From NCBI RefSeq assembly GCF_009931435.1, contig NZ_CP043414.1: a DNA stretch of 64,000 nucleotides; one strand, written 5' to 3'. The notes below the pieces were generated by a model that had not been told where the DNA came from, did not search any database, and saw only the letters and a list, made by a program, of their open reading frames with translations. The position numbers were made by a program, and so were the translations under genes. This document shows positions 1 to 64,000 of this stretch, piece by piece. Numbering within the stretch: the stretch's first letter is position 1; each line of letters opens with the position of its first letter. This DNA comes from Escherichia coli (GTDB lineage Bacteria > Pseudomonadota > Gammaproteobacteria > Enterobacterales > Enterobacteriaceae).

Positions 1-398
1 GCAAAAAGAACGTCCTCAACAATCTGTGGGCGGCCCCGCTGCTGGTGCTGTATCGCATTATCACCGAATGCTTTTTCGGTTATGAAATCCAGGCAGCCGC
101 AACCATTGGCCGCCGCTTTACTATCCATCACGGTTACGCCGTAGTGATCAATAAAAACGTGGTGGCGGGGGATGATTTCACCATTCGCCACGGCGTCACT
201 ATCGGCAATCGTGGTGCCGATAACATGGCATGTCCACACATTGGCAACGGCGTCGAACTCGGTGCCAACGTCATTATTCTTGGTGATATCACGCTTGGTA
301 ACAACGTCACCGTGGGCGCGGGCAGCGTGGTGCTCGACTCTGTCCCGGACAACGCGCTGGTGGTGGGAGAAAAAGCGCGAGTGAAGGTAATTAAATGA
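1..398 (+). CDS. wcaB: colanic acid acetyltransferase WcaB, 5' end cut by window edge
   Basis: ORF 45..398 is open to the window start; hexapeptide-repeat (left-handed beta-helix) pattern; stop overlaps wcaC start (ATGA at 395-398). Confidence 0.8.
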   Translation, partial: KKNVLNNLWAAPLLVLYRIITECFFGYEIQAAATIGRRFTIHHGYAVVINKNVVAGDDFTIRHGVTIGNRGADNMACPHIGNGVELGANVIILGDITLGNNVTVGAGSVVLDSVPDNALVVGEKARVKVIK

Positions 399-1612
399 AT
401 ATTCTGCAATTTAATGTGCGACTGGCGGAAGGCGGGGCAGCCGGTGTGGCGTTAGATCTCCACCAGCGTGCGCTGCAACAGGGGCTGGCGTCACATTTTG
501 TCTACGGCTACGGCAAAGGCGGCAAAGAGAGCGTCAGCCATCAAAACTATCCGCAGGTCATCAAACATACGTCGCGGATGACCGCAATGGCGAATATTGC
601 CCTGTTTCGTCTGTTTAATCGCGATCTGTTTGGCAATTTCAATGAGTTATATCGCACCATTACTCGCACACCGGGTCCGGTGGTCCTGCATTTTCATGTG
701 CTGCACAGCTACTGGCTAAATCTTAACAGCGTGGTGCGCTTTTGCGAAAAGGTGAAAAACCACAAACCGGACGCCACTCTGGTCTGGACGCTGCACGACC
801 ACTGGAGCGTTACCGGACGCTGCGCCTTTACCGACGGTTGTGAAGGCTGGAAAACGGGCTGCCAGAAATGCCCGACCTTAAATAATTATCCGCCGGTGAA
901 GATTGATCGCGCACACCAGCTGGTGGCGGGCAAACGCCAGTTATTCCGCGAGATGCTGGCACTGGGCTGTCAGTTTATTTCCCCCAGCCAGCATGTGGCT
1001 GACGCTTTCAATAGCCTGTACGGGCCAGGGCGTTGCAGGATTATCAATAATGGCATTGATATGGCAACCGAAGCGATTCTGGCGGACTTGCCTCCGGTGC
1101 GCGAAACCCAGGGCAAGCCGAAAATCGCGGTGGTGGCGCATGATCTGCGTTACGACGGCAAGACTAACCAGCAACTGGTGCGTGAGATGATGGCGCTGGG
1201 CGACAAAATTGAACTGCATACCTTTGGTAAGTTCTCGCCGTTCACCGCTGGCAACGTGGTTAATCACGGCTTTGAAACTGACAAGCGCAAGTTGATGAGC
1301 GCGCTCAATCAAATGGATGCGCTGGTGTTCAGTTCTCGCGTCGATAACTACCCGCTGATTTTGTGTGAGGCGCTATCGATTGGCGTGCCGGTGATCGCCA
1401 CCCATAGCGATGCGGCGCGGGAAGTGCTGCAAAAATCCGGTGGTAAAACCGTCAGTGAAGAAGAGGTGCTGCAACTGGTGCAGTTAAGCAAACCGGAAAT
1501 CGCGCAGGCGATATTTGGTACCACGCTGGCTGAGTTCAGCCAACGCAGCCGCGCCGCCTACAGTGGACAACAGATGCTGGAGGAGTATGTCAACTTCTAT
1601 CAGAATCTGTAG
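395..1612 (+). CDS. wcaC: colanic acid glycosyltransferase WcaC
   Basis: 405-aa ORF, position and length match E. coli WcaC. Confidence 0.9.
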   Translation: MNILQFNVRLAEGGAAGVALDLHQRALQQGLASHFVYGYGKGGKESVSHQNYPQVIKHTSRMTAMANIALFRLFNRDLFGNFNELYRTITRTPGPVVLHFHVLHSYWLNLNSVVRFCEKVKNHKPDATLVWTLHDHWSVTGRCAFTDGCEGWKTGCQKCPTLNNYPPVKIDRAHQLVAGKRQLFREMLALGCQFISPSQHVADAFNSLYGPGRCRIINNGIDMATEAILADLPPVRETQGKPKIAVVAHDLRYDGKTNQQLVREMMALGDKIELHTFGKFSPFTAGNVVNHGFETDKRKLMSALNQMDALVFSSRVDNYPLILCEALSIGVPVIATHSDAAREVLQKSGGKTVSEEEVLQLVQLSKPEIAQAIFGTTLAEFSQRSRAAYSGQQMLEEYVNFYQNL

Positions 1613-2804
1613 CTACCTGCTGCTGCCGCTGATCTACCTGCTGGTTAACGTCAAAATCGCCCAGCTTGGTGAAAGTTTCCCCATCACTATCGTCACTTTT
1701 TTACCTGTCTTGTTACTGCTGTTTTTAGAACGCATCAGCGTTAAAAAATTGATGATTGCCTTAGGGATTGGTGCGGGACTCACGGCGTTCAACTATCTGT
1801 TTGGTCAGTCGTTGGATGCCAGTAAATACGTCACTTCAACCATGCTGTTTGTCTATATTGTGATCATTATTGGCATGGTGTGGAGTATTCGTTTTAAAAC
1901 AATTTCGCCACACAACCATCGCAAGATATTACGTTTCTTTTATCTGGTGGTCGGGCTGGTGGTGGCGCTGGCGGCGGTGGAGATGGCGCAAATTATCCTC
2001 ACCGGTGGCAGCAGTATTATGGAGTCGATTTCGAAATATCTGATTTACAGCAACAGCTATGTGCTGAATTTCATTAAATTCGGCGGCAAGCGCACGACAG
2101 CACTTTATTTCGAACCGGCATTTTTCGCTCTGGCATTAATCTCAATTTGGCTCAGCATCAAACAGTTTGGTATCAAAACGCCTAAAACAGATGCTATGAT
2201 TCTCGCAGGGATAATATTATCCGGATCGTTTTCAGGGGTTATGACCTTTATCCTGTTTTATTTGCTGGAGTGGGCATTCCAATATCTGAATAAAGAGGCG
2301 ATTAAGAAAAAGTTACCGTTAGCATTGATTTCTCTGGCTGTATTCCTGGTTGGTGTGGTAATCGCGTTTCCTTATATTTCCACCCGTCTGGGCGATTTAG
2401 GTACGGAAGGATCGTCATCGTATTATCGTATTGTCGGTCCGCTGGTGATGGTCGGTTATTCTTTGACCCATATTGACGGTGTAGTCAGATTTGGCTCACT
2501 TTATGAATATGTCGCATCATTCGGAATATTTAACGGTGCGGATGTCGGAAAAACCATAGACAATGGTTTGTATCTGCTGATTATTTATTTTTCCTGGTTC
2601 GCGGTGTTTTTATCGCTGTGGTACATGGGGAAAGTGATAAAAATGATGATCAACGCTTTTGGTGATAACCGCAATTTTCGCGTGCAATTATATCTTTTTA
2701 CTCCGGTATCGCTGTTTTTTACCGGTTCGATATTTAGCCCGGAATATGCATTTTTAATCGTCTGTCCGTTTATTTTGCGAAAAGCGTTAAATATTACGAG
2801 GTAA
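1587..2804 (+). CDS. wcaD: colanic acid polymerase WcaD (polytopic membrane protein)
   Basis: ORF 1515..2804; internal start [10 protein letters not shown] at 1587 gives the expected 405 aa; highly hydrophobic multi-TM sequence. Confidence 0.85.
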
Positions 2805-2814
2805 GAATAAGAAC

Positions 2815-3561
2815 ATGTTGCTTAGCATAATCACTGTCGCGTTTCGTAACCTCGAAGGGATAGTCAAAACACATGCCTCGCTGGCGCATCTGGCGCAGGC
2901 GGACGATATCAGCTTCGAATGGATTGTTGTCGATGGCGGTTCCAACGACGGTACCCGTGAGTATCTGGAAAATCTCAATAGTATCTATAACCTACGCTTT
3001 GTCAGCGAGCCAGATAACGGTATCTACGACGCCATGAACAAGGGCATTGCGATGGCACAAGGCAAGTTCGCGTTGTTTCTCAACTCGGGCGATATTTTTC
3101 ATCAGGATGCCGCATATTTTGTCCGTAAGTTAAAAATGCAAAAAGATAACGTGATGATCACCGGCGATGCGCTGCTGGATTTTGGCGACGGGCATAAAAT
3201 TAAACGTAGCGCCAAACCGGGTTGGTATATTTATCACAGCCTGCCCGCCAGTCATCAGGCGATATTTTTCCCAGTATCCGGTTTGAAAAAATGGCGTTAT
3301 GACCTGGAATATAAAGTTTCTTCTGATTACGCGCTGGCAGCCAAAATGTATAAAGCAGGTTATGCATTTAAAAAACTCAATGGCCTGGTGTCTGAATTTT
3401 CTATGGGTGGGGTATCTACCACCAATAATATGGAATTGTGTGCTGACGCGAAAAAAGTCCAACGGCAAATATTACATGTGCCTGGCTTCTGGGCAGAATT
3501 ATCCTGGCATTTACGCCAGCGTACTACCTCAAAGACGAAAGCCTTATATAACAAAAGCTGA
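2815..3561 (+). CDS. wcaE: colanic acid glycosyltransferase WcaE (GT2)
   Basis: 248-aa ORF; GT2-like N-terminus ([10 protein letters not shown] ... [10 protein letters not shown]). Confidence 0.9.
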
Positions 3562-3576
3562 ATATAAGGGAAAACG

Positions 3577-4125
3577 ATGCAGGATTTAAGTGGATTCTCG
3601 GTGCCGAAAGGGTTCCGGGGTGGCAACGCTATTAAAGTGCAATTGTGGTGGGCAGTACAGGCAACATTATTTGCCTGGTCGCCACAAGTATTGTATCGCT
3701 GGCGGGCATTTTTATTACGTTTATTCGGCGCAAAAATAGGAAAAAACGTAGTTATTCGGCCGTCAGTAAAAATTACCTATCCGTGGAAATTAACCTTAGG
3801 TGATTACGCGTGGGTCGGCGATGAGGTCAATTTATATACCCTCGGTGAAATAACCATTGGCGCACATTCGGTGATATCGCAAAAAAGTTATTTATGCACC
3901 GGGAGCCACGACCATGCAAGTCAACATTTCACCATTAACGCCACGCCTATTGTGATTGGCGAGAAATGCTGGCTGGCAACCGATGTCTTTGTTGCCCCAG
4001 GCGTCACAATCGGCGACGGCACCGTCGTGGGTGCACGAAGCAGTGTTTTTAAATCGCTTCCGGCAAATGTGGTTTGCCGGGGGAATCCCGCAGTGGTGAT
4101 ACGCGAACGCGTTGAAACTGAATAA
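3577..4125 (+). CDS. wcaF: colanic acid acetyltransferase WcaF (hexapeptide repeat)
   Basis: 182-aa ORF with hexapeptide repeats; conserved position. Confidence 0.9.
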   Translation: MQDLSGFSVPKGFRGGNAIKVQLWWAVQATLFAWSPQVLYRWRAFLLRLFGAKIGKNVVIRPSVKITYPWKLTLGDYAWVGDEVNLYTLGEITIGAHSVISQKSYLCTGSHDHASQHFTINATPIVIGEKCWLATDVFVAPGVTIGDGTVVGARSSVFKSLPANVVCRGNPAVVIRERVETE

Positions 4126-4150
4126 ATTCAAAAATACAGAGGAATAAGAC

Positions 4151-5272
4151 ATGTCAAAAGTCGCTCTCATCACCGGTGTAACCGGACAAGACGGTTCTTA
4201 CCTGGCAGAGTTTCTGCTGGAAAAAGGTTACGAGGTGCATGGTATTAAGCGTCGTGCATCGTCATTCAACACCGAGCGCGTGGATCACATTTATCAGGAT
4301 CCGCACACCTGCAACCCGAAATTCCATCTGCATTATGGCGACCTGAGTGATACCTCCAACCTGACGCGCATTTTGCGTGAAGTGCAGCCGGATGAAGTGT
4401 ACAACCTGGGCGCAATGAGCCACGTTGCGGTTTCTTTTGAGTCACCGGAATATACCGCAGACGTCGATGCGATGGGTACGCTGCGCCTGCTCGAGGCGAT
4501 CCGCTTCCTCGGTCTGGAAAAGAAAACCCGTTTCTATCAGGCTTCCACCTCTGAACTGTACGGTCTGGTGCAGGAAATTCCGCAGAAAGAAACCACGCCG
4601 TTCTACCCGCGATCTCCGTATGCGGTCGCCAAACTGTACGCCTACTGGATCACCGTTAACTACCGCGAATCCTACGGCATGTACGCTTGTAACGGAATTC
4701 TCTTCAACCATGAATCCCCGCGCCGCGGCGAAACCTTCGTTACCCGCAAAATCACCCGCGCAATCGCCAACATCGCCCAGGGGCTGGAGTCGTGCCTGTA
4801 CCTCGGCAATATGGATTCCCTGCGTGACTGGGGCCACGCCAAAGACTACGTAAAAATGCAGTGGATGATGCTGCAACAGGAACAGCCGGAAGATTTCGTT
4901 ATCGCGACCGGCGTTCAGTACTCCGTGCGTCAGTTCGTGGAAATGGCAGCGGCACAGCTGGGCATCAAACTGCGCTTTGAAGGCACGGGTGTTGAAGAGA
5001 AGGGCATTGTGGTTTCCGTCACCGGGCATGACGCGCCGGGCGTTAAACCGGGTGATGTGATTATCGCCGTTGATCCGCGTTACTTCCGTCCGGCTGAAGT
5101 TGAAACGCTGCTCGGCGACCCGACCAAAGCGCACGAAAAACTGGGCTGGAAACCGGAAATCACCCTCAGAGAGATGGTGTCTGAAATGGTGGCTAATGAC
5201 CTCGAAGCGGCGAAAAAACACTCTCTGCTGAAATCTCACGGCTACGACGTGGCGATCGCGCTGGAGTCATAA
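4151..5272 (+). CDS. gmd: GDP-mannose 4,6-dehydratase
   Basis: 373-aa ORF; N-terminal Rossmann motif [13 protein letters not shown]; recognised as Gmd. Confidence 0.95.
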
Positions 5273-5274
5273 GC

Positions 5275-6240
5275 ATGAGTAGACAACGCATTTTTATCGC
5301 TGGCCATCGCGGAATGGTCGGTTCTGCCATCAGGCGGCAGCTCGAACAGCGCGGTGATGTGGAACTGGTATTACGCACCCGCGACGAGCTGAACCTGCTG
5401 GACAGCCGCGCGGTGCATGATTTCTTTGCCAGCGAACGCATTGACCAGGTCTATCTGGCGGCGGCGAAAGTGGGCGGCATTGTTGCCAACAACACCTATC
5501 CGGCGGATTTCATCTACCAGAACATGATGATTGAGAGCAACATCATTCACGCCGCGCATCAGAACGACGTGAACAAACTGCTGTTTCTCGGATCGTCCTG
5601 CATCTACCCGAAACTGGCAAAACAGCCGATGGCAGAAAGCGAGCTGTTGCAGGGCACGCTGGAGCCGACTAACGAGCCTTATGCCATTGCCAAAATCGCC
5701 GGGATCAAACTGTGCGAATCTTACAACCGCCAGTATGGACGCGATTACCGCTCGGTCATGCCAACCAACCTGTACGGGCCACACGACAACTTCCATCCGA
5801 GTAACTCGCATGTGATCCCAGCATTGCTGCGTCGCTTCCACGAGGCGACGGCACAGAATGCACCGGACGTGGTGGTGTGGGGCAGCGGTACACCGATGCG
5901 TGAATTTCTGCACGTCGATGATATGGCGGCGGCAAGCATTCATGTGATGGAGCTGGCGCACGAAGTCTGGCTGGAAAACACCCAGCCGATGTTGTCGCAC
6001 ATTAACGTCGGTACGGGCGTTGACTGCACTATCCGCGAGCTGGCGCAAACCATCGCCAAAGTGGTGGGTTACAAAGGTCGGGTGGTTTTTGATGCCAGTA
6101 AACCGGATGGTACGCCGCGCAAACTGCTGGATGTGACGCGCCTGCATCAGCTTGGCTGGTATCACGAAATCTCACTGGAAGCGGGGCTTGCCAGCACTTA
6201 CCAGTGGTTCCTTGAGAATCAAGACCGCTTTCGGGGGTAA
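5275..6240 (+). CDS. fcl: GDP-L-fucose synthase (GDP-4-keto-6-deoxymannose epimerase/reductase)
   Basis: 321-aa ORF; [15 protein letters not shown](P)-binding motif; recognised as Fcl/WcaG. Confidence 0.95.
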
Positions 6241-6722
6241 TGATGTTTTTACGTCAGGAAGACTTTGCCACGGTAGTGCGCTCCACCCCGCTTGTCTCTC
6301 TCGACTTTATTGTCGAGAACAGTCGCGGCGAGTTTCTGCTTGGCAAAAGAACCAACCGCCCGGCGCAGGGTTACTGGTTTGTGCCGGGAGGGCGCGTGCA
6401 GAAAGACGAAACGCTGGAAGCCGCATTTGAGCGGCTGACGATGGCGGAACTGGGGCTGCGTCTGCCGATAACAGCAGGCCAGTTTTACGGTGTCTGGCAG
6501 CACTTTTATGACGATAACTTCTCCGGCATGGATTTCACCACTCACTATGTGGTGCTCGGTTTTCGCTTCAGAGTATCGGAAGAAGAGCTGTTACTGCCGG
6601 ATGAGCAGCATGACGATTACCGCTGGCTGACGCCGGATGCACTGCTCGCCAGTGACAATGTTCACGCTAACAGCCGCGCCTATTTTCTCGCTGAGAAGCG
6701 TGCCGGAGTACCCGGATTATGA
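6240..6722 (+). CDS. gmm: GDP-mannose mannosyl hydrolase (NUDIX)
   Basis: 160-aa ORF; NUDIX-like segment; conserved position between fcl and wcaI. Confidence 0.9.
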
Positions 6723-7942
6723 AAATACTGGTCTACGGCATTAACTACTCGCCGGAGTTAACCGGCATCGGCAAATACACCGGCGAGATGGTGGAATGGC
6801 TGGCGGCACAAGGTCATGAGGTGCGGGTCATTACCGCACCGCCTTACTACCCGCAGTGGCAGGTGGGTGAGAACTATTCCGCCTGGCGGTACAAACGAGA
6901 AGAGGGGGCCGCCACGGTGTGGCGCTGCCCGCTGTACGTGCCAAAACAGCCGAGCACCCTGAAACGCCTGTTGCATCTCAGCAGTTTTGCCGTCAGCAGT
7001 TTCTTTCCTCTGATGGCGCAACGTCGCTGGAAGCCGGATCGCATTATTGGCGTGGTGCCAACGCTGTTTTGCACGCCGGGAATGCGCCTGCTGGCGAAAC
7101 TCTCTGGCGCGCGTACCGTGCTGCATATTCAGGATTACGAAGTGGACGCCATGCTGGGGCTGGGCCTTGCCGGAAAAGGCAAAGGCGGCAAAGTGGCACA
7201 GCTGGCGACGGCGTTCGAACGTAGCGGACTGCATAACGTCGATAACGTCTCCACGATTTCGCGTTCGATGATGAATAAAGCCATCGAAAAAGGCGTGGCG
7301 GCAGAAAACGTCATCTTCTTCCCCAACTGGTCAGAAATTGCCCGTTTTCAGCATGTTGCAGATGCCGATGTTGATGCCCTTCGTAACCAGCTTGGCCTGC
7401 CGGATAACAAAAAAATCATTCTTTACTCCGGCAATATTGGTGAAAAGCAGGGGCTGGAAAACGTTATTGAAGCTGCCGATCGCCTGCGCGATGAACCGCT
7501 GATTTTTGCCATTGTCGGGCAGGGCGGCGGCAAAGCGCGGCTGGAAAAAATGGCGCAGCAGCGTGGACTGCGCAACATGCAATTTTTTCCGCTGCAATCG
7601 TATGACGCTTTACCCGCACTGCTGAAGATGGGCGATTGCCATCTGGTGGTGCAAAAACGCGGCGCGGCAGATGCCGTATTGCCGTCGAAACTGACCAATA
7701 TTCTGGCGGTAGGCGGTAACGCGGTGATTACTGCAGAAGCCCACACAGAACTGGGACAGCTTTGCGAAACCTTTCCGGGCATTGCGGTTTGCGTAGAGCC
7801 GGAATCGGTCGAGGCGCTGGTGGCGGGGATCCGTCAGGCGCTCCTGCTGCCCAAACACAACACGGTGGCACGTGAATATGCCGAACGCACTCTCGATAAA
7901 GAGAACGTGTTACGTCAATTTATAAATGATATTCGGGGATAA
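6719..7942 (+). CDS. wcaI: colanic acid glycosyltransferase WcaI (GT4-like)
   Basis: 407-aa ORF; start overlaps gmm stop (ATGA). Confidence 0.9.
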
Positions 7943-7944
7943 TT

Positions 7945-9381
7945 ATGGCGCAGTCGAAACTCTATCCAGTTGTGATGGCAGGTGGCTCCGGTAGCCGCTT
8001 ATGGCCGCTTTCCCGCGTACTTTACCCCAAGCAGTTTTTATGCCTGAAAGGCGATCTCACCATGCTGCAAACCACCATCTGCCGCCTGAACGGCGTGGAG
8101 TGCGAAAGCCCGGTGGTGATTTGCAATGAGCAGCACCGCTTTATTGTCGCGGAACAGCTGCGCCAACTGAACAAACTCACCGAGAACATTATTCTCGAAC
8201 CGGCAGGGCGTAATACTGCACCTGCCATTGCGCTGGCGGCGCTGGCGGCAAAACGTCATAGCCCGGAGAGCGACCCGTTAATGCTGGTATTGGCGGCGGA
8301 TCATGTGATTGCCGATGAAGACGCGTTCCGTGCCGCCGTGCGTAATGCCATGCCATATGCCGAAGCGGGCAAGCTGGTGACCTTCGGCATTGTGCCGGAT
8401 CTACCAGAAACCGGTTATGGCTATATTCGTCGCGGTGAAGTGTCTGCGGGTGAGCAGGATACGGTGGCCTTTGAAGTGGCGCAGTTTGTCGAAAAACCAA
8501 ATCTGGAAACCGCGCAGGCCTATGTGGCAAGCGGCGAATATTACTGGAACAGCGGCATGTTCCTGTTCCGCGCCGGACGCTATCTCGAAGAACTGAAAAA
8601 ATATCGCCCGGATATTCTCGATGCCTGCGAAAAAGCGATGAGCGCCGTCGATCCGGATCTCGATTTTATTCGCGTGGATGAAGAAGCGTTTCTCGCCTGC
8701 CCGGAAGAGTCGGTGGATTACGCGGTCATGGAACGTACGGCAGATGCCGTTGTGGTACCGATGGATGCGGGCTGGAGCGATGTCGGTTCCTGGTCTTCAT
8801 TATGGGAGATCAGCGCCCACACCGCCGAGGGCAACGTTTGCCACGGCGATGTAATTAATCACAAAACTGAAAACAGCTATGTGTACGCCGAATCTGGCCT
8901 GGTCACCACCGTCGGGGTGAAAGATCTGGTGGTGGTGCAGACCAAAGATGCGGTGCTGATTGCCGACCGTAACGCGGTGCAGGATGTGAAAAAAGTGGTC
9001 GAGCAGATCAAAGCCGATGGTCGCCATGAGCATCGGGTGCATCGCGAAGTCTATCGCCCGTGGGGCAAATATGACTCTATCGACGCAGGCGACCGCTACC
9101 AGGTGAAACGCATCACCGTGAAACCGGGCGAGGGCTTGTCGGTACAGATGCACCATCACCGCGCGGAACACTGGGTGGTTGTCGCGGGAACGGCAAAAGT
9201 CACTATTGACGGTGATATCAAACTGCTTGGTGAAAACGAGTCCATTTATATTCCGCTGGGGGCGACGCACTGCCTGGAAAACCCGGGGAAAATTCCGCTC
9301 GATTTAATTGAAGTGCGCTCCGGCTCTTATCTCGAAGAGGATGATGTGGTGCGCTTCGCGGATCGCTACGGACGGGTGTAA
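7945..9381 (+). CDS. cpsB: mannose-1-phosphate guanylyltransferase
   Basis: 478-aa ORF; nucleotidyltransferase N-terminus ([15 protein letters not shown]) and C-terminal cupin domain. Confidence 0.95.
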
Positions 9382-9382
9382 A

Positions 9383-9590
<208 letters not shown>

Positions 9591-9661
9591 TGTAAATAAC
9601 GACAAAAATAAAATTGGCCGTTTCGGTCAGGGCCAACTATTGCCTGAAAAAGGGTAACGAC

Positions 9662-11032
9662 ATGAAAAAATTAACCTGCTTTAAAGCCTATGATATTCGC
9701 GGGAAATTAGGCGAAGAACTGAATGAAGATATTGCCTGGCGCATTGGGCGTGCCTATGGCGAATTTCTCAAACCGAAAACCATTGTGTTAGGCGGTGATG
9801 TCCGTCTCACCAGCGAAACCTTAAAACTGGCGCTGGCAAAAGGTTTACAGGATGCGGGCGTTGACGTGCTGGATATCGGTATGTCCGGCACCGAAGAGAT
9901 CTATTTCGCCACGTTCCATCTCGGCGTGGATGGCGGCATTGAAGTTACTGCCAGCCATAATCCGATGGATTACAACGGCATGAAGCTGGTGCGCGAAGGG
10001 GCTCGCCCGATCAGCGGTGATACCGGACTGCGCGATGTCCAGCGCCTGGCTGAAGCCAACGACTTTCCTCCCGTCGATGAAACCAAACGCGGTCGCTATC
10101 AGCAAATCAACCTGCGTGACGCTTACGTTGATCACCTGTTCGGTTATATCAATGTCAAAAACCTCACGCCGCTCAAGCTGGTGATCAACTCCGGGAACGG
10201 CGCAGCGGGTCCGGTGGTGGACGCCATTGAAGCCCGCTTTAAAGCCCTCGGCGCGCCCGTGGAATTAATCAAAGTGCACAACACGCCGGACGGCAATTTC
10301 CCCAACGGTATTCCTAACCCACTACTGCCGGAATGCCGCGACGACACCCGCAATGCGGTCATCAAACACGGCGCGGATATGGGCATTGCCTTTGATGGCG
10401 ATTTTGACCGCTGTTTTCTGTTTGACGAAAAAGGGCAGTTTATCGAGGGCTACTACATTGTCGGCCTGCTGGCAGAAGCGTTCCTCGAAAAAAATCCCGG
10501 CGCGAAGATCATCCACGATCCTCGTCTCTCCTGGAATACCGTTGATGTGGTGACTGCCGCAGGCGGCACCCCGGTAATGTCGAAAACCGGACACGCCTTT
10601 ATTAAAGAACGTATGCGCAAGGAAGACGCCATCTACGGTGGCGAAATGAGCGCCCACCATTACTTCCGTGATTTCGCTTACTGCGACAGCGGCATGATCC
10701 CATGGCTGCTGGTCGCCGAACTGGTGTGCCTGAAAGGAAAAACGCTGGGCGAACTGGTGCGCGACCGGATGGCGGCGTTTCCGGCAAGCGGTGAGATCAA
10801 CAGCAAACTGGCGCAACCCGTTGAGGCGATTAACCGCGTGGAACAGCACTTTAGCCGTGAGGCGCTGGCGGTGGATCGCACCGATGGTATCAGCATGACC
10901 TTTGCCGACTGGCGCTTTAACCTGCGCTCCTCCAACACCGAACCGGTGGTGCGGTTGAATGTGGAATCGCGCGGTGATGTACCGCTGATGGAAGCGCGAA
11001 CGCGAACTCTGCTGACGTTGCTGAACGAGTAA
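9662..11032 (+). CDS. cpsG: phosphomannomutase
   Basis: ORF 9614..11032; internal start [14 protein letters not shown] at 9662 gives 456 aa; active-site motif TASHNP. Confidence 0.95.
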
Positions 11033-11039
11033 TGTCATT

Positions 11040-11160
11040 ACTTTCCCCCTCACCCTGACGCTCTACTGCCTGCGGAGAGAAGTGAGCACGGAACTTTCTT
11101 CTCCCCCTCGCCCCTTTGGGGAGAGGGCCGGGGTGAGGGGCGAGGCGACAATAGAACAGG
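11040..11160. repeat. GC-rich imperfect inverted-repeat element (REP-like) between cpsG and wcaJ
   Basis: ccccctcaccc (about 11046) pairs with ggggtgagggg (about 11131); ccccctcgcccc (about 11103) pairs with ggggcgagg (about 11138). Confidence 0.4.
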
Positions 11161-11167
11161 AACAACG

Positions 11168-12562
11168 ATGACAAATCTAAAAAAGCGCGAGCGAGCGAAA
11201 ACCAATGCATCGTTAATCTCTATGGTGCAACGCTTTTCAGATATCACCATCATGTTTGCCGGACTATGGCTGGTTTGCGAAGTGAGCGGACTGTCATTCC
11301 TCTACATGCACCTGTTGGTGGCGTTGATTACGCTGGTGGTGTTCCAGATGCTGGGCGGCATCACCGATTTTTATCGCTCATGGCGCGGTGTTCGGGCAGC
11401 GACAGAATTTGCCCTGTTGCTACAAAACTGGACCTTAAGCGTGATTTTCAGCGCCGGACTGGTGGCGTTCAACAATGATTTCGACACGCAACTGAAAATC
11501 TGGCTGGCGTGGTATGGGCTGACCAGTATCGGACTGGTGGTTTGCCGTTCATGTATTCGCATTGGGGCGGGCTGGCTGCGTAATCATGGCTATAACAAGC
11601 GCATGGTCGCGGTGGCGGGGGATTTAGCCGCCGGACAAATGCTGATGGAGAGCTTCCGTAATCAGCCGTGGTTAGGGTTTGAAGTGGTGGGCGTTTACCA
11701 CGACCCGAAACCGGGCGGCGTTTCTAACGACTGGGCGGGCAATCTGCAACAGCTGGTCGAGGATGCTAAAGCGGGCAAGATTCATAACGTCTATATCGCG
11801 ATGCAAATGTGCGACGGCGCACGAGTGAAAAAACTGGTCCATCAACTGGCGGACACCACCTGTTCGGTGCTGCTGATCCCCGACGTCTTTACCTTCAACA
11901 TTCTCCATTCACGTCTCGAAGAGATGAACGGCGTTCCGGTGGTGCCGCTGTACGATACGCCGCTTTCCGGGGTTAACCGCCTGCTCAAACGTGCGGAAGA
12001 CATTGTGCTGGCGACGCTTATCCTGCTGCTGATCTCCCCGGTGCTGTGCTGCATTGCGCTGGCGGTGAAACTCAGTTCACCTGGGCCGGTTATTTTCCGC
12101 CAGACTCGCTACGGCATGGATGGCAAGCCGATCAAAGTGTGGAAGTTCCGTTCCATGAAAGTGATGGAGAACGACAAAGTGGTGACCCAGGCGACGCAGA
12201 ACGATCCGCGCGTCACCAAAGTGGGGAACTTTCTGCGCCGCACCTCGCTGGATGAACTGCCGCAGTTTATCAATGTGCTGACCGGGGGGATGTCGATTGT
12301 GGGTCCACGTCCGCACGCGGTGGCGCATAACGAACAGTATCGCCAGCTCATTGAAGGCTACATGCTGCGCCATAAAGTGAAACCGGGCATTACCGGCTGG
12401 GCGCAGATTAACGGCTGGCGCGGCGAAACCGACACGCTGGAGAAAATGGAAAAACGCGTCGAGTTCGACCTTGAGTACATCCGCGAATGGAGCGTCTGGT
12501 TCGATATCAAAATCGTTTTCCTGACGGTATTCAAAGGATTCGTTAACAAAGCGGCATATTGA
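11168..12562 (+). CDS. wcaJ: UDP-glucose:undecaprenyl-phosphate glucose-1-phosphate transferase (colanic acid initiating enzyme)
   Basis: 464-aa ORF; N-terminal TM segments and C-terminal sugar-transferase domain (PRPHAVAHNEQY ... ITGWAQINGWRGET). Confidence 0.9.
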   Translation: MTNLKKRERAKTNASLISMVQRFSDITIMFAGLWLVCEVSGLSFLYMHLLVALITLVVFQMLGGITDFYRSWRGVRAATEFALLLQNWTLSVIFSAGLVAFNNDFDTQLKIWLAWYGLTSIGLVVCRSCIRIGAGWLRNHGYNKRMVAVAGDLAAGQMLMESFRNQPWLGFEVVGVYHDPKPGGVSNDWAGNLQQLVEDAKAGKIHNVYIAMQMCDGARVKKLVHQLADTTCSVLLIPDVFTFNILHSRLEEMNGVPVVPLYDTPLSGVNRLLKRAEDIVLATLILLLISPVLCCIALAVKLSSPGPVIFRQTRYGMDGKPIKVWKFRSMKVMENDKVVTQATQNDPRVTKVGNFLRRTSLDELPQFINVLTGGMSIVGPRPHAVAHNEQYRQLIEGYMLRHKVKPGITGWAQINGWRGETDTLEKMEKRVEFDLEYIREWSVWFDIKIVFLTVFKGFVNKAAY

Positions 12563-12563
12563 T

Positions 12564-14042
12564 ATGAGCTTACGTGAAAAAACCATCAGCGGCGCGAAGT
12601 GGTCGGCGATTGCCACGGTGATCATCATCGGCCTCGGGCTGGTGCAGATGACCGTGCTGGCGCGGATTATCGACAACCACCAGTTCGGTTTGCTTACCGT
12701 GTCGCTGGTGATCATCGCGCTGGCAGATACGCTTTCTGACTTCGGTATCGCTAACTCGATTATTCAGCGAAAAGAAATCAGCCACCTTGAACTCACCACG
12801 CTGTACTGGCTAAACGTTGGGCTGGGGCTTGTGGTGTGCGTGGCGGTGTTTTTGTTGAGTGATGCCATTGGTGACGTGCTGAATAACCCGGACCTGGCAC
12901 CGTTGATTAAAACATTGTCGCTGGCGTTTGTGGTGATCCCCCACGGGCAGCAGTTCCGCGCGTTGATGCAAAAGGAACTGGAGTTCAACAAAATCGGCAT
13001 GATCGAAACCAGCGCGGTGCTGGCGGGCTTCACTTTTACGGTGGTTAGCGCCCATTTCTGGCCGCTGGCGATGACCGCGATCCTCGGTTATCTGGTCAAT
13101 AGTGCGGTAAGAACGCTGCTGTTTGGCTACTTTGGCCGCAAAATTTATTGCCCCGGTCTGCACTTCTCGCTGGCGTCTGTGGCACCGAACTTACGTTTTG
13201 GTGCCTGGCTGACGGCGGACAGCATCATCAACTATCTCAACACCAACCTTTCAACGCTGGTGCTGGCGCGTATTCTCGGCGCGGGCGTAGCAGGGGGATA
13301 CAACCTGGCGTACAACGTGGCCGTTGTGCCGCCGATGAAGCTGAACCCCATCATCACCCGCGTGTTGTTTCCGGCGTTTGCCAAAATTCAGGACGACACC
13401 GAAAAGCTGCGCATCAACTTCTACAAGCTGCTGTCGGTGGTGGGGATTATCAACTTTCCGGCGCTGCTCGGGCTGATGGTGGTGTCGAATAACTTTGTAC
13501 CGCTGGTCTTTGGTGAGAAGTGGAACAGCATTATTCCGGTGCTGCAATTGCTGTGTATTGTGGGTCTGCTGCGCTCAGTGGGTAACCCGATTGGTTCGCT
13601 GCTGATGGCGAAAGCGCGGGTCGATATCAGCTTTAAATTCAACGTATTCAAAACATTTCTGTTTATTCCGGCGATTGTTATTGGTGGGCAGATGGCGGGC
13701 GCGATCGGCGTCACGCTCGGTTTCCTGCTGGTGCAGATTATCAACACCATTCTGAGTTATTTCGTGATGATTAAACCGGTACTCGGTTCCAGTTATCGCC
13801 AGTACATCCTGAGTTTATGGCTGCCGTTTTATCTCTCGCTGCCGACGCTGGTGGTCAGTTATGCGCTGGGCATTGTGCTGAAAGGGCAACTGGCGCTGGG
13901 GATGCTGCTGGCGGTGCAAATAGCCGCAGGCGTGCTGGCGTTTGTGGTGATGATTGTGCTATCGCGCCATCCGCTGGTGGTGGAAGTGAAGCGTCAGTTT
14001 TGTCGCAGCGAAAAAATGAAAATGCTTTTACGGGCGGGGTGA
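12564..14042 (+). CDS. wzxC: colanic acid repeat-unit flippase
   Basis: 492-aa polytopic membrane ORF at the conserved position. Confidence 0.9.
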   Translation: MSLREKTISGAKWSAIATVIIIGLGLVQMTVLARIIDNHQFGLLTVSLVIIALADTLSDFGIANSIIQRKEISHLELTTLYWLNVGLGLVVCVAVFLLSDAIGDVLNNPDLAPLIKTLSLAFVVIPHGQQFRALMQKELEFNKIGMIETSAVLAGFTFTVVSAHFWPLAMTAILGYLVNSAVRTLLFGYFGRKIYCPGLHFSLASVAPNLRFGAWLTADSIINYLNTNLSTLVLARILGAGVAGGYNLAYNVAVVPPMKLNPIITRVLFPAFAKIQDDTEKLRINFYKLLSVVGIINFPALLGLMVVSNNFVPLVFGEKWNSIIPVLQLLCIVGLLRSVGNPIGSLLMAKARVDISFKFNVFKTFLFIPAIVIGGQMAGAIGVTLGFLLVQIINTILSYFVMIKPVLGSSYRQYILSLWLPFYLSLPTLVVSYALGIVLKGQLALGMLLAVQIAAGVLAFVVMIVLSRHPLVVEVKRQFCRSEKMKMLLRAG

Positions 14043-14113
14043 ATGGTTGTTTTAGGCTTCGGCAATAAAAACAACAAAATAACCTCACCTGGCACCAAAT
14101 TTATGAGGAAAAA

Positions 14114-15394
14114 ATGAGATTACTTATTCTGGGCAACCACACTTGCGGCAATCGTGGCGACAGCGCCATCTTACGCGGCTTACTTGATGCCATCAACATC
14201 CTCAATCCACATGCCGAAGTGGACGTGATGAGCCGCTATCCGGTCAGTTCTTCCTGGCTGCTCAACCGCCCGGTAATGGGCGATCCGCTGTTCCTGCAAA
14301 TGAAACAACACAACAGCGCGGCGGGCGTTGTCGGGCGCGTTAAAAAAGTCCTCCGTCGCCGCTACCAGCATCAGGTATTGCTCTCACGCGTCACCGACAC
14401 TGGCAAGCTGCGCAATATCGCCATCGCCCAGGGATTCACCGACTTCGTGCGCCTGCTGTCAGGTTACGATGCCATTATCCAGGTCGGCGGATCGTTTTTT
14501 GTCGATCTCTACGGCGTGCCGCAGTTTGAACATGCGCTTTGCACGTTTATGGCGAAAAAGCCGCTGTTTATGATTGGTCACAGCGTCGGTCCCTTCCAGG
14601 ATGAGCAATTTAACCAACTGGCGAACTACGTTTTTGGTCACTGCGACGCGCTGATCCTGCGCGAATCGGTCAGCCTTGATTTGATGAAACGCAGCAATAT
14701 CACTACCGCAAAAGTTGAACATGGCGTTGATACTGCCTGGCTGGTCGATCACCACACCGAAGACTTCACCGCCAGCTATGCCGTTCAACACTGGCTGGAC
14801 GTTGCCGCACAACAGAAAACGGTGGCAATTACCTTGCGCGAACTGGCACCGTTCGACAAACGTCTCGGCACCACTCAACATGCGTATGAAAAAGCCTTTG
14901 CCGGGGTGGTCAATCGCATTCTCGATGAAGGCTATCAGGTGATTGCGCTCTCCACCTGTACGGGCATCGACAGCTATAACAAAGACGACCGCATGGTGGC
15001 GCTCAATCTTCGCCAGCACATCAGCGATCCTGCCCGTTACCATGTGGTGATGGATGAACTCAACGATCTGGAAATGGGCAAAATTCTCGGAGCCTGTGAA
15101 CTCACCGTCGGTACGCGCCTGCACTCTGCCATTATCTCGATGAATTTTGCCACTCCGGCAATTGCCATCAACTACGAACATAAATCCGCCGGGATTATGC
15201 AGCAGCTGGGACTACCGGAGATGGCAATTGATATCCGTCATTTACTGGACGGCAGCCTGCAAGCGATGGTTGCGGATACCTTAGGCCAGCTTCCGGCGCT
15301 GAATGCGCGACTTAGTGAAGCCGTCAGTCGTGAGCGTCAGACAGGAATGCAGATGGTGCAGTCTGTGCTTGAGTGCATCGGGGAGGTGAAATGA
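14114..15394 (+). CDS. wcaK: colanic acid pyruvyl transferase WcaK
   Basis: 426-aa ORF at the conserved position. Confidence 0.9.
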   Translation: MRLLILGNHTCGNRGDSAILRGLLDAINILNPHAEVDVMSRYPVSSSWLLNRPVMGDPLFLQMKQHNSAAGVVGRVKKVLRRRYQHQVLLSRVTDTGKLRNIAIAQGFTDFVRLLSGYDAIIQVGGSFFVDLYGVPQFEHALCTFMAKKPLFMIGHSVGPFQDEQFNQLANYVFGHCDALILRESVSLDLMKRSNITTAKVEHGVDTAWLVDHHTEDFTASYAVQHWLDVAAQQKTVAITLRELAPFDKRLGTTQHAYEKAFAGVVNRILDEGYQVIALSTCTGIDSYNKDDRMVALNLRQHISDPARYHVVMDELNDLEMGKILGACELTVGTRLHSAIISMNFATPAIAINYEHKSAGIMQQLGLPEMAIDIRHLLDGSLQAMVADTLGQLPALNARLSEAVSRERQTGMQMVQSVLECIGEVK

Positions 15395-16611
15395 AGGTCG
15401 GCTTCTTTTTACTGAAATTCCCGCTGTCGTCAGAAACCTTCGTCCTTAACCAAATTACCGCGTTTATTGATATGGGATTTGAGGTAGAGATTCTCGCGCT
15501 GCAAAAAGGCGACACACAAAACACCCACGCGGCATGGACGAAATACAACCTTGCCGCCAGAACCCACTGGTTACTGGACGAACCTACGGGCAAAATAGCG
15601 AAACTGCGCCACCGCGCCAGCCAGACGTTACGCGGCATTTATCGTAAAAATACCTGGCAGGCGCTCAACCTCAAACGCTATGGTGCCGAGTCGCGGAACC
15701 TGATTTTGTCTGCCATTTGCGGCCAGGTCGCAACACCGCTTCATGCCGATGTGTTCATCGCTCATTTTGGCCCGGCGGGGGTAACCGCAGCAAAACTACG
15801 GGAACTGGGTGTCATTCGCGGCAAAATTGCCACCATTTTCCACGGCATTGATATTTCCAGTCGGGAAGTGCTCAACCATTACACTCCCGAATATCAACAA
15901 CTGTTTCGCCGTGGCGACCTGATGTTACCGATAAGCGATTTGTGGGCCGGAAGGCTGCAAAAAATGGGCTGCCCGAGGGAAAAAATCGCCGTATCGCGTA
16001 TGGGCGTGGACATGACGCGCTTTAGCCCGCGTCCGGTGAAAGCGCCCGCAACGCCGCTGGAAATCATTTCCGTCGCACGCTTAACCGAGAAAAAAGGCCT
16101 GCATGTGGCGATTGAAGCCTGCCGTCAGTTGAAAGAGCAGGGCGTGGCATTTCGCTATCGCATCCTCGGCATTGGCCCGTGGGAACGACGCCTGCGCACG
16201 CTCATCGAACAATATCAACTCGAAGATGTGGTGGAGATGCCGGGCTTTAAACCGAGCCACGAAGTGAAAGCGATGCTCGACGACGCGGATGTCTTCCTGT
16301 TGCCATCGGTAACGGGCGCGGATGGCGATATGGAAGGCATTCCGGTGGCACTAATGGAAGCGATGGCGGTCGGCATTCCGGTGGTTTCTACTCTGCATAG
16401 CGGAATACCGGAATTGGTGGAGGCCGATAAATCCGGCTGGCTGGTGCCTGAGAACGATGCTCGCGCACTGGCGCAACGCCTGGCGGCATTTAGCCAACTG
16501 GACACTGACGAACTGGCTCCGGTAATCAAACGTGCTCGCGAAAAAGTCGAACACGATTTTAACCAGCAGGTGATTAATCGAGAACTCGCCAGCTTGCTGC
16601 AAGCTTTATAG
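15391..16611 (+). CDS. wcaL: colanic acid glycosyltransferase WcaL (GT4)
   Basis: ORF 15373..16611; internal start [10 protein letters not shown] at 15391 overlaps the wcaK stop; GT4-like C-terminal segment ([19 protein letters not shown]). Confidence 0.9.
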
Positions 16612-16621
16612 AGGAGAACGC

Positions 16622-18016
16622 ATGCCATTTAAAAAAATCTCCCGACGCACCTTCCTGACGGCAAGCTCGGCGCTTGCCTTCCTCCATACCCCTTTCGCCC
16701 GCGCGCTTCCCGCCCGACAAAGCGTTAACATTAACGACTACACCCCTCACGACTGGATCGCCTCATTTAAACAAGCCTTCAGCGAAGGGCAAACGGTCGT
16801 CGTGCCTGCTGGATTCGTTTGTGACAATATCAACACCGGCATCTTCATTCCTCCTGGCAAAACGTTACACATCCTTGGAAGCCTGCGCGGCAACGGCAGA
16901 GGGCGATTTGTCTTACAGGACAGCAGCCAGGTGACAGGGGAGGAGGGTGGCAGTATGCATAACATCACCCTGGATGTGCGTGGCTCTGACTGCACCATCA
17001 AAGGGCTGACGATGAGCGGCTTTGGTCCGGTAACGCAGATTTATATCGGCGGCAAAAACAAACGAGTAATGCGTAACCTCTCCATCGATAACCTGACCGT
17101 TAGCCACGCTAATTACGCCATCTTACGCCAGGGATTTCATAACCAGATTATCGGTGCCAACATCACCAACTGTAAATTTAGTGATTTACAGGGCGACGCC
17201 ATTGAATGGAACGTGGCGATTAACGACCGTGATATTTTGATATCTGACCATGTCATCGAGCGCATCAACTGTACCAACGGCAAAATCAACTGGGGTATCG
17301 GCATAGGCCTTGCGGGAAGTACCTACGATAATAACTACCCGGAAGACCAGGCAGTGAAAAACTTTGTCGTGGCGAATATCACGGGATCGGATTGTCGGCA
17401 GTTGATCCATGTTGAAAATGGTAAACATTTTGTTATTCGTAATATCAAAGCCCGCAATATCACGCCGGATTTCAGCAAGAAAGCAGGCATTGATAACGCG
17501 ACAGTTGCTATTTACGGTTGTGACAATTTCGTGATTGATAATATTGAAATGATTAATAGCGCTGGGATGTTAATCGGCTATGGGGTAATTAAAGGCAAAT
17601 ATCTCTCAATACCGCAAAATTTCCGAGTGAATAATATTCAAATGGATAACACCCATCTTGCTTATAAATTGCGCGGTATCCAAATCTCTGCCGGGAATGC
17701 TGTCTCCTTTGTGGCGCTGACTAACATTGAGATGAAGCGTGCGTCGCTGGAGTTACACAACAAACCGCAACATCTTTTTATGCGAAATATCAAGGTGATG
17801 CAGGAATCCTCAGTTGGACCCGCATTGAGCATGAACTTCGACATGCGCAAAGACGTTCGCGGCGTCTTTATGGCGAAAAAAGAAACACTGCTGTCACTTG
17901 CAAATGTTCATGCGGTGAATGAAAAAGGGCAAAGCTCCGTCGATATCGACAGAGTTAATCACCACATTGTTAATGTGGAAAAGATTAACTTTAGATTGCC
18001 AGAACGGAGGGAGTAG
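16622..18016 (+). CDS. wcaM: colanic acid biosynthesis protein WcaM (secreted, predicted beta-helix)
   Basis: 464-aa ORF; Tat-like signal ([14 protein letters not shown]); last gene of the wca operon. Confidence 0.85.
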
Positions 18017-18173
18017 ATTTGCGACCATTCATAAACTTACTGGATATAATGTTCTAAAAGATTATAATCCTCACACTAACTGTTAAAGCTGGGGCTGGGC
18101 AGCATTGACTACTCAGGGAAGGTACTCATCTTTATCTTGTGTTTCTTACGTAACAACCAGACTAAAGTGATTT

Positions 18174-19169
18174 ATGAACGATAACGTTTTGCTCATAGGA
18201 GCTTCCGGATTCGTAGGAACCCGACTACTTGAAACGGCAATTGCTGACTTTAATATCAAGAACCTGGACAAACAGCAGAGCCACTTTTATCCAGAAATCA
18301 CACAGATTGGCGATGTTCGTGATCAACAGGCACTCGACCAGGCGTTAGCCGGTTTTGACACTGTTGTACTACTGGCAGCGGAACACCGCGATGACGTCAG
18401 CCCTACTTCTCTCTATTATGATGTCAACGTTCAGGGTACCCGCAATGTGCTGGCGGCCATGGAAAAAAATGGCGTTAAAAATATCATCTTTACCAGTTCC
18501 GTTGCTGTTTATGGTTTGAACAAACACAACCCTGACGAAAACCATCCACACGATCCTTTCAACCACTACGGCAAAAGTAAGTGGCAGGCAGAGGAAGTGC
18601 TGCGTGAATGGTATAACAAAGCACCAACAGAACGTTCATTAACTATCATCCGTCCTACCGTTATCTTCGGTGAACGCAACCGCGGTAACGTCTATAACTT
18701 GCTGAAACAGATCGCTGGCGGCAAGTTTATGATGGTGGGCGCAGGGACTAACTATAAGTCCATGGCTTATGTTGGAAACATTGTTGAGTTTATCAAGTAC
18801 AAACTGAAGAATGTTGCCGCAGGTTATGAGGTTTATAACTACGTTGATAAGCCAGACCTGAACATGAACCAGTTGGTTGCTGAAGTTGAACAAAGCCTGA
18901 ACAAAAAGATCCCTTCTATGCACTTGCCTTACCCACTAGGAATGCTGGGTGGATATTGCTTTGATATCCTGAGCAAAATTACGGGCAAAAAATACGCTGT
19001 CAGCTCAGTGCGCGTGAAAAAATTCTGCGCAACAACACAGTTTGACGCAACGAAAGTGCATTCTTCAGGTTTTGTGGCACCGTATACGCTGTCGCAAGGT
19101 CTGGATCGAACACTGCAGTATGAATTCGTTCATGCCAAAAAAGACGACATAACGTTTGTTTCTGAGTAA
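18174..19169 (+). CDS. gne: NAD-dependent sugar epimerase, Gne/Gnu-like (UDP-GlcNAc/GalNAc or GlcNAc-PP-Und 4-epimerase family)
   Basis: 331-aa ORF; Rossmann motif LLIGASGFVGTRL; located between wcaM and galF, where Gne/Gnu (Z3206-type) genes occur in some E. coli serogroups. Confidence 0.7.
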   Translation: MNDNVLLIGASGFVGTRLLETAIADFNIKNLDKQQSHFYPEITQIGDVRDQQALDQALAGFDTVVLLAAEHRDDVSPTSLYYDVNVQGTRNVLAAMEKNGVKNIIFTSSVAVYGLNKHNPDENHPHDPFNHYGKSKWQAEEVLREWYNKAPTERSLTIIRPTVIFGERNRGNVYNLLKQIAGGKFMMVGAGTNYKSMAYVGNIVEFIKYKLKNVAAGYEVYNYVDKPDLNMNQLVAEVEQSLNKKIPSMHLPYPLGMLGGYCFDILSKITGKKYAVSSVRVKKFCATTQFDATKVHSSGFVAPYTLSQGLDRTLQYEFVHAKKDDITFVSE

Positions 19170-19411
19170 TGCAGACGAGTCAGAGAAATAAGGACCAGGT
19201 TGGACTACGATTATTCGGAAAGAGGTACTGATTAAATTATCAGTATGCGGAATTCCGAGTAATCCGAGTAACCCAGATGCTGATGGTGTGTAGTGTTATT
19301 CTAAGGTTTAAGCAAAGTTATGCGGAACTAAGCTTTGGTATATAGCCATAACGTTTGGCTAACCTATGGCAATAATTTACGCACTATCAGCCACTTAGAG
19401 GTAGGAAAAGA

Positions 19412-20305
19412 ATGACGAATTTAAAAGCAGTTATACCGGTAGCAGGTCTTGGGATGCATATGTTGCCTGCCACTAAGGCGATTCCCAAAGAGATGCTACC
19501 GATCGTCGACAAGCCAATGATTCAGTACATTGTTGACGAGATTGTGGCTGCAGGGATCAAAGAAATCCTCCTGGTAACTCACGCGTCCAAGAACGCAGTC
19601 GAAAACCACTTCGACACCTCTTATGAATTAGAATCTCTCCTTGAACAGCGCGTGAAGCGTCAACTGCTGGCGGAAGTACAGTCTATCTGTCCGCCGGGCG
19701 TGACCATTATGAACGTGCGTCAGGGCGAACCTTTAGGTTTAGGCCACTCCATTTTGTGTGCACGACCCGCCATTGGTGACAACCCATTTGTCGTGGTATT
19801 GCCGGACGTTGTGATCGACGACGCCAGTGCCGACCCGCTGCGCTACAACCTTGCTGCCATGATTGCACGTTTCAACGAAACGGGCCGCAGCCAGGTGCTG
19901 GCAAAACGTATGCCGGGTGACCTCTCTGAATACTCCGTCATTCAGACTAAAGAGCCGCTGGATCGTGAAGGTAAAGTCAGCCGTATTGTTGAATTCATAG
20001 AAAAGCCGGATCAGCCGCAGACGCTGGACTCAGACATCATGGCCGTTGGTCGATATGTGCTTTCTGCCGATATTTGGCCGGAACTTGAACGCACTCAGCC
20101 TGGTGCATGGGGGCGTATTCAGCTGACTGATGCCATTGCCGAACTGGCGAAAAAACAGTCCGTTGATGCCATGCTGATGACTGGTGACAGCTATGACTGC
20201 GGTAAAAAAATGGGTTATATGCAGGCGTTTGTGAAGTATGGACTGCGCAACCTCAAAGAAGGGGCGAAGTTCCGCAAAGGCATTGAGAAACTGTTAAGCG
20301 AATAA
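19412..20305 (+). CDS. galF: UTP-glucose-1-phosphate uridylyltransferase paralogue GalF
   Basis: 297-aa ORF; N-terminus [30 protein letters not shown] typical of GalF/GalU. Confidence 0.9.
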
Positions 20306-20565
20306 TGAAAATCTGACCGAATGTGACGGTTGGCAAGGAAACTATAACAGCAGTGAAGATTCGTGGCGAAAGTAATTTGTTGCGAATATTCCTGCCGTTA
20401 TTTTGTATAAACAATCAGAATAACAAATAGTTAGCAATAGGCTTTTCGTCAAAGTTTTCCTGGATTTTCCTTGTTTCCAGAACGGATTGGTAAGACAATT
20501 AGCGTTTGAGTTTCGAGGGAGATGCAGCAATGTCTCTCAGTAACAGTACGCAATATCAATGAGTT

Positions 20566-20604
20566 CAGTGCACTGGTAGCTGTTAAGCCAGGGGCGGTAG
20601 CGTG
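20566..20604 (+). promoter_or_regulatory. 39-bp JUMPstart element containing the ops site (RfaH-dependent antitermination signal)
   Basis: cagtgcactggtagctgttaagccaggggcggtagcgtg; ops core ggcggtagcgtg at 20593-20604. Confidence 0.8.
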
Positions 20605-20614
20605 GATTGATGGA

Positions 20615-21436
20615 ATGAAAAATAAGTGCCCACGAATTGCAGTAATAATGTCGGTTTATATTAATGATAAATTTAATGAGTTTAAAGAGGCTTTTGACAG
20701 TATTATTAATCAAACATACTCTAACTTTGTTTTCTTTATTTATGCCGATGGCAAGATAAATCCAGATATTGAAAGTTTTTTGCAAAATTATAATTCGCAA
20801 CATGTGATTTTCATTAGAAGTGAAAAAAATAAGGGATTAGCTTATGCTTTGAATAAATTAATATCAGTGGCGCTAGTTAATAATGAATTTGATTTTATTG
20901 CCAGAATGGATGCTGATGATATAAGTTTAGAAGATAGATTTCAACGACAAATAGATTTTTTTATGGCTAACCCTGAGTTAGATGTTGTTGGTGGGTTGTG
21001 TCAAGAGTTTGGTGGTGAGTCAGCAAGAGAAAAATGCAAGATCTATTTTACAGATGAAGCCATTAAAAACAATGCCTTTAAAAAATGTCCTTTCGTTCAT
21101 CCAACCGTGATGTTTAAATCGTCTGTATTTAATAACGGGATGCGATACCCTGAAAATCAGCCACTGACAGAAGATATGTGCTTATGGCTCGAGTTAATAT
21201 CCGCGAATAAAAAGTTTGCAAATATTGACTCCGTTCTTCTAAAGTACAGAATTAATGAGCAGACGCTAAAAAGAAGAAGAGGTTTGAATAAGGCTGTAAC
21301 CGAATTATCCACAAGATTGTATTACGCCAAGAAACTTAAAATGCTTAGCGTACGGAATTTGTTATATATATTAATCCATTTTGGTGTCAGAGTCCTTCCT
21401 TCAAATATATTTAAACTTGTACATAAGTTAAATTAA
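20615..21436 (+). CDS. O-antigen glycosyltransferase, GT2 family
   Basis: ORF 20522..21436, with the likely start (MKNKCPRIAVIMSVYIND) at 20615 just after ops; DADD motif (ARMDADDISLEDRF); AT-rich. Confidence 0.7.
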   Translation: MKNKCPRIAVIMSVYINDKFNEFKEAFDSIINQTYSNFVFFIYADGKINPDIESFLQNYNSQHVIFIRSEKNKGLAYALNKLISVALVNNEFDFIARMDADDISLEDRFQRQIDFFMANPELDVVGGLCQEFGGESAREKCKIYFTDEAIKNNAFKKCPFVHPTVMFKSSVFNNGMRYPENQPLTEDMCLWLELISANKKFANIDSVLLKYRINEQTLKRRRGLNKAVTELSTRLYYAKKLKMLSVRNLLYILIHFGVRVLPSNIFKLVHKLN

Positions 21437-21437
21437 A

Positions 21438-23204
21438 ATGAATAAAACTGTTTATACATATGATGTATGGGATACTATTTTAAAACGTCATTGTTTACCA
21501 TCATATACGTTAGAGGTTTCGTTGTACTGGCTACTTTTGTATCTTGGAAAACCTGAGAAACATAAGGATGTGTATAAAAAAGTAAAAGCACTGGAGAGTG
21601 ATTTTTTTAATCGAAAAGAAGAATATTTTATTGAAGAGCTTATTGTTGGGATATTAATTGAAAATAATTTAATGAATGGATTTTGCAATAACTCTGTGAC
21701 TGCTGCTTGGGAACAAATATATTATTTCGTAGAGAGAAATTGTACATATAAAAATAAAGAGGTTATAGAGTTAATTGGGAGTGACTATGGGGACAAATTA
21801 TTTATTTCTGATTTTTATACTGACTCCAGTTTCATAAAGAAATTGCTACACCACCACCAAGTATCGGTTTTAGATGGTGTGACGTCAGCTGAGTATGGCG
21901 TCAGTAAGCATATGGGTTCATTGTATGAAAAAATAGAACTATTGAAGCAAAGGAAATGGATCCATACTGGAGATAATGAATTAGCTGATATAAAAATGGC
22001 AAAGCGTGCAGGTGCCCAAGTTAGACTTATAAAATCCAAAAAGAAGAAAATAAATAAGTTAAAAATAAAAAATGACTATGAGCGGTTAGCATTTATTATT
22101 TTGTCCTTTAGCCTGTTTATATTAAAAACTTCCAGAAAGAAAAAGTGCAATAAGATCTACTTTTTTACAAGGGAGGGGGTTTTTTTCAAAAAAAACTTTG
22201 ATCTTCTACTAAACCAAATACCTAACATATTCCCATCTATAACTACGGAAATATTGCCAATCAGTCGAGTAGCCAGCTTAGCATTGAAGTTTAATGAGTC
22301 TGATGAATTTTTAGGATTTAATGATGCATTAACCCAGTATGGCTATGGAGTGTCTACGTTTCTTAGTTTCTTTCATCTTGATGATTGTTACTCCGAGCTC
22401 ACAACAAAGTATCATGATGTAAATGATTTATTATCTCACAGAAATGATCCTTTGGTAAAACAACTAATAAAAAGTATAGAGGATAAAAAAAAACGAACAG
22501 AAAATTTTCTTACATCCATTGAGTTCGATTCTGAGCCAAGTATCATCGTGGATATTGGTTGGCGGGGTAGCATCCAAGATAATTTAATGTCGCGGAAAAA
22601 TAATTATATTCAACATGGATGTTATCTCGGATTGTTTGATTTTTACCCAGGCCAGTCAGGTCAGAATAAATCATCTGTAATTTTTGATAACAACAGATTT
22701 AGACAAAAATGGACCATGAAAGGTGTAGCTTTTATGGAGACGGTTTTCAATGCTTTGGACGGAAGTGTTGTCGATTATGTAAACAATAAACCGAAAAGAA
22801 AAGAAAATTACGCTGAGATAGAAAATTCAAAACATTTAATAGTTATGCAAGATGCTATCATTGAGGAATTTATGAATCTATCTATTATGTTAAAAGAGGG
22901 AAAGTTAAATATCAATGATATTGAAAGATTAGCTATTGAAAGTTACAAAAAAATAGTAACTAACCCATCTAAAGAAATAGCTGATTTTTATGTTGGCAGT
23001 ATCCAAAATGAAAGCTTCGGTTTGAATGATTTTATCGACAAAGAATTTAACATTAGCGCAGTAGATGTTTTCCGAAGTTTTTTTTCTAAAAGTAAAAGAA
23101 ATGAAATAAGAATAAAATTGCATAGAAATGGATGGCGTGAGTCGATACTTAAATCCTCTAAAGTATCGCTGAGCGCAAAATTATGTTCACTTTTAATTAG
23201 ATAA
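21438..23204 (+). CDS. hypothetical 588-aa O-antigen cluster protein; HAD-like N-terminal region plus uncharacterised C-terminal domain
   Basis: Long AT-rich ORF; N-terminus YDVWDTIL and IHTGDNELADIKMAKRAGAQ loosely resemble HAD motifs I and III/IV; hydrophobic segment near residue 215; no family recognised for residues 230-588. Confidence 0.55.
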   Translation: MNKTVYTYDVWDTILKRHCLPSYTLEVSLYWLLLYLGKPEKHKDVYKKVKALESDFFNRKEEYFIEELIVGILIENNLMNGFCNNSVTAAWEQIYYFVERNCTYKNKEVIELIGSDYGDKLFISDFYTDSSFIKKLLHHHQVSVLDGVTSAEYGVSKHMGSLYEKIELLKQRKWIHTGDNELADIKMAKRAGAQVRLIKSKKKKINKLKIKNDYERLAFIILSFSLFILKTSRKKKCNKIYFFTREGVFFKKNFDLLLNQIPNIFPSITTEILPISRVASLALKFNESDEFLGFNDALTQYGYGVSTFLSFFHLDDCYSELTTKYHDVNDLLSHRNDPLVKQLIKSIEDKKKRTENFLTSIEFDSEPSIIVDIGWRGSIQDNLMSRKNNYIQHGCYLGLFDFYPGQSGQNKSSVIFDNNRFRQKWTMKGVAFMETVFNALDGSVVDYVNNKPKRKENYAEIENSKHLIVMQDAIIEEFMNLSIMLKEGKLNINDIERLAIESYKKIVTNPSKEIADFYVGSIQNESFGLNDFIDKEFNISAVDVFRSFFSKSKRNEIRIKLHRNGWRESILKSSKVSLSAKLCSLLIR

Positions 23205-23207
23205 AAT

Positions 23208-24080
23208 ATGAATATTTCAGTAATAATTTGTTGCTATAACTCAGAAAATAGAATCGTAAACACCCTTTTTCATCTTTCACAATGTGTATCTCTATCCAAG
23301 GGGTTAATTGACGAGATTATTCTTGTTGACAATAACTCATCTGATGAAACTGTTAAAACAGCTGAGGATTTTTGGCGTAATACGGGGGAGGAGCAAATCT
23401 TTAAAATTGTTTTTGAATCGATTCCGGGCCTTGTTCATGCTAGACGGCGAGGGCTGGACGAGTCCAAAAATGAGATTGTTGTTTTTTGTGATGATGATAA
23501 TTGGCTGGTACCATCTTATTTTACAAAACTAGAGAAATATTTTGAAAACAAACAAGTAGGCGCTGTCGGGGGACGCGGTATTCCTATTGCTAATACCGTT
23601 ATTCCTGAGTGGTTTTTTGAGAATCTGGATGCATATGCATGTTCTGCACAAACTTCTAACATGTTGTATGGTGCTAGCTTGGCTATTCGGTCTAGTATCT
23701 TAAAAAAATTTTATACGGATGCTTTATCAGTAAAGCTAAAGGGTAGAACAAAAGACAGTCTGGATTCTGGGGAAGATAACTTATTGTGTAATTTTGTCAA
23801 AAAACAAGGATACACTCTGATACCTGACAATACACCATTTTGCCATTTCATGGAAAGCAAGCGATTGGATGTCGATTATCTATATAAACTGGCTGAATCA
23901 TTTGGAAAAGCAACGGCATCAATGAAAAACAATTCCTTCACCACCGATTATGTATATTTGACAGCAAAAATGTTATTAGCTATATCTAGGATCTTCTCTA
24001 AAAAAAATAAAAAGATATATTTAAAACGTGAGATTTCCTTTCTCAGAGGTTATTTGAGGTTTAGAAAGGAATCGAAGTAA
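23208..24080 (+). CDS. O-antigen glycosyltransferase, GT2 family
   Basis: 290-aa ORF; classic GT2 N-terminus MNISVIICCYNSENRI ... ILVDNNSSDET ... FCDDDN. Confidence 0.75.
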   Translation: MNISVIICCYNSENRIVNTLFHLSQCVSLSKGLIDEIILVDNNSSDETVKTAEDFWRNTGEEQIFKIVFESIPGLVHARRRGLDESKNEIVVFCDDDNWLVPSYFTKLEKYFENKQVGAVGGRGIPIANTVIPEWFFENLDAYACSAQTSNMLYGASLAIRSSILKKFYTDALSVKLKGRTKDSLDSGEDNLLCNFVKKQGYTLIPDNTPFCHFMESKRLDVDYLYKLAESFGKATASMKNNSFTTDYVYLTAKMLLAISRIFSKKNKKIYLKREISFLRGYLRFRKESK

Positions 24081-25258
24081 TGAGAGGGGGAATGCTTGTA
24101 ATTGCGTGGTATTCTATTTTTCTGTTGATTTCAGCTACGGGCATGACCGGTCTAAATAAGCTGAGTACTGAAGCTATTCTGTGCTATATTGCATTTTTAT
24201 TCTGTTTTTTCTTTGGCATGATGTTAGGTGGTGTTTCGCTCCCAAACGGAATGAAAATGTTGCAACAGGAGCAAAAGATAAAGAAAAGGCATGCTTCTGC
24301 CATAGTTCTAATTTATTGCTTTTTTATTTTTTATTCTTTAATTGCTCTTTTAAATATATATTATTTCAATAAGGTTGATCTATCATCTTATAGACAAGCA
24401 TTTTTTGATGGTTCAAGAGATAATGTTAAATACTTCTATGGCGTGTTTGGCTTTTACTTCTATTATTTACTTAGCCTGTTAGTATTCGCCTTAGTTCCTT
24501 ATACTATTATAACGAACAGCAAAAAGACTATTTCATTATGTTTCTTTGCCTTGCTGCTATACGATATTATTTTCCTTTCAAGAACTGGTGTTTATTACTT
24601 TATATTATCTTATATAGTATCGAGTATTCTTCTCAAGAAAGGAATCAAGAAAATTATAATTGTAGGGATGGTTGCCTTATTATTCTCATTGATAATGAGT
24701 TACACAAGGGATATGAAGAGTGACATCATTGGTACATTATTTAGCTCAATTATAAATTATCATATAGCTCCGTTTGTCTTGTTTGATGAAAATATAATAT
24801 CAAATCATTTGATTAAATATAATGGGGCTGGCTTGGCATCGTTGGGGATATATAATATCATTTTTTATCCCATTGATTCGTCTATCATGTCATCAATAAA
24901 CGATTTTAGAGCACAGTTGAATGAATTCTATGATTTGGGAGTAAATCGTTATTTGCCATATAATGCCTATTATACTTCTTTGGGTGGGGTATATATAGAT
25001 AGCGGCCTGATTGGTAGCATGATGGTTAGTTTTATGACTGGTTTTATTATTGTCGGAATCGAGAAGAGTGCTTTTAAATCAACTAAGTTCTTAGTCTCTT
25101 CTGTGTTTTTTACTACATTATGTATGGAATCTATATTTTCCCCAATAACACTAAATATTTTTGCCTTTACAATAATTGTCTACTTAGTTGTTTTGATGGT
25201 CCTTAAATATGAAAATAGCGATGATAATACCATCTTTAAAAAATACCGCGCCAAATAA
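24080..25258 (+). CDS. wzy: putative O-antigen polymerase
   Basis: 392-aa highly hydrophobic, Phe/Ile/Tyr-rich multi-TM ORF inside the O-antigen cluster; assignment by elimination (wzx is the other polytopic protein). Confidence 0.55.
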   Translation: MRGGMLVIAWYSIFLLISATGMTGLNKLSTEAILCYIAFLFCFFFGMMLGGVSLPNGMKMLQQEQKIKKRHASAIVLIYCFFIFYSLIALLNIYYFNKVDLSSYRQAFFDGSRDNVKYFYGVFGFYFYYLLSLLVFALVPYTIITNSKKTISLCFFALLLYDIIFLSRTGVYYFILSYIVSSILLKKGIKKIIIVGMVALLFSLIMSYTRDMKSDIIGTLFSSIINYHIAPFVLFDENIISNHLIKYNGAGLASLGIYNIIFYPIDSSIMSSINDFRAQLNEFYDLGVNRYLPYNAYYTSLGGVYIDSGLIGSMMVSFMTGFIIVGIEKSAFKSTKFLVSSVFFTTLCMESIFSPITLNIFAFTIIVYLVVLMVLKYENSDDNTIFKKYRAK

Positions 25259-26234
25259 TATAGCCCTTTCAATATGTGAAGGGGCAAGGAAGCATGGTGT
25301 CAATATAGATATTTATTATCTTGATGAAATTGTAGAGTTGGATATAGACGAGTCAGAACTGAATATAAATAGGCTAAATGATAGAACCATTTTAAACAGT
25401 TATGATATTGTTCACTCTCATGGCTTAAGACCCGATGTTATTAATTGTAAGACCAGCAAAAATGTCATTAATGTAAGTACGCTTCATAGTTTTATTTTAG
25501 ATGATCTTAAGAATAAATATGGAATAAAAGGATATCTGATCGCTTTTGCTTGGCTTAAATTATTAAAGCGATTTGATTCATGTATTGCAATTAGTGAGGC
25601 GACTAAACGGTTTTATGTTAAACATGGTCTTAAATGCCACCATATATATAATGGAATCGACTTTCCTGACATCGAATTATATCAAGATAACTCAAGGCTA
25701 AATAACGGCAAAATAAATATAGTATCGATCGCGCATCTGGAAAAAATAAAAGGCTTAGAGCAACTCCTATATCTAGCCGCGGAGCGAGAAGAGTTCCATG
25801 TTCATATAATTGGTGAAGGAACTTACCGTGGGAAATTAACAAATATTATTGATAAGTTTGATTTATCTCAGCGTGTAACTTTGCATGGATATATATCAAA
25901 TGCGAGTTCTATGTTGGGGAAATTTGATGTTTATGTGCAACCATCTAAAAGTGAGGGGTTTGGCATTGCAGTCATTGAAGCTCTTGTAAATAAAATCCCA
26001 ACAGTTTGCTCAGACATTGAAGTGTTCAGAGAGTTATTTGGCTCAGGAGAAGTTGAATTTTTCAAGTTAGACGATATTAATTCACTTTACGATGCAATTT
26101 CAAGTGCATTAACCAAGACAGATATGTCTCGAGATGCAAGTGCCACAGCGATAAGCCAAAAATTTTCTTCAGAAGTGATGTCATTGAACTATTTAAGTTG
26201 GTATAAAAAATTATATGAAGAAAGAAATTTATAA
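25209..26234 (+). CDS. O-antigen glycosyltransferase, GT4 family
   Basis: 341-aa ORF; GT4 E-x7-E region (SKSEGFGIAVIEALVNKIPTVCSDIEVFRELF). Confidence 0.75.
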   Translation: MKIAMIIPSLKNTAPNNIALSICEGARKHGVNIDIYYLDEIVELDIDESELNINRLNDRTILNSYDIVHSHGLRPDVINCKTSKNVINVSTLHSFILDDLKNKYGIKGYLIAFAWLKLLKRFDSCIAISEATKRFYVKHGLKCHHIYNGIDFPDIELYQDNSRLNNGKINIVSIAHLEKIKGLEQLLYLAAEREEFHVHIIGEGTYRGKLTNIIDKFDLSQRVTLHGYISNASSMLGKFDVYVQPSKSEGFGIAVIEALVNKIPTVCSDIEVFRELFGSGEVEFFKLDDINSLYDAISSALTKTDMSRDASATAISQKFSSEVMSLNYLSWYKKLYEERNL

Positions 26235-27393
26235 ATATGGCACAATAATATTATGCTATGGAATTAACTTTATACTACCTATTCTTTTCTTTAAAGAAAT
26301 AAGTTTAATATTATCTCCAATAGTATTATCATCATTTTTCTTTGTTTTGGCATTGCTAATGTATTGTCAATTCATTGTTGAATACGGGTTGCAAATATCA
26401 TTATTAAGAAAGTTAAATGAAAATAAGAGTGATTTAAGTCGGCTTTTATCTACTATTCTTGGACTAAAAGTAATACTATTCGTCCTATGCGCAGTATTCA
26501 TTTATTGTATTTTGCTATATAATAATGAAGTTATATTTTTTATACTTGTTTTCATTCTGCTAGGAAACGTATTCTCATGCCAGTTCCTCTATCAAGTAGT
26601 TGATCAGCTCCATTTTTTTTATGTATTAAATTCGCTTGTTAAGCTAATTTTCATACCCCTCATTTTTATCAATGATAATTATATCTATCTGATGATATGT
26701 TATAGTTGTTTCAATATCCTACCTAACTTAGCTGCACTTGCTTATTTTTTATATAAGAATAAAGTTAAGGTTGTAAAAGTTCCTGCTTGTGAAATTTATA
26801 ATTTATCTAAGGAATGTTTTAGCTATTTTATCTCGAATATTTCGATAACATTATACACTAATTTTTATCAGATCTTATTAGGCATTATATCGCCCGCTTA
26901 TCTGGCCGCGTATGCATTAAGTGACAAAATTATTAGGGGGATCGTGTCAGGGAATTATGTGTTTATACAGATAGTACAAGTACAATACTTAAATGATGAA
27001 TCAAAGTTCATCAATGGTACATGGAAAACGATTGTTTCATTATTATTACTGGGGGGGATGGAGTTTTTATTTATTTTCTTTGGAGCGGATTTTTTCTCTC
27101 GTTATTTATTCCCTACAATATCTTTACTGCCAATTTTTCTAAAACTAATGTCATTGCTAATTGTTGTTATCTTGTTGAGTAACTTTTTTGCAATGGTTTA
27201 TCTTCCGTGTTCAGGCAATACTTTATTCCTCTCACGTGTTCTGATTTTTGTTTCTATTGTGTCCGTAGTAGTTGCCCCGATACTAATATGGCTCTATGCA
27301 GGTTATGGTGCAGTCATTTCCGCTATATTTTCAGAGTTATTAGTTCTGATTTTATGCTATGGTTTATATTTGAAATTAAAACACAAACTCTAA
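26215..27393 (+). CDS. wzx: putative O-antigen flippase
   Basis: 392-aa polytopic membrane ORF, about 12 predicted TM segments, AT-rich. Confidence 0.65.
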   Translation: MKKEIYKYGTIILCYGINFILPILFFKEISLILSPIVLSSFFFVLALLMYCQFIVEYGLQISLLRKLNENKSDLSRLLSTILGLKVILFVLCAVFIYCILLYNNEVIFFILVFILLGNVFSCQFLYQVVDQLHFFYVLNSLVKLIFIPLIFINDNYIYLMICYSCFNILPNLAALAYFLYKNKVKVVKVPACEIYNLSKECFSYFISNISITLYTNFYQILLGIISPAYLAAYALSDKIIRGIVSGNYVFIQIVQVQYLNDESKFINGTWKTIVSLLLLGGMEFLFIFFGADFFSRYLFPTISLLPIFLKLMSLLIVVILLSNFFAMVYLPCSGNTLFLSRVLIFVSIVSVVVAPILIWLYAGYGAVISAIFSELLVLILCYGLYLKLKHKL

Positions 27394-27415
27394 CTATTAA
27401 CGTAGAATAATTAAA

Positions 27416-27856
27416 ATGAATTTATTGATTGTTTTTTGCTTTTATATTTCGGTTCTGCGTAGTAATAAAATAAGTGTATTTAAATTAATCACTATCACAA
27501 CTGTCTTGATTGTATATGTATTCTGGCTAATAGCCGACAGTTTTACTGGCGTTGGGATAAATGATTCAGTTTATTTCCATATGTTAATGCCGCATGAGGG
27601 GGCATCGGTTGAAAATTTAACATATTATGGATTTCTGATTGTAAGCCTTGTTATTTCAATTTTCTTGATTGCTTATGTTTCTTGGAAAAAGAAGCATAAT
27701 AGAGGATTAAGTAAAAATTACTCTTTTTACGTACTCTTCGCTATTGTATTAGTTACTCCATTTATGCGTAATTTCCTGGGGTCAATTAACAATTTAATTT
27801 CCGAACAGTTTTCTACTGAAGATATAAGTAAAGAGTATGTAATCAATAGTAGGTGA
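27416..27856 (+). pseudogene. 3'-truncated membrane-protein gene, last gene of the O-antigen cluster, interrupted by IS1
   Basis: 146-codon ORF with N-terminal TM helices; its stop codon TGA (27854-27856) lies inside the IS1 left terminal repeat. Confidence 0.6.
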
Positions 27857-27906
27857 TGCTGCCAACTTACTGATTTAGTGTATGATGGTGTTTTTGAGGT
27901 GCTCCA

Positions 27907-28182
27907 GTGGCTTCTGTTTCTATCAGCTGTCCCTCCTGTTCAGCTACTGACGGGGTGGTGCGTAACGGCAAAAGCACCGCCGGACATCAGCGCTATCTCT
28001 GCTCTCACTGCCGTAAAACATGGCAACTGCAGTTCACTTACACCGCTTCTCAACCCGGTACGCACCAGAAAATCATTGATATGGCCATGAATGGCGTTGG
28101 ATGCCGGGCAACCGCCCGCATTATGGGCGTTGGCCTCAACACGATTTTCCGCCATTTAAAAAACTCAGGCCGCAGTCGGTAA
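27907..28182 (+). CDS. insA: IS1 InsA
   Basis: 91-aa [26 protein letters not shown]..., zinc-finger/HTH InsA. Confidence 0.9.
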
Positions 28183-28604
28183 CCTCGCGCATACAGCCGG
28201 GCAGTGACGTCATCGTCTGCGCGGAAATGGACGAACAGTGGGGCTATGTCGGGGCTAAATCGCGCCAGCGCTGGCTGTTTTACGCGTATGACAGGCTCCG
28301 GAAGACGGTTGTTGCGCACGTATTCGGTGAACGCACTATGGCGACGCTGGGGCGTCTTATGAGCCTGCTGTCACCCTTTGACGTGGTGATATGGATGACG
28401 GATGGCTGGCCGCTGTATGAATCCCGCCTGAAGGGAAAGCTGCACGTAATCAGCAAGCGATATACGCAGCGAATTGAGCGGCATAACCTGAATCTGAGGC
28501 AGCACCTGGCACGGCTGGGACGGAAGTCGCTGTCGTTCTCAAAATCGGTGGAGCTGCATGACAAAGTCATCGGGCATTATCTGAACATAAAACACTATCA
28601 ATAA
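28101..28604 (+). CDS. insB: IS1 InsB (expressed as InsAB' by -1 frameshift)
   Basis: 167-aa ORF overlapping insA in the -1 frame, ending ...HYLNIKHYQ. Confidence 0.9.
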
Positions 28605-28990
28605 GTTGGAGTCATTACCGGTTACGAGTAGTGGCATCTGGATTTGATGTGTGTAACATTAATGAGTCGTTAATATTAGCTAGAGTTGGTGATAATATGT
28701 TGGCTAGGCGAAAAGGGCTGAGGTATATAAAAAGTGAATTCCAACTTTATCGGCTAAAAGTTAAACTTGGTTTGCAGTCACATATATCTGGATTCTGCAT
28801 TTTGTTAGTAAGAAGCATTCCGCGATTACTCCCTCTAAAGGTCTTAAAAATTATTTACCAATATATTCGGAAGTAATTATATAATAATTCTGAAGATTGC
28901 ACTCTTATTTTTTCTTAGTTGTATCTTTGTATGTTAACATTACGTTTAAACCGAACCGCTAAGACGGTAATTTCGTGACAGGAGTAAACA

Positions 28991-30397
28991 ATGTCAAAGC
29001 AACAGATCGGCGTAGTCGGTATGGCAGTGATGGGGCGCAACCTTGCGCTCAACATCGAAAGCCGTGGTTATACCGTCTCTATTTTCAACCGTTCCCGTGA
29101 AAAGACGGAAGAAGTGATTGCCGAAAATCCAGGCAAGAAACTGGTTCCTTACTATACGGTGAAAGAGTTTGTTGAATCTCTGGAAACGCCTCGTCGCATC
29201 CTGTTAATGGTGAAAGCAGGTGCTGGCACGGATGCTGCTATTGATTCCATCAAGCCGTACCTCGATAAAGGTGACATCATCATTGATGGTGGTAATACAT
29301 TCTTCCAGGACACCATTCGCCGTAACCGTGAGCTTTCTGCCGAAGGCTTTAACTTCATCGGTACCGGTGTTTCCGGTGGTGAAGAGGGCGCGCTGAAAGG
29401 GCCTTCCATCATGCCTGGTGGGCAGAAAGAAGCCTATGAACTGGTTGCGCCGATCCTGACCAAAATCGCAGCCGTTGCTGAAGATGGCGAACCGTGCGTT
29501 ACCTATATTGGTACCGATGGCGCAGGTCACTATGTGAAGATGGTTCACAACGGTATTGAATATGGCGATATGCAGCTGATTGCTGAAGCCTATTCTCTGC
29601 TTAAAGGTGGCCTGAACCTCACTAACGAAGAACTGGCGCAGACCTTTACCGAGTGGAATAACGGTGAACTGAGTAGCTACCTGATCGACATCACCAAAGA
29701 CATCTTCACCAAAAAAGATGAAGACGGTAACTACCTGGTTGATGTGATTCTGGATGAAGCAGCAAACAAAGGTACCGGTAAATGGACCAGCCAGAGCGCG
29801 CTGGATCTCGGCGAACCGCTGTCGCTGATTACCGAGTCTGTGTTTGCACGTTATATCTCTTCTCTGAAAGAGCAGCGTGTTGCCGCATCTAAAGTTCTCT
29901 CTGGCCCGCAAGCGCAGCCAGCTGGCGACAAAGGTGAGTTCATCGAAAAAGTTCGTCGTGCTCTGTATCTGGGCAAAATCGTTTCTTACGCTCAGGGCTT
30001 CTCTCAGCTGCGTGCTGCGTCTGAAGAGTACAACTGGGATCTGAACTACGGCGAAATCGCGAAAATTTTCCGTGCTGGCTGCATCATCCGTGCGCAGTTC
30101 CTGCAGAAAATCACCGATGCTTATGCCGAAAATCCGCAGATCGCTAACCTGCTGCTGGCTCCGTACTTCAAGCAAATTGCCGATGACTACCAGCAGGCGC
30201 TGCGTGATGTCGTTGCTTATGCAGTACAGAACGGTATCCCGGTTCCGACCTTCGCCGCTGCGGTTGCCTATTACGATAGCTACCGTGCCGCTGTTCTGCC
30301 TGCGAACCTGATCCAGGCACAGCGTGACTATTTCGGTGCACATACTTATAAGCGCATTGATAAAGAAGGTGTGTTCCATACTGAATGGCTGGATTAA
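28991..30397 (+). CDS. gnd: 6-phosphogluconate dehydrogenase, decarboxylating
   Basis: 468-aa [30 protein letters not shown]...; recognised as Gnd. Confidence 0.97.
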
Positions 30398-30423
30398 TCT
30401 GATTTAACCAACAATAAAATTGA

Positions 30424-30455
30424 GGCCCGGCGTATATTGCACCGGGCTTTTTTTT
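30424..30455 (+). terminator. rho-independent terminator downstream of gnd
   Basis: Hairpin gcccggcg-tatattg-caccgggc followed by an 8-T run. Confidence 0.6.
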
Positions 30456-30485
30456 GCCAATTATCTTATAGACTAAATTTCACTG

Positions 30486-30502
30486 CTTAATATTAACTTA
30501 AT
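30486..30502 (+). promoter_or_regulatory. candidate PmrA (BasR) box upstream of ugd
   Basis: cttaat-attaa-cttaat, matching the YTTAAK-N5-YTTAAK direct repeat, about 145 bp upstream of the ugd start. Confidence 0.5.
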
Positions 30503-30636
30503 AAATATCAGCTATTCTTATAAAGAAAATCTGAATTGTTTTTCGTTGCGTTGACCATCTGACAACGTAGCGTTAAAACTTTTAGCTCTAATCAGGATGC
30601 TAAAAACATCATGATTCACAGTTAAGTTAATTCTGA

Positions 30637-31812
<1,176 letters not shown>

Positions 31813-31955
31813 CATCCTGTTATCAGGGCGATTTTCGCCCTGATTCTCTCATGTTCCCTTTGTAATAATTCATTGTTTTTATCATTTATCCTATAGCATT
31901 CATGGCGATTATCGCTAAACTATGGCGACTTAAAATTATTTCGTCCGTTAGGGTA

Positions 31956-32936
31956 ATGATGAGAGTAGAAAATAATAATGTTTCTGGGCAAAACCATGAC
32001 CCGGAACAGATTGATTTGATTGATTTACTGGTGCAGTTGTGGCGTGGCAAGATGACAATTATCATCTCTGTCATTGTTGCTATTGCCCTGGCTATAGGGT
32101 ATCTGGCCGTTGCCAAAGAAAAGTGGACTTCCACAGCTATCGTTACTCAACCTGATGTGGGACAAATCGCTGGTTATAACAATGCCATAAATGTGATTTA
32201 TGGTTCGGCAGCGCCGAAAGTGTCTGAGATCCAGTCGATGTTAATTGGTCGTTTCAGCACGACATTTTCTGCATTAGCAGAAACGCTGGATAATCAGGAA
32301 GAACCTGAAAAACTGACCATTGAGCCTACCGTTAAAAATCAGTCATTACCTTTAGCGGTTTCTTATGTGGGTGAAACACCTGAAGGTGCGCAGAAACAGC
32401 TGGCGCAGTATATCCAGCAAGTTGACGACCAGGTAAATGAAGAACTGGAACAAGACCTGAAAGACAACATCGCGCTGCGTATGAAAAACTTGCAGGATTC
32501 TCTGAAGACGCAGGAAGTGGTCGCTCAAGAACAGAAAGATCTGCGTATCCGTCAGATTCAGGAAGCGTTGCAGTATGCGAATCAGGCGCAGGTGACAAAG
32601 CCGCAGATTCAACAGACACAGGACGTAACCCAGGATACTATGTTCCTTTTGGGGAGCGAAGCGCTGGAGTCGATGATTAAGCACGAAGCGACCCGTCCGT
32701 TGGTGTTCTCATCAAACTACTATCAGACTCGTCAAAACCTGCTGGATATCGACAATCTTGACGTTGATAAACTTGATATTCATGCTTACCGCTATGTAAT
32801 GAAACCGACGTTACCTATTCGTCGCGATAGCCCGAAGAAAGCAATTACCTTGATTCTGGCTGTGCTGCTGGGCGGTATGGTGGGCGCGGGGATTGTGTTG
32901 GGGCGTAACGCACTGCGTAATTACAACGCGAAGTAA
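31956..32936 (+). CDS. wzzB: O-antigen chain-length determinant (polysaccharide co-polymerase)
   Basis: ORF 31902..32936; likely start at the MMRVENNN methionines (31956/31959); N- and C-terminal TM segments flanking a coiled-coil-rich periplasmic domain. Confidence 0.9.
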   Translation: MMRVENNNVSGQNHDPEQIDLIDLLVQLWRGKMTIIISVIVAIALAIGYLAVAKEKWTSTAIVTQPDVGQIAGYNNAINVIYGSAAPKVSEIQSMLIGRFSTTFSALAETLDNQEEPEKLTIEPTVKNQSLPLAVSYVGETPEGAQKQLAQYIQQVDDQVNEELEQDLKDNIALRMKNLQDSLKTQEVVAQEQKDLRIRQIQEALQYANQAQVTKPQIQQTQDVTQDTMFLLGSEALESMIKHEATRPLVFSSNYYQTRQNLLDIDNLDVDKLDIHAYRYVMKPTLPIRRDSPKKAITLILAVLLGGMVGAGIVLGRNALRNYNAK

Positions 32937-32954
32937 TCTTTTTGGTTTTAAAGA

Positions 32955-32990
32955 AAACGGGCAGGGTGGTGACACCTTGCCCGTTTTTTT
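32955..32990 (+). terminator. rho-independent terminator after wzz, followed by a REP-like hairpin shared with the convergent hisI 3' end
   Basis: cgggcagggtg-gtga-caccttgcccg followed by T7; then gccggatgcgacaacaacatcgcatccgc (32991-33020). Confidence 0.6.
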
Positions 32991-33031
32991 GCCGGATGCG
33001 ACAACAACATCGCATCCGCTTACCCCGCCAC

Positions 33032-33636
33032 TCACTGATGCCGTTTACGCAGGTTCTCAATTACCGTCGTTAAATCCAGATCCTGATCCTGCAACAACAC
33101 CAGCAGGTGATACATCAAGTCAGATGCCTCGTTGGTCAGCTCAAAGCGGTCATGTACCGTTGCTGCCAGTGCGGTTTCCACGCCTTCTTCGCCCACTTTC
33201 TGCGCAATGCGTTTGGTGCCGCTGGCATACAGTTTGGCGGTGTAGGAGGTTTCCGGGTCGGCAGATTTACGTTCGGCGAGCAGTTGTTCCAGTTGATGCA
33301 GGAACAGCCACTGGTGAGCGGTGTCGCCGAAGCAGCTGCTGGTGCCTTTGTGGCAGGTTGGCCCGATGGGATTCGCCAGCACCAGTAATGTGTCGTTGTC
33401 GCAGTCCGGCGCAATGCTCACCACATTGAGAAAATTGCCCGAGGTTTCGCCTTTGGTCCACAGTCGCTGTTTAGTGCGCGAGAAGAAGGTGACTTTACCG
33501 CTTTCGATGGTTTTGTCCAGAGCTTCCGGGTTCATGTAGCCCAGCATTAACACTTCGCCAGATACCGCGTGTTGCACAATCACCGGCATCAGTCCGTCGG
33601 TTTTTTCCCAGTCCAGTTCGCGACGTTGTTGTTCTG

Positions 33637-33643
<7 letters not shown>
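33032..33643 (-). CDS. hisI: bifunctional phosphoribosyl-AMP cyclohydrolase / phosphoribosyl-ATP pyrophosphatase
   Basis: 203-aa ORF; last gene of the his operon. Confidence 0.95.
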
Positions 33644-39160
<5,517 letters not shown>

Positions 39161-39165
39161 AGCGA

Positions 39166-40065
39166 TCACTCCATCATCTTCTCAATCGGCAGGACCAGGA
39201 TTGAACTGGCACCCAGCGCTTTCAGTTTTTCCATCGTTTCCCAGAACAGGGTTTCGCTACTCACCATGTGCATCGCTACGCGCTGTTGATCACCCGCCAG
39301 CGGTAGAATAGTTGGGCGTTCGGCACCTGGCAGCAGGGCGATGACTTCATCCAGGCGTTCGGTCGGTGCGTGCATCATGATGTATTTTGATTCGCGCGCC
39401 TGGATAACACCCTGAATACGGGTCAGCAGTTTGTCGATCAGTTGCTGTTTGGATTCTTCCATTTCGCCATCGCGCTGGATCAGGCAGGCTTTCGAGCGGT
39501 AGATAACTTCGACTTCGCGCAGGCCGTTAGCTTCCAGCGTGGCACCGGTGGAAACCAGATCGCAAATCGCATCCGCCAGTCCGGCACGCGGCGCAACTTC
39601 GACAGAGCCGTTCAGTAAGCAGGATTTAAAAGAGATACCTTTCTGGTCGAGATAACGCTTGAGCAGGTGAGGATAAGAGGTGGCGATACGTTTACCATTT
39701 AAGGAGAGCGGACCGTCCCAGGCTTCATCAACCGGCGTTGCCAGCGAAAGGCGGCAGCCGCCGAAATCCAGACGACGCAAGGTAAAGTAGCGCGGATCTT
39801 CACCCTGGGCGCGGCGGTTAAGCAGCTCTTCTTCCAGCACGTTTTCGCCGATAATCCCAAGGTCTACCACGCCGTCCATTACCAGACCGGGAATGTCATC
39901 GTCACGCACGCGCAGAATATCAATCGGCATGTTTTCTGCCATCGCGATCAGGCGCTGGGTGTGAAGATTGATTTTAATGCCACAGCGCGCCAGTAATTCG
40001 CGTGAGTCATCACTTAAACGGCCGGATTTCTGCATAGCTATGCGTAAACGAGTGTTGTCTGTCAT
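39166..40065 (-). CDS. hisG: ATP phosphoribosyltransferase
   Basis: ORF 39166..40104; start [18 protein letters not shown] at 40065 gives 299 aa. Confidence 0.95.
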
Positions 40066-40110
40066 TTTCTTATTCCTCTTTAAACCTGTCTGAACCGTTA
40101 TCAACCGCGC

Positions 40111-40147
40111 AATAAAAAAGCCCCCGGAAGGTGATCTTCCGGGGGCT
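40111..40147 (-). terminator. his attenuator terminator
   Basis: Minus-strand hairpin gcccccggaag-atcac-cttccgggggc followed by a T-run, between hisL and hisG. Confidence 0.85.
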
Positions 40148-40210
40148 TTCTCATGCGTTCATGCACCACTGGAAGATCTGAATGTCTTCCAGCACACATC
40201 GCCTGAAAGA

Positions 40211-40261
40211 CTAGTCAGGATGATGGTGATGATGGTGGTGTTTAAATTGAACGCGTGTCAT
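40211..40261 (-). CDS. hisL: his operon leader peptide
   Basis: Minus-strand ATGACACGCGTTCAATTTAAACACCACCATCATCACCATCATCCTGACTAG encodes MTRVQFKHHHHHHHPD (seven consecutive His codons). Confidence 0.95.
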   Translation of the reverse strand: MTRVQFKHHHHHHHPD

Positions 40262-40510
40262 AAAAGTCTCTGTGAATGTTTATTCAACTGATGTCTTTTA
40301 ACCTAAACCACTTTCACGTTAGAAAGCAAGGGCTTTTTTATATATTTTATGGCGATGGATTTGTTTAATGAATGAGCGGGAAAAGGAGGGGGCTAAGAGG
40401 ACTGTCCTCTAACTTGACAGCACCAAAAAGAGCAAAGTCTGATTTTTCGTCTCGCTGGCAATGTCTTGATCTACAAACTAATTAATAAATAGTGAATTAA
40501 CACCCATCAT

Positions 40511-40528
40511 TGTACAATGAACTGTACA
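40511..40528 (+). promoter_or_regulatory. yefM-yoeB operator (paired TGTACA motifs)
   Basis: tgtacaatgaactgtaca immediately upstream of the yefM ribosome-binding site (agaggag) and start codon. Confidence 0.6.
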
Positions 40529-40543
40529 AAAGAGGAGATTTAC

Positions 40544-40795
40544 ATGCGTACAATTAGCTACAGCGAAGCGCGTCAGAATTTGTCGGCAACAATGATGAAA
40601 GCCGTTGAAGATCATGCCCCGATCCTCATTACTCGTCAGAATGGAGAGGCTTGTGTTCTGATGTCACTCGAAGAATACAACTCGCTGGAAGAGACGGCTT
40701 ATCTACTGCGTTCCCCCGCTAACGCCCGGAGATTGATGGACTCAATCGATAGCCTGAAATCAGGCAAAGGAACGGAAAAGGACATTATTGAGTGA
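40544..40795 (+). CDS. yefM: antitoxin YefM
   Basis: ORF 40517..40795; start [21 protein letters not shown] at 40544 gives 83 aa. Confidence 0.95.
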
Positions 40796-41046
40796 AACTA
40801 ATCTGGTCTGAGGAATCATGGGATGATTATCTGTACTGGCAGGAAACAGATAAGCGAATTGTTAAAAAGATCAATGAACTTATCAAAGATACCCGCAGAA
40901 CACCATTTGAAGGTAAGGGGAAACCAGAACCCCTGAAACATAATTTGTCAGGTTTCTGGTCCCGACGCATTACAGAGGAGCACCGTCTGGTATACGCGGT
41001 TACTGATGATTCACTGCTCATTGCAGCATGTCGTTATCATTATTGA
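40792..41046 (+). CDS. yoeB: toxin YoeB (ribosome-dependent mRNA interferase)
   Basis: 84-aa ORF overlapping the yefM stop (ATGA). Confidence 0.95.
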
Positions 41047-41128
41047 ACAGATTCATTCATAGAATGAATTGTCAGTTTTGATACGCTAGCGTAGCCTTAT
41101 AGATCTAAGGTGTATCAGGAGATAACGG

Positions 41129-41953
41129 ATGAAAAAGGTCGCAATTGTCGGGTTAGGGTGGTTAGGCATGCCGCTGGCGATGTCACTTTCAGCGCGAGGC
41201 TGGCAAGTCACCGGGAGTAAAACCACACAAGATGGTGTCGAAGCGGCCCGAATGAGTGGCATTGATAGCTATCTGCTTCGCATGGAGCCTGAGTTAGTTT
41301 GCGATTCTGACGATCTGGATGCCCTGATGGATGCCGATGCGCTGGTCATTACGCTTCCGGCACGTCGTAGCGGCCCCGGCGATGAGTTCTATTTACAAGC
41401 GGTACAAGAGTTAGTGGATAGCGCGCTGGCCCATCGTATTCCCCGCATTATTTTTACCAGCTCGACATCTGTCTATGGCGACGCGCAAGGCACGGTGAAA
41501 GAAACCACCCCGCGTAATCCGGTGACCAACAGTGGACGAGTATTAGAAGAACTCGAAGACTGGCTGCACAATTTACCCGGTACTTCGGTCGATATTCTGC
41601 GTCTTGCGGGCCTGGTCGGACCGGGACGTCATCCCGGACGCTTCTTTGCCGGAAAAACCGCCCCTGATGGTGAACATGGTGTTAATTTAGTCCATTTAGA
41701 AGATGTTATTGGCGCTATCACTCTGTTGTTACAGGCACCTAAAGGCGGACACATCTATAATATATGTGCGCCAGCTCACCCTGCGCGTAATGTTTTCTAT
41801 CCGCAGATGGCCCGTTTATTGGGGCTGGAACCTCCGCAGTTCAGAAATAGTCTGGACAGCGGCAAAGGTAAGATTATTGATGGCAGTCGGATTTGTAATG
41901 AACTGGGATTTGAATACCAGTATCCCGATCCGCTGGTAATGCCGCTGGAGTAA
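41129..41953 (+). CDS. yeeZ: NAD(P)-binding epimerase/dehydratase-like protein YeeZ
   Basis: 274-aa ORF; Rossmann-like N-terminus; conserved synteny. Confidence 0.85.
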   Translation: MKKVAIVGLGWLGMPLAMSLSARGWQVTGSKTTQDGVEAARMSGIDSYLLRMEPELVCDSDDLDALMDADALVITLPARRSGPGDEFYLQAVQELVDSALAHRIPRIIFTSSTSVYGDAQGTVKETTPRNPVTNSGRVLEELEDWLHNLPGTSVDILRLAGLVGPGRHPGRFFAGKTAPDGEHGVNLVHLEDVIGAITLLLQAPKGGHIYNICAPAHPARNVFYPQMARLLGLEPPQFRNSLDSGKGKIIDGSRICNELGFEYQYPDPLVMPLE

Positions 41954-41998
41954 ACGATCACGCCAGCAGGACGCCGCATACACTGCAAGGGGGCGTGT

Positions 41999-42928
41999 AT
42001 GAAACCACTGCTGGATGTGTTGATGATCCTCGATGCCTTAGAAAAAGAAGGCAGTTTTGCGGCGGCGTCGGCTAAACTCTACAAGACGCCGTCCGCTCTG
42101 AGTTATACCGTTCACAAGCTGGAAAGCGACCTTAATATTCAATTGCTTGATCGTAGCGGTCACCGCGCTAAATTCACCCGCACCGGAAAAATGTTATTAG
42201 AGAAAGGGCGGGAAGTTCTGCATACCGTGCGAGAACTGGAAAAGCAGGCGATCAAACTGCATGAAGGCTGGGAAAACGAGCTGGTGATTGGCGTGGACGA
42301 CACCTTCCCTTTTTCTCTGCTTGCGCCACTCATTGAGGCTTTTTATCAACATCATAGCGTGACGCGCCTGAAGTTTATCAATGGTGTACTCGGTGGTTCA
42401 TGGGATGCCCTGACTCAGGGGCGAGCGGATATTATTGTTGGCGCGATGCATGAGCCACCATCTTCCAGTGAGTTTGGTTTCTCTCGGTTGGGCGATCTGG
42501 AACAAGTCTTTGCGGTCGCGCCTCATCATCCGTTAGCCCTGGAAGAAGAACCGTTAAACCGTCGTATCATTAAACGATATCGGGCGATTGTGGTGGGGGA
42601 CACTGCACAGGCCGGCGCTTCTACGGCCTCACAACTTCTCGACGAACAAGAAGCTATTACCGTTTTCGATTTTAAAACCAAGCTGGAGCTGCAAATTAGC
42701 GGCCTCGGCTGCGGCTATTTACCCCGTTATCTGGCGCAACGTTTTCTCGATAGTGGTGCGTTAATCGAGAAGAAAGTGGTCGCCCAAACCCTCTTTGAAC
42801 CCGTCTGGATTGGCTGGAATGAACAGACCGCGGGGCTTGCCAGTGGTTGGTGGCGGGACGAAATTTTAGCAAATAGTGCGATCGCCGGTGTTTATGCAAA
42901 ATCTGATGACGGAAAATCAGCCATTTAA
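41999..42928 (+). CDS. yeeY: LysR-family transcriptional regulator YeeY
   Basis: 309-aa ORF; N-terminal HTH and LysR substrate-binding domain; synteny. Confidence 0.85.
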   Translation: MKPLLDVLMILDALEKEGSFAAASAKLYKTPSALSYTVHKLESDLNIQLLDRSGHRAKFTRTGKMLLEKGREVLHTVRELEKQAIKLHEGWENELVIGVDDTFPFSLLAPLIEAFYQHHSVTRLKFINGVLGGSWDALTQGRADIIVGAMHEPPSSSEFGFSRLGDLEQVFAVAPHHPLALEEEPLNRRIIKRYRAIVVGDTAQAGASTASQLLDEQEAITVFDFKTKLELQISGLGCGYLPRYLAQRFLDSGALIEKKVVAQTLFEPVWIGWNEQTAGLASGWWRDEILANSAIAGVYAKSDDGKSAI

Positions 42929-43194
42929 AGAAAAATTATTATGACAAGCCTCTCATTCTCTTGTCATTTCCCCCCCATTTAGGCACAATGCGCCGCTGTC
43001 AAAAAATGACTAAAAACCGACGTTTAATTAGCGTCGGTTATTTTTTGCTTCAAACCAATCATTCATACCAAGAGGCCGGGCTTCGTACCGGATAGATATT
43101 TACTAAAAATCGACAGTTGTTGTCGCTGAGGAATCCAAAAAAATGGGGCAATTTTTTGCTTACGCGACGGTTATCACCGTAAAGGAGAATGACC

Positions 43195-44553
43195 ATGTCG
43201 CATAACGTTACTCCAAACACCTCTCGCGTGGAATTGCGTAAAACGCTTACGTTAGTTCCGGTTGTAATGATGGGTCTTGCCTATATGCAGCCGATGACGC
43301 TGTTTGATACATTTGGTATCGTTTCAGGCCTCACGGATGGTCATGTGCCGACAGCCTATGCGTTCGCATTGATTGCGATCCTGTTTACGGCTCTGAGCTA
43401 CGGGAAGCTGGTTCGCCGCTATCCTTCTGCTGGCTCTGCATACACTTACGCCCAGAAATCCATTAGCCCGACTGTCGGCTTTATGGTGGGTTGGTCTTCT
43501 CTGCTCGACTATCTGTTCGCGCCGATGATCAACATTCTGCTGGCGAAAATCTATTTTGAAGCTCTGGTGCCTTCCATCCCATCGTGGATGTTTGTGGTGG
43601 CGCTGGTGGCCTTTATGACCGCCTTTAACCTGCGTAGTCTGAAATCCGTAGCGAACTTCAACACTGTAATCGTCGTGTTGCAGGTAGTGCTGATCGCGGT
43701 GATTCTGGGCATGGTTGTTTATGGCGTATTTGAAGGTGAAGGCGCGGGTACGCTGGCGAGCACTCGTCCGTTCTGGTCTGGCGATGCGCATGTTATCCCG
43801 ATGATTACCGGGGCGACAATCCTGTGCTTCTCCTTTACCGGCTTTGACGGCATCAGCAACCTGTCGGAAGAAACCAAAGATGCAGAGCGCGTGATCCCGC
43901 GTGCGATTTTCCTGACCGCACTGATTGGCGGCATGATCTTCATCTTTGCAACTTACTTCCTGCAGCTGTACTTCCCGGATATCTCTCGCTTTAAAGATCC
44001 GGATGCGTCACAGCCTGAAATCATGCTGTACGTTGCGGGTAAAGCGTTCCAGGTTGGCGCGCTGATCTTCTCCACCATTACCGTACTGGCGTCCGGTATG
44101 GCGGCGCATGCAGGCGTAGCGCGTCTGATGTACGTAATGGGGCGTGACGGTGTGTTCCCGAAAAGCTTCTTCGGTTATGTACACCCGAAATGGCGTACTC
44201 CGGCAATGAACATCATCCTGGTTGGCGCGATTGCCCTGCTGGCAATCAACTTCGACCTGGTAATGGCTACGGCGCTGATTAACTTTGGTGCGCTGGTGGC
44301 GTTCACCTTCGTTAACCTGTCGGTTATTTCGCAGTTCTGGATCCGTGAGAAGCGTAACAAGACGCTGAAAGATCACTTCCAGTATCTGTTCCTACCGATG
44401 TGTGGTGCGCTGACCGTTGGTGCGCTGTGGGTTAACCTGGAAGAAAGCTCAATGGTTCTGGGTCTGATCTGGGCTGCTATCGGTCTGATTTACCTGGCTT
44501 GCGTAACCAAGAGTTTCCGTAATCCGGTTCCGCAGTACGAAGACGTAGCATAA
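43195..44553 (+). CDS. plaP: putrescine importer PlaP (APC-family amino acid/polyamine permease)
   Basis: ORF 43189..44553; start [11 protein letters not shown] at 43195; polytopic APC transporter. Confidence 0.9.
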
Positions 44554-44571
44554 TCATCTTTTCTAATAATA

Positions 44572-44609
44572 AACCGGAGTCGAATGAACATTTGGCTCCG
44601 GTTTTTTTA
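44572..44609 (+). terminator. rho-independent terminator after plaP
   Basis: ccggag...ctccgg hairpin followed by a T7 run. Confidence 0.55.
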
Positions 44610-44731
44610 TTCTTTTTTATCGAAATCCTCATTAATAACCATTTGTTCTAATTTAGAGAATTTGGTTATTGGTCTGCATTCCACCAGTCATGAATAATTT
44701 CCCCATTAACATTCATCTGGTTAATTAATTT

Positions 44732-45790
44732 ATGTTTTCAATGATATTAAGCGGGCTAATTTGTGGTGCTCTGCTGGGATTTGTCATGCAGCGTGGGCGT
44801 TTTTGCCTGACAGGTGGTTTTCGCGATATGTATATCGCGAAAAATAATCGCATGTTTTACGCCTTGCTGATTGCAATTTCGGTACAAAGCGTGGGGGTTT
44901 TTGCGTTAATTCAGGCGGGCCTACTGACTTACGAAGCCGGGGCGTTCCCGTGGCTTGGTACTGTTATAGGTGGGTATCTTTTCGGGCTGGGAATTGTTCT
45001 GGCGGGTGGATGTGCCACCGGGACCTGGTATCGCGCGGGTGAGGGATTGATCGGCAGTTGGATCGCGCTTTTCACTTATATGGTGATGAGTGCGGTGATG
45101 CGTTCTCCACACGCCAGTGGTTTAAATCAAACCTTGCAGCACTACACTACTGAACATAACTCTATTGCTGATACTTTTAATTTGTCTGTGTGGCCGTTGG
45201 TTGCCGTTTTGCTGGTGATAACGCTCTGGGTGGTGATGAAAGAGTTGAAGAAGCCAAAACTCAAAGTCGCGACCTTACCGCCGCGCCGAACCGGGATCGC
45301 TCATATTCTGTTTGAAAAACGCTGGCATCCCTTTGTCACTGCTGTACTCATCGGTTTGATTGCGCTTTTAGCTTGGCCCCTGAGTGAAGCAACCGGACGC
45401 ATGTTTGGGTTAGGAATCACTTCCCCAACGGCCAATATTCTGCAATTTCTGGTCGCGGGTGACGTGAAATACATTAACTGGGGCGTTTTCCTGGTGTTAG
45501 GGATCTTCGTGGGGTCATTTATTGCAGCCAAAGCGAGCCGTGAGTTCCGCGTTCGCGCTGCTGATGCACAAACAACATTACGTAGCGGGTTAGGTGGTGT
45601 ACTGATGGGCTTCGGTGCCAGCATTGCAGGTGGTTGCTCTATCGGTAATGGACTGGTCATGACTGCAATGATGACCTGGCAGGGCTGGATTGGCCTTGTA
45701 TTTATGATTCTCGGAGTCTGGACTGCGTCCTGGCTTGTGTATGTTCGACCGCAGCGTAAGGTACGACTGGCAACTGCTGCGGCAAATTAA
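44732..45790 (+). CDS. yeeE: thiosulfate transporter YeeE/TsuA (YeeE/YedE family)
   Basis: 352-aa polytopic membrane ORF; synteny with yeeD. Confidence 0.85.
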   Translation: MFSMILSGLICGALLGFVMQRGRFCLTGGFRDMYIAKNNRMFYALLIAISVQSVGVFALIQAGLLTYEAGAFPWLGTVIGGYLFGLGIVLAGGCATGTWYRAGEGLIGSWIALFTYMVMSAVMRSPHASGLNQTLQHYTTEHNSIADTFNLSVWPLVAVLLVITLWVVMKELKKPKLKVATLPPRRTGIAHILFEKRWHPFVTAVLIGLIALLAWPLSEATGRMFGLGITSPTANILQFLVAGDVKYINWGVFLVLGIFVGSFIAAKASREFRVRAADAQTTLRSGLGGVLMGFGASIAGGCSIGNGLVMTAMMTWQGWIGLVFMILGVWTASWLVYVRPQRKVRLATAAAN

Positions 45791-45803
45791 GTAAGGTGTA
45801 AAG

Positions 45804-46031
45804 ATGGCGATTAAAAAGCTGGATGTGGTGACGCAGGTCTGTCCGTTTCCACTCATAGAAGCAAAAGCAGCACTGGCAGAAATGGCCAGCGGCGATGAGT
45901 TGGTAATTGAGTTTGATTGCACCCAGGCAACTGAAGCAATCCCACAGTGGGCGGCAGAAGAAGGACATGCCATCACCGATTATCAGCAGATTGGCGATGC
46001 AGCGTGGAGCATCACCGTTCAAAAAGCCTGA
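45804..46031 (+). CDS. yeeD: TusA-like sulfurtransferase YeeD/TsuB
   Basis: 75-aa ORF with the TusA CPFP motif (QVCPFPLIEAK). Confidence 0.9.
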   Translation: MAIKKLDVVTQVCPFPLIEAKAALAEMASGDELVIEFDCTQATEAIPQWAAEEGHAITDYQQIGDAAWSITVQKA

Positions 46032-46073
46032 CTCAAAATTGTCCTCCGCCGTACCAGCGGCGGAGGCTTCACA

Positions 46074-47501
46074 TTAGACAATCTCTTCCGCGTACTGCCA
46101 AAGCGCTTTTAACAGCGCCACTTTTTCTTTATCGTCGGCATACTGCTGCGCCAGCATCTGAATCTCTTCTGCATAGCCTTGTAAAAACTCTGGCGTGAAG
46201 ACCTGGCGGCGGTGCTCCAGCCAGCGTTGCTGCTCGGCATAATCCAGCGTCCCCGGGAAGTTGCGCGCCCGATAATTGAACAACAGCTTTTCAATTCGTT
46301 TATCAACAAAAGTGATATCCAGTGCCGGTAAATTACGCGGCTCGGTTTCCAGCACAATTTTCATTGCTGCACGATCGGCGTCACTGAAAAAGCCGTTATA
46401 AAGCTGTGCATCCACATTATCTGAAGGTGTAAACGGTTCGGCTTCCACGAATATCGCTACCACTTTTTCACGCACTTGCGGATTTTCACGCAGAATTTTT
46501 AGGTTATCGAGGCAATGCTGACGATTAATTCCCAGTCGGTCGGCATCTTCCGGGCGTAGCGTATTCGCCTGGGCCAGTACCGGACATTTATTGATATGTA
46601 CCAGCTTAACCGGAACGGCGGCGTTATCGCCAAGATCGGCTTTTGCGGTATATAAACGCTCGCGCAATGTGTCGCTATCCAGCTCCAGTAATGGCGAAAT
46701 GTCTCCTGCCAAATCCACCATAATTACGGCATTGCGATTTTCAGGATGCCACGCCAGCGGTGCCACCCAGCTTGTATTGCCGCGCCATGCACCAAACATT
46801 CCGGAAACGTGAACCAGGGGTTTCATCTGAGGAACATCAATCAACGCCATTAGTTTGTGTTTATTACGATGGGTAAAGAGATAATCAAACAGGCGTGGCT
46901 GACGCGTTTTTACCAGTTTTGCCATCGCAATAGTGGCGTACACATCAGCCATCGCATCGTGGGCGTTGCTATGTTCAATACCATTCGCTTTGGTTAAATG
47001 CTCAAGGCGAAAGCTCGGTAGACCGTCATCATTTTCAGGCCAATTTATTCCTTCCGGGCGCAGGGCATAACAGGCACGCATAACATCCAGTAAATCCCAG
47101 CGCGAGTTATCATGCTGCCAGCTCCAGGCGTAAGGATCGTAGAAATTACGATAAAAAACGTTGCGTGTGACTTCGTCGTCGAAACGCACATTGTTGTAGC
47201 CCAGAATACAGGTCTTCGGTACGGTAAAAAGCGAGTGAATACGGGCGGCAAACGCGGCTTCGTTTTCTCCTTTCGCTCGTGTCTCCTGCGGGGTAATACC
47301 GGTAATTAATACTGCTCCAGGCTGGGGTAAATAGTCATCCGCGGGCTTGCAGTAAAAGACTTCGGGTTCGCCGATGACATTGAATTCGTCATCGGTGCGA
47401 ATGGCTGCGAACTGTGCAGGGCGATCTAACGCGGGGTGCGTGCCAAAGGTTTCGTAATCGTGAAACAAAAAGGTAGATTGTTGCTTACCGTCATTCATCA
47501 T
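46074..47501 (-). CDS. sbcB: exodeoxyribonuclease I
   Basis: ORF 46074..47549; start MMNDGKQQSTFLFHDYETFG at 47501 gives 475 aa; DnaQ-like exonuclease motif. Confidence 0.95.
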   Translation of the reverse strand: MMNDGKQQSTFLFHDYETFGTHPALDRPAQFAAIRTDDEFNVIGEPEVFYCKPADDYLPQPGAVLITGITPQETRAKGENEAAFAARIHSLFTVPKTCILGYNNVRFDDEVTRNVFYRNFYDPYAWSWQHDNSRWDLLDVMRACYALRPEGINWPENDDGLPSFRLEHLTKANGIEHSNAHDAMADVYATIAMAKLVKTRQPRLFDYLFTHRNKHKLMALIDVPQMKPLVHVSGMFGAWRGNTSWVAPLAWHPENRNAVIMVDLAGDISPLLELDSDTLRERLYTAKADLGDNAAVPVKLVHINKCPVLAQANTLRPEDADRLGINRQHCLDNLKILRENPQVREKVVAIFVEAEPFTPSDNVDAQLYNGFFSDADRAAMKIVLETEPRNLPALDITFVDKRIEKLLFNYRARNFPGTLDYAEQQRWLEHRRQVFTPEFLQGYAEEIQMLAQQYADDKEKVALLKALWQYAEEIV

Positions 47502-47709
47502 TAGGTTAAATCCGTTATTTCTGCTGTCTGCCAGAGTATCAAATATCACCGTGCTAATCAGCTTTAGCGCGACAATTTGACAGCGAGTGACAACAGATCA
47601 TGTCAGATAAAAATGAGAGGGTAGTCACATTTTCTTGCACTTTATTCCAGCCAGTTCATAAGTATTTCCGTAAAAAGAACAGCTATTTGAAACTCCTGAG
47701 GGTTTGCTG

Positions 47710-48876
47710 TTGAAACGCCGTCTTATTATTGCTGCTTCTTTGTTCATTTTTAACTTATCGTCTGGTTTTGCGGCGGAAAACATTCCTTTTTCACCTCAGC
47801 CTCCAGAGATTCATGCCGGCTCCTGGGTACTGATGGATTACACCACCGGTCAGATCCTCACCGCGGGTAATGAGCATCAACAGCGCAATCCCGCCAGCCT
47901 GACAAAGCTGATGACGGGCTATGTCGTGGATCGCACTATCGATAGTCATCGCATTACGCCAGACGATATTGTCACCGTGGGGCGCGATGCGTGGGCGAAA
48001 GATAATCCAGTGTTTGTCGGTTCTTCACTGATGTTTTTGAAAGAGGGCGATCGCGTATCGGTACGTGATTTAAGCCGTGGTTTAATTGTGGATTCCGGAA
48101 ATGACGCTTGTGTTGCACTGGCTGACTATATTGCCGGTGGGCAACGGCAGTTTGTTGAAATGATGAACAACTATGCCGAGAAGTTGCATCTCAAGGATAC
48201 GCATTTTGAAACAGTGCATGGTCTGGATGCACCAGGTCAGCATAGCTCGGCTTATGATTTAGCTGTGCTTTCTCGCGCTATCATCCACGGCGAGCCCGAG
48301 TTTTATCATATGTACAGTGAGAAAAGTCTCACCTGGAACGGTATCACCCAGCAAAACCGTAACGGGTTATTGTGGGATAAAACCATGAATGTTGACGGCC
48401 TGAAAACGGGTCATACTTCTGGTGCCGGGTTTAATCTCATTGCTTCGGCTGTCGATGGGCAGCGTCGTCTCATTGCAGTGGTAATGGGGGCTGACAGTGC
48501 AAAAGGTCGTGAGGAAGAGGCAAGAAAATTACTGCGTTGGGGGCAACAAAACTTTACTACGGTGCAAATTTTGCACCGTGGGAAAAAGGTCGGTACGGAA
48601 CGCATCTGGTATGGCGATAAAGAAAATATCGACCTGGGAACGGAACAAGAGTTCTGGATGGTGCTACCGAAAGCCGAAATTCCACATATCAAAGCCAAAT
48701 ATACCCTTGATGGTAAAGAACTCACCGCGCCAATTAGCGCCCATCAGCGGGTAGGGGAAATTGAACTTTACGACCGTGATAAACAGGTGGCGCACTGGCC
48801 GCTGGTTACCCTGGAATCTGTCGGGGAAGGCAGCATGTTTTCTCGCCTGAGTGATTATTTCCACCATAAGGCCTGA
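47710..48876 (+). CDS. dacD: D-alanyl-D-alanine carboxypeptidase DacD (PBP6b)
   Basis: ORF 47704..48876; probable TTG start at 47710 (MKRRLIIAAS); SxxK motif (PASLTKLMT). Confidence 0.9.
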   Translation: MKRRLIIAASLFIFNLSSGFAAENIPFSPQPPEIHAGSWVLMDYTTGQILTAGNEHQQRNPASLTKLMTGYVVDRTIDSHRITPDDIVTVGRDAWAKDNPVFVGSSLMFLKEGDRVSVRDLSRGLIVDSGNDACVALADYIAGGQRQFVEMMNNYAEKLHLKDTHFETVHGLDAPGQHSSAYDLAVLSRAIIHGEPEFYHMYSEKSLTWNGITQQNRNGLLWDKTMNVDGLKTGHTSGAGFNLIASAVDGQRRLIAVVMGADSAKGREEEARKLLRWGQQNFTTVQILHRGKKVGTERIWYGDKENIDLGTEQEFWMVLPKAEIPHIKAKYTLDGKELTAPISAHQRVGEIELYDRDKQVAHWPLVTLESVGEGSMFSRLSDYFHHKA

Positions 48877-48993
48877 CCTTTCTTTTGCAGCAGACTGGCA
48901 GGAGTGCGAGTCTGCTCGCATAATCAACACTCATTTCTTGTGGTTTTAATATCGCAATTATACTGTATATAAAAACAGTGTTAATGGGACGTC

Positions 48994-49467
48994 ATGAACT
49001 ACGAGATTAAGCAGGAAGATAAACGTACCGTTGCAGGTTTCCATCTCGTTGGCCCGTGGGAACAGACGGTAAAGAAAGGCTTTGAGCAGTTGATGATGTG
49101 GGTAGATAGCAAAAATATTGTGCCGAAGGAGTGGGTTGCTGTCTTTTACGACAATCCAGATGAAACACCCGCCGAAAAATTACGCTGCGACATCGTCGTG
49201 ACGGTGCCGAATAACTTTACGCTCCCCGAAAACAGTGAGGGCGTCATTCTGACAGAAATTTCAGGTGGTCAGTATGCGGTTGCGGTGGCTCGTGTAGTCG
49301 GTGATGATTTTGCTAAACCCTGGTATCAGTTCTTTAATAGCCTCTTGCAGGACAGTGCTTATGAAATGTTACCAAAGCCCTGCTTCGAGGTTTATTTGAA
49401 CAATGGCGCGGAAGATGGGTACTGGGATATCGAAATGTATGTTGCGGTGCAGCCAAAACATCACTAA
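48994..49467 (+). CDS. sbmC: DNA gyrase inhibitor SbmC (GyrI)
   Basis: 157-aa ORF; synteny. Confidence 0.9.
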
Positions 49468-49664
49468 TTCATCTCAGGGCGGTGTGTTAACGCGATGACC
49501 ACTCTTTTTTTGAAAGCGAAAAGAGTAAGATGCGCCTTTCAATTTTTTCGCTCCTGCCGGGAAATTACACTGTTCCCGGTTTGTCCGTCGGATAATTCAG
49601 AGGCGGGCCTTCTGGCCGACAGATGAGTTATGAGCGCTTTTAATCTTCATTACGGAGTTTCTGC

Positions 49665-50722
49665 GTGCGTGCCGATAAGTCATTAAGCCCGTTTGAAATC
49701 CGGGTATACCGCCATTACCGCATTGTGCATGGTACTCGGGTCGCGCTGGCATTCCTGCTCACTTTTCTCATTATCCGCCTGTTTACTATCCCGGAAAGCA
49801 CCTGGCCGCTGGTCACCATGGTGGTGATTATGGGGCCAATCTCGTTCTGGGGTAACGTTGTCCCTCGCGCCTTCGAACGTATTGGCGGTACGGTGTTGGG
49901 TTCGATTTTAGGTCTTATCGCTCTGCAACTGGAGTTAATTTCGTTACCGCTGATGTTAGTCTGGTGCGCGGCGGCTATGTTTCTTTGCGGTTGGCTGGCG
50001 CTGGGCAAGAAACCGTATCAAGGATTATTGATTGGGGTGACGCTGGCAATTGTTGTGGGTTCCCCGACAGGTGAAATTGATACGGCGTTATGGCGAAGCG
50101 GCGATGTGATCCTCGGCTCTTTACTGGCAATGTTGTTTACCGGTATCTGGCCACAACGGGCGTTCATCCACTGGCGCATTCAACTGGCGAAAAGTCTGAC
50201 CGAGTATAATCGGGTTTATCAATCTGCATTCTCACCGAACTTACTCGAACGCCCACGTCTGGAAAGCCATCTACAAAAACTCCTGACCGATGCCGTGAAA
50301 ATGCGTGGGCTGATTGCGCCCGCCAGCAAAGAAACTCGTATTCCAAAATCGATATATGAAGGTATCCAGACCATTAACCGCAATCTGGTTTGTATGCTGG
50401 AGTTGCAAATCAATGCATACTGGGCCACGCGCCCCAGCCATTTCGTGTTATTGAACGCGCAAAACTTCGTGATACCCAGCACATGATGCAGCAAATACTG
50501 CTGAGCCTTGTTCATGCGCTGTACGAAGGTAATCCGCAGCCGGTTTTTGCCAATACGGAAAAATTGAACGATGCTGTGGAAGAGCTGCGTCAGTTGCTGA
50601 ATAACCACCATGACCTGAAGGTTGTGGAAACACCAATCTATGGTTATGTGTGGCTGAACATGGAAACGGCACATCAGCTTGAGTTGCTATCGAGTCTGAT
50701 TTGCCGGGCCTTGCGCAAATAA
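49665..50722 (+). pseudogene. yeeA: yeeA (FUSC-family membrane protein), apparently frameshifted
   Basis: Two overlapping ORFs in different frames (49665..50486 and 50390..50722) together span 1058 nt, one base short of an intact 352-aa-plus-stop reading frame. Confidence 0.6.
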
Positions 50723-50893
50723 TTCCTGAACTTCAGAATCATCTTGCTGCTGCTTCGATTCAGCAAGGATAAAGGGTATGATAGTGAAAAGGGATAAAAG
50801 CATTGTCATCTGCGGCAGCTATGAGTAATGTTGGCCCTAACGAATAGCGGTTGCTTAAACGAATCCGACTCTCACATTATCAGGGGTATAAAA

Positions 50894-51223
50894 ATGGAAA
50901 CTACCAAGCCTTCATTCCAGGACGTACTGGAATTTGTTCGTCTGTTCCGTCGTAAGAACAAACTGCAACGTGAAATTCAGGACGTTGAGAAAAAGATCCG
51001 TGACAACCAGAAGCGCGTCCTGTTGCTGGACAACCTGAGCGATTACATCAAGCCCGGGATGAGCGTTGAAGCAATCCAGGGCATCATCGCCAGCATGAAA
51101 GGTGACTATGAAGATCGCGTTGACGATTACATCATCAAAAATGCCGAGCTCTCCAAAGAACGCCGCGATATCTCCAAAAAGCTGAAAGCTATGGGCGAAA
51201 TGAAAAACGGCGAAGCGAAGTAA
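50894..51223 (+). CDS. yeeX: UPF0265/DUF496 protein YeeX
   Basis: ORF 50828..51223; start [14 protein letters not shown] at 50894 gives 109 aa. Confidence 0.85.
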
Positions 51224-51323
51224 TTCCTGTTTTATTCAATGAGGGTTGCCCGGCAACCCTCATTGCTCATTGATTCTTATCTGTGTATCACCGTCATCAT
51301 TCTCATCTGAGAACCTATCGAAA

Positions 51324-63767: not shown

Positions 63768-64000
63768 TCAGAAGGTCACATTCAGTGTGGCCTGACCGTT
63801 ATACCCTTCAGCGCTGCTGCCGCTGACGCTGTGGGCATAACCGGCCTGAACGCCCAGGGTGATATTTTCCCGGACACGGGCTTCCAGTCCGGCCTGCAGG
63901 TCCAGTGATGTGCCATTCTGTGAGGGAGAGAACGTCATCCCGCTGCCTGCAGTGGAAGTCCCCACACGCATATCTCCCCGGGAGCTGAAGGTGCGGATAA
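63768..64000 (-). CDS. flu: antigen 43 autotransporter, C-terminal beta-barrel end (5' part outside window)
   Basis: Minus-strand frame open to the window end, terminating ...RGDMRVGTSTAGSGMTFSPSQ...YNGQATLNVTF (autotransporter C-terminal Phe). Confidence 0.85.
   Translation of the reverse strand, partial: IRTFSSRGDMRVGTSTAGSGMTFSPSQNGTSLDLQAGLEARVRENITLGVQAGYAHSVSGSSAEGYNGQATLNVTF

Follow-up and report, generated by a model that had tools for sequence, protein, structure and literature searches.

The GC-rich palindrome between cpsG and wcaJ in Escherichia coli as a very probable inverted pair of BoxC (PIT/TMECO) repeats

The spacer between cpsG and wcaJ in the colanic-acid operon of Escherichia coli contains a GC-rich palindrome, which raises the question of what this element is and what it might do in the operon. 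We analyzed a 64,000-nucleotide stretch of E. coli chromosome, here called the window, in which the 801 bases around the cpsG–wcaJ spacer are 100% identical to several complete genomes. The gene names were taken from the RefSeq annotation of a 100%-identical genome, which lists cpsG as a colanic-acid phosphomannomutase and wcaJ as an undecaprenyl-phosphate glucose phosphotransferase; both genes are on the + strand. The spacer is 135 bp long (11033-11167), and the element is intergenic, positioned after the cpsG stop codon (11030-11032) and before the wcaJ ATG at 11168. No annotated feature lay under the match among the genomes listed in the spacer-only searches. The original prediction had placed a GC-rich imperfect palindrome at 11040-11160. 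Both of the arm pairs it named are present in the sequence and the place was right, but the structured core is slightly narrower, running from about 11045 to 11145. The repeat does not extend into the ribosome-binding region of wcaJ, which is located 17 nt downstream of the base at which pairing in the fold ends. We consider the palindrome very likely to be an inverted pair of BoxC (PIT/TMECO) elements, consisting of an intact (+) copy and a decayed (-) copy (Table 1).

The right-hand copy carries the identification. BoxC, a noncoding and strictly intergenic dispersed repeat of E. coli and its relatives in the Enterobacteriaceae, was described by Bergler et al. in 1992 and by Bachellier et al., was renamed PIT elements by Hoyne and Maher (2000, 2002), and was given the name TMECO by Holder et al. 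(2015; PMC4666352), who referred to the motif as "earlier described as BoxC." The TMECO consensus of Holder et al. is CCCTCNCCC N3-6 GGGNGAGGG N3 GGGNGAGGG[G/T/C/-], and a regular expression for it matched 11105-11139(+) exactly, followed by G at 11140; this was the only match in the 64-kb window, compared to 0 in 100 shuffles. An nhmmer profile built from 20 published K-12 TMECOs matched the same bases at E=1.7e-10. Table 1 of PMC4666352 lists the same 36-mer as that at 11105-11140 under TMECO no. 3 of K-12 ("type B mm"), a copy that we confirmed at its published coordinates, NC_000913.3 282101-282136. The leader at 11083-11104, in which GCACGGAAC precedes a T-rich run, is similar to those of other BoxC copies: it aligns colinearly with the GCACCGAGC..TTTT leaders that K-12 TMECO nos. 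3 and 18 and the orthologous pairs of Lelliottia and Enterobacter have upstream; leader and core together form a BoxC unit of roughly 56 bp. The copy at this locus is already known, given that the spacer of E. coli O26:H11 11368 is 100% identical over 125 bases and Supplementary Table S8 of Holder et al. (2015) lists its orthologous copy as TMECO no. 391 (NC_013361 2875141-2875106), so that the element at cpsG–wcaJ had been catalogued. The catalogue gives no flanking genes, and the terms cpsG and wcaJ are absent from the supplements of that paper.

Table 1. Coordinates in the window of the parts of the cpsG–wcaJ repeat, the wcaJ start region and other matches at the Rfam gathering score
Feature	Position	Strand	Sequence or remark
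Putative degenerate inverted BoxC, type-A-like	11045-11082	-	Alignment and weak profile match
Left copy, rc(G2)	11045-11055	read on +	CCCCCTCACCC; complement of G2, then TGA
Left copy, rc(G1)-like	11059-11070	read on +	CGCTCTACTGCC; decayed complement of G1, then TGC
Left copy, rc(C)-like	11074-11082	read on +	GGAGAGAAG; decayed complement of C block
Leader of (+) copy / spacer of pair	11083-11104	+	TGAGCACGGAACTTTCTTCTCC; GCACGGA..C box, then T-rich run
Intact BoxC core, type B with one stem mismatch ("B mm")	11105-11140	+	CCCTCGCCCCTTTGGGGAGAGGGCCGGGGTGAGGGG
C block	11105-11114	+	CCCTCGCCCC; then loop TTT
G1 block	11118-11127	+	GGGGAGAGGG; then loop CCG
G2 block	11131-11140	+	GGGTGAGGGG; 3' block of intact core
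3' extension overlapping 3' end of G2	11137-11145	+	GGGGCGAGG; alternative perfect 10-bp pairing with CCTCGCCCCT at 11106-11115
wcaJ ribosome-binding region and start	11158-11170	+	AGGA 11158-11161, ATG 11168
JUMPstart	20566-20604	+	Rfam gathering score
Histidine operon leader	40112-40235	-	Rfam gathering score
STnc240 sRNA	42974-43048	+	Rfam gathering score
ALIL pseudoknot (IS3-type frameshift signal)	52182-52298	+	Rfam gathering score
Group II intron catalytic domain	54825-54911	+	Rfam gathering score

The suggestion that the palindrome belongs to another intergenic repeat family, to be checked by looking for further copies in the genome, was borne out. With a 57-bp query from the right half, blastn found related places in 5398 of the 5426 complete E. 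coli genomes. The number of BoxC-like places per genome had a median of 17 and reached 34. Nearly all of these were chromosomal (86,950 of 86,997, the other 47 being on plasmids), and the element is therefore a dispersed repeat. For K-12, PMC5172473 tabulates 33 BoxC of 51-59 bp from the GenBank annotation. What the original prediction did not do was name the family or recognize the left arm as the remnant of a second, inverted copy. Membership of the REP/BIME or ERIC/IRU families, or a palindrome that arose by chance, might be considered for an intergenic palindrome that is GC-rich and has REP units only 1.5 kb upstream. A core pattern of the CGGATGCGGCGTGAACGCCTTATCCG type, taken from the REPs of the window itself and searched with up to 3 mismatches, matched only at 9405 and 9493, and the Rfam naRNA4 match (the REP-derived CssrE family) is at 9451-9521(-); these lie with the two REP units of the neighboring cpsB–cpsG spacer, and nothing was found in 11033-11167, in agreement with the earlier view that the palindrome is not a canonical REP. 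ERIC/IRU sequences contain the conserved core AAGTAAGTGACTGGGGTGAGCG, that of the ERIC2 primer, within a palindrome of roughly 127 bp. This core had no match anywhere in the window, even with three mismatches allowed. Chance is excluded by the shuffles of the TMECO regular expression, of the arm motif and of the fold (both described below), and we assign practically no weight to any of these three explanations. A search of 10500-11700 against Rfam at E<=10 returned only chance-level matches (E>=1.1, at most about 16 bits).

The left half of the spacer was missed by the strict regular expression because it is degenerate, and our identification of it as a decayed inverted BoxC partner draws on alignment and a weak profile match. 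On the minus strand, the TMECO profile gave a partial nhmmer match at 11047-11063, corresponding to the end of G1, the loop and G2, with E=1.1 for the 128 kb searched or roughly 0.002 counting the spacer only. Other genera have intact (-) copies at this locus, with which the left copy is colinear, as it is with K-12 TMECO no. 17. The whole spacer likewise aligned colinearly with intact (-)/(+) BoxC pairs, including the orthologous ones of Lelliottia sp. V86_10 and an Enterobacter MAG and a paralogous one, the K-12 lldD–trmL pair. The sequence of 11033-11104 is single copy, and BLAST found the left half only in the 508 E. coli genomes with the long allele described below. Holder et al. (PMC4666352) reported that inverted BoxC pairs always combine a type A element (loop TTA) with a type B element (loop CCG). 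The loop between G1 and G2 is CCG in the right copy, which makes it type B, and TCA in the left copy, one change from TTA; an A-like left loop with a type B right loop fits the published rule. The K-12 lldD–trmL pair (TMECO nos. 17 and 18) is similarly arranged, with a (-) type A copy followed by a (+) type B copy, both G2 blocks outermost and the T-rich leaders inside. The two pairs differ in that both K-12 copies are intact and 59 bp apart, whereas the left copy at cpsG–wcaJ would be decayed and the cores are about 22 bp apart. Compared to published BoxC/PIT/TMECO elements, nothing essential is different at this locus, given that the consensus, the intergenic position, the multiple copies and the inverted A plus B pair all agree.

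The inverted arrangement also accounts for the fold. CCCCCTCACCC at 11045-11055 is complementary to GGGGTGAGGGG at 11130-11140, and an inverted-repeat search extended these arms to 19 nt with 84% complementarity; the same search found CCTCGCCCCT (11106-11115) to be perfectly complementary to AGGGGCGAGG (11136-11145). The motif CCCCTCNCCC-N5-30-GGGNGAGGGG occurs once in the 64-kb window and in 0 of 100 shuffles. A long imperfect hairpin had been anticipated, with RNA folding as the check, and we confirmed it. The 135-nt spacer RNA folded at -59.0 kcal/mol compared to -45.4 +/- 3.6 in dinucleotide shuffles (z -3.76), a value matched by 1 of 200 shuffles. The antisense RNA folded at -56.6 kcal/mol (z -2.31), and the two strands folded as DNA gave z-scores of -2.8 and -2.7. 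In the RNA fold, the intact C/G1 hairpin is nested inside the long hairpin of the outer arms. In the inverted BoxC pair, it is the two outermost G2-type blocks that pair to give the long imperfect hairpin, which can form because the decayed left copy retains the outermost block complementary to G2. Because the GC-rich stem is very stable and lies between genes of the same operon, it could also be taken for an intrinsic terminator or attenuator between cpsG and wcaJ. No T/U run follows the stem, where the sequence reads cgaggcgacaatagaac, no T run follows any of the orthologous hairpins, the terminator scan reported no site within the repeat, and PIT elements had neither promoter nor terminator activity in published tests. 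We consider this explanation extremely unlikely. The promoter scan likewise found no sigma-70-like promoter in the repeat. A terminator-like match at 11013-11037 was discounted, having a weak stem with 3 GC pairs and overlapping the cpsG stop codon.

The locus is biallelic in E. coli. Of the complete genomes, 508-514 have the long allele, compared to about 4,150 with a short allele, in which a spacer of 54-55 bp holds a simple CCCTTACCC/GGGTAAGGG hairpin; the K-12 spacer is 54 bp, with the hairpin CCCTTACCC-cactgc-GGGTAAGGG. Short-allele matches cover 169-171 bases compared to 251 for the long allele. Carriers of the long allele are diverse and include O26, O145, an ST131 strain and an O2:H1 strain. 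The sequence is at least 99% identical in 434 of 508 carriers, with variants such as that of MY203L1 (point changes in the C and G2 blocks), that of B20105 (a 1-bp deletion in G1) and that of E. coli E69, which has 127 bp, with eight bases fewer at the 3' end of G2, reading GGGGTGAGGCGAC, a run shorter by one C ahead of the C block and a left arm with point changes (CCCCCTCCCCC). The E69 variant indicates that the long allele has diverged within Escherichia. By blastn, the flanking genes are 97.1-97.6% identical to those of K-12 (about 2.5-3% divergence), with evenly spread mismatches and no excess beside the spacer. A dispersed family with inverted-repeat architecture and a presence/absence polymorphism at the site could be a mobile, MITE-like element inserted by a transposase. 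However, the long allele replaces the short hairpin rather than being inserted beside it, and comparison of the two alleles revealed no target-site duplication at either junction, which argues against a classical MITE insertion. Only 47 of the 86,997 BoxC-like places are on plasmids, and Holder et al. (PMC4666352) saw no association of TMECOs with transposons, phages, plasmids or mobile elements. We therefore regard such an insertion as highly improbable. The long and short spacers provide a clean biallelic marker inside the colanic-acid operon, the long form being present in about 11% of complete E. coli genomes.

What such a repeat might do at the DNA level was addressed by Holder et al. (PMC4666352). 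In vitro, the isolated G-rich strand forms a very stable hairpin or a purine-motif intrastrand triplex; oligonucleotides of type B mm formed a triplex by CD and NMR, with a Tm of about 70 C, and caused polymerase stops, and addition of the complementary strand to the folded G-rich strand restored the duplex. The copy at cpsG–wcaJ would be triplex-competent as judged from its sequence, given that G2 laid antiparallel on G1 makes only G.G, A.A and T.A contacts at all 10 positions. The G-rich half has four G3+ runs, and an RNA G-quadruplex is possible there on the same grounds; for the DNA oligonucleotide, a G4 was excluded by NMR (Holder et al., PMC4666352). At the DNA level, the element may be a structure-prone repeat in which fold-backs favor local deletion or replacement, which would explain the long/short polymorphism. 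Holder et al. proposed that non-B structure (intrastrand triplex, hairpin or cruciform) destabilizes such loci and generates variation. This proposal draws on the in vitro triplex and polymerase stops and on a greater between-strain variability of TMECO loci relative to control loci (PMC4666352), and at cpsG–wcaJ it is in line with a polymorphism by replacement or indel and with the deletions (1 bp and 8 bp) and point changes that long-allele variants have within the repeat. On the other side, no triplex was detected when the K-12 copy that shares the 36-mer was footprinted in vivo with DMS (PMC4666352), and the high identity of the long allele among its carriers indicates that it is not hypermutable on a population time scale. 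The even divergence of the flanks from K-12, with no local excess at the spacer, also speaks against destabilization, and we consider the non-B proposal rather unlikely as the explanation for this locus.

The identification as an inverted BoxC pair leaves room for a second question, which is what occupies this spacer in related bacteria. A degenerate pattern for the 5' codons of wcaJ, applied to one genome per species, yielded 28 Enterobacteriaceae loci, a set in which the closest outgroups are thinly sampled and which does not include E. albertii, E. fergusonii or S. enterica subsp. enterica. A GC-rich structure was present in the spacer of all 28. It ends most commonly 15-21 nt upstream of the wcaJ ATG, and the string aacaggaacaacgATG or a close variant sits just 3' of it. 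The forms differ. A simple hairpin with the arm core of the E. coli short allele, CCCTTACC (C) and GGGTAAGG (G), is found in Salmonella arizonae and in Citrobacter sedlakii, C. amalonaticus and C. koseri, and a simple hairpin with C/G1-type arms (CCCTCTCCC/GGGAGAGGG) is found in Leclercia, Silvania, Lelliottia nimipressuralis and Pseudescherichia. Enterobacter sp. kpr-6 has an overlapping palindrome with a TMECO on both strands. Full or decayed inverted pairs occur in Lelliottia V86_10 and WAP21, the Enterobacter MAG, Pseudenterobacter, Huaxiibacter and Leclercia UBA7405, as well as in the E. coli long allele. Finally, an expanded array of 247 bp lies upstream of wcaJ in Enterobacteriaceae bacterium RIT714 (about 6117-6363 of the fetched locus), where outer BoxC copies enclose several further tandem gatcgcccggagcgg-tttcaccctcgcc units; the RNA of this array folds at -147 kcal/mol (z -7.8). 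We did not find this multi-genus series of structures at cpsG–wcaJ reported in the literature searched. The short form is probably ancestral for the Salmonella/Citrobacter/E. coli clade, because Salmonella, Citrobacter and most E. coli share the arm core of the short hairpin. In a sample from which the closest outgroups are absent, this would make the long allele of E. coli a derived or re-acquired form.

The recurrence of a structure at this site brings up a reading in which a selected intercistronic RNA stem-loop, stabilizing or processing the mRNA upstream of the wcaJ ribosome-binding site, is the primary element and BoxC is only one of its forms. With both E. coli alleles added to the 28 loci, all 30 spacers contain a GC-rich structure, most with z-scores of -2 to -9.5, the arm sequences vary between clades, and the distance to the ATG is largely kept. 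In a pair table that was core-anchored by hand and, like the per-sequence folds, leans toward structure, three base pairs of the short-hairpin clade have changed on both sides with pairing kept, and position 4 of the hairpin goes from C-G through U.G in Citrobacter R56 to U-A in NCU1. In Kosakonia, three U.G pairs lie in the main stem and five G.U pairs in the fold as a whole; the antisense strand there folds 17.6 kcal/mol less stably than the sense strand. The sense RNA fold was more stable than the antisense in 24 of the 30 spacers (Wilcoxon p=0.002), among sequences that are phylogenetically nonindependent. These related sequences and hand-anchored pairs are suggestive of a structure that is maintained across relatives. 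Against selection, however, the independent lineages are few and the pair table was built by hand, and some Siccibacter spacers are weak (z -1.0 and -2.1). When 16 short spacers were aligned by plain MAFFT, RNAalifold found almost no consensus structure because the hairpins are out of register, and for this reason we used per-sequence folds and the anchored pair table. Mutational bias alone can also keep hairpins. Interior deletion of an inverted BoxC pair yields a short hairpin, a process that corresponds to the "palindrome effect" noted by Holder et al. (PMC4666352), and since deletions within a palindrome tend to leave a hairpin by mutation alone, the recurrence of hairpins need not reflect selection. 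Our literature search for wcaJ, cpsG and stem-loop together found no paper that joins them. The reading in which a selected stem-loop comes first is one that we hold as possible but are inclined to doubt.

For the inverted BoxC pair itself, a mechanism at the RNA level can be outlined. The element would be cotranscribed in the sense orientation within the colanic-acid operon and would fold as the long hairpin, thereby taking the place of the intercistronic stem-loop found in all Enterobacteriaceae loci fetched. Such a stem-loop would most plausibly impede decay or processing of the mRNA between cpsG and wcaJ rather than terminate transcription. REP/BIME elements, for example at malE–malF, act as intercistronic mRNA stabilizers. 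They resemble the BoxC element at cpsG–wcaJ in being intergenic, within an operon transcript and able to form a stable stem-loop without a U-tract, but they belong to a different sequence family, whose core is absent from this spacer, and stabilizer activity for BoxC is only hypothetical. A local role as an mRNA stem-loop, that is, as a barrier to decay or processing, is plausible, and we would give any RNA-level role of the element a tentative, minority chance. It is somewhat less probable still that a conserved Enterobacteriaceae stem-loop has been selected about 15-21 nt before the wcaJ start, with BoxC there forming part of an allelic series. That the simple hairpin, the overlapping palindrome, the full inverted pair and the expanded array would together constitute such a series is similarly doubtful. 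If true, the site would show how BoxC arises from, collapses into or is copied onto ordinary hairpins, and it would bear on whether the motif was inserted or deleted during evolution, which Holder et al. (PMC4666352) left open. The repeat was described in 1992 and re-described in 2000 and 2015, and its identification at this spacer matters little. To our knowledge, no function of BoxC has ever been demonstrated. The multi-genus series is the only part that may merit follow-up, offering a tractable place to ask whether BoxC hairpins affect operon mRNA stability and how BoxC copies are gained and lost.

Several other features were observed in the course of the analysis. In K-12, the copy with the identical 36-mer is located inside the annotated cryptic prophage CP4-6, where a truncated inverted BoxC hairpin, ccccaaaggggagagggg, precedes it. 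The cpsB–cpsG spacer is 280 bp in the window compared to 104 bp in K-12; at 9383-9571, it contains a tandem pair of 88-bp REP/BIME units delimited by the 13-mer cgtcgcatcaggc, of which K-12 has a single copy. Directly upstream of the cpsG start codon at 9662, the "algC RNA" motif of Rfam (RF02929) matched 9608-9657 (+) with 77.5 bits.

Follow-up and report, generated by a model that had tools for sequence, protein, structure and literature searches.

A gene for an NAD-dependent epimerase lies between the colanic acid operon and galF in the 64,000-nucleotide stretch of the Escherichia coli contig NZ_CP043414.1 that was analysed here, which is called the window below. The question raised by this locus is whether the enzyme provides the starting sugar for the O-antigen encoded on the other side of galF or whether the gene is only carried along with that flank of the chromosome. 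The first-pass annotation had described it as a Gne/Gnu-type 4-epimerase gene functionally paired with the downstream cluster. The observation itself was confirmed and this interpretation was partly supported: the identity of the gene and its biochemical mechanism are secure and already known, but its service to this particular cluster is not secure. The gene and its flanks are arranged as follows:

16622..18016, + strand: wcaM, terminal gene of the colanic acid operon and upstream boundary (NF007517, 1023 bits, and TIGR04004, above cutoffs)
18031..19410, no strand: gnu-specific segment, missing from the gnu-less wcaM-galF allele (BLAST against strain KSC9)
18041..18068, + strand: best sigma-70-like promoter match, TGGATA-16-TATAAT, 10/12 (consensus scan; a pattern match only)
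18174..19169, + strand: gnu (Z3206-type) coding sequence, extended-SDR GlcNAc-PP-undecaprenol 4-epimerase (ORF, protein identity, PF01370, motifs)
19412..20305, + strand: galF, downstream boundary (TIGR01105, 689 bits, above cutoff)
20593..20600, + strand: ops element GGCGGTAG of JUMPstart (pattern search; context conserved in the locus of strain 2012C-4431, L010)

As had been claimed, an ORF of 331 aa with an ATG start occupies exactly 18174..19169 in the ORF listing of the window, and its product matched the Pfam family Epimerase (PF01370, E = 8.5e-31). The SDR motifs are intact (Rossmann GASGFVG at residues 9-15, S108/S109 and Y132-x3-K136), Y132 and K136 line up with the equivalent Tyr and Lys in 8rdg, the closest solved SDR, and no transmembrane segment was found in the protein. 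The ORF is thus a genuine gene and not a chance one. Its location between wcaM and galF, outside the galF-gnd interval, was also correctly described, and the same order is present in O157. The JUMPstart region with its ops element, which is the start of the O-antigen operon, is found downstream of galF and, therefore, gnu is outside that operon; a second ops-like match at 7705 was discarded as within chance expectation. The gnu ATG follows about 105 nt after the sigma-70-like match, which is within the gnu-specific segment. The GC content, which had been considered chromosomal, proved to be intermediate, since gnu has a GC of 0.451 (GC3 0.485) versus 0.522 in the window outside 16.6-33 kb and 0.29-0.35 in the O-antigen genes. 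The GC of wcaM is 0.472, compared with 0.54 in the upstream colanic acid genes.

The gnu product showed 100% amino acid identity with the protein of the O157:H7 strain Z1768 (WP_000999466.1), which is also the Gnu of the O178:H19 strain 2012C-4431. At the DNA level the identity with the O157:H7 allele was 99.2%, the 8 nucleotide differences being all synonymous and in third position. Because the protein is identical to the O157:H7 product, the gene is Z3206/gnu at protein level. The call as a Z3206/Gnu-type 4-epimerase was thus borne out by the protein comparison and is already known, as the gene is at its textbook position and correctly annotated by RefSeq, where its copies are named 'N-acetyl-alpha-D-glucosaminyl-diphospho-ditrans,octacis-undecaprenol 4-epimerase' (Gnu, EC 5.1.3.26). 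Of the 5426 complete E. coli genomes searched by megablast, 1314 have gnu at the wcaM-galF locus; the copies were essentially all chromosomal, and 993 of the 1314 were at least 99% identical. The window and O157:H7 share the protein sequence, the wcaM-galF position and the linked galF allele (WP_000183060.1, found in the O178:H19 strain as well). However, the neighbouring cluster is different: in O157, GalNAc is the sole HexNAc and Gnu is required, whereas the window cluster is of the O153 genotype, for which a GlcNAc-only unit has been published.

That genes at this position supply GalNAc as initiating sugar in some serogroups, as the first-pass annotation stated, is documented. A gnu gene immediately upstream of galF indicates that the O-unit begins with GalNAc (Liu 2020, PMC7685785), and the presence or absence of gnu fitted the O-unit structure in 104 of the 115 serogroups surveyed by Cunneen (2013, PMC3682973). 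According to the account given there of the work of Rush (2010), the O157 enzyme was inactive on UDP-GlcNAc and converted UndPP-GlcNAc into UndPP-GalNAc after the action of WecA. In the established mechanism, WecA makes undecaprenyl-PP-GlcNAc and Gnu reversibly epimerises its C4 to give undecaprenyl-PP-GalNAc; Tyr132 and Lys136 with bound NAD, by the usual SDR chemistry, imply a transient 4-keto intermediate. The O-unit glycosyltransferases then extend whichever of the lipid-linked acceptors they recognise. The gnu gene, lying outside the operon controlled by JUMPstart/ops, has a promoter-like site of its own. Since the reaction is reversible, the lipid carrier would not become trapped by product that is left unused.

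Two features of the adjacent cluster are needed here:

20522..27856, + strand: O-antigen cluster, O153 genotype (Pfam, NCBIfam, PDB 7SHG match, O153 wzx primers)
21438-23204, + strand: 588-aa ribofuranosyltransferase homologue (PDB 7SHG, 'Ribofuranosyl transferase', E = 4.3e-14, residues 7-534)

The genotype was assigned by in-silico PCR with published wzx primers (Ludwig 2020, PMC7403468 supplement) on the window and on the 2012C-4431 locus. The O153 primers matched the window perfectly at 26479-27219, giving exactly the expected amplicon of 741 bp, and the O178 primers matched only the 2012C-4431 locus, with an amplicon of exactly 495 bp; the O19 wzx primers had no match in either of them. 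By these primer sites, the genotype of the window cluster is O153. The order of its genes is GT2, the 588-aa protein, GT2, wzy, GT4, wzx and a truncated ORF of 146 aa (orf146), and no sugar-nucleotide synthesis genes were identified between 20522 and 27856. The first GT2 ends at 21436, with its start at 20522 or 20615, and the second occupies 23208-24080. The 588-aa protein, labelled 'hypothetical protein' by PGAP, had no Pfam or NCBIfam family above the curated cutoff. As O153 and O178 both contain D-Ribf and each was counted as having one glycosyltransferase fewer than expected (Liu 2020), this protein probably corresponds to the D-Ribf of O153 and accounts for the missing glycosyltransferase, judging by its structural match. 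The predicted gene content of the window fits a Ribf-containing pentasaccharide. We take the O153 unit to be ->2)-beta-Ribf-(1->4)-beta-Gal-(1->4)-alpha-GlcNAc-(1->4)-beta-Gal-(1->3)-alpha-GlcNAc-(1->, which by the CAZy family rules would require two inverting glycosyltransferases, a retaining one and a Ribf transferase; the two GT2, the GT4 and the putative Ribf transferase of the window would be exactly this set.

The name O153 has to be handled with care. DebRoy (2016), with whom the primer result agrees, reported that the O153 sequence (KJ755551) is different from the O178 one and has specificity for O153 isolates of clinical origin, disputing the 99.9% identity between O153 and O178 given by Iguchi, and the two O153 reference sequences disagree. 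The CDC labels are O153:H2 for strain 2011C-4315 and O178:H19 for strain 2012C-4431 (PMC5754485); the first one is gnu-positive and carries the window's cluster, and its label is in agreement with the primer result too. Strain CD45, which carries the exact window cluster, was typed in silico as O153:H7, and its sister isolates as O178:H7. This typing suggested that the window cluster could be the O153/O178 group of Iguchi, with gnu separating O178 from O153. Such a possibility was ruled out, as 2012C-4431 lacks the window wzy even in a distant-mode search, is absent from all 79 wzy-positive genomes, and its cluster alone is matched by the O178 primers. The galF-gnd interval of this strain contains genes for a HAD hydrolase, a membrane protein, a GT4-type glycosyltransferase, Wzx, Wzy, a GT4 and a GT2. 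This cluster (L010 25544-32791), whose Wzx and Wzy bear the PGAP name 'O153/O178 family', has in common with the window cluster only one GT2 pair, at 31% identity. By sequence comparison, the name O153 covers two unrelated clusters in public resources: the 'O153/O178 family' Wzx/Wzy of RefSeq, after Iguchi, are those of the 2012C-4431 cluster, and the published O153 PCR target (Ludwig 2020, DebRoy 2016) is the window cluster.

Strains with the window cluster bear the labels O153:H2, O153:H7, O19:H45 (TW11681) and O-non-typable (IBS28 and KSC9). An O19 genotype was also considered, on account of TW11681 and of SMS-3-5 (O19:H34), both gnu-positive strains with this cluster. It was rejected, given that O19 units hold several L-Rha (PMC7685785), that rml genes are missing from the window cluster and that the primers for O19 wzx fail. 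The 2012C-4431 cluster starts (L010 25544-26931) with genes for a HAD-family hydrolase and a polytopic membrane protein of about 260 aa. Apart from the HAD domain, this pair had no PDB or Pfam match, and its consideration as a split ribofuranosyltransferase was abandoned; given the Ribf of O178, it may be part of a lipid-linked pentofuranose pathway other than that of the fused transferase in the window.

The published composition of O153 has two main-chain GlcNAc and no GalNAc, its type strain being scored as 'gnu absent and correct', and that of O178 has one GalNAc and one GlcNAc (Cunneen 2013, Table S2, machine-read from a supplementary PDF with shifted columns that were realigned by the Totals row); for O153, the strain analysed may carry the other cluster of this name. 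Among the complete genomes, 79 have the O153-type wzy of the window, of which 71 are gnu-positive and 8 gnu-less; gnu is thus present in 90% of the window-cluster genomes versus 24% of all genomes. In contrast, the cluster of the 'O153/O178 family' was accompanied by gnu in all of its 16 genomes. The gnu-less strains belong to two flank haplotypes, one comprising TBE6, KSC9, IBS28, ZH48, ZH49 and TST3, and the other Z226-7 and BroCaecum-55. Between the window and gnu-less KSC9 (L003), homology stops about 14 bp past the wcaM stop (18009-18030) and restarts at the start of galF (19411), from which the gnu-specific segment was delimited as about 18031-19410. Over approximately 20.9-27.9 kb the clusters of both strains showed 0 mismatches, and all the 276 differing columns are in galF and the downstream spacer (19412-20911). 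As the cluster is identical and the divergence is confined to galF and the spacer, the flank must have been exchanged by recombination at the cluster edge.

In the comparison with O157, gnu and the 5' part of galF showed 1-6 differences per 250 nt and wcaL-wcaM 8-18, and the sequence beyond galF was unalignable. A single Gnu protein and galF allele are found beside three unrelated clusters, those of O157, the O178 type and the window. Hence, gnu looks like a part of a conserved wcaM(3')-gnu-galF flank haplotype which recombines independently of the O-antigen cluster, with its breakpoint in the galF-JUMPstart region, and for this reason the identical cluster is found with and without gnu. The 3' end of wcaM has 75% identity between the gnu-positive and gnu-less haplotypes, and the stretch from galF to the first glycosyltransferase (19411-21500) a mean of 87%. 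The haplotypes at the border of the O-antigen cluster have therefore diverged deeply from one another, suggestive of recombination tracts that are old. In KSC9 and IBS28 (L003 and L004, 1-3660), which represent the main gnu-less haplotype, IS26, a partial ISAeme16, stbA and an IS1 fragment stand in place of most colanic acid genes, and the last 282 nt of wcaM alone are left before galF. This replacement is annotated alike in a pig isolate from the US (KSC9) and an ibis isolate from Australia (IBS28), and the junction of wcaM remnant, galF and GT2 was also present in four more isolates, three from pigs or pig carcasses and one from a slaughterhouse surface.

On balance, we consider it slightly more probable than not that gnu is here an intact but dispensable passenger of its flank haplotype and not a required partner of the O153-type cluster, because the O153 unit, as published, contains GlcNAc only, two independent flanks carry the cluster without gnu, and gnu was found 'in excess of need' in 6 serogroups (Cunneen 2013, PMC3682973). 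The functional pairing with the downstream cluster is thus called into question by the O153 genotype, the published GlcNAc-only composition, the gnu-negative type strain and the 8 of 79 genomes in which the cluster lacks gnu. Against dispensability, it may be argued that the co-occurrence of 90% versus 24%, which is compatible with tight linkage or need, could mean need, that the gnu-less strains might be rough, and that, given the disagreement between the O153 references of Iguchi and DebRoy, the O153 strain studied chemically may be of the other cluster.

The opposite explanation, possible although somewhat doubtful, is that gnu is used. In such a case, the first glycosyltransferase would accept undecaprenyl-PP-GalNAc, the gnu-positive strains would build a GalNAc-initiated variant and the 8 gnu-less strains a GlcNAc-initiated form, gnu being an out-of-cluster modifier of the O-antigen chemistry. 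This would agree with an intact protein that is subject to purifying selection and does not differ from the active enzyme of O157, with the presence of gnu in 71 of the 79 genomes across diverse hosts and lineages, with its fit to structural expectation in most serogroups, and with the fact that O153 and O178 are both Ribf units whose HexNAc differs (two GlcNAc versus one GalNAc and one GlcNAc). However, the published O153 composition has no GalNAc, the cluster survives without gnu on two independent flank haplotypes, the gnu-positive strain 2011C-4315 was labelled O153:H2 and not O178 by the CDC, and no selection is needed to account for the 90% association, as tight physical linkage (1.3 kb) suffices.

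It is a tentative and rather unlikely extension of this second explanation that the first glycosyltransferase takes both acceptors, with gnu as a hidden out-of-cluster switch between GalNAc- and GlcNAc-initiated O-antigens made from the same cluster. If the switch were true, genotyping by wzx/wzy would be blind to the difference, which could be a partial cause of the confused O153/O178/O19 labels of these strains; likewise, if gnu alters the first sugar, gnu status would need to be added to the genotyping schemes for this group. In any case, the presence of gnu beside an O-antigen cluster is not a proof of a GalNAc-initiated O-unit, which calls for caution in annotation and in-silico serotyping. 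This warning about inferring GalNAc initiation from gnu alone is a by-product of the analysis, as is the double use of the name O153 in public resources.

Instead of an enzyme with a lipid-linked substrate, the product could be a classical Gne, that is, a UDP-GlcNAc/UDP-GalNAc 4-epimerase supplying a nucleotide-sugar donor, as the locus was first annotated (Wang 2002, as cited in Cunneen 2013, PMC3682973) and as in Iguchi (2015), who named the gene at this position 'gne (UDP-GalNAc-4-epimerase)'. We consider this very improbable because the identical O157 protein, as far as the cited account of its assays goes, was reported to have no activity on UDP-GlcNAc, and its sequence is far from GalE: the GalE model TIGR01179 gave 71.4 bits with the gnu product, versus a cutoff of 262.3, and covered only residues 5-170, and the E. 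coli GalE structures aligned at about 47 bits over residues 45-167 only. In addition, E. coli O86 requires both gne1, whose protein is identical to the window Gnu, and a separate in-cluster gne2 (Cunneen 2013). Homology to GalE, which as the best match would have spoken against the first-pass annotation, was therefore restricted to the N-terminal part and far below the cutoff. By sequence identity, the product falls within clade D of Cunneen (2013), that of the characterised O157 enzyme, and it lacks both the relationship with GalE across the two domains and the in-cluster gene position of Gne. Consequently, of the label 'Gne/Gnu', which joined two enzymes kept apart in the literature, Gnu (lipid-linked substrate) stands and Gne (UDP-GlcNAc) has to be dropped; the subfamily was right, but GalNAc in the O-unit is undocumented and the published O153 composition lacks it.

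The comparison with related enzymes is in accordance with this classification. Gne (GalE-like, clade A) is likewise an extended, NAD-dependent SDR that epimerises the C4 of an N-acetylhexosamine and is tied to GalNAc-containing O-antigens, but it acts on a nucleotide sugar, its gene is usually inside the O-antigen cluster and its similarity to the gnu product is weak. The UDP-GlcNAcA 4-epimerases of the GnaB/WbpP type (clade B) share the SDR fold class and a past annotation as 'Gne', whereas they act on UDP-GlcNAcA in the synthesis of GalNAcA; the 60 listed of the 88 PDB matches to the gnu product included no structure of the WbpP type, and no GalNAcA pathway genes were found in the O-antigen cluster of the window. 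The Gnu of Yersinia pseudotuberculosis belongs to clade D too, and its presence correlates absolutely with GalNAc as first sugar, although about 50% of its residues differ from the E. coli O157 protein and its genes are inside the O-antigen cluster and not upstream of galF (PMC3682973). Outside Gnu, the best families and structures were HpnA (95.5 bits), 3Beta_HSD (PF01073, 95.7 bits), OleD and NSDHL (structure 6jkg, E = 2.3e-17). The top scores of these lipid-acting extended SDRs (HpnA, 3-beta-HSD/NSDHL and OleD) are consistent with a hydrophobic, membrane-anchored substrate, but they catalyse other reactions, and their NCBIfam scores, far under the equivalog cutoffs, indicate resemblance and not membership.

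Finally, that gnu is present yet silent or functionally decayed in this strain is scarcely credible, as the ORF is full-length with all catalytic motifs, its differences from the allele of the active O157 enzyme are synonymous with zero amino acid changes, and the alleles are highly conserved across genomes (993/1314), although the sole regulatory evidence is a consensus promoter match.

Some annotation details of the window cluster were also noted. The ops element at 20593-20600 is inside the annotated ORF of the first glycosyltransferase, which starts at 20522; the family matches of this protein start at residue 32-41 and an in-frame ATG is found at 20615, just past ops. The annotated start is thus probably about 31 codons too far upstream, judging by these matches. 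The acceptor of this enzyme was also sought through the O157 GT2 located just past galF (WbdN), with generic N-terminal GT2 similarity as the only and uninformative result (31% over 119 aa). The wzx gene (26215-27393, + strand) is an intact ORF of 392 aa with a terminal stop only, both in the window and in five comparison genomes (L001 22042-23220; L003-L006 10636-11814). RefSeq/PGAP splits it into a pseudogene ('flippase, incomplete, missing C-terminus') and a separate hypothetical protein, which looks like an annotation artefact in view of the uninterrupted frame. The N-terminus of the 146-aa ORF is similar to phosphoglycerol transferase (NF009027, E = 1.5e-11). This ORF is cut short (region 27416-28619) by an IS1 of 768 bp at 27852-28619 with a perfect left inverted repeat at 27852-27874, and its stop codon coincides with the IS1 boundary. 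All five comparison loci examined have an annotated IS1 transposase in the corresponding place and, therefore, the insertion is probably an old one that has become fixed in clusters of this type.

Follow-up and report, generated by a model that had tools for sequence, protein, structure and literature searches.

The window, a stretch of 64,000 nucleotides of Escherichia coli DNA, very probably carries the Wzx/Wzy-dependent O153 O-antigen gene cluster in the version detected by the typing PCR, and not the Gp11 "O153/O178" cluster of Iguchi. This cluster is already catalogued as E. coli O153, and the finding is an ordinary one in this respect. Its 588-aa protein, listed as unknown in the preliminary description, is predicted from sequence and modelled fold to be a PRPP-dependent ribofuranosyltransferase with two domains. 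Six O-unit genes lie between galF and gnd; behind them come a truncated membrane-protein gene, an IS1 and a scrap of a glycosyltransferase gene. The features of the locus are as follows.

18174..19169, + strand: gnu (Und-PP-GlcNAc 4-epimerase), intact, 331 aa; product identical to WP_000999466.1
19412..20305, + strand: galF, left boundary of the O-antigen locus; RefSeq annotation of identical sequence, G+C 0.51
20567..20605, + strand: JUMPstart element with ops site GGCGGTAGCGTG (20593-20604); read directly from the sequence
20615..21436, + strand: GT2-family (inverting) glycosyltransferase, 273 aa; NCBIfam EpsE/TuaG-type GT2 matches
21438..23204, + strand: predicted two-domain ribofuranosyltransferase, 588 aa; PDB 7SHG match, conserved motifs, predicted fold
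23208..24080, + strand: second GT2-family (inverting) glycosyltransferase, 290 aa; NCBIfam HpsE-type GT2, RefSeq "glycosyltransferase family A/2 protein"
24080..25258, + strand: wzy, O-antigen polymerase, 392 aa, multiple hydrophobic segments; hydropathy, RefSeq "O-antigen polymerase"
25209..26234, + strand: GT4-family (retaining) glycosyltransferase, 341 aa; NCBIfam PglJ/BshA-type, RefSeq "glycosyltransferase family 4 protein"
26215..27393, + strand: wzx, O-unit flippase, 392 aa, target of the O153 typing PCR; Pfam Polysacc_synt, E 3e-8
27416..27851, + strand: pseudogene, first 145 codons of the gene for an OpgB/LtaS-like transferase (sulfatase family, 738 aa); phosphoglycerol transferase I match in NCBIfam at E 1.5e-11
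27852..28619, + strand: IS1, complete, 768 bp, with insA 27907-28182 and insB' 28101-28604; NCBIfam IS1 transposase matches
28620..28876, + strand: remnant of another O-antigen cluster, the 3'-terminal 257 nt of a 789-nt EpsE-like GT2 gene; 99COLEC match
28991..30397, + strand: gnd, right boundary of the locus; RefSeq annotation, G+C 0.505

Regional G+C values confirmed the sharp fall in base composition reported near the end of galF and its recovery at gnd. The O-unit genes (20615-27851) have a G+C of 0.317, against about 51% in galF and gnd, with 0.414 in the spacer between galF and the cluster (20306-20614), 0.536 in IS1 (27852-28619) and 0.35 at 28620-28879. The gene order given in the preliminary description (GT2, 588-aa ORF, GT2, wzy, GT4, wzx, membrane-protein fragment) is borne out by the ORFs and their family matches. 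The complete IS1 and the JUMPstart/ops element fall within the interval described and were missing from that list; the GT2 remnant sits just beyond its end. The NCBIfam scan, which covered the seven O-unit ORFs, Gnu and the two IS1 ORFs, gave no match to rml-, man-, per- or fnl-type nucleotide-sugar enzymes, and the earlier view of an AT-rich, Wzx/Wzy-type cluster that has no dedicated nucleotide-sugar pathway genes is supported.

The serogroup was assigned from one serotyped strain, one strain name and the typing primers. An 8691-nt query (20300-28990) has matches with a coverage of at least 80% in 76 complete E. coli genomes, and the 25 matches listed are about 100% identical in a single piece. 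The carriers include CDC strain 2011C-4315, of published serotype O153:H2, with identical sequence including the IS1, and a strain named CE-O153H30. Moreover, the O153-specific wzx primers taken from PMC7403468 have mismatch-free sites at 26479-26499 and 27200-27219; the predicted amplicon is 741 bp long, the size of the published product. The statement that the cluster matches none that can be named is thus refuted, since it corresponds to that of a characterised serogroup at about 100% identity and with exact primer matches. Against this assignment, SMS-3-5 has the identical cluster and yet was published as O19:H34, and Iguchi's O153 reference was reported to be 99.9% identical to O178.

This last report is one argument for reading the window as the "O153/O178" cluster (Iguchi Gp11; NCBI "O153/O178 family" wzx/wzy) encoding an O178-type antigen. 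The 99.9% identity of the two Iguchi clusters is quoted in DebRoy 2016, and the Gnu and GalF alleles of the window are those of an O178:H19 strain. However, the cluster of O178:H19 strain 2012C-4431 has zero nucleotide similarity to 20610-28975 and at most 31% protein identity, and the O178 primers have no match in the window and match only the O178:H19 genome. With a different gene set in 2012C-4431 (HAD of 200 aa, membrane protein of 260 aa, 356-aa GT, wzx, wzy, GT4 and 279-aa GT2) and O178 primers that fail on the window, an O178-type identity was ruled out, and its probability is negligible. DebRoy 2016 describes the O153 cluster (strain 14097, KJ755551) as distinct from O178 and as PCR-specific for clinical O153 isolates. 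Since Iguchi's O153 reference was reported to be nearly identical to O178, the label "O153" is attached to two unrelated clusters.

The function of the 588-aa protein is predicted from profile matches, conserved motifs and modelled fold. Its best structural relative is PDB 7SHG, "Ribofuranosyl transferase", which is matched with an E value of 4e-14 from the single sequence. The family profile brings this to 1.6e-85 in a full-length match that takes in both domains (profile residues 6-603). Hib Bcs3 is matched at E 1e-31. The N-terminal domain (residues ~1-200) resembles a HAD-type phosphoribosyl phosphatase and the C-terminal domain a glycan phosphoribosyltransferase with PRPP as donor. Among 25 homologues, W11, D12-T13, S124, K157, G178-D179 and D184, as well as motifs of the C-terminal domain, are invariant, and D9 is nearly so. 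The AF2 model (pLDDT 90.5, pTM 0.91) has 7SHG as its top Foldseek match (TM 0.67, full length). The mechanism of this enzyme family, with PRPP as donor and beta-Ribf as product, was described in PMC11231755 and PMC11127046.

The Pfam and NCBIfam scans of this protein gave no significant family match, and "HAD family hydrolase" is all that the names of many database homologues say. This would suit a mere HAD phosphatase joined to an unrelated C-terminal domain, for example one for precursor processing, and not a glycan ribofuranosyltransferase. That reading is hardly credible given that both the profile match and the fold to 7SHG span the two domains, that C-domain motifs are invariant across the family, and that the gene lies in the O-unit operon of a serogroup for which the Liu 2019 review gives D-Ribf as a constituent of the antigen. 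A ribofuranosyltransferase would mean that the O unit contains Ribf. Its PRPP dependence would also mean that the transferases of the cluster are not all ordinary Leloir enzymes. The earlier characterisation as a cluster with only housekeeping-sugar glycosyltransferases is therefore correct for the likely donors (UDP-Gal, UDP-GlcNAc and PRPP) and incorrect if taken to imply ordinary Leloir enzymes throughout. Because these three donors are housekeeping metabolites, no sugar-nucleotide pathway genes would be needed.

The ops match at 20593-20604, the sole one in the window, is the RfaH antitermination signal of the O-antigen operon. Transcription enters the cluster from the galF side via JUMPstart/ops. 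With the start at 20522 given by ORF callers and RefSeq, the first GT2 gene would contain JUMPstart. The Salmonella ortholog has 273 aa and aligns over residues 1-273 with 68% identity, and JUMPstart directly precedes its start in the Salmonella-attributed contig.

Assembly of the repeat unit would begin with WecA, which would place GlcNAc-1-P onto undecaprenyl phosphate; Gnu may turn some of these Und-PP-GlcNAc start units into GalNAc. The stereochemistry of the GT families suggests that the two inverting GT2 enzymes (20615..21436 and 23208..24080) are beta-galactosyltransferases adding two beta-galactoses, and that the retaining GT4 (25209..26234) is an alpha-GlcNAc transferase adding one alpha-GlcNAc. 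The 588-aa enzyme would move ribofuranose-5-phosphate from PRPP, and its own HAD domain would strip the 5-phosphate to leave beta-Ribf. Two GT2 enzymes, one GT4 and the 588-aa enzyme would thus account for a five-sugar, ribofuranose-containing unit. This pentasaccharide would be flipped by Wzx and polymerised by Wzy, with chain length set by WzzB. Wzy scores 72 bits against TIGR04370 (oligosaccharide repeat unit polymerase; cut-off 40). The wzx ORF is uninterrupted, although PGAP calls it partial in most genomes. The gene-derived unit presumably agrees with the O153 repeat unit that Ratnayake is said to have described in 1994; this structure reportedly has GlcNAc at the reducing end and no GalNAc. 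Ribf and GlcNAc are the only O153 constituents confirmed from sources.

The reported absence of GalNAc from this structure bears on the suggestion of a GalNAc-initiated unit, under which the antigen of gnu-positive strains would differ from the published GlcNAc-only O153 unit. The epimerase gene upstream of the cluster was correctly recognised; its product carries the RefSeq name N-acetyl-alpha-D-glucosaminyl-diphospho-undecaprenol 4-epimerase (WP_000999466.1) and has generic SDR epimerase matches only in NCBIfam. The intact gene lies upstream of galF, accompanies the cluster in most E. coli carriers, and belongs to the co-transferred block of the window as it does to that of SMS-3-5, 2011C-4315 and TW11681. 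The Liu 2019 review infers a GalNAc start from gnu in this position; however, its gnu-dependent mixed GlcNAc/GalNAc antigens are O33, O55, O160 and O178, and O153 is absent from this list. Furthermore, the intact-gene variants TST3 and TBE6 lack gnu and have a wcaM truncated beside an IS630-family element, and gnu is also missing from the Salmonella-attributed cluster. Since 99COLEC has identical gnu and galF alleles, as does the O178:H19 strain next to its unrelated cluster, gnu may be no more than a leftover of a resident cluster that was replaced. A GalNAc start is judged unlikely, if still worth considering.

The truncation of the last gene was rightly noted, and the IS1 at 27852-28619 cuts it. 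The ORF as called (27416-27856, 146 codons) keeps the membrane-anchor part, and because its catalytic domain is deleted the seventh gene is a pseudogene in the window. An intact version is present in strain TST3 (L003 9769-11985), where identity to the window ends at 27851; in its 738-aa product, Pfam places a Sulfatase domain at residues 153-433, and the PDB matches are LtaS-like. The flanks of the IS1, read directly, end in tcaatagta on the left and begin with ggttacgag on the right, with no target-site duplication at its ends, which marks a deletion or replacement junction. The element is 99.3-99.7% identical to IS1 copies at other loci. The GT2 remnant beyond it matches, at 100% identity, the 3'-terminal part of the intact gene for a 262-aa glycosyltransferase in strain 99COLEC (L005 11469-12257). 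Very probably, an IS1-associated deletion destroyed the gene of the periplasmic OpgB/LtaS-like transferase and fused the cluster to the 3'-terminal piece of another cluster's GT2 gene. The mismatch profile showed that ~17000 to ~29500 is identical to SMS-3-5 and 2011C-4315 save four bases in IS1, with diverging flanks beyond; the block common to other O153 strains ends inside gnd, at ~29500. The scarred form then very probably spread by recombination as a block of ~12.5 kb, from the wcaM 3' end to mid-gnd. The colanic acid genes of the window are 99.3% identical to the best complete genome, which places the host strain outside the complete-genome set.

Such a scar could also mark a dead remnant, with IS1 disruption and a broken wzx, in carriers that are rough or rely on another O-antigen locus. 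In favour of this are the last gene truncated by an IS1 that lacks a target duplication, the PGAP annotation of wzx in SMS-3-5, 2011C-4315 and others as "partial, missing C-terminus", with a hypothetical protein called separately, and the O19 serotype of SMS-3-5 with wbbYZ present elsewhere. It is nevertheless very unlikely. All six O-unit ORFs are uninterrupted, wzx is annotated at full length in TW11681 (WP_000711588.1) and aligns with its Salmonella ortholog along the whole length at 66% identity, and the seventh gene is absent from the Salmonella-attributed cluster too. Moreover, serotyping gave O153:H2 for a strain whose sequence is identical, the IS1 included, and the scarred form occurs with differing flanks in 76 complete genomes (~100% identity among the matches listed).

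The window shares the galF-gnd site, the primer matches and the 741-bp product with the typing O153 cluster (DebRoy 2016, KJ755551; wzx PCR of Ludwig 2020), and is essentially identical to the cluster of 2011C-4315; these comparisons brought no difference to light. With the Gp11 cluster it has in common the chromosomal site, the Gnu/GalF alleles, the Wzx/Wzy pathway and a Ribf-containing serogroup (Liu 2019 review), whereas 2012C-4431 has a separate small HAD and 260-aa membrane protein in place of the fused 588-aa enzyme. The contig attributed to Salmonella enterica (L010) has a syntenic cluster in which all six genes recur in unchanged order. Amino-acid identity is 62-68% and the G+C is 0.285; the 588-aa protein of this contig is UniRef U3GKQ0. 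This cluster is without gnu, the OpgB-like gene, IS1 and the GT2 remnant, all present in the window (the OpgB-like gene as a pseudogene), which suggests that six genes suffice. The 145 codons left of the seventh gene correspond to the N-terminal membrane region of OpgB (phosphoglycerol transferase I)/LtaS; the intact TST3 protein matches LtaS structures and shares ~40% identity with enterobacterial proteins named "phosphoglycerol transferase I". The 588-aa protein shares the N-HAD plus C-gPRT architecture and motifs with T. composti 7SHG, K. pneumoniae O4 ORF5 and O7 ORF7 and the Hib Bcs3 module, though its identity to 7SHG is only ~22%. In Klebsiella and Hib, the characterised enzymes serve ABC-transporter pathways, in contrast with the predicted role of the window enzyme in a Wzx/Wzy repeat unit.

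The O-antigen locus lies between galF and gnd, and its base composition sets it apart from both. G+C falls from 0.51 in galF (19412-20305) through 0.41 in a spacer (20306-20614) to 0.317 over the O-unit genes (20615-27851). It climbs to 0.536 across a 768-bp insertion (27852-28619), is 0.35 over the 260 bases that follow and stands at 0.505 in gnd (28991-30397). The sharp change noticed in a preliminary description of this DNA was therefore borne out, as was its list of ORFs: a GT2 glycosyltransferase, a 588-aa ORF, a second GT2, wzy, a GT4, wzx and a 146-codon membrane-protein fragment. In family scans both GT2 proteins match EpsE/HpsE-type models and the GT4 protein PglJ/BshA-type models, Wzy scores above the TIGR04370 cut-off, and Wzx matches Pfam Polysacc_synt. 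None of the scanned ORFs resembles rml, man, per or fnl enzymes, in agreement with the earlier remark that dedicated pathway genes are missing. Since flippase and polymerase are present and ORF and family scans of 20300-28990 found no wzm/wzt ABC transporter, the O-antigen pathway is Wzx/Wzy-dependent. The flanks follow the usual E. coli layout: colanic acid genes, gnu (the Und-PP-GlcNAc 4-epimerase gene, 18174..19169, + strand) and galF precede the cluster, and gnd, ugd, wzzB and the his operon come after it. A promoter and terminator scan gave no enrichment over shuffled sequence. The following elements accompany the genes:

20567-20605, JUMPstart of 39 bp including the ops site GGCGGTAGCGTG, upstream of the first gene, read in the sequence
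27852-28619, IS1 of 768 bp with insA, insB' and terminal inverted repeats, from NCBIfam and read in the sequence
28620-28876, remnant beyond IS1, the last 257 nt of another EpsE-like GT2 gene, recognised via the intact gene in strain 99COLEC

The interval first proposed for the cluster held for the genes listed in it, to which the complete IS1 and the JUMPstart/ops have to be added. With GGCGGTAGnnTG in the JUMPstart ahead of the first gene, the cluster has the leader of an RfaH-dependent operon, and this ops match is the sole one within the window. The long ORF call for the first GT2 (20522-21436), which is also that of RefSeq, contains the JUMPstart. Because of this, and because the ortholog in a contig attributed to Salmonella enterica (273 aa, aligned over 1-273) starts directly 3' of its own JUMPstart, the gene most likely starts at 20615 and not at 20522.

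The 8691 nt from 20300 to 28990 are matched at a coverage of at least 80% in 76 of 5426 complete E. coli genomes, and the 25 matches listed are ~100% identical, in one piece and with the IS1 included. Searched by themselves, the O-unit genes occur in 77-79 genomes, chromosomal in every case and always at an identity of at least 99%. CDC strain 2011C-4315, with a published serotype of O153:H2, is ~100% identical to the window over the 8691 nt, and another carrier bears the strain name CE-O153H30. Moreover, the O153 wzx primers, with a published product of 741 bp (Ludwig et al. 2020, PMC7403468 supplement), match without mismatches at 26479-26499 and 27200-27219 and give an in-silico amplicon of that same size. 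Judged from the serotyped strain, the strain name and the typing primers, the cluster is very probably that of E. coli O153. The preliminary description could name no matching cluster, a statement that fails in view of the identity to a serotyped strain and the perfect primer matches; the sequence agrees exactly with a recognised serogroup, which was the refutation proposed beforehand. DebRoy 2016 reported an O153 cluster of its own (strain 14097, KJ755551), distinct from that of O178 and specific to O153 isolates of clinical origin; that statement is consistent with the window holding this other O153.

Serogroup O19 was also considered, given that carrier SMS-3-5 is published as O19:H34. The Liu 2019 review implies more than one L-Rha in O19, and this candidate was rejected because L-Rha requires dTDP-rhamnose (rml) genes, of which the cluster has none. 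The galF-gnd locus of SMS-3-5 itself holds the O153-type cluster without rml genes, so its published serotype disagrees with its genotype; wbbY/wbbZ (D-galactan II genes) have been reported elsewhere in its chromosome (PMC4237132).

The 588-aa protein (WP_001373134.1) gave no match in Pfam and NCBIfam scans, and its identification came only from sequence and fold searches against the PDB. As a single sequence it matches 7SHG, a "Ribofuranosyl transferase" from Thermobacillus composti, along almost the entire chain (E 4e-14). A profile of 25 homologues spans both domains of 7SHG (E 1.6e-85) and also matches the ribofuranosyltransferase part of Bcs3, the Haemophilus influenzae type b polymerase (E 1e-31). 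In the fold search with its AlphaFold model (pLDDT 90.5, pTM 0.91), 7SHG ranked first and aligned along the full length (TM 0.67, E 1e-22), followed by Bcs3 and then by ordinary HAD proteins, which match the N-terminal domain alone and mark it as HAD phosphatase-like. The 25 homologues all share the HAD residues W11, D12-T13, S124, K157 and G178-D179..D184, and D9 is almost invariant. Fully invariant in the C-terminal domain are the motifs T244-R-E-G247, S276-R277 and V371-D-I-G-W-R-G377..D381 (also written TREG, SR and VDIGWRG-I-DN), in line with gPRT homology. The dual-domain ribofuranosyltransferase family was characterised in 2022. In its mechanism PRPP is the donor from which the gPRT transfers Ribf-5-phosphate in beta linkage, and the 5-phosphate is then stripped off by the HAD-type PRP, PRPP-dependent transfer and dephosphorylation having been demonstrated for the family prototypes only (PMC11231755, PMC11127046). 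The Liu 2019 review places O153 among the Ribf-containing antigens (D-Ribf) and remarks that no nucleotide-activated Ribf pathway is known. By fold and motif membership, the protein is a predicted PRPP-dependent ribofuranosyltransferase with PRP and gPRT domains. What had been described as an unknown protein is thus placed in this family by its sequence and fold match to 7SHG.

The gene set fits the O153 unit that was reportedly described by Ratnayake and co-workers in 1994, ->2)-beta-Ribf-(1->4)-beta-Gal-(1->4)-alpha-GlcNAc-(1->4)-beta-Gal-(1->3)-alpha-GlcNAc-(1->. We take this unit to comprise two beta-Gal, one alpha-GlcNAc and one beta-Ribf in addition to the initiating HexNAc; the anomeric form and linkage of Ribf in O153 are presumed from the same structure. 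GlcNAc and Ribf are also given as O153 constituents in the published literature. Synthesis would begin with WecA acting on undecaprenyl phosphate; beta-linked hexoses would come from the two inverting GT2 enzymes, an alpha-linked sugar from the retaining GT4, and beta-Ribf, drawn from PRPP, from the 588-aa enzyme. Wzx would then flip the unit, Wzy polymerise it and WzzB set the chain length. Pathway genes are absent because the predicted donors UDP-Gal, UDP-GlcNAc and PRPP are housekeeping metabolites. The earlier idea of a cluster built on housekeeping sugars therefore stands for the donors; it does not for the transferases, as the 588-aa enzyme is not of the Leloir type.

All six O-unit ORFs are uninterrupted. 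In most carriers, including SMS-3-5 and 2011C-4315, PGAP annotates wzx as a "partial" pseudogene next to a 144-aa hypothetical protein (WP_223216380.1), while the same sequence in TW11681 is annotated as one intact 392-aa flippase (WP_000711588.1). The product of this gene (26215-27393) and the Salmonella ortholog of 396 aa share 66% identity along their entire length, and despite the PGAP label the gene reads as an intact one of 392 aa. The Salmonella-attributed cluster consists of exactly these six genes, with nothing more between galF and gnd, and a strain with identical sequence was serotyped O153:H2. Because the ORFs are whole, wzx is annotated as intact in TW11681, the O153:H2 serotype is on record and the Salmonella-attributed cluster has the six genes alone, the cluster is regarded as probably functional.

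The window is identical to SMS-3-5 and 2011C-4315 from ~17000 (in wcaM) to ~29500 (in gnd), bar four IS1 bases, and diverges from both outside these limits. The scarred cluster thus passes from lineage to lineage together with gnu and galF, as a single recombination block. The differences at 28113, 28149, 28152 and 28155 are the sole ones from SMS-3-5, 2011C-4315 and TW11681 in the ~12.5-kb block; all four lie in a 43-base stretch inside IS1, a clustering that suggests that IS1 copies have undergone gene conversion. SBF22 and OX030728, which score highest with the full query (16039 versus 16028 bits), presumably do not show these differences. The colanic acid region of the window reaches 99.3% identity at best among complete genomes, and the source strain therefore lies outside that collection. 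The region around the O locus is a mosaic of recombined alleles. Downstream of gnd, up to 98 mismatches per 500 nt separate the window from SMS-3-5 (at 32000-32500). The ugd gene (30646-31812) is 74% identical in nucleotide sequence to that of O178:H19 strain 2012C-4431, the adjoining gnd 95%.

The presence of gnu, from which the preliminary description drew a GalNAc-initiated repeat unit, raises the possibility that carriers of this gene start the unit with GalNAc and not with GlcNAc, which would agree with gnu being intact and co-transferred with the cluster. However, the same Gnu and GalF alleles adjoin the unrelated O178 cluster and are those of 99COLEC as well, gnu is absent from the variants TST3 and TBE6 and from the Salmonella-attributed cluster, and the Liu 2019 review names O178, not O153, as gnu-dependent. 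A role of gnu as a switch between O153 and O178 was dropped, given that the O153:H2 and O178:H19 strains share identical Gnu beside different clusters. The gene may instead be a passenger left from a replaced cluster.

At the right end, the 146-codon ORF represents codons 1-145 of a gene for an OpgB/LtaS-like membrane transferase of the sulfatase family (738 aa). This gene is full length in TST3 and split in TBE6, and the identity of the window to the TST3 gene ends exactly at 27851. IS1 lacks a 9-bp target duplication, its left flank being tcaatagta and its right flank ggttacgag, and since these flanks differ it marks a deletion or replacement junction, not a simple insertion. The remnant ORF beyond it (28622-28873) alone gave no match in the NCBIfam scan and was recognised only through the intact 99COLEC gene, which adjoins another IS1-truncated cluster. 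Because the gene is cut at 27851 and is followed by an IS1 junction and then a foreign GT2 remnant, the present-day O153 cluster is the product of an IS1-mediated right-end deletion or replacement. Iguchi et al. described such events for other groups. The 99COLEC locus (L005, 8572-12257) is degraded, with an ISAs1 fragment, a reverse-transcriptase fragment, IS1, a 3' GT4 piece and the intact 262-aa GT2.

In the intact transferase a Pfam Sulfatase domain occupies residues 153-433. The protein finds structures of the LtaS type as matches and shares ~40% identity with enterobacterial proteins that bear the name phosphoglycerol transferase I. The window keeps codons 1-145 alone, and so the catalytic domain is absent from it. 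The 3' part of the gene is kept in just 2 of the 5426 complete genomes, TST3 and TBE6, which define the rare seven-gene form. It is conceivable, though we think it rather unlikely, that the common O153 cluster is a degraded one and that the periplasmic transferase of the seven-gene form might add phosphoglycerol or a similar phospho-substituent; if true, the O antigen so modified would be a variant not told apart by typing schemes. TST3 and TBE6, both from Thailand (loci L003, 3821-4589 and 9769-11985, and L002), carry this variant of the O153-type cluster without gnu, with IS1 at the left boundary (corresponding to window 20465) and ISAeme16 before gnd. Frameshifts in their assemblies split or fuse several cluster genes, which suggests sequencing indel errors.

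As a discovery the cluster carries little weight: it is an ordinary, already catalogued serogroup, essentially unchanged in 76 complete genomes, and nothing is new beyond annotation corrections and a nomenclature warning. Its value lies in the naming of the 588-aa protein, the GT2 start at 20615, the whole wzx, the double use of "O153" and the O153-type cluster in SMS-3-5.

The warning concerns the O153/O178 group (Gp11) of Iguchi, whose O153 and O178 clusters are quoted by DebRoy 2016 as 99.9% identical. Identity of the window with this group was rejected, as the locus of O178:H19 2012C-4431 (L009) holds unrelated genes and the O178 primers have no match in the window; in-silico PCR gave their published 495 bp in the O178:H19 genome only. 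That locus encodes a 200-aa HAD, a 260-aa membrane protein, a 356-aa GT, Wzx, Wzy, a GT4 and a 279-aa GT2, and the NCBI "O153/O178 family" names sit on its wzx and wzy. It has no nucleotide similarity to the O-unit genes of the window, and protein identity is at most 31% (27% over 173 aa for Wzx). The label "O153" thus covers two unrelated clusters, and the NCBI names fit the other one, so in-silico serotyping can mislead. According to the Liu 2019 review, the "O153/O178 family" cluster is one glycosyltransferase short of expectation.

Unlike the window's cluster, that of O178:H19 has no fused ribofuranosyltransferase. It begins (L009 30545-31932, NZ_CP024289) with a separate 200-aa HAD-IB phosphatase and the 260-aa multi-pass membrane protein, the latter without a family match; these two may represent a different route for Ribf addition. 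The Salmonella contig, so attributed by the UniRef assignment of its protein, carries at 8178-14962 (L010, Logan assembly SRR21204658) orthologues of the six genes in the same order, with 62-68% amino-acid identity and a G+C of 0.285, and it is possible that E. coli and Salmonella share this O antigen.

Follow-up and report, generated by a model that had tools for sequence, protein, structure and literature searches.

In operons controlled by RfaH, the ops element acts both as a pause site for RNA polymerase and as the site at which RfaH is loaded (PMC5995543, PMC11001881). The polymerase pauses at ops U11 and a small hairpin in the non-template strand recruits RfaH. Besides excluding NusG, RfaH suppresses both pausing and Rho-dependent termination and also binds ribosomal protein S10 (PMC5995543, PMC11001881, PMC9765446). 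Genes under RfaH control are devoid of Shine-Dalgarno (SD) elements, and reporters that lack an SD are activated by RfaH (PMC7819879, PMC3905879); it has been proposed that the ribosome is captured at ops and then scans (PMC11001881, PMC7819879). Ops-like sites located within translated regions do not load RfaH (PMC9765446). For the distance that separates ops from the start codon, values of 40-67 nt (wzx, kps and rfa) and ~600 nt (hly) have been published (PMC9765446), and elsewhere the distance is given as 'only 50+ nts' (PMC11001881).

Here, we examined an O-antigen locus in which this distance is 10 nt. The window, i.e. the whole stretch of 64,000 nt that was analysed, is a piece of Escherichia coli chromosome in which colanic-acid genes are followed by a gne/gnu-type epimerase gene, galF, an AT-rich O-antigen cluster, and then gnd, ugd, wzz and the his operon. 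Positions 20306-21436 were found by BLAST at 100% identity in no fewer than 25 complete E. coli genomes, SMS-3-5 and TW11681 among them, and the serotype of SMS-3-5 is given as O19:H34 (PMC4237132). Judged by its sequence, the locus is of the type carried by this O19:H34 strain, and its JUMPstart/ops leader is a standard one for a galF-gnd O-antigen operon. We consider it highly probable that four elements jointly explain the region, namely an ordinary RfaH leader, a true start codon at 20615, an over-extended RefSeq gene model, and a JUMPstart-gene junction inherited with the gene-cluster family. The features concerned are the following:

end at 18016: wcaM, of the colanic-acid genes
18174-19169: gne/gnu-type epimerase gene
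19412..20305, + strand: galF, conserved left neighbour of the O-antigen locus (ORF list and annotation of the matching SMS-3-5 locus)
20471..20499, + strand: putative promoter-like block, TTGTTT (20471-20476), 17-nt spacer, GACAAT (20494-20499)
20522..20524, + strand: upstream in-frame ATG, start of the 304-aa RefSeq/PGAP model, judged spurious
20566..20604, + strand: JUMPstart, 39 bp, CAGTGCACTGGTAGCTGTTAAGCCAGGGGCGGTAGCGTG (full-length match to Rfam RF01707; invariant in serogroup alignment A2)
20573..20591, + strand: JUMPstart stem-loop, CUGGU / 9-nt loop / GCCAG (structure line of the Rfam alignment)
20593..20604, + strand (non-template strand, same strand as the operon): ops 12-mer GGCGGTAGCGTG, exact match
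20605..20614, + strand: 10-nt spacer GATTGATGGA from ops to ATG, at the end of DNA similarity to other serogroups
20615-20617, + strand: ATG, predicted true start codon (homologues, profiles, upstream stops)
20615..21436, + strand: first O-antigen gene, predicted family 2 glycosyltransferase (GT2), 273 aa plus stop (Pfam, NCBIfam, homologue alignment A1, upstream stops in orthologues)
20615 to ~27400: AT-rich O-antigen cluster
20648..20650, + strand: internal Met codon, M43 of the long form and M12 of the 273-aa protein, not a start
21438..23204, + strand: second operon gene, 588 aa (ORF list), starting 2 nt past the stop of the first gene

A sequence-only reading of this DNA had proposed a JUMPstart/ops element at 20566-20604, and the element proved genuine. 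Rfam RF01707 matches it over model positions 1-38 of 38 at these very coordinates, with 62.4 bits against a gathering score of 35 (E-value of 8.5e-14 in a 1-kb search and 5.5e-12 over the whole window), and it is among just seven gathering-level Rfam matches in the whole window. The Bacteroides-1 and MIR8001 matches that also appeared in the 1-kb search lie far under their gathering scores and were discarded as chance. The ops core GGCGGTAGnnTG is present on the sense strand at the 3' end of JUMPstart, and the complete 12-mer at 20593-20604 is the sole match with at most one mismatch in 64 kb. By itself, the 12-mer is not significant, 27 of 100 shuffles having at least one such match, and the significance of the element comes from the 39-bp match rather than from the 12-mer alone. 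Upstream of ops, the 5-bp stem of the stem-loop is paired in the model alignment and its sequence is almost invariant among the compared loci. The placement of JUMPstart between galF and the first O-antigen gene fits the leader of a polysaccharide operon, with the conserved block upstream as a putative promoter.

The first gene is predicted to encode a GT2 glycosyltransferase. Pfam PF00535 scores 63.5 bits (cut-off of 23.3), with a domain that begins at residue 41 of the 304-aa form, equivalent to residue 10 of the 273-aa form. Three aspartates of a DxD-type GT-A motif (D130, D132 and D133, within RMDADD) are invariant in all 23 sequences of alignment A1, and the AlphaFold2 (AF2) model displays a GT-A-like alternation of strands and helices with a mean pLDDT of 88. 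The order of the GT2 gene and the second gene is kept in the related loci whose downstream DNA was read (L002, L004, L137, L138 and L139), and in Pectobacterium (L140) a 592-aa gene lies ~640 nt downstream of the GT2 gene.

The start of this gene, which the sequence-only reading had flagged as uncertain, differs between databases: the original SMS-3-5 GenBank record ACB15925.1 holds the 273-aa form and RefSeq the 304-aa form WP_001183563.1, both being present in the public collection. The ORF from 20522 to 21436 is in frame with the ATGs at 20615 and 20648 and passes through JUMPstart as ...FSALVAVKPGAVAW... Five independent lines of evidence place the start at the ATG of 20615, which predicts a 273-aa protein. 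In a search of 5.8 billion proteins, the 304-aa length was limited to the E. coli sequence itself and one variant of 88% identity. The nearest homologues (P0003, P0004 and P0005, with 72, 67 and 68% identity) are 273 aa long, exactly the length obtained from 20615, and one of these three belongs to Salmonella enterica subsp. salamae serovar 52:z:z39; beyond these, over 100 more distant homologues span 254-295 aa, mostly 268-282 aa, and cover 78-90% of the 304-aa query. The homologue alignment for which the sequence-only reading had called (A1) puts the N-terminus at the Met of 20615 and at neither 20522 nor 20648: the three 273-aa relatives open with MK... at this Met, and most distant homologues open there or at most 4 residues later, a few having slightly longer N-termini. 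The nucleotide sequences of orthologues are equally informative. In an enteric metagenome contig (L002), an in-frame TGA stands at position -3, directly before the homologous ATG, and an N-terminal extension is therefore impossible there. Two loci without JUMPstart, one located after a dcuC-like gene (L139) and the Pectobacterium locus located after wzc (L140), start at the homologous Met and carry in-frame stops 27 and 12 nt upstream, respectively. In addition, three NCBIfam profiles (EpsE, TuaG and PRK10073) have their first match within residues 1-6 of the 273-aa form. The start proposed by the sequence-only reading is thereby borne out by homologue alignment, upstream stops and profiles, which agree.

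Two other in-frame codons have to be weighed against 20615. If the RefSeq model were correct, the protein would start at 20522 and the JUMPstart/ops element would lie within coding sequence, a reading that we regard as very improbable even though it corresponds to the longest ORF, was picked by PGAP in all complete genomes inspected and uses a frame that the 88%-identity variant retains open. The extension is seen in no homologue outside the E. coli lineage, the orthologue on the metagenome contig carries the TGA described above, and ATG 20522 is itself missing in other E. coli serogroups and in Salmonella, although the intergenic region is common to them (alignment A2). A GAGGGAG motif stands before ATG 20522, but it abuts the codon with a spacing of 0 nt, too close to count in favour. 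The GC content of the extension (0.48, against 0.32 in the gene) is that of intergenic DNA, and in the AF2 model of the 304-aa form the pLDDT is below 50 at precisely residues 1-31 and above 90 in the rest; this low confidence is partly due to the extension being present in just 2 of the 23 aligned sequences. PGAP likewise over-extends through JUMPstart at an unrelated wzx gene (strain SC476). Translation from 20522 would moreover make ops part of a translated region, and at such sites RfaH does not load (PMC9765446), a functional and hence indirect argument. Should the transcript start near 20506, as estimated below, ATG 20522 would be on the mRNA with its adjacent GAGGGAG, and rare initiation there would be possible. 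The internal ATG at 20648, which would give a protein of 262 aa, is a still poorer candidate, to which we attach almost no probability. Its gap of 43 nt falls inside the commonly quoted 40-67 nt (PMC9765446), but the invariant M43 that it encodes is internal to the first β-strand, IAVIMSVY (consensus (I/V)A(V/I)(I/L)MS(V/I)Y), the predicted strand covering residues 39-45 in the AF2 model. Upstream of M43, A40 is invariant and I42 nearly invariant in alignment A1, the matches to the family profiles start within residues 1-10 of the 273-aa form, likewise upstream of 20648, and this ATG has no SD (duplex energy of -0.7 kcal/mol).

With the start at 20615, the RefSeq model would begin 93 bases too early and read through ops, and its 31 N-terminal residues would be a translation of the leader and JUMPstart. 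We attribute this over-extension to the combination of one JUMPstart reading frame that is open (SALVAVKPGAVA) and an in-frame ATG upstream of JUMPstart. Any first gene that abuts ops in the open JUMPstart frame can be over-extended in this manner during annotation, and WP_001183563.1 is found on at least 1000 contigs. A simple rule, that no CDS should start upstream of a JUMPstart, would correct such cases. The main practical value of the present analysis thus resides in the corrected start codon, 20615-20617, and in the description of a systematic annotation pitfall.

To place the 10-nt gap among other leaders, two surveys of ops-to-start distances were carried out, both of which are samples. 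For the cross-species sample, species-representative genomes were scanned for GCCAGGGGCGGTAGCRTG, which gave at least 120 loci, and the distance was counted between the last base of ops and the earliest start codon in the first ORF that reached 120 aa; as it follows ORF logic with uncurated starts, this distance is a lower bound. Among the matches listed, about 100 cross-species JUMPstart loci show at least 20 nt. In this same list, RmlB-type genes lie at 72-114 nt, except for one locus at 264 nt, Wza-type genes mostly at 170-187 or 403-429 nt, with one further locus each at 296 and 406 nt, and WbaP/AmsG-like genes at 224-226 nt; for genes identified by Pfam, the listed distances are 20-33 nt for ClpB-like AAA+ ATPases (probably type VI secretion tssH/clpV), 27-34 nt for ABC-2 transporters and 33-40 nt for WecA-like glycosyltransferases. 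In the strict subset (n=42), made up of the listed matches whose JUMPstart 5' half resembles that of E. coli, the minimum is 22 nt and the median 82 nt; this filter drops many probably genuine elements, for instance of the wza type, and both the strict subset and the full list are hence given. Four loci with an apparent gap of at most 15 nt were rejected: the 5' half of JUMPstart is missing from each of them, their ORFs all continue upstream past the start taken, and one has a better ATG at 27 nt.

The second survey used the annotated starts of 21 other E. coli RefSeq loci, which range from 13 to 365 nt (13, 37, 51, 59, 60, 74 (five loci), 81, 90, 99, 108, 126, 224, 343 (two loci) and 365 nt (two loci)). 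Across the surveyed loci, the 10-nt gap is the shortest found, every comparison locus without this gene having at least 13 nt. The sequence-only reading had described the leader as unusually compact, and this holds for its post-ops part, whereas the pre-ops part appears to have the same length as in other serogroups. Even the short post-ops part is not unique, in view of the 13 nt in another E. coli cluster and the 20-40 nt in other operon types. The layout is extreme but recurrent, and the element is of an ordinary, already well-described kind.

The same gap is kept in all the JUMPstart-bearing related lineages, namely the window, the 88% variant (L137/L138), the metagenome contig (L002) and the Salmonella locus (L004). 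The spacer is GATTGATGGA in the window and in L137/L138, GATTAATTGA in L002 and GATGAAAAGA in L004, so that 4 of 10 spacer bases differ among the four lineages; all four share TGGAT where ops meets the spacer. From these sequences, the JUMPstart-10 nt-ATG junction appears to have been inherited, in E. coli, in Salmonella and in another enteric bacterium, along with the gene-cluster family, and its association with the GT2 gene would predate the spread of the cluster among these enteric bacteria. We do not take the conserved length as a sign of selection, because common descent suffices to explain it and a stretch of 10 nt rarely gains or loses bases.

JUMPstart also marks the edge of variable DNA. 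At the DNA level, other E. coli serogroups resemble the window no further than 20603-20612, every serogroup in alignment A2 diverging directly after ops, and the GC content drops at the end of ops from ~0.40 to 0.26-0.30. On the metagenome contig, the DNA upstream of JUMPstart is unrelated to that of E. coli, and it is near the element that the contig starts to resemble the window. On this sequence evidence, JUMPstart is the hinge: conservation within E. coli ends with it, and the sequence common to the metagenome contig and the window starts with it. Such a pattern fits JUMPstart as the left-hand boundary of an exchangeable O-antigen module.

Upstream of JUMPstart, the block CTTGTTTCC...GGTAAGACAATTAGCGTTTGA shows almost no variation among E. 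coli serogroups or in Salmonella (alignment A2). A promoter scan of 20200-20800 returned 2 promoter-like matches, against 1.9 expected, neither being near this conserved block, which itself falls under the thresholds of the consensus scan; no terminators were found in a scan of the same interval. Taken as the promoter, the conserved block predicts a transcript start near 20506, ~60 nt upstream of JUMPstart, which is the most likely position, and the leader would then measure ~109 nt, with 10 nt of it after ops. Marolda and Valvano reportedly described, in 1998, a leader of 173 nt for O7, a value on which our estimate of the start also rests. Between 20505 and 20660, the predicted leader fold is no more stable than that of shuffled sequence (z = +1.39), which supports no special structure that would hide or expose the start, and the start region is unpaired in the centroid structure. 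An out-of-frame mini-ORF, ATGGAATGA at 20610-20618, is conserved in neither L002 nor L004 and was set aside as a chance occurrence.

A search for anti-SD pairing upstream of 20615 found no SD at a working distance. The best pairing is that of the ops G-run (-8 kcal/mol), 15 nt from the AUG, and at normal SD distance only a GGA is present, at -11 to -9, with 3 base pairs. The lack of a canonical SD in the first gene matches a described criterion of RfaH operons (PMC7819879). By analogy with the described systems, RNA polymerase would pause at 20593-20604, RfaH would load there and it would carry the polymerase through the AT-rich operon. Since the AUG is found 12 nt past the position of the pause, the region covered by the 30S subunit (~-20 to +15) would include the ops RNA. 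Given the unstructured region and the lack of an SD at a working distance, we propose that initiation probably proceeds via the open, A-rich start (AUG AAA AAU AAG) and an RfaH-tethered ribosome.

The 10-nt spacing could be functional and maintained by selection, the RfaH-captured ribosome being given the start codon without scanning and the ops RNA serving as a substitute ribosome-binding site, for which the candidates would be the GGGGCGG of ops RNA or the conserved UGGAU at the junction. The constancy of the length in four lineages despite the substitutions in the spacer and the conserved TGGAT, the pairing of the ops G-run with the anti-SD at -8 kcal/mol, the existence of a second E. coli cluster at 13 nt and the published proposal of ribosome capture at ops followed by scanning (PMC11001881, PMC7819879) are all in keeping with such a role. 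Length conservation over 10 nt is nonetheless expected from common descent, the G-run is past the usual SD spacing and the GGA offers 3 base pairs, and most RfaH operons function with 40 to several hundred nt; we therefore hold selection on the spacing to be decidedly unlikely. It is slightly more probable, though still unlikely, that the near-abutment (10 nt here and 13 nt in another E. coli cluster) is a functional layout in which the AUG would be handed over directly via RfaH and S10 at the ops pause, with ops RNA/UGGAU replacing the SD. Were this true, the locus would define the minimal natural ops-to-AUG distance and the proposed scanning step would be dispensable. Current descriptions of RfaH combine a start '50+' or 40-67 nt past ops with ribosome scanning (PMC11001881, PMC9765446), and natural SD-less leaders of 10-13 nt are ready test cases for where and how the first ribosome loads. 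The reading that we retain is that of an ordinary RfaH leader whose junction was inherited with the gene cluster.

The locus can be compared with several known systems. The RfaH regulon leaders of strain CFT073 (wzx, kps, rfa and hly; Hustmyer et al. 2022, PMC9765446) have, as here, a single ops on the non-template strand, located in the 5' leader ahead of a long AT-rich envelope operon, but they differ by a distance of 40-67 nt (~600 nt for hly) against 10 nt here, where the ribosome-binding region overlaps the ops RNA. The E. coli O-antigen clusters whose first gene is rfbB/rmlB (O7, O103, B strain and others) share the same 39-bp element and the same promoter-like block, with JUMPstart ~260 nt from the galF stop and a similarity that ends right after ops; they differ in the sequence between the promoter-like block and JUMPstart and in the GTG start of rfbB, 74-81 nt past ops instead of 10 nt.

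Gaps shorter than these occur elsewhere. In the wzx-first O-antigen cluster of E. coli SC476 (L141), ops stands 13 nt before the ATG and PGAP also over-extends the gene through the same open frame SALVAVKPGAVA. This cluster differs by its unrelated first gene, a Wzx flippase, by its spacer, TCGAATTATTAAT, and by the GTG start chosen by PGAP; the Pfam Polysacc_synt domain of its wzx begins at residue 2 of the ATG-initiated form. The ops leaders of ClpB-like AAA+ ATPase and ABC-2 transporter genes also have short gaps (20-34 nt), but belong to another kind of operon, and some display a clear SD (e.g. GAGGGAA in CCTGAACAAGAGGGAACGACATG).

Also close are the orthologous clusters of Salmonella enterica subsp. 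salamae serovar 52:z:z39 (L004, Salmonella O52) and of the enteric metagenome contig (L002), which share with the window the JUMPstart-10 nt-ATG junction and the gene order, i.e. a GT2 gene, a gene for a ~590-aa protein and a second GT2-type glycosyltransferase gene. L002 differs from the window by its galF-JUMPstart intergenic region, by the stop codon at -3 and by its spacer. Besides its own spacer, L004 carries an extra in-frame ATG located 1 nt after ops, an alternative codon 9 nt upstream of the homologous start.

The second gene of the O-antigen operon follows the GT2 gene and is annotated in RefSeq as follows:

21438-23204, + strand, gene for a 588-aa product named 'hypothetical'

Searches of its product against Pfam and NCBIfam returned no matches, and residues 7-534 matched PDB entry 7shg, a 'Ribofuranosyl transferase', with an E-value of 4.3e-14. 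The GT2 gene leads directly into the gene for the 588-aa protein in the related loci whose downstream DNA was read, namely the enteric metagenome contig (L002), Salmonella enterica subsp. salamae serovar 52:z:z39 (L004), the 88%-identity variant (L137 and L138) and a homologue lacking JUMPstart (L139). Together with this position adjoining the GT2 gene, the 7shg match suggests a ribofuranose-type sugar in the O-unit encoded by the cluster.

Two further ORFs were considered:

27416-27856, + strand, 146-aa ORF with a partial match to OpgB/MdoB-like phosphoglycerol transferases
28101-28604, + strand, the ORF after it, lying in the region of an annotated IS1A transposase in E. coli SMS-3-5

Because the NCBIfam likeness of the former covers only the N-terminal ~150 residues of the phosphoglycerol transferase (E-value of 1.5e-11), it looks, from sequence, like a truncated OpgB/MdoB-like gene. 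The IS1A transposase of SMS-3-5 is annotated between wzx and gnd, the region to which the second ORF corresponds, and wzx of that strain is marked incomplete by RefSeq.

Elsewhere in the window, four Rfam matches scored above the gathering score, the first two inside the colanic-acid gene region:

9451-9521, - strand, naRNA4
9608-9657, + strand, algC RNA motif
40112-40235, - strand, histidine operon leader
42974-43048, + strand, sRNA STnc240

Far downstream of the his operon, two further Rfam matches at gathering level and an ORF were found:

52182-52298, + strand, ALIL pseudoknot (117.8 bits), a frameshift signal of IS3-family insertion sequences
53298-54821, 507-aa ORF ending just upstream of the next feature
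54825-54911, + strand, group II intron catalytic domain (64.9 bits)

Taken together, the pseudoknot, the intron match and its adjoining ORF point to a mobile-element patch.

Between the conserved promoter-like block and JUMPstart (20514-20565, + strand), the leader sequence is unlike the version common to most other E. coli serogroups, and this divergence is found in the cluster type of the window and its 88% variant; on sequence comparison, type-specificity thus extends to the leader's upstream portion as well.

Observations were also made at three other E. coli loci:

L131 1493-1615, - strand, 40-aa 'hypothetical protein' in RefSeq, antisense to JUMPstart (ST540)
L132 1527-1538 onward, perfect JUMPstart/ops after galF (SCU-482, NZ_CP053247.1)
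L141 1578-2876, wzx, first gene of the O-antigen cluster (SC476, NZ_LR778151.1)

The antisense ORF, to which rows H114-H118, H120, H124 and H128 are similar, is annotated where a genome's locus begins with wzi (the group 1 capsule type), and probably represents one more false ORF prediction across JUMPstart. For at least 850 nt past JUMPstart/ops, SCU-482 shows neither annotated genes nor ORFs of at least 80 aa; its O-antigen locus may be degraded or rearranged. PGAP starts the SC476 wzx CDS at an upstream GTG, so that the annotated frame runs across JUMPstart; the Pfam domain of Wzx begins at residue 27 when counted from PGAP's start, but at residue 2 when counted from the ATG. With wzx starting 13 nt past ops, SC476 provides a second E. 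coli O-antigen cluster of such layout.

Follow-up and report, generated by a model that had tools for sequence, protein, structure and literature searches.

The O-antigen locus in a 64,000-nucleotide stretch of Escherichia coli DNA (assembly GCF_009931435.1, contig NZ_CP043414.1; hereafter the window) is very probably a standard O153 cluster whose right end is an IS1-sealed replacement scar in what was formerly an O37-type locus. Judged from sequence comparison, the O153 genes appear to replace the O37-type locus from just past its promoter to codon 178 of its last glycosyltransferase gene, and the two joints that bound them can be placed on the left within a short block common to both parents and on the right at an IS1 element lying between the remnants of two different genes.

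The O153 assembly genes, assigned from open reading frames and family matches, occupy positions 20615–27393 on the plus strand and comprise, all in that orientation, a GT2 gene (to 21436), a gene for a 588-aa protein (21438–23204), a GT-A gene (23208–24080), wzy (24080–25258), a GT4 gene (25209–26234), and wzx (26215–27393). Both wzx and wzy are intact, as is each of the three glycosyltransferase genes, and no sugar-nucleotide genes were found within the window's O153 cluster. A JUMPstart/ops element on the plus strand (20566–20604, cagtgcactggtagctgttaagccaggggcggtagcgt, with the ops core at 20593) lies upstream and appears to have arrived with the imported cluster. Published O153 wzx primers match exactly at 26479–26499 (plus strand) and 27200–27219 (minus strand) and yield the published 741-bp product, which therefore identifies the cluster as O153. 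The literature holds two different “O153” reference sequences, and the window corresponds to the one that those primers target; the O153-specific PCR on this wzx was validated on 2/2 O153 strains. An O19 identity, prompted by strain SMS-3-5, which carries this cluster and was published as O19:H34, was considered and rejected: the O19 polysaccharide contains several L-Rha residues, whereas the cluster has no rml genes and the primers give O153.

To the left of IS1, positions 27416–27851 (plus strand) hold the first 144 codons and one further base of a gene for an OpgB/LtaS-like, sulfatase-family transferase (identified by its match to PRK12363), of which the membrane anchor is all that is left. 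The corresponding 146-aa reading frame (27416–27856) ends …AGT AGG TGA. Its last host base is 27851, the first position of the AGG codon, and the TGA (27854–27856) lies inside the left end of IS1, as a preliminary description of this DNA had read it. Residues 9–142 of the product match the NCBIfam model PRK12363 “phosphoglycerol transferase I” (E = 1.5e-11), and the N-terminal membrane region also matches PRK03776; the NCBIfam score is far under the curated cut-off (43.7 bits vs 572).

The 90%-identity protein cluster of the 146-aa frame includes a full-length protein of 738 aa (P0037), which carries a Pfam Sulfatase domain at residues 153–433. Loci with the intact gene are referred to below as donor-type. 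In loci L003 and L005–L012 the intact 738-aa gene crosses the junction point uninterrupted: the residues EYVINS, with which the host-derived part of the window's copy ends, are followed directly by NKLNGVDNIVFIYAESLE, and the protein P0037 and the DNA of strain TBE6 continue across the same point from KEYVINS into NKLNGVDNIVFIYAESLERTF. These copies bear out the preliminary statement that IS1 truncates the last gene of the cluster, and no IS1-free intact homologue ending at the same position was found. The window's copy has lost 594 codons, including the whole catalytic domain. A multi-span membrane region followed by a catalytic domain, the arrangement of OpgB/LtaS proteins, is present in the intact homologue and absent from the window's reading frame.

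The intact homologue resembles OpgB (MdoB)/LtaS-type transferases in its N-terminal membrane region and Sulfatase domain but differs from them in an extra tail of ∼300 aa without an assigned domain. It would accordingly be described, from its sequence, as a distant relative whose gene belongs to an O-antigen cluster, and not as an OpgB orthologue. The lost enzyme would probably add a phosphoglycerol- or phosphoethanolamine-type substituent in the periplasm, and the functional loss would be confined to this accessory transferase. PGAP leaves the 146-aa frame unannotated in several O153 genomes; public databases already contain these proteins and even list the fragment under the name “Phosphoglycerol transferase I”.

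The IS1 element itself (27852–28619, plus strand, 768 bp by direct reading) is complete, has the same orientation as the operon, and has no target-site duplication. Its left inverted repeat begins at 27852 with ggtgatgctgccaacttactgat, and its right one ends at 28619 with atcaataagttggagtcattacc. The length of ∼768 bp and the imperfect terminal inverted repeats of ∼23 bp (GGTGATGCTGCCAACTTACTGAT … ATCAATAAGTTGGAGTCATTACC) are those of an IS1 element. The insA reading frame spans 27907–28182 and the insB-frame one 28101–28604, and the motif tttaaaaaac at ∼28155–28164 contains the A6C of the IS1 programmed −1 frameshift. RefSeq labels the SMS-3-5 copy at this site “IS1A family transposase, programmed frameshift”, and that copy differs from the window's at 4/768 positions. 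At a 4-nt patch (28113–28155) the window differs from all six other O153 strains in which IS1 was compared. As a clue to the pathway this patch was discarded: it also occurs in the donor-type IS1 and consists of common IS1 polymorphisms that do not discriminate.

The 9-mers flanking the element, tcaatagta (27843–27851) and ggttacgag (28620–28628), agree at one of nine positions, in line with the preliminary report of an IS1 without target duplication. Direct comparison of both flanks revealed no duplication of 8–9 bp at the ends of the window's IS1, nor did any direct repeat emerge when the junctions were read again. A simple IS1 insertion is excluded because there is no direct repeat, and a target duplication is not expected here because the two flanks derive from different genes. 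Both junction 40-mers are also present in seven other independently sequenced genomes, and therefore the joint is no assembly artefact.

The right flank of IS1 comes from a different cluster. The gap between IS1 and gnd (28620–28990) measures 371 bp and holds an 81-aa reading frame with a GTG start (28631–28876), which agrees with the ∼370 bp and the 81-codon frame described before. Positions 28620–28876 (plus strand) are a relic, at 100% identity, of the WbbD-like GT2 gene that closes an O37-type cluster, consisting of its last 84 codons and stop: they equal L001:6001–6257 (gene L001:5469–6257) at 257/257 nt, and their translation is that of the last 84 codons of a 262-aa GT2 protein, with the break falling at …MEDYNLW/LRVVASGFDV…. 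The product of the 81-codon frame shares a 90% protein cluster with the 262-aa glycosyltransferase. Over the whole gap, the window is identical at 371/371 nt to E. coli WP8-S17-ESBL-05, where this segment is a glycosyltransferase 3′ end and the intergenic sequence after it. RefSeq assigns wzx and wzy of that strain to the “O37 family”, and published O37 wzx primers match its locus at the published 353-bp spacing.

By these matches, the 81-codon frame is thus part of a gene that belongs to a different O-antigen cluster. The preliminary description had suggested comparing 28631–28876 with the ends of known O-antigen genes; that comparison did find a glycosyltransferase 3′ end, but one from another gene and another cluster than the truncated reading frame on the far side of IS1. 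The parent glycosyltransferase is labelled “MULTISPECIES” and is found on 201 contigs, and the earlier resident cluster could be that of another serogroup with the same glycosyltransferase gene.

Both outer flanks are also of the O37-strain type. Relative to WP8-S17-ESBL-05, the one O37 strain that served as reference for the flanks, the window has 2 differences across 18011–20504 (gnu, galF, and the promoter region) and 14 across 28620–31000, none of them before 29013. The left flank consists of gnu (18174–19169) and galF (19412–20305), both on the plus strand and named after identical RefSeq proteins, and the right flank of the 114-bp O37-type intergenic region and gnd (together 28877–30397, plus strand, with gnd starting at 28991). 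The colanic acid genes further left are ∼3% different from the O37 strain. The left flank of the O153 strain TW11681 has 13 differences from that of the window.

A three-way alignment shows the window tracking the O37 strain as far as 20505 and matching the donor type (L007) from 20487 on, which places the left joint in a 19-nt block, TTGGTAAGACAATTAGCGT (20487–20505, plus strand), common to O37-type and donor-type loci. BLAST boundaries had suggested an imported segment starting exactly at the donor IS1 site, 20465; this was rejected, as the alignment puts the joint 23–41 bp further right. The right joint is IS1 itself, set between codons 144/145 of the opgB-like gene and codons 178/179 of the last O37 glycosyltransferase gene. 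In other respects, the O37 cluster and the O153 genes are not related.

All loci in which the 738-aa gene is intact have a gene set of the same O153 type, 99.9–100% identical to the window, and the set with its last gene intact was found only in foreign enterobacterial surroundings, with galF 79%, gnd 87%, and ugd 73% identical to those of the window. The intact opgB-like gene is the last before gnd and is followed by ∼70 bp and ISAeme16; in none of the loci with the intact gene does an O37-type glycosyltransferase gene come after it. The 3′ part of the gene is present in 2/5,426 complete E. coli genomes (TBE6 and TST3) and has no match among 72,556 plasmids. Both TBE6 and TST3 have an ISAeme16-flanked module carrying wcaM′-galF-cluster-gnd-ugd, and in TBE6, the strain whose surroundings were read, the module sits within a P2-like prophage. 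The same module occurs in assemblies labelled Enterobacter cloacae, with the transferase gene cut at codon 646 by IS26. The names on the module's GalF, Gnd, and Ugd proteins reveal no donor organism, and its Ugd is alone in its 90% cluster.

Four donor-type loci (L005 and L008–L010) contain a simple IS1 insertion with an 8-bp duplication, GATTTTTC, at the equivalent of window position 20464/20465. This upstream IS1 has the same orientation as that of the window and lies 23 bp left of the left joint, a closeness that is weak evidence, both features being confined to an intergenic region of ∼200 bp. The O153 state in the window is derived, because a fragment cannot yield an intact gene. We infer the direction of transfer solely from this intact versus truncated state, and every known intact copy lies in an IS-ridden module.

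The arrangement is widespread. Among 5,426 complete E. coli genomes, 75 contain the left junction and 78 the right one; their sources are humans, dogs, pigs, cattle, poultry, and water. Three complete genomes have 5′ sequence of the O37 glycosyltransferase gene; in these the gene is annotated as intact, and in one it was read as uninterrupted. We read seven other O153 loci in full, in which cluster and relic are essentially the same while ugd, wzz, and his vary from strain to strain, and compared five other strains with the window segment by segment. In 5/5 compared O153 strains, identity to the window is 99.97% or higher across cluster, IS1, and relic, except for the 4-nt IS1 patch, whereas ugd, wzz, and hisIE-F are ∼2–15% different in 4/5; in TW11681 these genes are identical or nearly so to those of the window. 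Because the cluster and relic are near-identical while the neighbouring genes differ, the composite appears old and appears to have been inherited or transferred as one unit. The arrangement is the standard form of the O153 locus and no fresh mutation of this strain.

Classical IS1 activity includes adjacent deletion and the formation of cointegrates and composites; in an adjacent deletion one end stays fixed, the other flank changes, and no target duplication is made. Strain MRSN346647 shows the same pattern at the O153 joint, with IS1 abutting window position 27463, a further loss of 388 bp from the left flank, and the right junction unchanged. In one short public contig (P0004), the junction would lie 26 bp to the left of its usual place. 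IS1 has therefore later made further leftward deletions in some strains. In MRSN346647 the constant junction and shortened flank reflect a secondary event, not the primary one: unlike a classical IS1 deletion, that primary event brought DNA of two origins together in the window and needs a prior integration step. Two genomes have the right junction but lack the left flank; neither was among three further O153 loci.

The route to the scar that we favour would begin at the donor-type locus. The upstream IS1 of such a locus would transpose intramolecularly into the opgB-like gene, yielding an IS1-plus-cluster circle or an IS1-flanked composite and making the junction between position 27851 and the left inverted repeat. 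The circle or composite would then either transpose into the O37 glycosyltransferase gene or recombine there with an IS1 already resident, and this entry would make the junction between the right inverted repeat and ggttacgag. The O37 genes and the left IS1 would subsequently be lost through recombination across ∼40 bp of promoter-proximal homology. In its full form, in which O153 arose by the capture of an IS1-bounded circle or composite with a foreign gene set into an O37 locus and the window preserves a datable fossil of a serogroup switch, we advance this reading tentatively, at somewhat less than even chances. On this reading, the gene set with an intact transferase gene is travelling as IS-bounded cargo to this day, in modules such as those of TBE6 and TST3. 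If true, whole O-antigen loci would move between genera as transposon-like units, beyond homologous replacement at galF and gnd.

The main rival, less likely than not, is a history of two independent IS1 insertions, one in the incoming opgB-like gene and one in the resident O37 glycosyltransferase gene, followed by IS1-by-IS1 recombination. With one crossover in the 768-bp IS1 on the right and another in the promoter-proximal block on the left, the end result would be the same. Hybrid flanks with one copy each of two different 9-mers are exactly what such recombination should leave. IS1 is moreover common, a genome having a median of 10 places that match it, and the 4-nt patch at 28113–28155 indicates that the window's IS1 exchanges sequence with other copies. 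However, this history needs two independent insertions in the same orientation, must treat as chance that the donor-type IS1 lies 23 bp from the left joint, and presupposes two parental insertions, of which neither was found. The predicted products of an IS1-interrupted O37 glycosyltransferase were absent, by exact look-up, from a collection of 15 billion proteins, and a duplication-flanked IS1 in the opgB-like gene was seen in no genome. A split O37 glycosyltransferase (P0075 and P0076) was examined as a candidate parental insertion and rejected, its break at codons 80–86 being an ordinary contig end.

The least likely route, and in our judgement an improbable one, is that of the preliminary description, in which a single ancestral cluster held both genes and an IS1 adjacent deletion removed what lay between them. 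The absence of a target duplication fits it, as do the deletions that IS1 has made at this same site in MRSN346647 and the junction further left in contig P0004. Yet the intact opgB-like gene is always terminal, with no such glycosyltransferase after it; the relic, the intergenic region, and both outer flanks are of O37 type; and the O37 and O153 gene sets have nothing else in common. That description had attributed the loss of the rest of the gene to IS1-linked deletion or recombination. The 594 codons are indeed missing, but what is seen at IS1 is the joining of two clusters and not a deletion inside one.

A recent, strain-specific IS1 event that abolished the O antigen and left a rough strain is very improbable: IS insertions do abolish the O antigen in some laboratory and clinical strains, but here identical junctions recur in 75–78 complete genomes of varied sources, every assembly gene is intact, and the PCR on this wzx detected both O153 strains on which it was validated. 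The suggestion that the truncation might abolish O-antigen expression is consequently not well founded, as the assembly genes are intact, the lost gene is accessory, and the arrangement is standard in O153; a rough phenotype would not be a reasonable inference from this locus.

The scar can be set beside known cases of IS elements in O-antigen loci. In E. coli K-12, wbbL::IS5 is a simple insertion in an essential glycosyltransferase gene that makes the strain rough. The K-12 wbbL defect is mentioned in PMC11231755. Both there and in the window an O-antigen cluster has one of its genes broken by an IS element, but in the window the gene that was hit is accessory and has lost its remainder, and the arrangement has become fixed in a serogroup that can be typed.

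A closer likeness is found in Gp14–Gp16 of Iguchi et al. 2015 (PMC4379981), in which an IS element lies at the right end of the cluster and adjacent genes, glycosyltransferase genes among them, have been replaced or deleted; the authors' conclusion is that gene replacement in O-antigen loci is driven by IS elements. The window likewise has its IS element at the right end of the cluster. Unlike in the Gp14–Gp16 cases, its relic reveals which type of cluster was there before, and on the incoming side the truncated gene encodes a sulfatase-family transferase and no glycosyltransferase. In the text consulted, the article makes no mention of O153, O37, or this junction, and no published description of IS1 in the O153 cluster was found in the literature searched. 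The O153 IS1 joint is a new, well-resolved example of a known process.

For annotation, the 146-aa “phosphoglycerol transferase I” and the 81-aa reading frame should be regarded as fragments, neither functional genes nor signs of a defective strain. For the evolution of the locus, they form a legible record of a serogroup replacement in which the former cluster type can still be read from a 257-bp relic, and the locus supports the published view that IS elements, besides recombination at galF and gnd, reshape O-antigen loci. The intact 738-aa gene suggests that strains carrying it may make a chemically modified O153-like antigen, which would affect both serological and in silico typing.

When the insertion sequence IS1 of the window (27852-28619) is compared with the copies that six other O153 strains carry at this site, the only differences are at 28113, 28149, 28152 and 28155, four clustered positions at which the window copy matches the IS1 found upstream of the cluster in donor-type loci, where O153-type genes and an intact 738-aa transferase gene lie in foreign enterobacterial surroundings. 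This patch probably reflects gene conversion from another IS1 copy. Across the complete E. coli genomes of the ecoli_genomes collection, the right IS1 junction was present in 78 and the left junction in 75. MRSN346647 is one of the three genomes that have the right junction without the left, and the remaining two presumably carry larger leftward deletions that reach into the cluster.

The source of the window is probably closely related to the lineage of the enterotoxigenic strain TW11681. Across window positions 28991-34413, gnd, ugd and hisIE-hisF are identical in the two and wzz differs at one position. There are 13 differing positions in the left flank. At the O37 locus of strain WP8-S17-ESBL-05, fragments of ISAs1 transposase and of a group II intron reverse transcriptase lie between galF and galE (L016:5913-8920), so the O37-type locus is likewise IS-ridden.

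An entire foreign O-antigen locus is flanked by copies of ISAeme16 in L003, L005, L006 and L021 (loci of E. coli TBE6 and TST3) and in L017-L020 (loci of assemblies labelled Enterobacter cloacae). The module contains wcaM', galF, IS1, the O153-type gene set including the uninterrupted gene for the 738-aa transferase, ISAeme16, gnd, ugd and part of an epimerase gene. The TBE6 copy does not occupy the usual galF-gnd site; it interrupts the gene for the portal protein of a P2-like prophage, next to the gab operon. The same module is present in a second genus, that of the assemblies labelled Enterobacter cloacae, where the transferase gene is interrupted by IS26.

The galF-gnd locus of SMS-3-5 holds the same O153-type cluster as the window. 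The published serotype of this strain is O19:H34, and one paper names the D-galactan II genes wbbY/wbbZ, which lie elsewhere in the genome, as the source of its O19-type reactivity. Two differing reference sequences for the "O153" cluster exist in the literature (PMC4732683 and PMC4379981): one of these studies places O153 and O178 in one group, with 99.9% identity, whereas the other reports that the two show no similarity. The window carries the version of O153 targeted by the primers of PMC7403468.

Within the cluster, wzx (26215-27393) is an intact ORF of 392 codons. In SMS-3-5, C1, 2017C-4173W12 and MLI106K1, RefSeq annotates the identical sequence as two separate genes, for a "partial flippase" and a "hypothetical protein", and leaves it unsplit in TW11681. 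A genuine wzx frameshift, near the window-equivalent position 27057, shortens the product to 308 aa in strains LS45 and 702/18, both of which also have a further IS1 copy in the gnd-ugd interval. For the first glycosyltransferase gene, the mechanical ORF and the RefSeq annotation both begin at 20522 and cross the JUMPstart element (20566-20604). Family matches start only at residue 32-37 of this ORF, and an in-frame ATG at 20615 is the likelier start.

The 588-aa protein encoded at 21438-23204 matched no NCBIfam family, and its Pfam matches were faint and HAD-like only. According to the literature, ribofuranose is a component of O153, the number of glycosyltransferases in O153 is one below expectation, and ribofuranosyltransferases are PRPP-dependent, two-domain proteins in which one domain is a phosphatase domain. 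The product of 21438-23204 is a candidate ribofuranosyltransferase.

Follow-up and report, generated by a model that had tools for sequence, protein, structure and literature searches.

A conserved PmrA/BasR box as the probable activator site of the ugd promoter in Escherichia coli

The product of ugd (pmrE) is the source of the precursor for the aminoarabinose modification of lipid A, which is a main route to polymyxin and colistin resistance, and the link between this gene and the BasRS (PmrAB) sensor belongs to the textbook picture of the regulon. In the window, i.e., the whole 64-kb stretch of E. coli DNA that was analysed, which contains colanic acid (wca) genes, an O-antigen cluster, gnd, ugd, wzzB and the his operon, a direct repeat in front of ugd had been taken in an earlier note for a consensus PmrA (BasR) box. 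The question raised by this locus is whether the repeat is a genuine BasR site and, if so, what share it has in the transcription of ugd. As outlined in the following sections, the 17-mer is very probably the activator site for phosphorylated BasR (BasR~P, PmrA) at a ugd promoter termed P1 and orthologous to the PmrA site of Salmonella ugd.

The repeat, its target gene and its conservation

As read directly from the sequence, CTTAAT-ATTAA-CTTAAT occupies positions 30486-30502 on the plus strand inside the gnd-ugd intergenic region and fits the direct repeat YTTAAK-N5-YTTAAK with its 11-bp periodicity without a single mismatch, so that the repeat described in the earlier note was confirmed letter for letter. 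It has the orientation of the ugd coding strand, and its distance to the ugd ATG at 30646 is 160 nt from the start and 143 nt from the end of the repeat, the latter value being in agreement with the distance of about 145 bp given before. It is composed of a promoter-distal half-site CTTAAT (30486-30491, plus strand), found by pattern match and consisting of invariant columns, a 5-nt spacer ATTAA (30492-30496, plus strand), which differs among relatives while the hexamers are fixed, and a promoter-proximal half-site CTTAAT (30497-30502, plus strand) in the place of the -35 element.

On the upstream side lies gnd (28991-30397, plus strand), coding for 6-phosphogluconate dehydrogenase (NCBIfam equivalogs NF006765/TIGR00873, 770 bits). 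It is followed by a strong intrinsic terminator (30425-30456, plus strand) with a G + C-rich hairpin GCCCGG...CCGGGC at 30425-30447 and a run of eight T residues to 30456; stem and T-run are conserved in all aligned Enterobacteriaceae loci, the scan called the same hairpin on the minus strand, and the terminator isolates the ugd promoter from upstream transcription. The downstream gene (30646-31812, plus strand) had been named ugd (pmrE), and this assignment holds, as its product matches the NCBIfam equivalog NF011631 for UDP-glucose 6-dehydrogenase over its full length with 890 bits (cut-off 757) and as the gene is called ugd in the annotation of all matching E. coli genomes. With ugd downstream, the gene under control is a member of the lipid A/LPS modification regulon, and the supply of UDP-glucuronate by Ugd for L-Ara4N, likewise part of the earlier note, is stated in PMC2919465 and in the preprint 10.1101/2025.08.18.670855.

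With respect to the distribution of the box, a scan of a genome collection with Ugd yielded 80 loci, Salmonella being absent, and Salmonella loci were added by protein search and exact-protein look-up. Gnd-ugd synteny was retained in about 20 Enterobacteriaceae among the 80 Ugd loci, and of the scanned loci only those of E. coli, E. albertii and three Citrobacter genomes contain the box, invariably at -157 to -160 relative to the start codon, with ATTAA, ACTAA or CTTTA as spacer and with unchanged hexamers. In the Enterobacter, Kluyvera, Kosakonia, Lelliottia, Pluralibacter and Superficieibacter loci no PmrA box was found upstream of ugd, and none is present upstream of manC-manB-ugd in K. pneumoniae (PMC2919465). 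The identical 17-mer CTTAATATTAACTTAAT is found at the homologous position in all four Salmonella enterica loci. The box of E. fergusonii reads CTTAAT-GTTAA-CTTAAG, its second half-site being within the consensus, and that of C. rodentium CTTAAT-AATAA-CTCCAT, where the first half-site is kept and the second degenerate. C. rodentium is not known to have an arn operon, and, if it indeed has none, the degenerate second half-site would fit relaxed selection.

In a non-redundant alignment of eight sequences from Escherichia, Salmonella and Citrobacter, all six columns of the first hexamer are invariant, and the second hexamer has a mean identity of 0.94, departing from CTTAAT only in E. fergusonii and C. 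rodentium. In contrast, only two of the five spacer columns and none of the ten columns of the gap following the box (30503-30512) are invariant. Within E. coli, both hexamers are kept in 12 out of 12 sampled genomes with the same type of intergenic region, including K-12, O157:H7, O104:H4 and Nissle, the sole change inside the 17-mer being a T-to-C exchange in the spacer. Judging from these alignments, the half-sites are under purifying selection across the three genera. It is this comparative evidence which is decisive for the box, and with an identical 17-mer at the homologous place in Salmonella enterica ugd and with conserved half-sites the identity of the element as a PmrA/BasR box, as proposed in the earlier note, is supported.

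Likeness to known PmrA sites and the geometry of promoter P1

The PmrA box of Salmonella enterica ugd (pmrE/pagA) has not only the 17-mer in common with the box in the window but also its orientation and its location between gnd and ugd about 160 nt before the ATG, and further downstream the two loci share a TAnnnT hexamer and a TAAAAC promoter, whereas conservation between them is poor in the 10-nt gap and 5' of the box. The Salmonella box is reportedly the one described by Aguirre et al. 2000 and by Mouslim and Groisman 2003. In PMC10927774, the definition of the YTTAAK repeat with the Salmonella ugd promoter is credited to Aguirre 2000, and going by such secondary citations and by the consensus, the 17-mer probably corresponds to the protected region of Salmonella ugd; a search of full-text literature with the 17-mer gave no match. 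The Salmonella promoter carries sites for PmrA, PhoP and RcsB (PMC3335776; PMC2681069), and the PhoP site precedes the RcsB-dependent start by 145 nt, its distance from the PmrA box being about 65 bp (PMC2681069; PMC3335776). In contrast to the PhoP site reported there, the E. coli intergenic region contains no PhoP-box-like sequence, the best matches to (T/G)GTTTA-N5-(T/G)GTTTA having mismatches at 3-4 of 12 positions. The element is thus already known, being the E. coli orthologue of an experimentally studied PmrA site, and its presence in front of ugd is an ordinary finding.

In K-12, the boxes of arnB, eptA and pmrR are YTTAAK-type direct repeats with a 5-nt spacer like that of ugd, and in the upstream regions compared (locus L102, 3622-3910; locus L103, 1006-1116 and 4592-4694) an xAxxxT hexamer begins exactly 10 nt behind each of them: TAAAAT behind CTTAAG-GTTAA-GTTAAT at arnB, GAGCAT behind CTTAAG-GTTGG-CTTAAT at eptA, and CATACT behind CTTAAG-GTTCA-CTTAAT at pmrR. 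The ugd box differs from these three in being a perfect CTTAAT repeat with a spacer of A and T only, whereas the others start with CTTAAG and have G-rich spacers of the GGTTAA type, and in its distance from the start codon, which is 160 nt as opposed to 61-97 nt, implying a long leader for ugd. As a side note, the arnB box has G in place of Y at the first base of its second half-site.

By analogy, TATTCT (30513-30518, plus strand), 10 nt 3' of the box, would be the -10 hexamer of the BasR-dependent promoter P1. No aligned species departs from T30513, A30514 or T30518, and it is because of this invariant TAnnnT and of a spacing equal to that of arnB, eptA and pmrR that TATTCT was preferred to the adjacent TATAAA (30519-30524), which was dropped for lack of conservation, the corresponding hexamer being TAATGA in Salmonella and GATAAA, GGTGAA or GGTAAA elsewhere. 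The comparison with known PmrA sites suggested in the earlier note is thus borne out twice, by the identity of the 17-mer with that of Salmonella ugd and by a distance between box and -10 hexamer equal to that of three K-12 promoters. From the position of the hexamer, transcription from P1 might start near 30524-30526, so that the leader would comprise about 120 nt.

This geometry fits the published architecture, in which the pmra-box replaces the -35 element. At pbgP, ugd and pmrCAB, an overlap of the pmra-box with the -35 element has been described (PMC10570014), and for the ugd promoter the same is stated in PMC3335776. The pmra-box of K. pneumoniae pbgP, which likewise takes the place of the -35 element and has an 11-bp periodicity, is the same as the ugd box over its first 10 nt (CTTAATATTA) and differs in its second half-site, which is a weak CCTAAG, ugd having two strong CTTAAT halves. 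For pbgP a crystal structure (4S05) and a cryo-EM activation complex are available (PMC3973317, PMC10570014), and the head-to-tail mode of binding can be understood from the structures of PmrA on CTTAAT-ATTAT-CCTAAG, in which the AA bases are read by N188 (PMC3973317, PMC10570014).

A putative second promoter, the ugd leader and the proposed course of regulation

A putative second sigma-70-type promoter, P2 (30551-30579, plus strand), lies 65 nt further downstream and consists of TTGACC (30551-30556) and TAAAAC (30574-30579) separated by 17 nt. In the eight-sequence alignment, five of the six columns of its -10 hexamer are invariant, and TTGACA-17-TAAAAA is found upstream of ugd in most Enterobacter, Kosakonia, Lelliottia, Pluralibacter and Superficieibacter loci, all of which are without a PmrA box. 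Its start may be located near 30586, which fits the published distances between PhoP site, RcsB-dependent start and PmrA box in Salmonella. A rule-based promoter scan called neither P1 nor P2, its rules requiring a T at the last position of the -10 hexamer or a -35 match.

Between the two promoters there is a conserved block, AAAGAAAATCTGAAT (30522-30536, plus strand), with a mean identity of 0.88 and 6 of 15 columns invariant, and strings like GAAnnnnTCTGAAT can be found in Lelliottia, Pluralibacter and Enterobacter loci. The block might be the site of another regulator, e.g., RcsB, to the consensus sequences of which it is a weak match only; a search for an Rcs box in the E. coli gnd-ugd intergenic region gave no convincing site.

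In the leader, a hairpin at 30593-30617 (plus strand) is formed by the stem TCAGGATG/CATCATGA and the loop CTAAAAA. RNAalifold predicted eight pairs, kept in all eight sequences, with one-sided G-U changes only and a variable internal mismatch, and compensatory changes were not seen among these eight sequences. An Rfam search of the ugd leader assigned it to no family, giving only sub-threshold hits, which fell on the gnd terminator. Directly 5' of the ugd ATG follows a near-invariant block with a Shine-Dalgarno sequence, TAAGTTAATTCTGAGAG (30623-30645, plus strand), and 15 of 18 columns are invariant across the three genera in the block before the ATG.

Taken together with the binding of PmrA, the replacement of the -35 element and the signals sensed, which are all known from the literature, this anatomy suggests the following course of events. 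BasS (PmrB) would sense Fe3+, Al3+ or mild acid and phosphorylate BasR, a dimer of which would bind head-to-tail to the two CTTAAT half-sites one helical turn apart. With the promoter-proximal half-site in the place of the -35 element, BasR~P would help sigma-70 RNA polymerase to use the weak -10 hexamer TATTCT, and transcription from near 30525 would yield ugd mRNA whose leader is about 120 nt long. The supply of UDP-glucuronate would thereby be raised in step with the arn operon for the aminoarabinose modification of lipid A, and the BasR-independent P2 would provide for a basal and probably also an Rcs-dependent level of expression, serving colanic acid and other polysaccharides. The exact -10 hexamer and start site, the division of roles between P1 and P2 and the quantitative share of the box in E. 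coli are all to be read as predictions. Mechanistically this contains nothing new, and what is gained is a validated motif call together with a clean anatomy of box, putative -10 hexamer, second promoter and conserved leader.

Alternative readings and variation of the ugd promoter in E. coli

The functional literature on BasR control of ugd in E. coli is mixed. According to PMC9396075, which refers to Ogasawara 2012, E. coli BasR~P binds to the ugd, eptA and arn promoters. In lines of E. coli B adapted to iron, expression of ugd rises together with that of eptA, arnABC, basR, pmrR and waaH (PMC13405929), and in E. coli exposed to serum it falls together with that of arn, basRS, ais and yjdB; the regulator assignments taken from databases in this study of 2014 list no regulator for ugd (PMC4145685). 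On the other hand, it was found in a 2026 preprint that phosphate starvation induces Pugd-lacZ in MG1655, the ugd box of which is identical to that in the window, more than 10-fold, and that this induction is unchanged in pmrA and pmrB deletion mutants, where arn induction is abolished, and about 30% lower in phoB and phoR mutants (10.1101/2025.08.18.670855). This result contradicts neither the binding of BasR nor control by Fe3+, but it reveals strong BasR-independent inputs to ugd, which plausibly act via P2, and, the induction being independent of PmrAB, it leaves room for a lack of BasR-dependent regulation of ugd in E. coli.

Accordingly, the box could be a conserved and bindable BasR site whose role is minor or confined to certain conditions, ugd being transcribed mostly from P2 and under Rcs, and partly under PhoBR. 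In addition to the behaviour of Pugd-lacZ in K-12 under phosphate starvation, this reading can point to P2, which has a near-consensus -35 element and is the most widely conserved part of the region in Enterobacteriaceae, and to the E. coli genomes without a detectable promoter region and the sampled divergent ugd alleles without a consensus box (see below). However, hexamers that stay nearly invariant over Escherichia, Salmonella and Citrobacter beside freely varying neighbours point to ongoing selection, E. coli transcriptomes show ugd to be co-regulated with arn, eptA and basR, and the preprint covers one condition and one plasmid or fusion fragment, the limits of which are absent from its main text. 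A merely minor or conditional role is therefore regarded as rather unlikely.

It is less probable still, and on the whole improbable, that the repeat is mainly bound by another protein, be it PhoB, QseB as a paralogue of BasR, or H-NS on AT-rich DNA. The region is indeed AT-rich, and Pugd depends partially on PhoBR (10.1101/2025.08.18.670855), but a pho box, which consists of two 7-mers of the CTGTCAT type repeated every 11 bp and located 10 nt upstream of the -10 hexamer, is matched in the intergenic region at best with mismatches at 6 of 14 positions, and the PhoP-box matches with their 3-4 mismatches in 12 are also poor. The hexamers, in turn, are the exact PmrA consensus and resemble the other BasR boxes of K-12, and H-NS would not account for an invariance that is specific to the hexamers and goes along with a variable spacer.

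As for chance, YTTAAK-N5-YTTAAK has a single exact match in the 64-kb window when both strands are searched, 0.19 matches being expected and at least one being found in 17 of 100 shuffles, so that the count over the whole window, taken alone, is not significant; relaxed searches for YTTAAK repeats in the window gave ordinary background only. In a local test with 100,000 dinucleotide shuffles of the 248-nt gnd-ugd intergenic region, which has a G + C content of 32%, the pattern appeared on the plus strand in only 0.41% and a perfect CTTAAT-N5-CTTAAT in 0.02% of the shuffles. A fortuitous match in AT-rich intergenic DNA without any part in regulation, which the whole-window shuffles and the low G + C content might have suggested, is effectively refuted by the conservation pattern, i.e., by hexamers conserved in three genera at the same distance from the ATG and a 17-mer identical in Salmonella, and is further at odds with the local shuffles and with a spacing to a conserved -10 hexamer common to three other BasR promoters, its probability being negligible.

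A sequence similar to the intergenic region of the window (30398-30645) was not detected in 1,689 of 5,426 complete E. coli genomes (about 31%). Allele classes of ugd were counted as records, of which there were 5,443 in 5,403 genomes, and in terms of identity to the ugd of the window 3,590 records have at least 95%, 755 have 80-90% and 1,070 have 60-80%, the share of divergent alleles (60-90% identity) being similar to the share of genomes without the promoter region. In five sampled divergent loci (L088, L089 and L091-L093), the region upstream of ugd resembles that of Kluyvera or Klebsiella and contains no consensus PmrA box, and two others (L090 and L099) keep the consensus box. In some of the box-less divergent loci ugd follows rfbK/manB or rfbC and not gnd. 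Three loci (L088, L089 and L091) have a look-alike, TATAAT-TTATG-CTTAAA, at the same -160 position with 2-3 mismatches and with a consensus TATAAT 7 nt later, which might represent either the remnant of a box or a constitutive promoter.

The divergent ugd alleles have apparently been imported, and it is conceivable, albeit somewhat doubtful, that BasRS control of ugd is polymorphic within E. coli. Lineages without the box may have uncoupled the supply of UDP-glucuronate from the BasRS signal, and, if true, inducible aminoarabinose modification and tolerance to polymyxin could change as a result. The replacement of the promoter together with the ugd allele in a large minority of E. coli genomes might therefore be a point for further investigation.

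With respect to the neighbouring genes, wzz is reported to be PmrA-regulated in Salmonella, and no PmrA-box-like sequence with at most one mismatch was found in the ugd-wzzB intergenic region of the window (31813-31958) or of Salmonella (e.g., L082, 3168-3309). The closest complete genome, that of CFSAN061769, has an identity of 99.6% to the window from gnd to the his region but differs in its O-antigen gene cluster, window positions 20608-28976 being unmatched. Whereas wzzB (31959-32936) is intact in the window, wzzB of CFSAN061769 has a nonsense codon at residue 192.

Follow-up and report, generated by a model that had tools for sequence, protein, structure and literature searches.

Genomic context of the his operon

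The analysed sequence, referred to as the window, is a 64-kb (64,000 nt) stretch of Escherichia coli DNA, and all positions are given relative to its first base. It contains the histidine biosynthesis operon on the minus strand, preceded by the leader open reading frame hisL and by a group of RNA segments that can pair with each other in two alternative ways (Table 1). The hisG start codon (ATG at 40065) lies 46 nt past position 40111, the end of the leader terminator, and is oriented in the same direction as the leader; an identical sequence is annotated as hisG in RefSeq. The HisG protein scored 193.4 bits against the NCBIfam model TIGR00070 (cut-off 75.75) and 114.2 bits against TIGR03455 (cut-off 40.05). 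Each of the products HisG, HisD, HisC, HisB (bifunctional), HisH, HisA, HisF and HisIE scores higher than the curated threshold of the NCBIfam model that fits it best, and the order of the genes agrees with the RefSeq annotation. At the sequence level, the genes for histidine biosynthesis and their control region are intact in this strain.

Upstream of hisL, and diverging from it, the intact toxin-antitoxin pair yefM-yoeB occupies positions 40517-41046 of the plus strand. In strain 504239, whose his leader is otherwise identical, an IS2 element is found between yoeB and yefM, and the intergenic neighbourhood therefore varies among strains. Further along, downstream of yeeY, the small RNA STnc240 was matched above the Rfam gathering score at 42974-43048 (plus strand). 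Two other Rfam matches above the gathering score are naRNA4 at 9451-9521 (minus strand) and algC RNA at 9608-9657 (plus strand).

On the other side of the operon, a JUMPstart element (20566-20604, plus strand) heads an apparent O-antigen gene cluster spanning 20566-32936. This region includes plus-strand open reading frames with the sizes of gnd (28991-30397), ugd (30646-31812) and wzzB (31902-32936), convergent with the end of the his operon; the names are derived from the RefSeq neighbourhood and from the sizes of the reading frames. A cluster of mobile elements is located at 50500-58500 (plus strand), and at least 80% of this stretch is present in one place in only 18 of 5,426 complete E. 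coli genomes. The cluster comprises an IS3-family element with an ALIL frameshift pseudoknot (52182-52298), annotated as IS629-like in matching genomes, and a group II intron with an ltrA reverse transcriptase/maturase reading frame (53298-54821) and an Rfam intron domain (54825-54911). Annotations in the cluster further include an IS110-family transposase and a CbtA-family toxin.

Table 1. Features of the his leader region and adjacent genes, in window coordinates
Feature	Position	Strand	Description
yoeB	40792-41046	plus	upstream neighbour, diverges from hisL
yefM	40517-40795	plus	upstream neighbour, diverges from hisL
Probable his primary promoter	40329-40300	minus	sequence read directly; hexamers assigned after the his promoter literature
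hisL leader ORF	40261-40211	minus	16 codons and UAG stop; translation MTRVQFKHHHHHHHPD*
Seven consecutive His codons	40240-40220	minus	CAC CAC CAT CAT CAC CAT CAT
Segment A	40228-40214	minus	shares sequence with His codons 5-7 and with the codons for Pro and Asp; pairs with B if free of ribosome
his pause hairpin	40219-40202	minus	inner part of A:B; stem CCUGA/UCAGG, 8-nt loop; present in MFE fold and Rfam consensus
Segment B	40211-40193	minus	partner A or C
his pause site	40200-40190	minus	G-10 = 40200, U-1 = 40191 (presumed 3' end of paused RNA), G+1 = 40190
Segment C	40192-40184	minus	CUGGAAGAC; partner B or D
Segment D	40178-40169	minus	GAUCUUCCAG; partner C (terminating state) or E (antiterminator)
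Terminator hairpin E:F	40149-40117	minus	AAAGCCCCCGGAAG-AUCAC-CUUCCGGGGGCUUU; GC-rich, 14 bp
Segment E	40149-40133	minus	5' terminator arm; the GGAAGAUC part also pairs with D
Segment F	40130-40117	minus	3' terminator arm; U-run and AUU extend to 40111
U-run	40119-40114	minus	UUUUUU, followed by AUU to 40111; tail reads UUUUUUAUU
hisG	40065..39166	minus	ATP phosphoribosyltransferase, 299 aa; first structural gene under attenuator control
hisD, hisC, hisB, hisH, hisA, hisF, hisIE	39160..33032	minus	all full-length

Identification of the hisL leader and its terminator

The his attenuator is a founding example of both transcription attenuation and hairpin-dependent pausing. The original prediction for this DNA, made from the sequence alone, was that the minus strand encodes a leader peptide with seven histidines, followed before hisG by a GC-rich hairpin and a run of T at 40111-40147, in the classic attenuation arrangement. 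Reading of the minus strand across 39900-40500 places the ATG of hisL at 40261, and the peptide is encoded as foreseen. The run of seven consecutive CAY codons is unique in the 64-kb window, and no such run arose in 100 shuffles that preserve dinucleotide composition. By analogy with the characterised his leaders, these would be the regulatory codons that sense the charging of His-tRNA.

The hairpin with its U-run extends from 40149 to 40111, between the leader reading frame and hisG, so that the predicted range was right to within two bases. This terminator was not reported by a simple terminator scan of positions 39900-40700, probably because the stem, when extended as far as A-U and G-U pairs allow, consumes the T-run that is required after it.

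The arrangement was recognised as a whole in a scan of the entire window at gathering threshold, in which the Rfam family RF00514 (His_leader) matched at 40235-40112 of the minus strand with 131.6 bits (gathering score 49, E = 1.4e-21), covering model positions 1-126 of 126. A query with the 401-nt region matched 5,423 of 5,426 complete E. coli genomes, in many cases at 100% identity, and the RefSeq labels on the matching genomes are hisL, his operon leader peptide (the label carried by the identical leader reading frame), His leader region and hisG. Together with identity to the leader of strain K-12 described below, these labels and the full-model match bear out the classic arrangement. It had also been stated that the leader confirms the orientation and the integrity of the operon. 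hisG is co-oriented with the leader; integrity does not follow from the leader by itself and is shown separately by the full-length hisGDCBHAFI genes.

Probable promoter and pause site

Upstream of hisL, a -35-like TTGCTT (40329-40324) and a -10-like TAGGTT (40305-40300) are separated by an 18-nt spacer, and these are probably the hexamers of the his promoter. An A+T-rich stretch at 40350-40333 lies upstream of this candidate promoter. No promoter site was returned by a simple sigma-70 scan of 39900-40700, since TAGGTT has no more than 3 of its 6 bases in common with TATAAT.

Within the leader, the bases of the G-10/Y-1/G+1 pause consensus were checked and found to be present. Counted from the pause site, the pause hairpin occupies positions -29 to -12, and its base is 11 nt from the 3' end of the paused RNA; the assignment of U40191 as the paused nucleotide is our assumption, based on the his pause literature. 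The published description of the hisL pause gives the same G-10/Y-1/G+1 consensus and a hairpin at -30 to -11 (PMC9291695). On its sequence, the putative pause element thus has the features of a class I (hairpin-dependent) his pause and matches that description.

Alternative RNA structures

The minimum free energy (MFE) of the 186-nt leader is -70.4 kcal/mol, compared with a mean of -42.1 ± 3.75 kcal/mol for 200 shuffled sequences (z = -7.55), none of which was as stable. The MFE fold consists of the three hairpins A:B, C:D and E:F, in agreement with the Rfam consensus. When the hairpins were evaluated in isolation, the energies were -11.7 kcal/mol for A:B, -10.6 for B:C (a hairpin of 9 core bp), -9.9 for C:D, -15.2 for D:E and -26.9 for E:F, the last being by far the most stable helix. 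The predicted energies of the hairpins are closely balanced, as a switch requires.

When the full-length leader was folded at equilibrium with the ribosome represented as a mask, E:F was returned whatever the position of the ribosome, a consequence of the far greater stability of this helix, and the approach was discarded as a test for the antiterminator. It follows that the antiterminator can exist only as a kinetic, co-transcriptional state and that the switch must be a kinetic one. Masked full-length folding was replaced by the folding of nascent transcripts at successive cut points, in which the footprint of the ribosome extended 13 nt beyond the first base of the codon in the A site.

In the MFE structures of the nascent transcripts, absence of a ribosome gave A:B (12 bp) and C:D (7-8 bp), followed by E:F (14 bp). 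When any of His codons 1-6 occupied the A site, the helices formed once segment E was out and F was not yet transcribed were B:C (9 bp) and D:E (8-9 bp), while a ribosome at His codon 7 led to C:D. For a ribosome that had reached the stop codon, C:D was formed when D had emerged and D:E when E had emerged, at which point D:E is, at equilibrium, more stable than C:D by 1.2 kcal/mol. In this model, termination with the ribosome at the stop codon would depend on the order of folding and on release of the ribosome.

The folding of alternative structures had been proposed as a check on the original prediction, and it gave the terminator state without a stall and the antiterminator (B:C with D:E) with a stall at His codons 1-6. 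As thermodynamic predictions only, the nascent folds reproduce the classic A-F attenuation model, in which the mutually exclusive pairings B:C and D:E are predicted to sequester the 5' arm of the terminator when the ribosome is on the His codons. In Salmonella, where the leader tested agrees with that of the window up to and including segment E and in the terminator stem, a stop codon introduced at any of the His positions de-attenuates in vivo, most strongly at His4-His6, and a block of translation leads to termination that depends on E:F (PMC4046918). The positions of the de-attenuating stop codons agree with the stall positions that gave the antiterminator in the folding reported here.

Conservation among Enterobacteriaceae

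A collection of species-representative genomes was scanned with a DNA pattern for K-H7-P-D, which identified 76 loci, almost all of them in Enterobacteriaceae. One hit in a Bacteroidia MAG was a chance run of His codons in unrelated sequence with no attenuator and was excluded, as were five loci cut by contig ends. The resulting alignment (A1) comprises 55 distinct leaders of 162 nt, of which 34 encode the peptide MTRVQFKHHHHHHHPD. A variant hisL is present in E. coli strain E69 (locus L020, 6898-7059), where codon 2 is changed from ACA to GTA and the peptide reads MVRVQFKHHHHHHHPD; the remainder of that leader is identical.

Both sets of helices are retained across the 55 leaders. For the terminating structure, paired bases occupy 100% of alignment cells in A:B and C:D and about 99% in the core of E:F, whose pairs are kept in 54-55 of the leaders; for the antiterminator, the values are 100% in B:C and 99.2% in D:E. 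The stems are nearly invariant, and a single pair, in the outer part of E:F, is altered on both sides. Covariation analysis of the same 55 leaders gave no measure above shuffled alignments, and because the stems are nearly invariant this result has no bearing on the structures either way. Variation is located in the loops and linkers, with a mean column identity of 0.967 at paired positions versus 0.817 at unpaired ones (Mann-Whitney p = 5e-6). Such a distribution is consistent with both structures, and it is no proof of them.

The sole frequent substitution in a stem is an A/G polymorphism across genera in segment C (column 76 of A1, position 40188 of the window), with A in 39 leaders and G in 16. 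The change from A to G leaves a standard pair in C:D (G-U) and in B:C (U-G) alike, which is what a constrained base with two partners would allow. At the end of the terminator (columns 145-155 of A1, 40111-40119 in the window), Escherichia leaders carry UUUUUUAUU, as do three Mangrovibacter leaders, in which the tail is a different one. Most other genera of Enterobacteriaceae have eight uninterrupted U at this place.

Comparison with known attenuators

From the promoter region through the terminator to the ribosome-binding region of hisG, the window is identical base for base to hisL (b2018) of E. coli K-12 MG1655. The stretch from the promoter region to the start of hisG contains two single-base differences, both outside the promoter hexamers, the leader and the attenuator. 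At 40069, in the spacer that separates the ATG of hisG from its Shine-Dalgarno sequence, the window has G and K-12 has C, which is probably a neutral polymorphism; the other difference, C in the window against T in K-12, lies further upstream than the -35 region, at a distance of about 50 nt.

The leader of Salmonella enterica subsp. diarizonae is identical to that of the window in its peptide and in segments A-F, and S. enterica shares the mechanism and the pause site. The attenuator RNAs differ only in one base of the terminator loop (AUCAU, compared with AUCAC here) and in the U-run, which in diarizonae consists of eight uninterrupted U, compared with UUUUUUAUU here, whereas the 5' untranslated region and the spacer before hisG have diverged.

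The attenuators of trpL, pheL, leuL, thrL and ilvL work by the same logic as hisL: each has a short leader reading frame in which the cognate codons are abundant, a hairpin for pausing, antiterminator and terminator helices that exclude each other and, ahead of the first biosynthetic gene, an intrinsic terminator. Their regulatory codons and sequences differ from those of hisL, and the his leader has six segments (A-F) and seven consecutive regulatory codons, compared with four segments and two Trp codons in trp. To our knowledge, the his operon has no repressor. Ribosome-mediated amino-acid attenuators of enterobacteria are further treated in PMC9291695.

For the S. enterica his attenuator, the model of A:B, C:D and E:F versus B:C and D:E has been tested in vivo, and both the response of readthrough to the charging of His-tRNA and the requirement for translation of the leader have been shown experimentally in Salmonella (PMC4046918). 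Given the identity of the window with the K-12 sequence, the same response and the same requirement are to be expected here. Published experiments on identical or near-identical sequence likewise suggest how the element would respond, and how the polymerase would pause on it, in vivo.

Interpretation and alternative explanations

These data identify the element, with a probability that we put at about 0.97, as the native ribosome-mediated transcription attenuator of the E. coli hisLGDCBHAFI operon. A different control of the same leader has been put forward for E. coli K-12, which shares its leader sequence with the window, namely a DnaA-dependent riboswitch in which attenuation is governed mainly or additionally by binding of DnaA to 'rDnaA boxes' in the leader RNA, and not by the position of the ribosome alone (PMC10989985, 2023). 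DnaA-box-like 9-mers do occur at the described places: at 40247-40237 of the minus strand, two overlapping ones immediately precede the His codons, and a third lies between C:D and E:F (40159-40167), as in PMC10989985. However, each of them carries two mismatches to TTWTNCACA, and the leader region contains 6 such matches where 3.9 are expected from the density in the whole window (Poisson P = 0.19), which is not above chance. Binding of DnaA was reported in vivo, not in vitro, and the authors' own word for their model is 'possible' (PMC10989985), whereas the classical model already explains the in vivo data (PMC4046918). We therefore regard control by DnaA as unlikely. A second, protein-dependent layer, in which DnaA, possibly together with tRNA-His, would act on degenerate boxes flanking the His codons and in the D-E linker and so bias D:E against E:F, is about as doubtful. 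It has already been proposed for the identical K-12 sequence (PMC10989985) and, if true, would leave the identity of the element unchanged.

Readings in which the leader has no regulatory role fit the data far less well. That it is a decayed or inactive relic, no longer regulating, is very improbable in view of its identity, from promoter through terminator, to the experimentally characterised K-12 leader, of the full-length Rfam match, of its presence in 5,423 of the 5,426 genomes and of the intact operon downstream. E:F is by itself a strong intrinsic terminator (-26.9 kcal/mol), and the hairpin and U-run could in principle terminate transcription of a neighbouring gene, the His-rich reading frame being incidental. 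Yet no gene ends there, and with yefM and yoeB on the opposite, plus strand, diverging from hisL, the hairpin cannot be the terminator of another gene; the run of seven His codons, moreover, never appeared in the shuffles, and conservation across genera extends to segments B, C and D and to the mutually exclusive pairings that they form. This explanation is hardly credible.

Under the attenuator reading, transcription would start about 30 nt upstream of hisL, and RNA polymerase would pause at U40191 behind the pause hairpin, allowing time for the loading of a ribosome on hisL. With an ample supply of charged His-tRNA, this ribosome would pass the seven His codons and reach the UAG codon, covering A and B; C would then pair with D, leaving E free for F, and E:F with the U-run would terminate transcription before hisG. 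When His-tRNA is scarce, a ribosome stalled on the His codons would cover A only, so that B:C and D:E could form, and D:E would sequester the 5' terminator arm while the polymerase crosses the U-run, resulting in readthrough into hisG. If the leader is not translated at all, A:B, C:D and E:F would be expected to form and termination to be maximal.

The element is an ordinary, intact and already known E. coli hisL attenuator, and nothing in it departs from the K-12 reference. Its identity to the K-12 leader implies that the window is part of the E. coli chromosome. The leader thereby anchors the annotation of this region, with a minus-strand his operon situated between the O-antigen/gnd/ugd/wzzB cluster and yefM-yoeB/yeeZ/yeeY.

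Follow-up and report, generated by a model that had tools for sequence, protein, structure and literature searches.

The 64 kb stretch of Escherichia coli DNA analyzed here (hereafter the window) carries a yefM-yoeB toxin-antitoxin module next to the his operon, and the question raised by this locus is whether the copy is still the complete, autoregulated system known from K-12 and, if it is, what role it plays in a species in which a sizeable share of genomes lack it. Judged from its sequence, the locus is almost certainly the canonical E. coli chromosomal type II toxin-antitoxin operon, intact and indistinguishable from that of K-12 at the protein level. As such the operon is real, already known in full detail, and holds nothing new; few type II systems are as well characterised as yefM-yoeB, for which crystal structures and ribosome complexes have been solved and both promoter and operator mapped, and identifying this copy has little value beyond getting the annotation right. 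The surroundings are likewise unexceptional: we regard the window as an ordinary E. coli chromosome segment, because positions 41000-64000 are 99.97% identical to the genome of CFSAN061769. The features of the locus on which the argument rests are collected in Table 1.

Table 1. Features of the yefM-yoeB locus and its immediate surroundings, with positions in the window
Feature	Position	Strand	Description and basis
Rfam His_leader	40112-40235	-	131.6 bits
hisL	40211-40261	-	Adjoins the module, divergent
Present/absent cassette	~40400-41048	+	Bounds from the O157:H7 alignment; genome counts; SNP map
-35 hexamer of the yefM-yoeB promoter (pyy)	40490-40495	+	TAGTGA; placed by the 17-bp spacer to the -10 box and the K-12 description (PMC7730913)
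L (long) operator palindrome	40507-40520	.	TCATTGTACAATGA; primary YefM site, covers the -10 box; K-12 identity, DNase I footprint in PMC1802561
-10 hexamer	40513-40518	+	TACAAT; sequence and PMC7730913
S (short) operator repeat	40523-40528	.	Core TGTACA; surrounds the transcription start; 12 bp centre to centre from L
Shine-Dalgarno-like sequence	40532-40537	+	GAGGAG; 6 nt before the yefM ATG; sequence
yefM	40544-40795	+	83-aa Phd/YefM-family antitoxin and autorepressor; ATG start, TGA stop at 40793-40795
yoeB	40792-41046	+	84-aa YoeB/Txe (RelE-fold) ribosome-dependent mRNA endonuclease toxin; GTG start, TGA stop at 41044-41046
AT-rich 8-bp hairpin	41051-41069	+	ATTCATTC-ATA-GAATGAAT, then GTTTT; just past the yoeB stop
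yeeZ	41129-41953		Right of yoeB

We confirmed the open reading frames of both genes, which the preliminary description had reported as intact at this position, with the antitoxin gene first and the toxin gene second on the same strand. That description had also given the overlap between the two genes as the four nucleotides ATGA; the length of 4 bp is right (40792-40795), but the tetranucleotide reads GTGA rather than ATGA because the yoeB start codon is GTG, and this was its sole factual slip. At the protein level, YefM is 100% identical over its full length to chain 2A6Q_A of PDB entry 2A6Q (E. coli YefM), and YoeB is 100% identical over its full length to chain 2A6Q_E of the same entry (E. 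coli YoeB), with the YoeB sequence also present in seven further PDB entries, ribosome complexes among them. Profile searches agree with these assignments, with YefM scoring 96.8 bits against Pfam PF02604 (Phd/YefM, cut-off 29.8) and 186.6 bits against the NCBIfam equivalog NF008499 (cut-off 121, positions 1-83 of 83), and YoeB scoring 146.3 bits against Pfam PF06769 (YoeB toxin, cut-off 27, profile positions 1-80 of 80) and 132.8 bits against the NCBIfam equivalog TIGR02116 (cut-off 51.8).

Alignment with K-12 (b2017/b4539), the check proposed in the preliminary description, revealed eight SNPs in 507 coding nucleotides (3 in yefM and 5 in yoeB), all of them synonymous and none leading to an amino-acid substitution, together with an intact mapped operator. 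Disabling substitutions in the catalytic residues of YoeB, the finding that the preliminary description had named as speaking against a complete module, are absent: Glu46 (general base), Arg65 (transition-state stabiliser), His83 (general acid) and Tyr84 (substrate-orienting), to which these roles were assigned in the YoeB-ribosome structure paper (PMC3814384), are all present. Further, the RefSeq accessions of the two proteins in CFSAN061769, which is 100% identical to the window over 40200-41200, are WP_001259255.1 and WP_000767829.1, and K-12 carries the same accessions; the products are therefore identical.

The start of yefM needed to be settled separately, as a mechanical list of open reading frames offered a 92-aa version beginning at the ATG at 40517. 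We rejected this version in favor of the 83-aa reading because the ATG at 40517 lies upstream of the mapped transcription start at 40524; in K-12, translation of YefM is known to start from the second of the two ATGs, and a ribosome binding site has been reported 6 bp from it (PMC1802561), the same distance at which the Shine-Dalgarno-like sequence of the window is found. Ahead of yoeB, a weak AAGGA precedes the GTG by 9 nt.

Upstream of yefM, the regulatory region reproduces what has been mapped in K-12. The operator there consists of the L palindrome 5'-TCATTGTACAATGA-3' and an S repeat with the same TGTACA core, separated by 12 bp centre to centre (Kedzierska et al., PMC1802561). In the window, TCATTGTACAATGA forms a perfect 14-bp palindrome with TGTACA at its centre (40511-40516), and a second TGTACA core follows at 40523-40528, such that the two cores lie 16-33 bp upstream of the yefM ATG. 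The paired TGTACA motifs at 40511-40528 had been taken in the preliminary description for the known operator architecture, and this holds, as they are identical to L and S of K-12 with the same 12-bp distance between centres; its view of the module as complete is borne out as well, with both proteins at 100% to 2A6Q and both the operator and the -10 box identical to K-12. The arrangement TGTACA-N6-TGTACA is found a single time in the window vs. 0.01 occurrences expected from shuffles, whereas single TGTACA hexamers are not enriched in the window (9 found vs. 12.8 expected).

The transcription start and the promoter boxes can be placed in the same manner. In K-12 the yefM ATG lies at +21 and a further ATG at -7 (PMC1802561); counting back from the yefM ATG of the window puts the transcription start at G 40524 and the -7 ATG at 40517, where an ATG is indeed observed. 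A 2020 follow-up paper described the K-12 promoter, pyy, as having a -10 box TAcAAT and a -35 box TaGttA with a 17-bp spacer, and the spacer in the window is also 17 bp. According to the same work, the -35 box sets promoter strength and its poor quality makes the K-12 yefM-yoeB promoter weak, while L lies over the -10 box and S around the start site, such that the repressor sterically blocks RNA polymerase (PMC7730913). A generic sigma-70 and terminator scan of 40200-41200 did not call the weak pyy promoter and found no terminator after yoeB; it also returned two matches inside yoeB on the minus strand, which we discounted as chance-level. Because the binding sites and the proteins are identical to those of K-12, where autoregulation was measured (PMC1802561), the operator and promoter of the window are predicted to autoregulate yefM-yoeB.

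Compared with K-12 as a whole, the locus shares the two proteins (83 and 84 aa), the GTG start and the GTGA overlap, as well as the L palindrome, the S repeat, the -10 box, the start site and the Shine-Dalgarno sequence. Its position is shared too, with hisL on one side, yeeZ on the other and his transcribed in the opposite direction; the preliminary description was right to place the module beside the his operon, since it adjoins the divergent hisL/hisG, with hisG further left of hisL, then hisD, on the minus strand, and with yeeY beyond yeeZ on the right. Promoter-proximal differences from K-12 are found at only four positions: 40494 in the -35 box, 40502 and 40504 in the promoter spacer just outside L, and 40541 between the Shine-Dalgarno sequence and the yefM ATG. 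At 40494, the fifth -35 position, the window has G (TAGTGA) where K-12 has T (TAGTTA); this is the one position that differs in the box reported to set promoter strength, with neither allele fitting the consensus there and both hexamers matching it at 3 of 6 positions. The 77-bp promoter allele of the window has exact matches in 231 complete genomes and that of K-12 in 505, and because the former is carried by so many genomes we consider it a normal natural variant.

Because identical proteins and an identical operator are documented in the K-12 literature (PMC1802561, PMC7730913, PMC3814384, PMC7167474), we apply the K-12 mechanism to the module of the window, and we would expect this strain to express and repress the module as K-12 does, with the same toxicity and control by Lon. 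On this account, the weak sigma-70 promoter would drive a bicistronic yefM-yoeB mRNA from G 40524, with translation of yoeB probably coupled to that of yefM via the GTGA overlap. A YefM dimer would bind the L palindrome first and then the S repeat, and YoeB seated on YefM would act as co-repressor; in K-12, YefM-YoeB binds L and S more avidly than YefM does (PMC1802561). With L occupied over the -10 box and S around the start site, RNA polymerase would be sterically excluded by the complex, resulting in autorepression.

In its toxic arm, the same account predicts that YefM neutralises YoeB by direct binding in this strain, as suggested by the 2A6Q structure of the complex of identical proteins. 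YefM would be labile to Lon protease, with its depletion freeing YoeB, an expectation that accords with the activation of YoeB by Lon overproduction (PMC7167474). Free YoeB would then enter the ribosomal A site and cut the mRNA there behind the second nucleotide of the codon, a cleavage in which Glu46 would presumably be the general base and His83 the general acid; ribosome-dependent A-site mRNA cleavage, along with inhibition of growth when the toxin is expressed, has been shown for the identical YoeB of K-12 (PMC3814384).

To place the module in its species context, we ran a megablast search of 40200-41200 against 5,426 complete E. coli genomes. The hisL-yefM-yoeB-yeeZ arrangement is the same in the genomes matched, and the segment behaves as a present/absent cassette (Table 1), which was found in 4,211-4,217 of the 5,426 genomes (~78%), with every copy chromosomal and more than one per genome seen only rarely. 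In the remaining ~22%, O157:H7 included, about 208 bp stand in place of the cassette (O157:H7 allele, L002:1562-1990). This filler contains a REP-like element, a 27-mer of which matches REP copies of the window at 9402-9428 and 9490-9516 with 2 mismatches. The region of the window from which these copies come (9402-9657, ~9.4-9.7 kb) holds REP-derived elements with Rfam naRNA4 and algC RNA matches.

A single genome, that of strain HH97, carries an allele intermediate between the two states (L004:1326-1978). In this allele a perfect L+S operator is followed by a yefM relic (~75% identity) that lacks a start codon and contains numerous indels, and then by the first ~60 nt of yoeB and an O157-type right end. 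That the O157:H7 allele is a never-occupied site into which a REP element inserted was considered too and set aside in view of the HH97 intermediate, which favors a decayed relic. Because HH97 carries such an intermediate, we read the seemingly empty his-yeeZ alleles as decay products, and the comparison suggests that they are relics of yefM-yoeB rather than virgin sites. Should this decay series be true, the "TA-less" lineages would have lost an ancestral module rather than never having had one. The population picture as a whole, with ~78% presence, relic alleles and plasmid homologues (described below), may be of use for studies of how chromosomal toxin-antitoxin systems are acquired, lost and degraded.

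Differences from K-12 are unevenly spread over the cassette and its flanks. Across 40200-41200 we counted 28 differences (97.2% identity), 14 of which fall within the 65 bp of 40400-40464; the 200-bp left flank has 2 differences and the 154-bp right flank has 0, while the cassette is 96.0% identical to K-12 overall. The first ~80-100 bp of the cassette (40400-40480/40505) are thus SNP-dense, and they are not shared with the plasmid homologues. A 37-aa open reading frame running across this stretch (40372-40485) was rejected as coding, because its 15 differences from K-12 lack third-position bias (4, 5 and 6 at codon positions 1, 2 and 3, counted by hand). With no coding signature and no counterpart in the plasmid homologues, 40400-40464 looks non-functional, and it is most simply read as the unconstrained, spacer-like margin of an old cassette. 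At the opposite end, the hairpin just past yoeB is computed to fold at -9.6 kcal/mol (z-score -2.1, a slight gain in stability over shuffles) and is possibly a weak terminator after yoeB. We rejected the idea that it is a terminator borne by the cassette, as it is conserved in the O157:H7 allele, which has no module; because genomes without the module also carry it, we assign the hairpin to the conserved backbone upstream of yeeZ.

These distributions bear on the role of the module, as distinct from its identity, and in the literature the physiological role of yefM-yoeB is unsettled (PMC7167474). The alternative that survives best holds that the module is intact in sequence yet physiologically inert, "selfish" baggage that is kept by addiction or drift and brings no gain in stress survival. 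The absence of yefM-yoeB from ~22% of complete genomes points in this direction, as do the empty sites, whose appearance as decayed relics means that loss is tolerated, and the observation that at 42 C YoeB is activated in a Lon-dependent manner with no measurable fitness effect (PMC7167474). The coding comparison pulls the other way, with 0 non-synonymous vs. 8 synonymous changes relative to K-12 and with each protein represented by one RefSeq accession across distant strains, a pattern of strong purifying selection wherever the module has been retained; addiction by itself, however, could give the same pattern. Weighing the two, we hold this explanation to be a tentative but serious possibility; it concerns what the operon does for its host, and leaves its reading as the canonical yefM-yoeB operon as it is.

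Related modules outside the chromosome provide a second line of comparison. A blastn search of a plasmid collection retrieved yefM-yoeB from plasmids of Citrobacter, Salmonella, E. marmotae, Enterobacter and Pantoea (L010-L015) at 75-86% DNA identity, with proteins 80-95% identical in amino acids to those of the window; examples are an IncFIB/IncFII plasmid of Citrobacter sp. TSA-1, Salmonella Milwaukee pIncFII.1 and E. marmotae pEM148, and the Citrobacter, Enterobacter and one of the Salmonella plasmids were typed as IncF. The region similar to the plasmids reaches from ~40480-40523, at the promoter or slightly upstream of it, to the stop codon of yoeB. As in the window, the plasmid modules encode 83- and 84-aa proteins with a GTG start, a GTGA overlap and the four YoeB catalytic residues (in 5 of the 5 read), and the L core TGTACA is invariant (5/5) within ATCATTGTACAATGA-like palindromes. 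They differ from the window in the S core, which is AGTACA or TGAACA (one mismatch) with the spacing still at 12 bp, and in their neighbors, which are tra or IS genes rather than his; the Citrobacter copy adjoins traT and the Enterobacter copy an IS110 transposase. Because the layout is kept across the 14-25% DNA divergence of the plasmid homologues, the operator is, by this measure of conservation, functional and not a chance arrangement.

The plasmid copies also motivate the proposal that chromosomal YefM is an anti-addiction device, which would neutralise the YoeB of incoming IncF-type plasmids and permit their loss without killing the cell. Close homologues with the same operator layout do exist on enterobacterial plasmids, but no such plasmid copy was found in E. 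coli among the plasmid-collection matches, and the idea itself is borrowed from another system, ccd of Erwinia; the proposal seems very unlikely to apply here. Three near-identical E. coli records are filed as plasmids, with sizes of 0.39-4.8 Mb, of which at least the largest has the appearance of a misfiled chromosome. A joint reading would combine a his-yeeZ decay series, running from the intact module through the HH97 relic to the O157:H7 REP stub, with a kept copy that serves as an anti-addiction device and a -35 G at 40494 that tunes basal expression; taken together, this combination strikes us as unlikely. Finally, that the module is disabled, as a pseudogene, with a dead toxin or with a broken operator, is refuted at the sequence level and can be regarded as extremely improbable, with no supporting evidence found and with full-length frames 100% identical to crystallised active proteins, the catalytic residues in place, and L, S and the -10 box as in K-12.

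A further related system is axe-txe from Enterococcus faecium pRUM, which we likened to the module of the window on the basis of its description in PMC7730913. It resembles the window in its homologous Phd/YefM-YoeB/Txe pair, its paired TGTACA palindromes 12 bp apart and its -10 box TACAAT, whereas it differs in a stronger -35 box (TTGctt) and in the location of L, which lies in the promoter spacer rather than over the -10 box and entails another mode of repression (PMC7730913).

Several further elements were noted elsewhere in the window. A second toxin-antitoxin pair, of type IV and consisting of a CbtA-family toxin and a CbeA antitoxin, lies on the minus strand at ~57050-57900 within a CP4-44-like prophage remnant that also holds yeeS, yeeT and an antirestriction gene, with Ag43 further on. 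At ~51900-55400, a group II intron with an ltrA reverse transcriptase/maturase sits inside IS629 (IS3-family) and splits its transposase gene; the features recorded in this region are an Rfam ALIL match at 52182-52298, an open reading frame at 53298-54821 and an Rfam Intron_gpII match at 54825-54911. Annotation of both the intron/IS629 region and the CbtA/CbeA pair was transferred from CFSAN061769 (99.97% identical). The yeeY-yoeI/plaP intergenic region contains an Rfam STnc240 sRNA match on the plus strand (42974-43048, 69.3 bits). Lastly, a JUMPstart element at 20566-20604 stands ahead of a run of plus-strand open reading frames, which, from the gene order near his, we take to be probably the O-antigen cluster.

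Follow-up and report, generated by a model that had tools for sequence, protein, structure and literature searches.

Does the yeeA locus of this Escherichia coli genome hold two small genes or one gene broken by a single base and, if it is broken, does the break lie in the strain or in its assembly? In the window, as we call the whole 64,000-nt stretch of contig NZ_CP043414.1 that was analysed, the list of open reading frames (ORFs) gives two plus-strand ORFs at this place: a 5′ ORF of 273 aa with a GTG start (49665..50486) and a 3′ ORF of 110 aa with a TTG start (50390..50722), which lies in another frame and overlaps the first. Jointly they span 1,058 nt, whereas an intact yeeA has 352 codons and occupies 1,059 nt including its stop. 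The sequence-only reading had taken these coordinates and this sum, both of which proved correct, to mean that a single-base frameshift disrupts yeeA, with the switch of frame somewhere within about 50390–50486. When window positions 49665–50722 were aligned with the intact yeeA of E. coli strain 504239 (WP_001200892.1; 352 aa, 1,059 nt), the sole difference in 1,059 columns was a 1-base gap in a run of A residues, which reads GCGCAAAAACTT in the strain 504239 reference and GCGCAAAACTT in the window. The five-A run (A5; yeeA nt 797–801, codons Gln266–Lys267) of the references examined is thus a four-A run (A4) at 50461..50464 on the plus strand, inside the predicted interval, and the lost A is not assignable to one position within the run. 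This one-gap alignment confirms the frameshift; no statistical signal is involved, the lesion being read directly off the two sequences, and chance plays no part in it.

The consequences for the reading frame can be followed base by base. The 5′ fragment (49665..50486, plus strand) is identical to the intact allele up to nt 796 and encodes native codons 1–266, seven out-of-frame codons (NFVIPST) and a premature TGA; the shifted reading runs CAA (Gln266) AAC TTC GTG ATA CCC AGC ACA TGA, with the stop at 50484–50486. The predicted product has 273 aa, 266 of them native, out of 352 (76%). The 3′ remainder (50462..50722, plus strand) still specifies native Lys267–Lys352 and is 100% identical to the intact allele, but its frame is shifted by −1 from that of the 5′ part, and the native TAA at 50720–50722 is reached in that frame from 50462. 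The 110-aa ORF begins with a non-native leader of 24 codons (50390..50461, plus strand) that overlaps the 5′ fragment out of frame and occurs in no native protein. The premature TGA overlaps the ATG of native Met274 (50483–50485) in an ATGA (50483..50486, plus strand), and because of this overlap gene callers report a separate 79-aa ORF at 50483–50722; public assemblies with the A4 allele contain two neighbouring gene calls, of 273 aa and 79 aa, with a 4-nt overlap. An intact 1,059-nt yeeA occupies the same locus, between sbmC and tmaR, in strains 504239, CFSAN061769 and 401651. The length of the indel is not divisible by three, a premature stop follows and close relatives keep an intact orthologue in place; as assembled, the window yeeA is an ordinary frameshift pseudogene made by a one-base homopolymer deletion.

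We considered what the truncation would do to the protein. In RefSeq the intact gene, which encodes an inner-membrane protein, bears the label ‘yeeA: FUSC family protein’ and precedes tmaR, and the restored intact YeeA matches Pfam FUSC over residues 20–316 with 57.5 bits, above the gathering threshold. The 273-aa ORF on its own matches FUSC_2 (PF13515; E = 4.3e-14, 53.2 bits, cut-off 25.6) and FUSC (PF04632; E = 8.7e-14, 51.5 bits, cut-off 30.9), so that both the intact protein and the 5′ fragment exceed the gathering thresholds of the FUSC/aromatic acid exporter family; the 110-aa ORF alone gave no Pfam match. Unlike intact FUSC members, the window YeeA has only 266 of its 352 native residues, and the truncation falls within the stretch homologous to FUSC. 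In a crude hydropathy test (Kyte–Doolittle), all strongly hydrophobic stretches fell within residues 19–115 and no value above 0.8 occurred beyond residue 170, consistent with the FUSC layout of an N-terminal multi-spanning membrane domain followed by a soluble domain. The truncated product keeps the whole hydrophobic membrane part (about residues 19–165) and the start of the soluble C-terminal half. Because the break falls at Gln266, 86 residues of that half are lost, 50 of them inside the FUSC-homologous region. Judged from this domain layout, the truncated YeeA is most likely non-functional or badly impaired. A PDB sequence search with intact YeeA returned no meaningful match (best E = 0.89, a tektin). 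In a small sample of papers containing the term yeeA, we found no function, substrate or phenotype for the protein, and in one of them yeeA serves only as a landmark of prophage insertion.

Function could nevertheless be retained if slippage of the ribosome or of RNA polymerase restored the full-length protein, or if re-initiation at the ATGA yielded 273-aa and 79-aa pieces that reassembled. Together these two pieces lack only native residues 267–273. Ribosomes shifting by −1 at C AAA AC would again read the native Gln-Lys-Leu, the ATGA formed by the premature TGA and the Met274 ATG is an arrangement typical of translational coupling, and the 3′ part is still wholly intact. Against slippage, the site (GCG CAA AAC TTC) contains no canonical X XXY YYZ slippery heptamer. 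Appreciable transcriptional slippage needs runs of about nine or more, and A4 is far shorter, which counts against rescue by this route. The shifted arrangement was found in none of 5,333 complete genomes, as detailed below, and with such absence no recoding signal can have evolved around the site; neither the slippery sequence nor the conservation expected of programmed frameshifting is present. Re-initiation could in principle yield the 79-aa C-terminal piece, but the ATGA overlap is an accidental by-product of the new frame, inspection of the sequence upstream of the Met274 ATG revealed no Shine–Dalgarno-like sequence, and fragment complementation is not known from experiments in the FUSC family. 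We therefore regard a working yeeA, by whichever of these routes, as very improbable.

A real deletion has to be distinguished from an error in which base-calling, consensus or polishing omitted one A from a yeeA that is intact, with A5, in the strain. The sequence-only reading had offered this as its alternative, and it has points in its favour: under-calling of homopolymers is the commonest indel error, and the 3′ part of yeeA bears no secondary decay, with zero further differences. An error-prone assembly would show more than one such lesion, however, and we assessed the window against its nearest relatives. It belongs to an ETEC-like clade with strains 401651, 67-1, TW11681, 504239 and CFSAN061769 (about 100% identity over 24 kb). 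Against the closest genome, 401651, the yeeA gap was the sole indel across window 30963–64000 (33 kb), and the eight substitutions in that span all lay in mobile-element repeats (six in an IS629 remnant, two in the group II intron region). Against CFSAN061769, 35 kb aligned with 84 substitutions and exactly one gap, again that in yeeA. When 61 coding sequences (CDS) intact in 401651 were mapped to the window, only yeeA was disrupted; wcaB was incomplete merely because the window begins inside it. A single indel in 33–35 kb and a single broken gene of 61 indicate that the window assembly is clean. In addition, a five-A run is short for the residual errors of accurate platforms in general.

Two side observations emerged from these comparisons. 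At 52266–52413, within the IS629-family remnant, the window carries six substitutions relative to all close relatives and to the independently assembled contig described below (L005), and many E. coli genomes have, at other places, IS3-family copies that match the window's version at 100% identity. This match suggests gene conversion, with another IS copy as donor, or mis-assembly or mis-polishing of a repeat; the patch could mean imperfect repeat handling in the window assembly, and to that extent it speaks for an error at yeeA. Separately, CFSAN061769 has another O-antigen cluster (O5 family), and the substitutions relative to this strain are concentrated at 29000–29999 near gnd and at 36000–39200 in the his operon, in tight patches typical of recombination flanking the O-antigen locus.

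We then asked how often the A4 allele occurs in complete genomes. A 1.4-kb query around yeeA matched 5,420 of 5,426 complete RefSeq E. coli genomes, with at least 80% of the query covered in 5,196; the best matches had 99.9% identity, over 1,402 bases against 1,401 of the query. With an 80-base probe centred on the site, an A4 carrier would reach at least 99% identity. Among the 5,333 complete E. coli genomes with a probe match, the best identity was 98.8% (80/81), and the listed matches span one extra base relative to the window. Because no match reached 99%, none of these genomes carries A4. The sequence-only reading had named a similarly split reference yeeA as the finding that would overturn it; the yeeA of K-12 MG1655 is unsplit and encodes an intact FUSC family protein, and the other matching complete genomes are likewise unsplit. 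The A4 allele is thus rare, and its absence from every matching complete RefSeq genome counts on the side of an error.

Public assemblies supplied further evidence in both directions. The exact 273-aa product was present on 25 contigs, compared with at least 1,000 contigs for the intact protein of the same allele, and we describe ten places with A4 among the matches listed. In one Logan assembly (L005, run ERR13361303), and in four similar places, yeeA is identical to that of the window. The L005 contig aligned without gaps over 6.8 kb and with seven substitutions, all in the IS629-remnant and intron repeats; it and its four look-alikes were assembled separately, but possibly from the window genome's own sequencing runs. 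Another assembly (L007) carries A4 on a yeeA one substitution away from that of the window; it is free of other indels, and the IS629/intron block is missing from it. Three more (L008, L009 and L012) carry A4 on yeeA haplotypes 12–18 nt from the window. L008 and L012 have no further indel except a shared lineage-level insertion at 48987 (the L012 alignment stops short of 48987), and L009 has one extra indel besides that insertion. By contrast, five assemblies (L006, L010, L011, L013 and L014) combine A4 with 5–10 additional homopolymer deletions within 5 kb, and a further one (L029) is error-ridden, with many other homopolymer deletions. In the five noisy assemblies A4 is probably an artefact, and its appearance in error-ridden sequence indicates that the A5-to-A4 change can be one, which lends the error explanation some weight for the window too. 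Judging from the contexts in which it appears, the change has two possible origins, error and recurrent true mutation.

In the case of the window, a true deletion is favoured by the clean surroundings and by the separate clean contig: the identical allele and background recur in a run that was assembled separately, whose contig shows no further indel in 6.8 kb, and in four similar contigs. On this comparative evidence we consider the yeeA deletion likely to be a real, recent and lineage-restricted pseudogene, and the A4 allele to be probably confined to a small sub-lineage. A sequencing or assembly error, the alternative raised from the sequence alone, is disfavoured and appears unlikely, although less so than the functional rescue discussed above. 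A real deletion would most likely have arisen by strand slippage during replication, with the loss of one A:T pair from the A5 at yeeA nt 797–801; the frame would then shift after Gln266, seven wrong residues would be added before the TGA at 50484–50486, and the product, without its last 86 residues, would have lost YeeA function or retained it in badly impaired form. Such a loss would be tolerated if YeeA is dispensable, and may be neutral.

Homopolymer length in coding sequence also sets the reading frame in phase-variable contingency loci, and we asked whether the site behaves as a mutational hotspot or a switch. Intact yeeA contains four homopolymers of at least 5 nt, at nt 611, 797, 881 and 896, and as a control we looked up the exact products of ±1 slippage at each 5-nt run in the same protein background. 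Loss of one base was found on 14 contigs for the run at nt 611, on 25 for the window's site at nt 797, on 29 for nt 881 and on 9 for nt 896; gain of one base was found on 2, 5, 0 and 1 contigs, respectively. A hotspot at nt 797 was therefore rejected, because −1 products of the other runs occurred on 9–29 contigs against 25 at this site. A candidate A6 insertion at the same run (L018, with products of 269 and 79 aa) was also discarded, since alignment places its +1 at nt 711; the true A6 product was present on only the 5 contigs counted above. Unlike contingency loci, the yeeA tract is only 5 nt long (4 here), far below the lengths associated with high-frequency switching. The few −1 and +1 contigs against at least 1,000 intact ones, and the lack of A4 among the 5,333 complete genomes, do not describe a phase-variable locus.

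Breakage of yeeA is common in other lineages. An IS21-family insertion at nt 826 gives a 291-aa product (134 contigs, 298 index blocks), a frameshift near codon 182 gives a 231-aa product (315 contigs) and, in S. flexneri, IS insertions remove the first ~770–785 nt at the 5′ end and leave a 79-aa fragment (117 contigs). Several runs show a −1 in the C-run at nt 768, and other lesions on record comprise a +1 at nt 711, a −2 at nt 805–806, a 47-bp deletion, a stop at codon 262 and an IS66-family insertion (public lesion loci L017, L019, L021–L023, L025, L027, L028 and L031–L033). These disruptions in E. coli and Shigella lie at the same sbmC–yeeA–tmaR locus and likewise leave a separately called 79-aa C-terminal ORF; they differ from the A-run deletion of the window in the type of lesion (IS insertion, other frameshifts, a 47-bp deletion or a nonsense change). 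That yeeA has been broken independently, and in various ways, in many E. coli and Shigella lineages indicates that YeeA is dispensable.

Many independent lesions of different types, some of them on the large contig sets given above, might also mean that the lesion is real and adaptive, with loss of YeeA positively selected in some pathovars or lineages, so that the pattern is one of convergence and not of neutral decay. Several observations argue against this. The intact allele is overwhelmingly dominant, with at least 1,000 contigs for this single protein sequence, and the great majority of complete genomes (5,196 of 5,426) cover at least 80% of the 1.4-kb yeeA query. Loss of one base is no commoner at the window's site than at the other runs (25 contigs against 14, 29 and 9), as neutral slippage or error would give, and the lesion count, taken for yeeA alone, is uncalibrated against other non-essential genes. 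We consider an adaptive loss improbable. Similarly low is the credence that we give to the broader proposition that yeeA is a preferred target of loss, convergently and possibly adaptively, or that a two-piece YeeA derived from the ATGA still functions. A comparison of haplotypes, made to see whether the lost C-terminus is under purifying selection, gave too few differences to be informative (1–3 synonymous against 1–2 non-synonymous codons), the 5′ part being biased by the exact-protein look-up.

The favoured interpretation, a real one-base deletion in a dispensable gene, has a familiar parallel. Among the frameshift pseudogenes that homopolymer slippage has produced in E. coli, the rph-1 allele of K-12 is a one-base deletion with a documented downstream polar effect on pyrE. 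The two resemble each other in that a late single-base deletion in a non-essential gene creates a premature stop in one lineage while the neighbouring genes stay intact. They differ in that the polarity of rph-1 on pyrE is documented, whereas any such effect of the yeeA lesion would concern tmaR, 172 nt downstream. Scanning 49400–51300 for promoters and terminators was uninformative about such polarity: no stretch resembled a promoter, and the one hairpin resembling a terminator is located inside tmaR.

In practical terms, yeeA should be flagged here as a frameshifted pseudogene and not annotated as two hypothetical genes of 273 and 79–110 aa, and the A4 lesion could mark a sub-lineage of the ETEC-like clade. 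More broadly, if modestly, natural isolates have lost yeeA, the gene of a conserved membrane protein, many times over by unrelated lesions, which indicates that some niches at least can do without it. Beyond annotation the finding matters little. The locus bears no sign of a recoding or switching mechanism.

Whether yeeA is one of many decaying genes can be judged from the rest of the window. The colanic-acid cluster occupies positions 1 to ~20,600; it is followed by an O-antigen cluster, whose flippase gene (26215–27393) is intact at 392 aa as in TW11681, and by an IS1 (~27,907–28,604) between the flippase gene and gnd. The gene order then continues with gnd-ugd-wzzB, the his operon, yefM-yoeB and yeeZ-yeeY-plaP-tsuAB-sbcB-dacD-sbmC-yeeA-tmaR. 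An orphan EutP/PduV-family gene (51324–51689, minus strand) adjoins the IS629 remnant, which is part of an IS629-family element split by a group II intron (51901–55384) and common to relatives. Annotation transferred from 401651 places the IS629 5′ part at 51901–52640, the ltrA reverse transcriptase/maturase gene at ~53313–54821, the IS629 3′ remnant at ~54905–55384 and, after it, an IS110-family fragment, also common to relatives, at ~55543–55914. A CP4-44-like island with Ag43 is present as well. All of the mobile elements, including the IS1, the IS629 remnant and the group II intron, occupy the same places in relatives with an intact yeeA, so the IS content says nothing specific about the window genome. 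The sequence-only reading had combined the IS insertions with yeeA into a picture of a genome accumulating pseudogenes, but the window does not support it: one of 61 CDS is broken, the IS elements are shared and, in the comparison with 401651, no gene lesion other than the yeeA deletion is specific to the window.

Some of the relatives differ at neighbouring genes. The O-antigen flippase gene is annotated as a pseudogene in 401651, which lacks a T present at window position 27432. In CFSAN061769 (L003/L004), wzzB has an internal stop; the gene (window ~31,460–32,440) is intact in the window and in 401651. At the position of the EutP/PduV-family gene, an assembly from another E. coli background (L018) has a fuller microcompartment locus, with PduV-EutP, two BMC shell genes and an RnfC-like gene, and by this comparison the window's lineage appears to retain only a stub of that locus.
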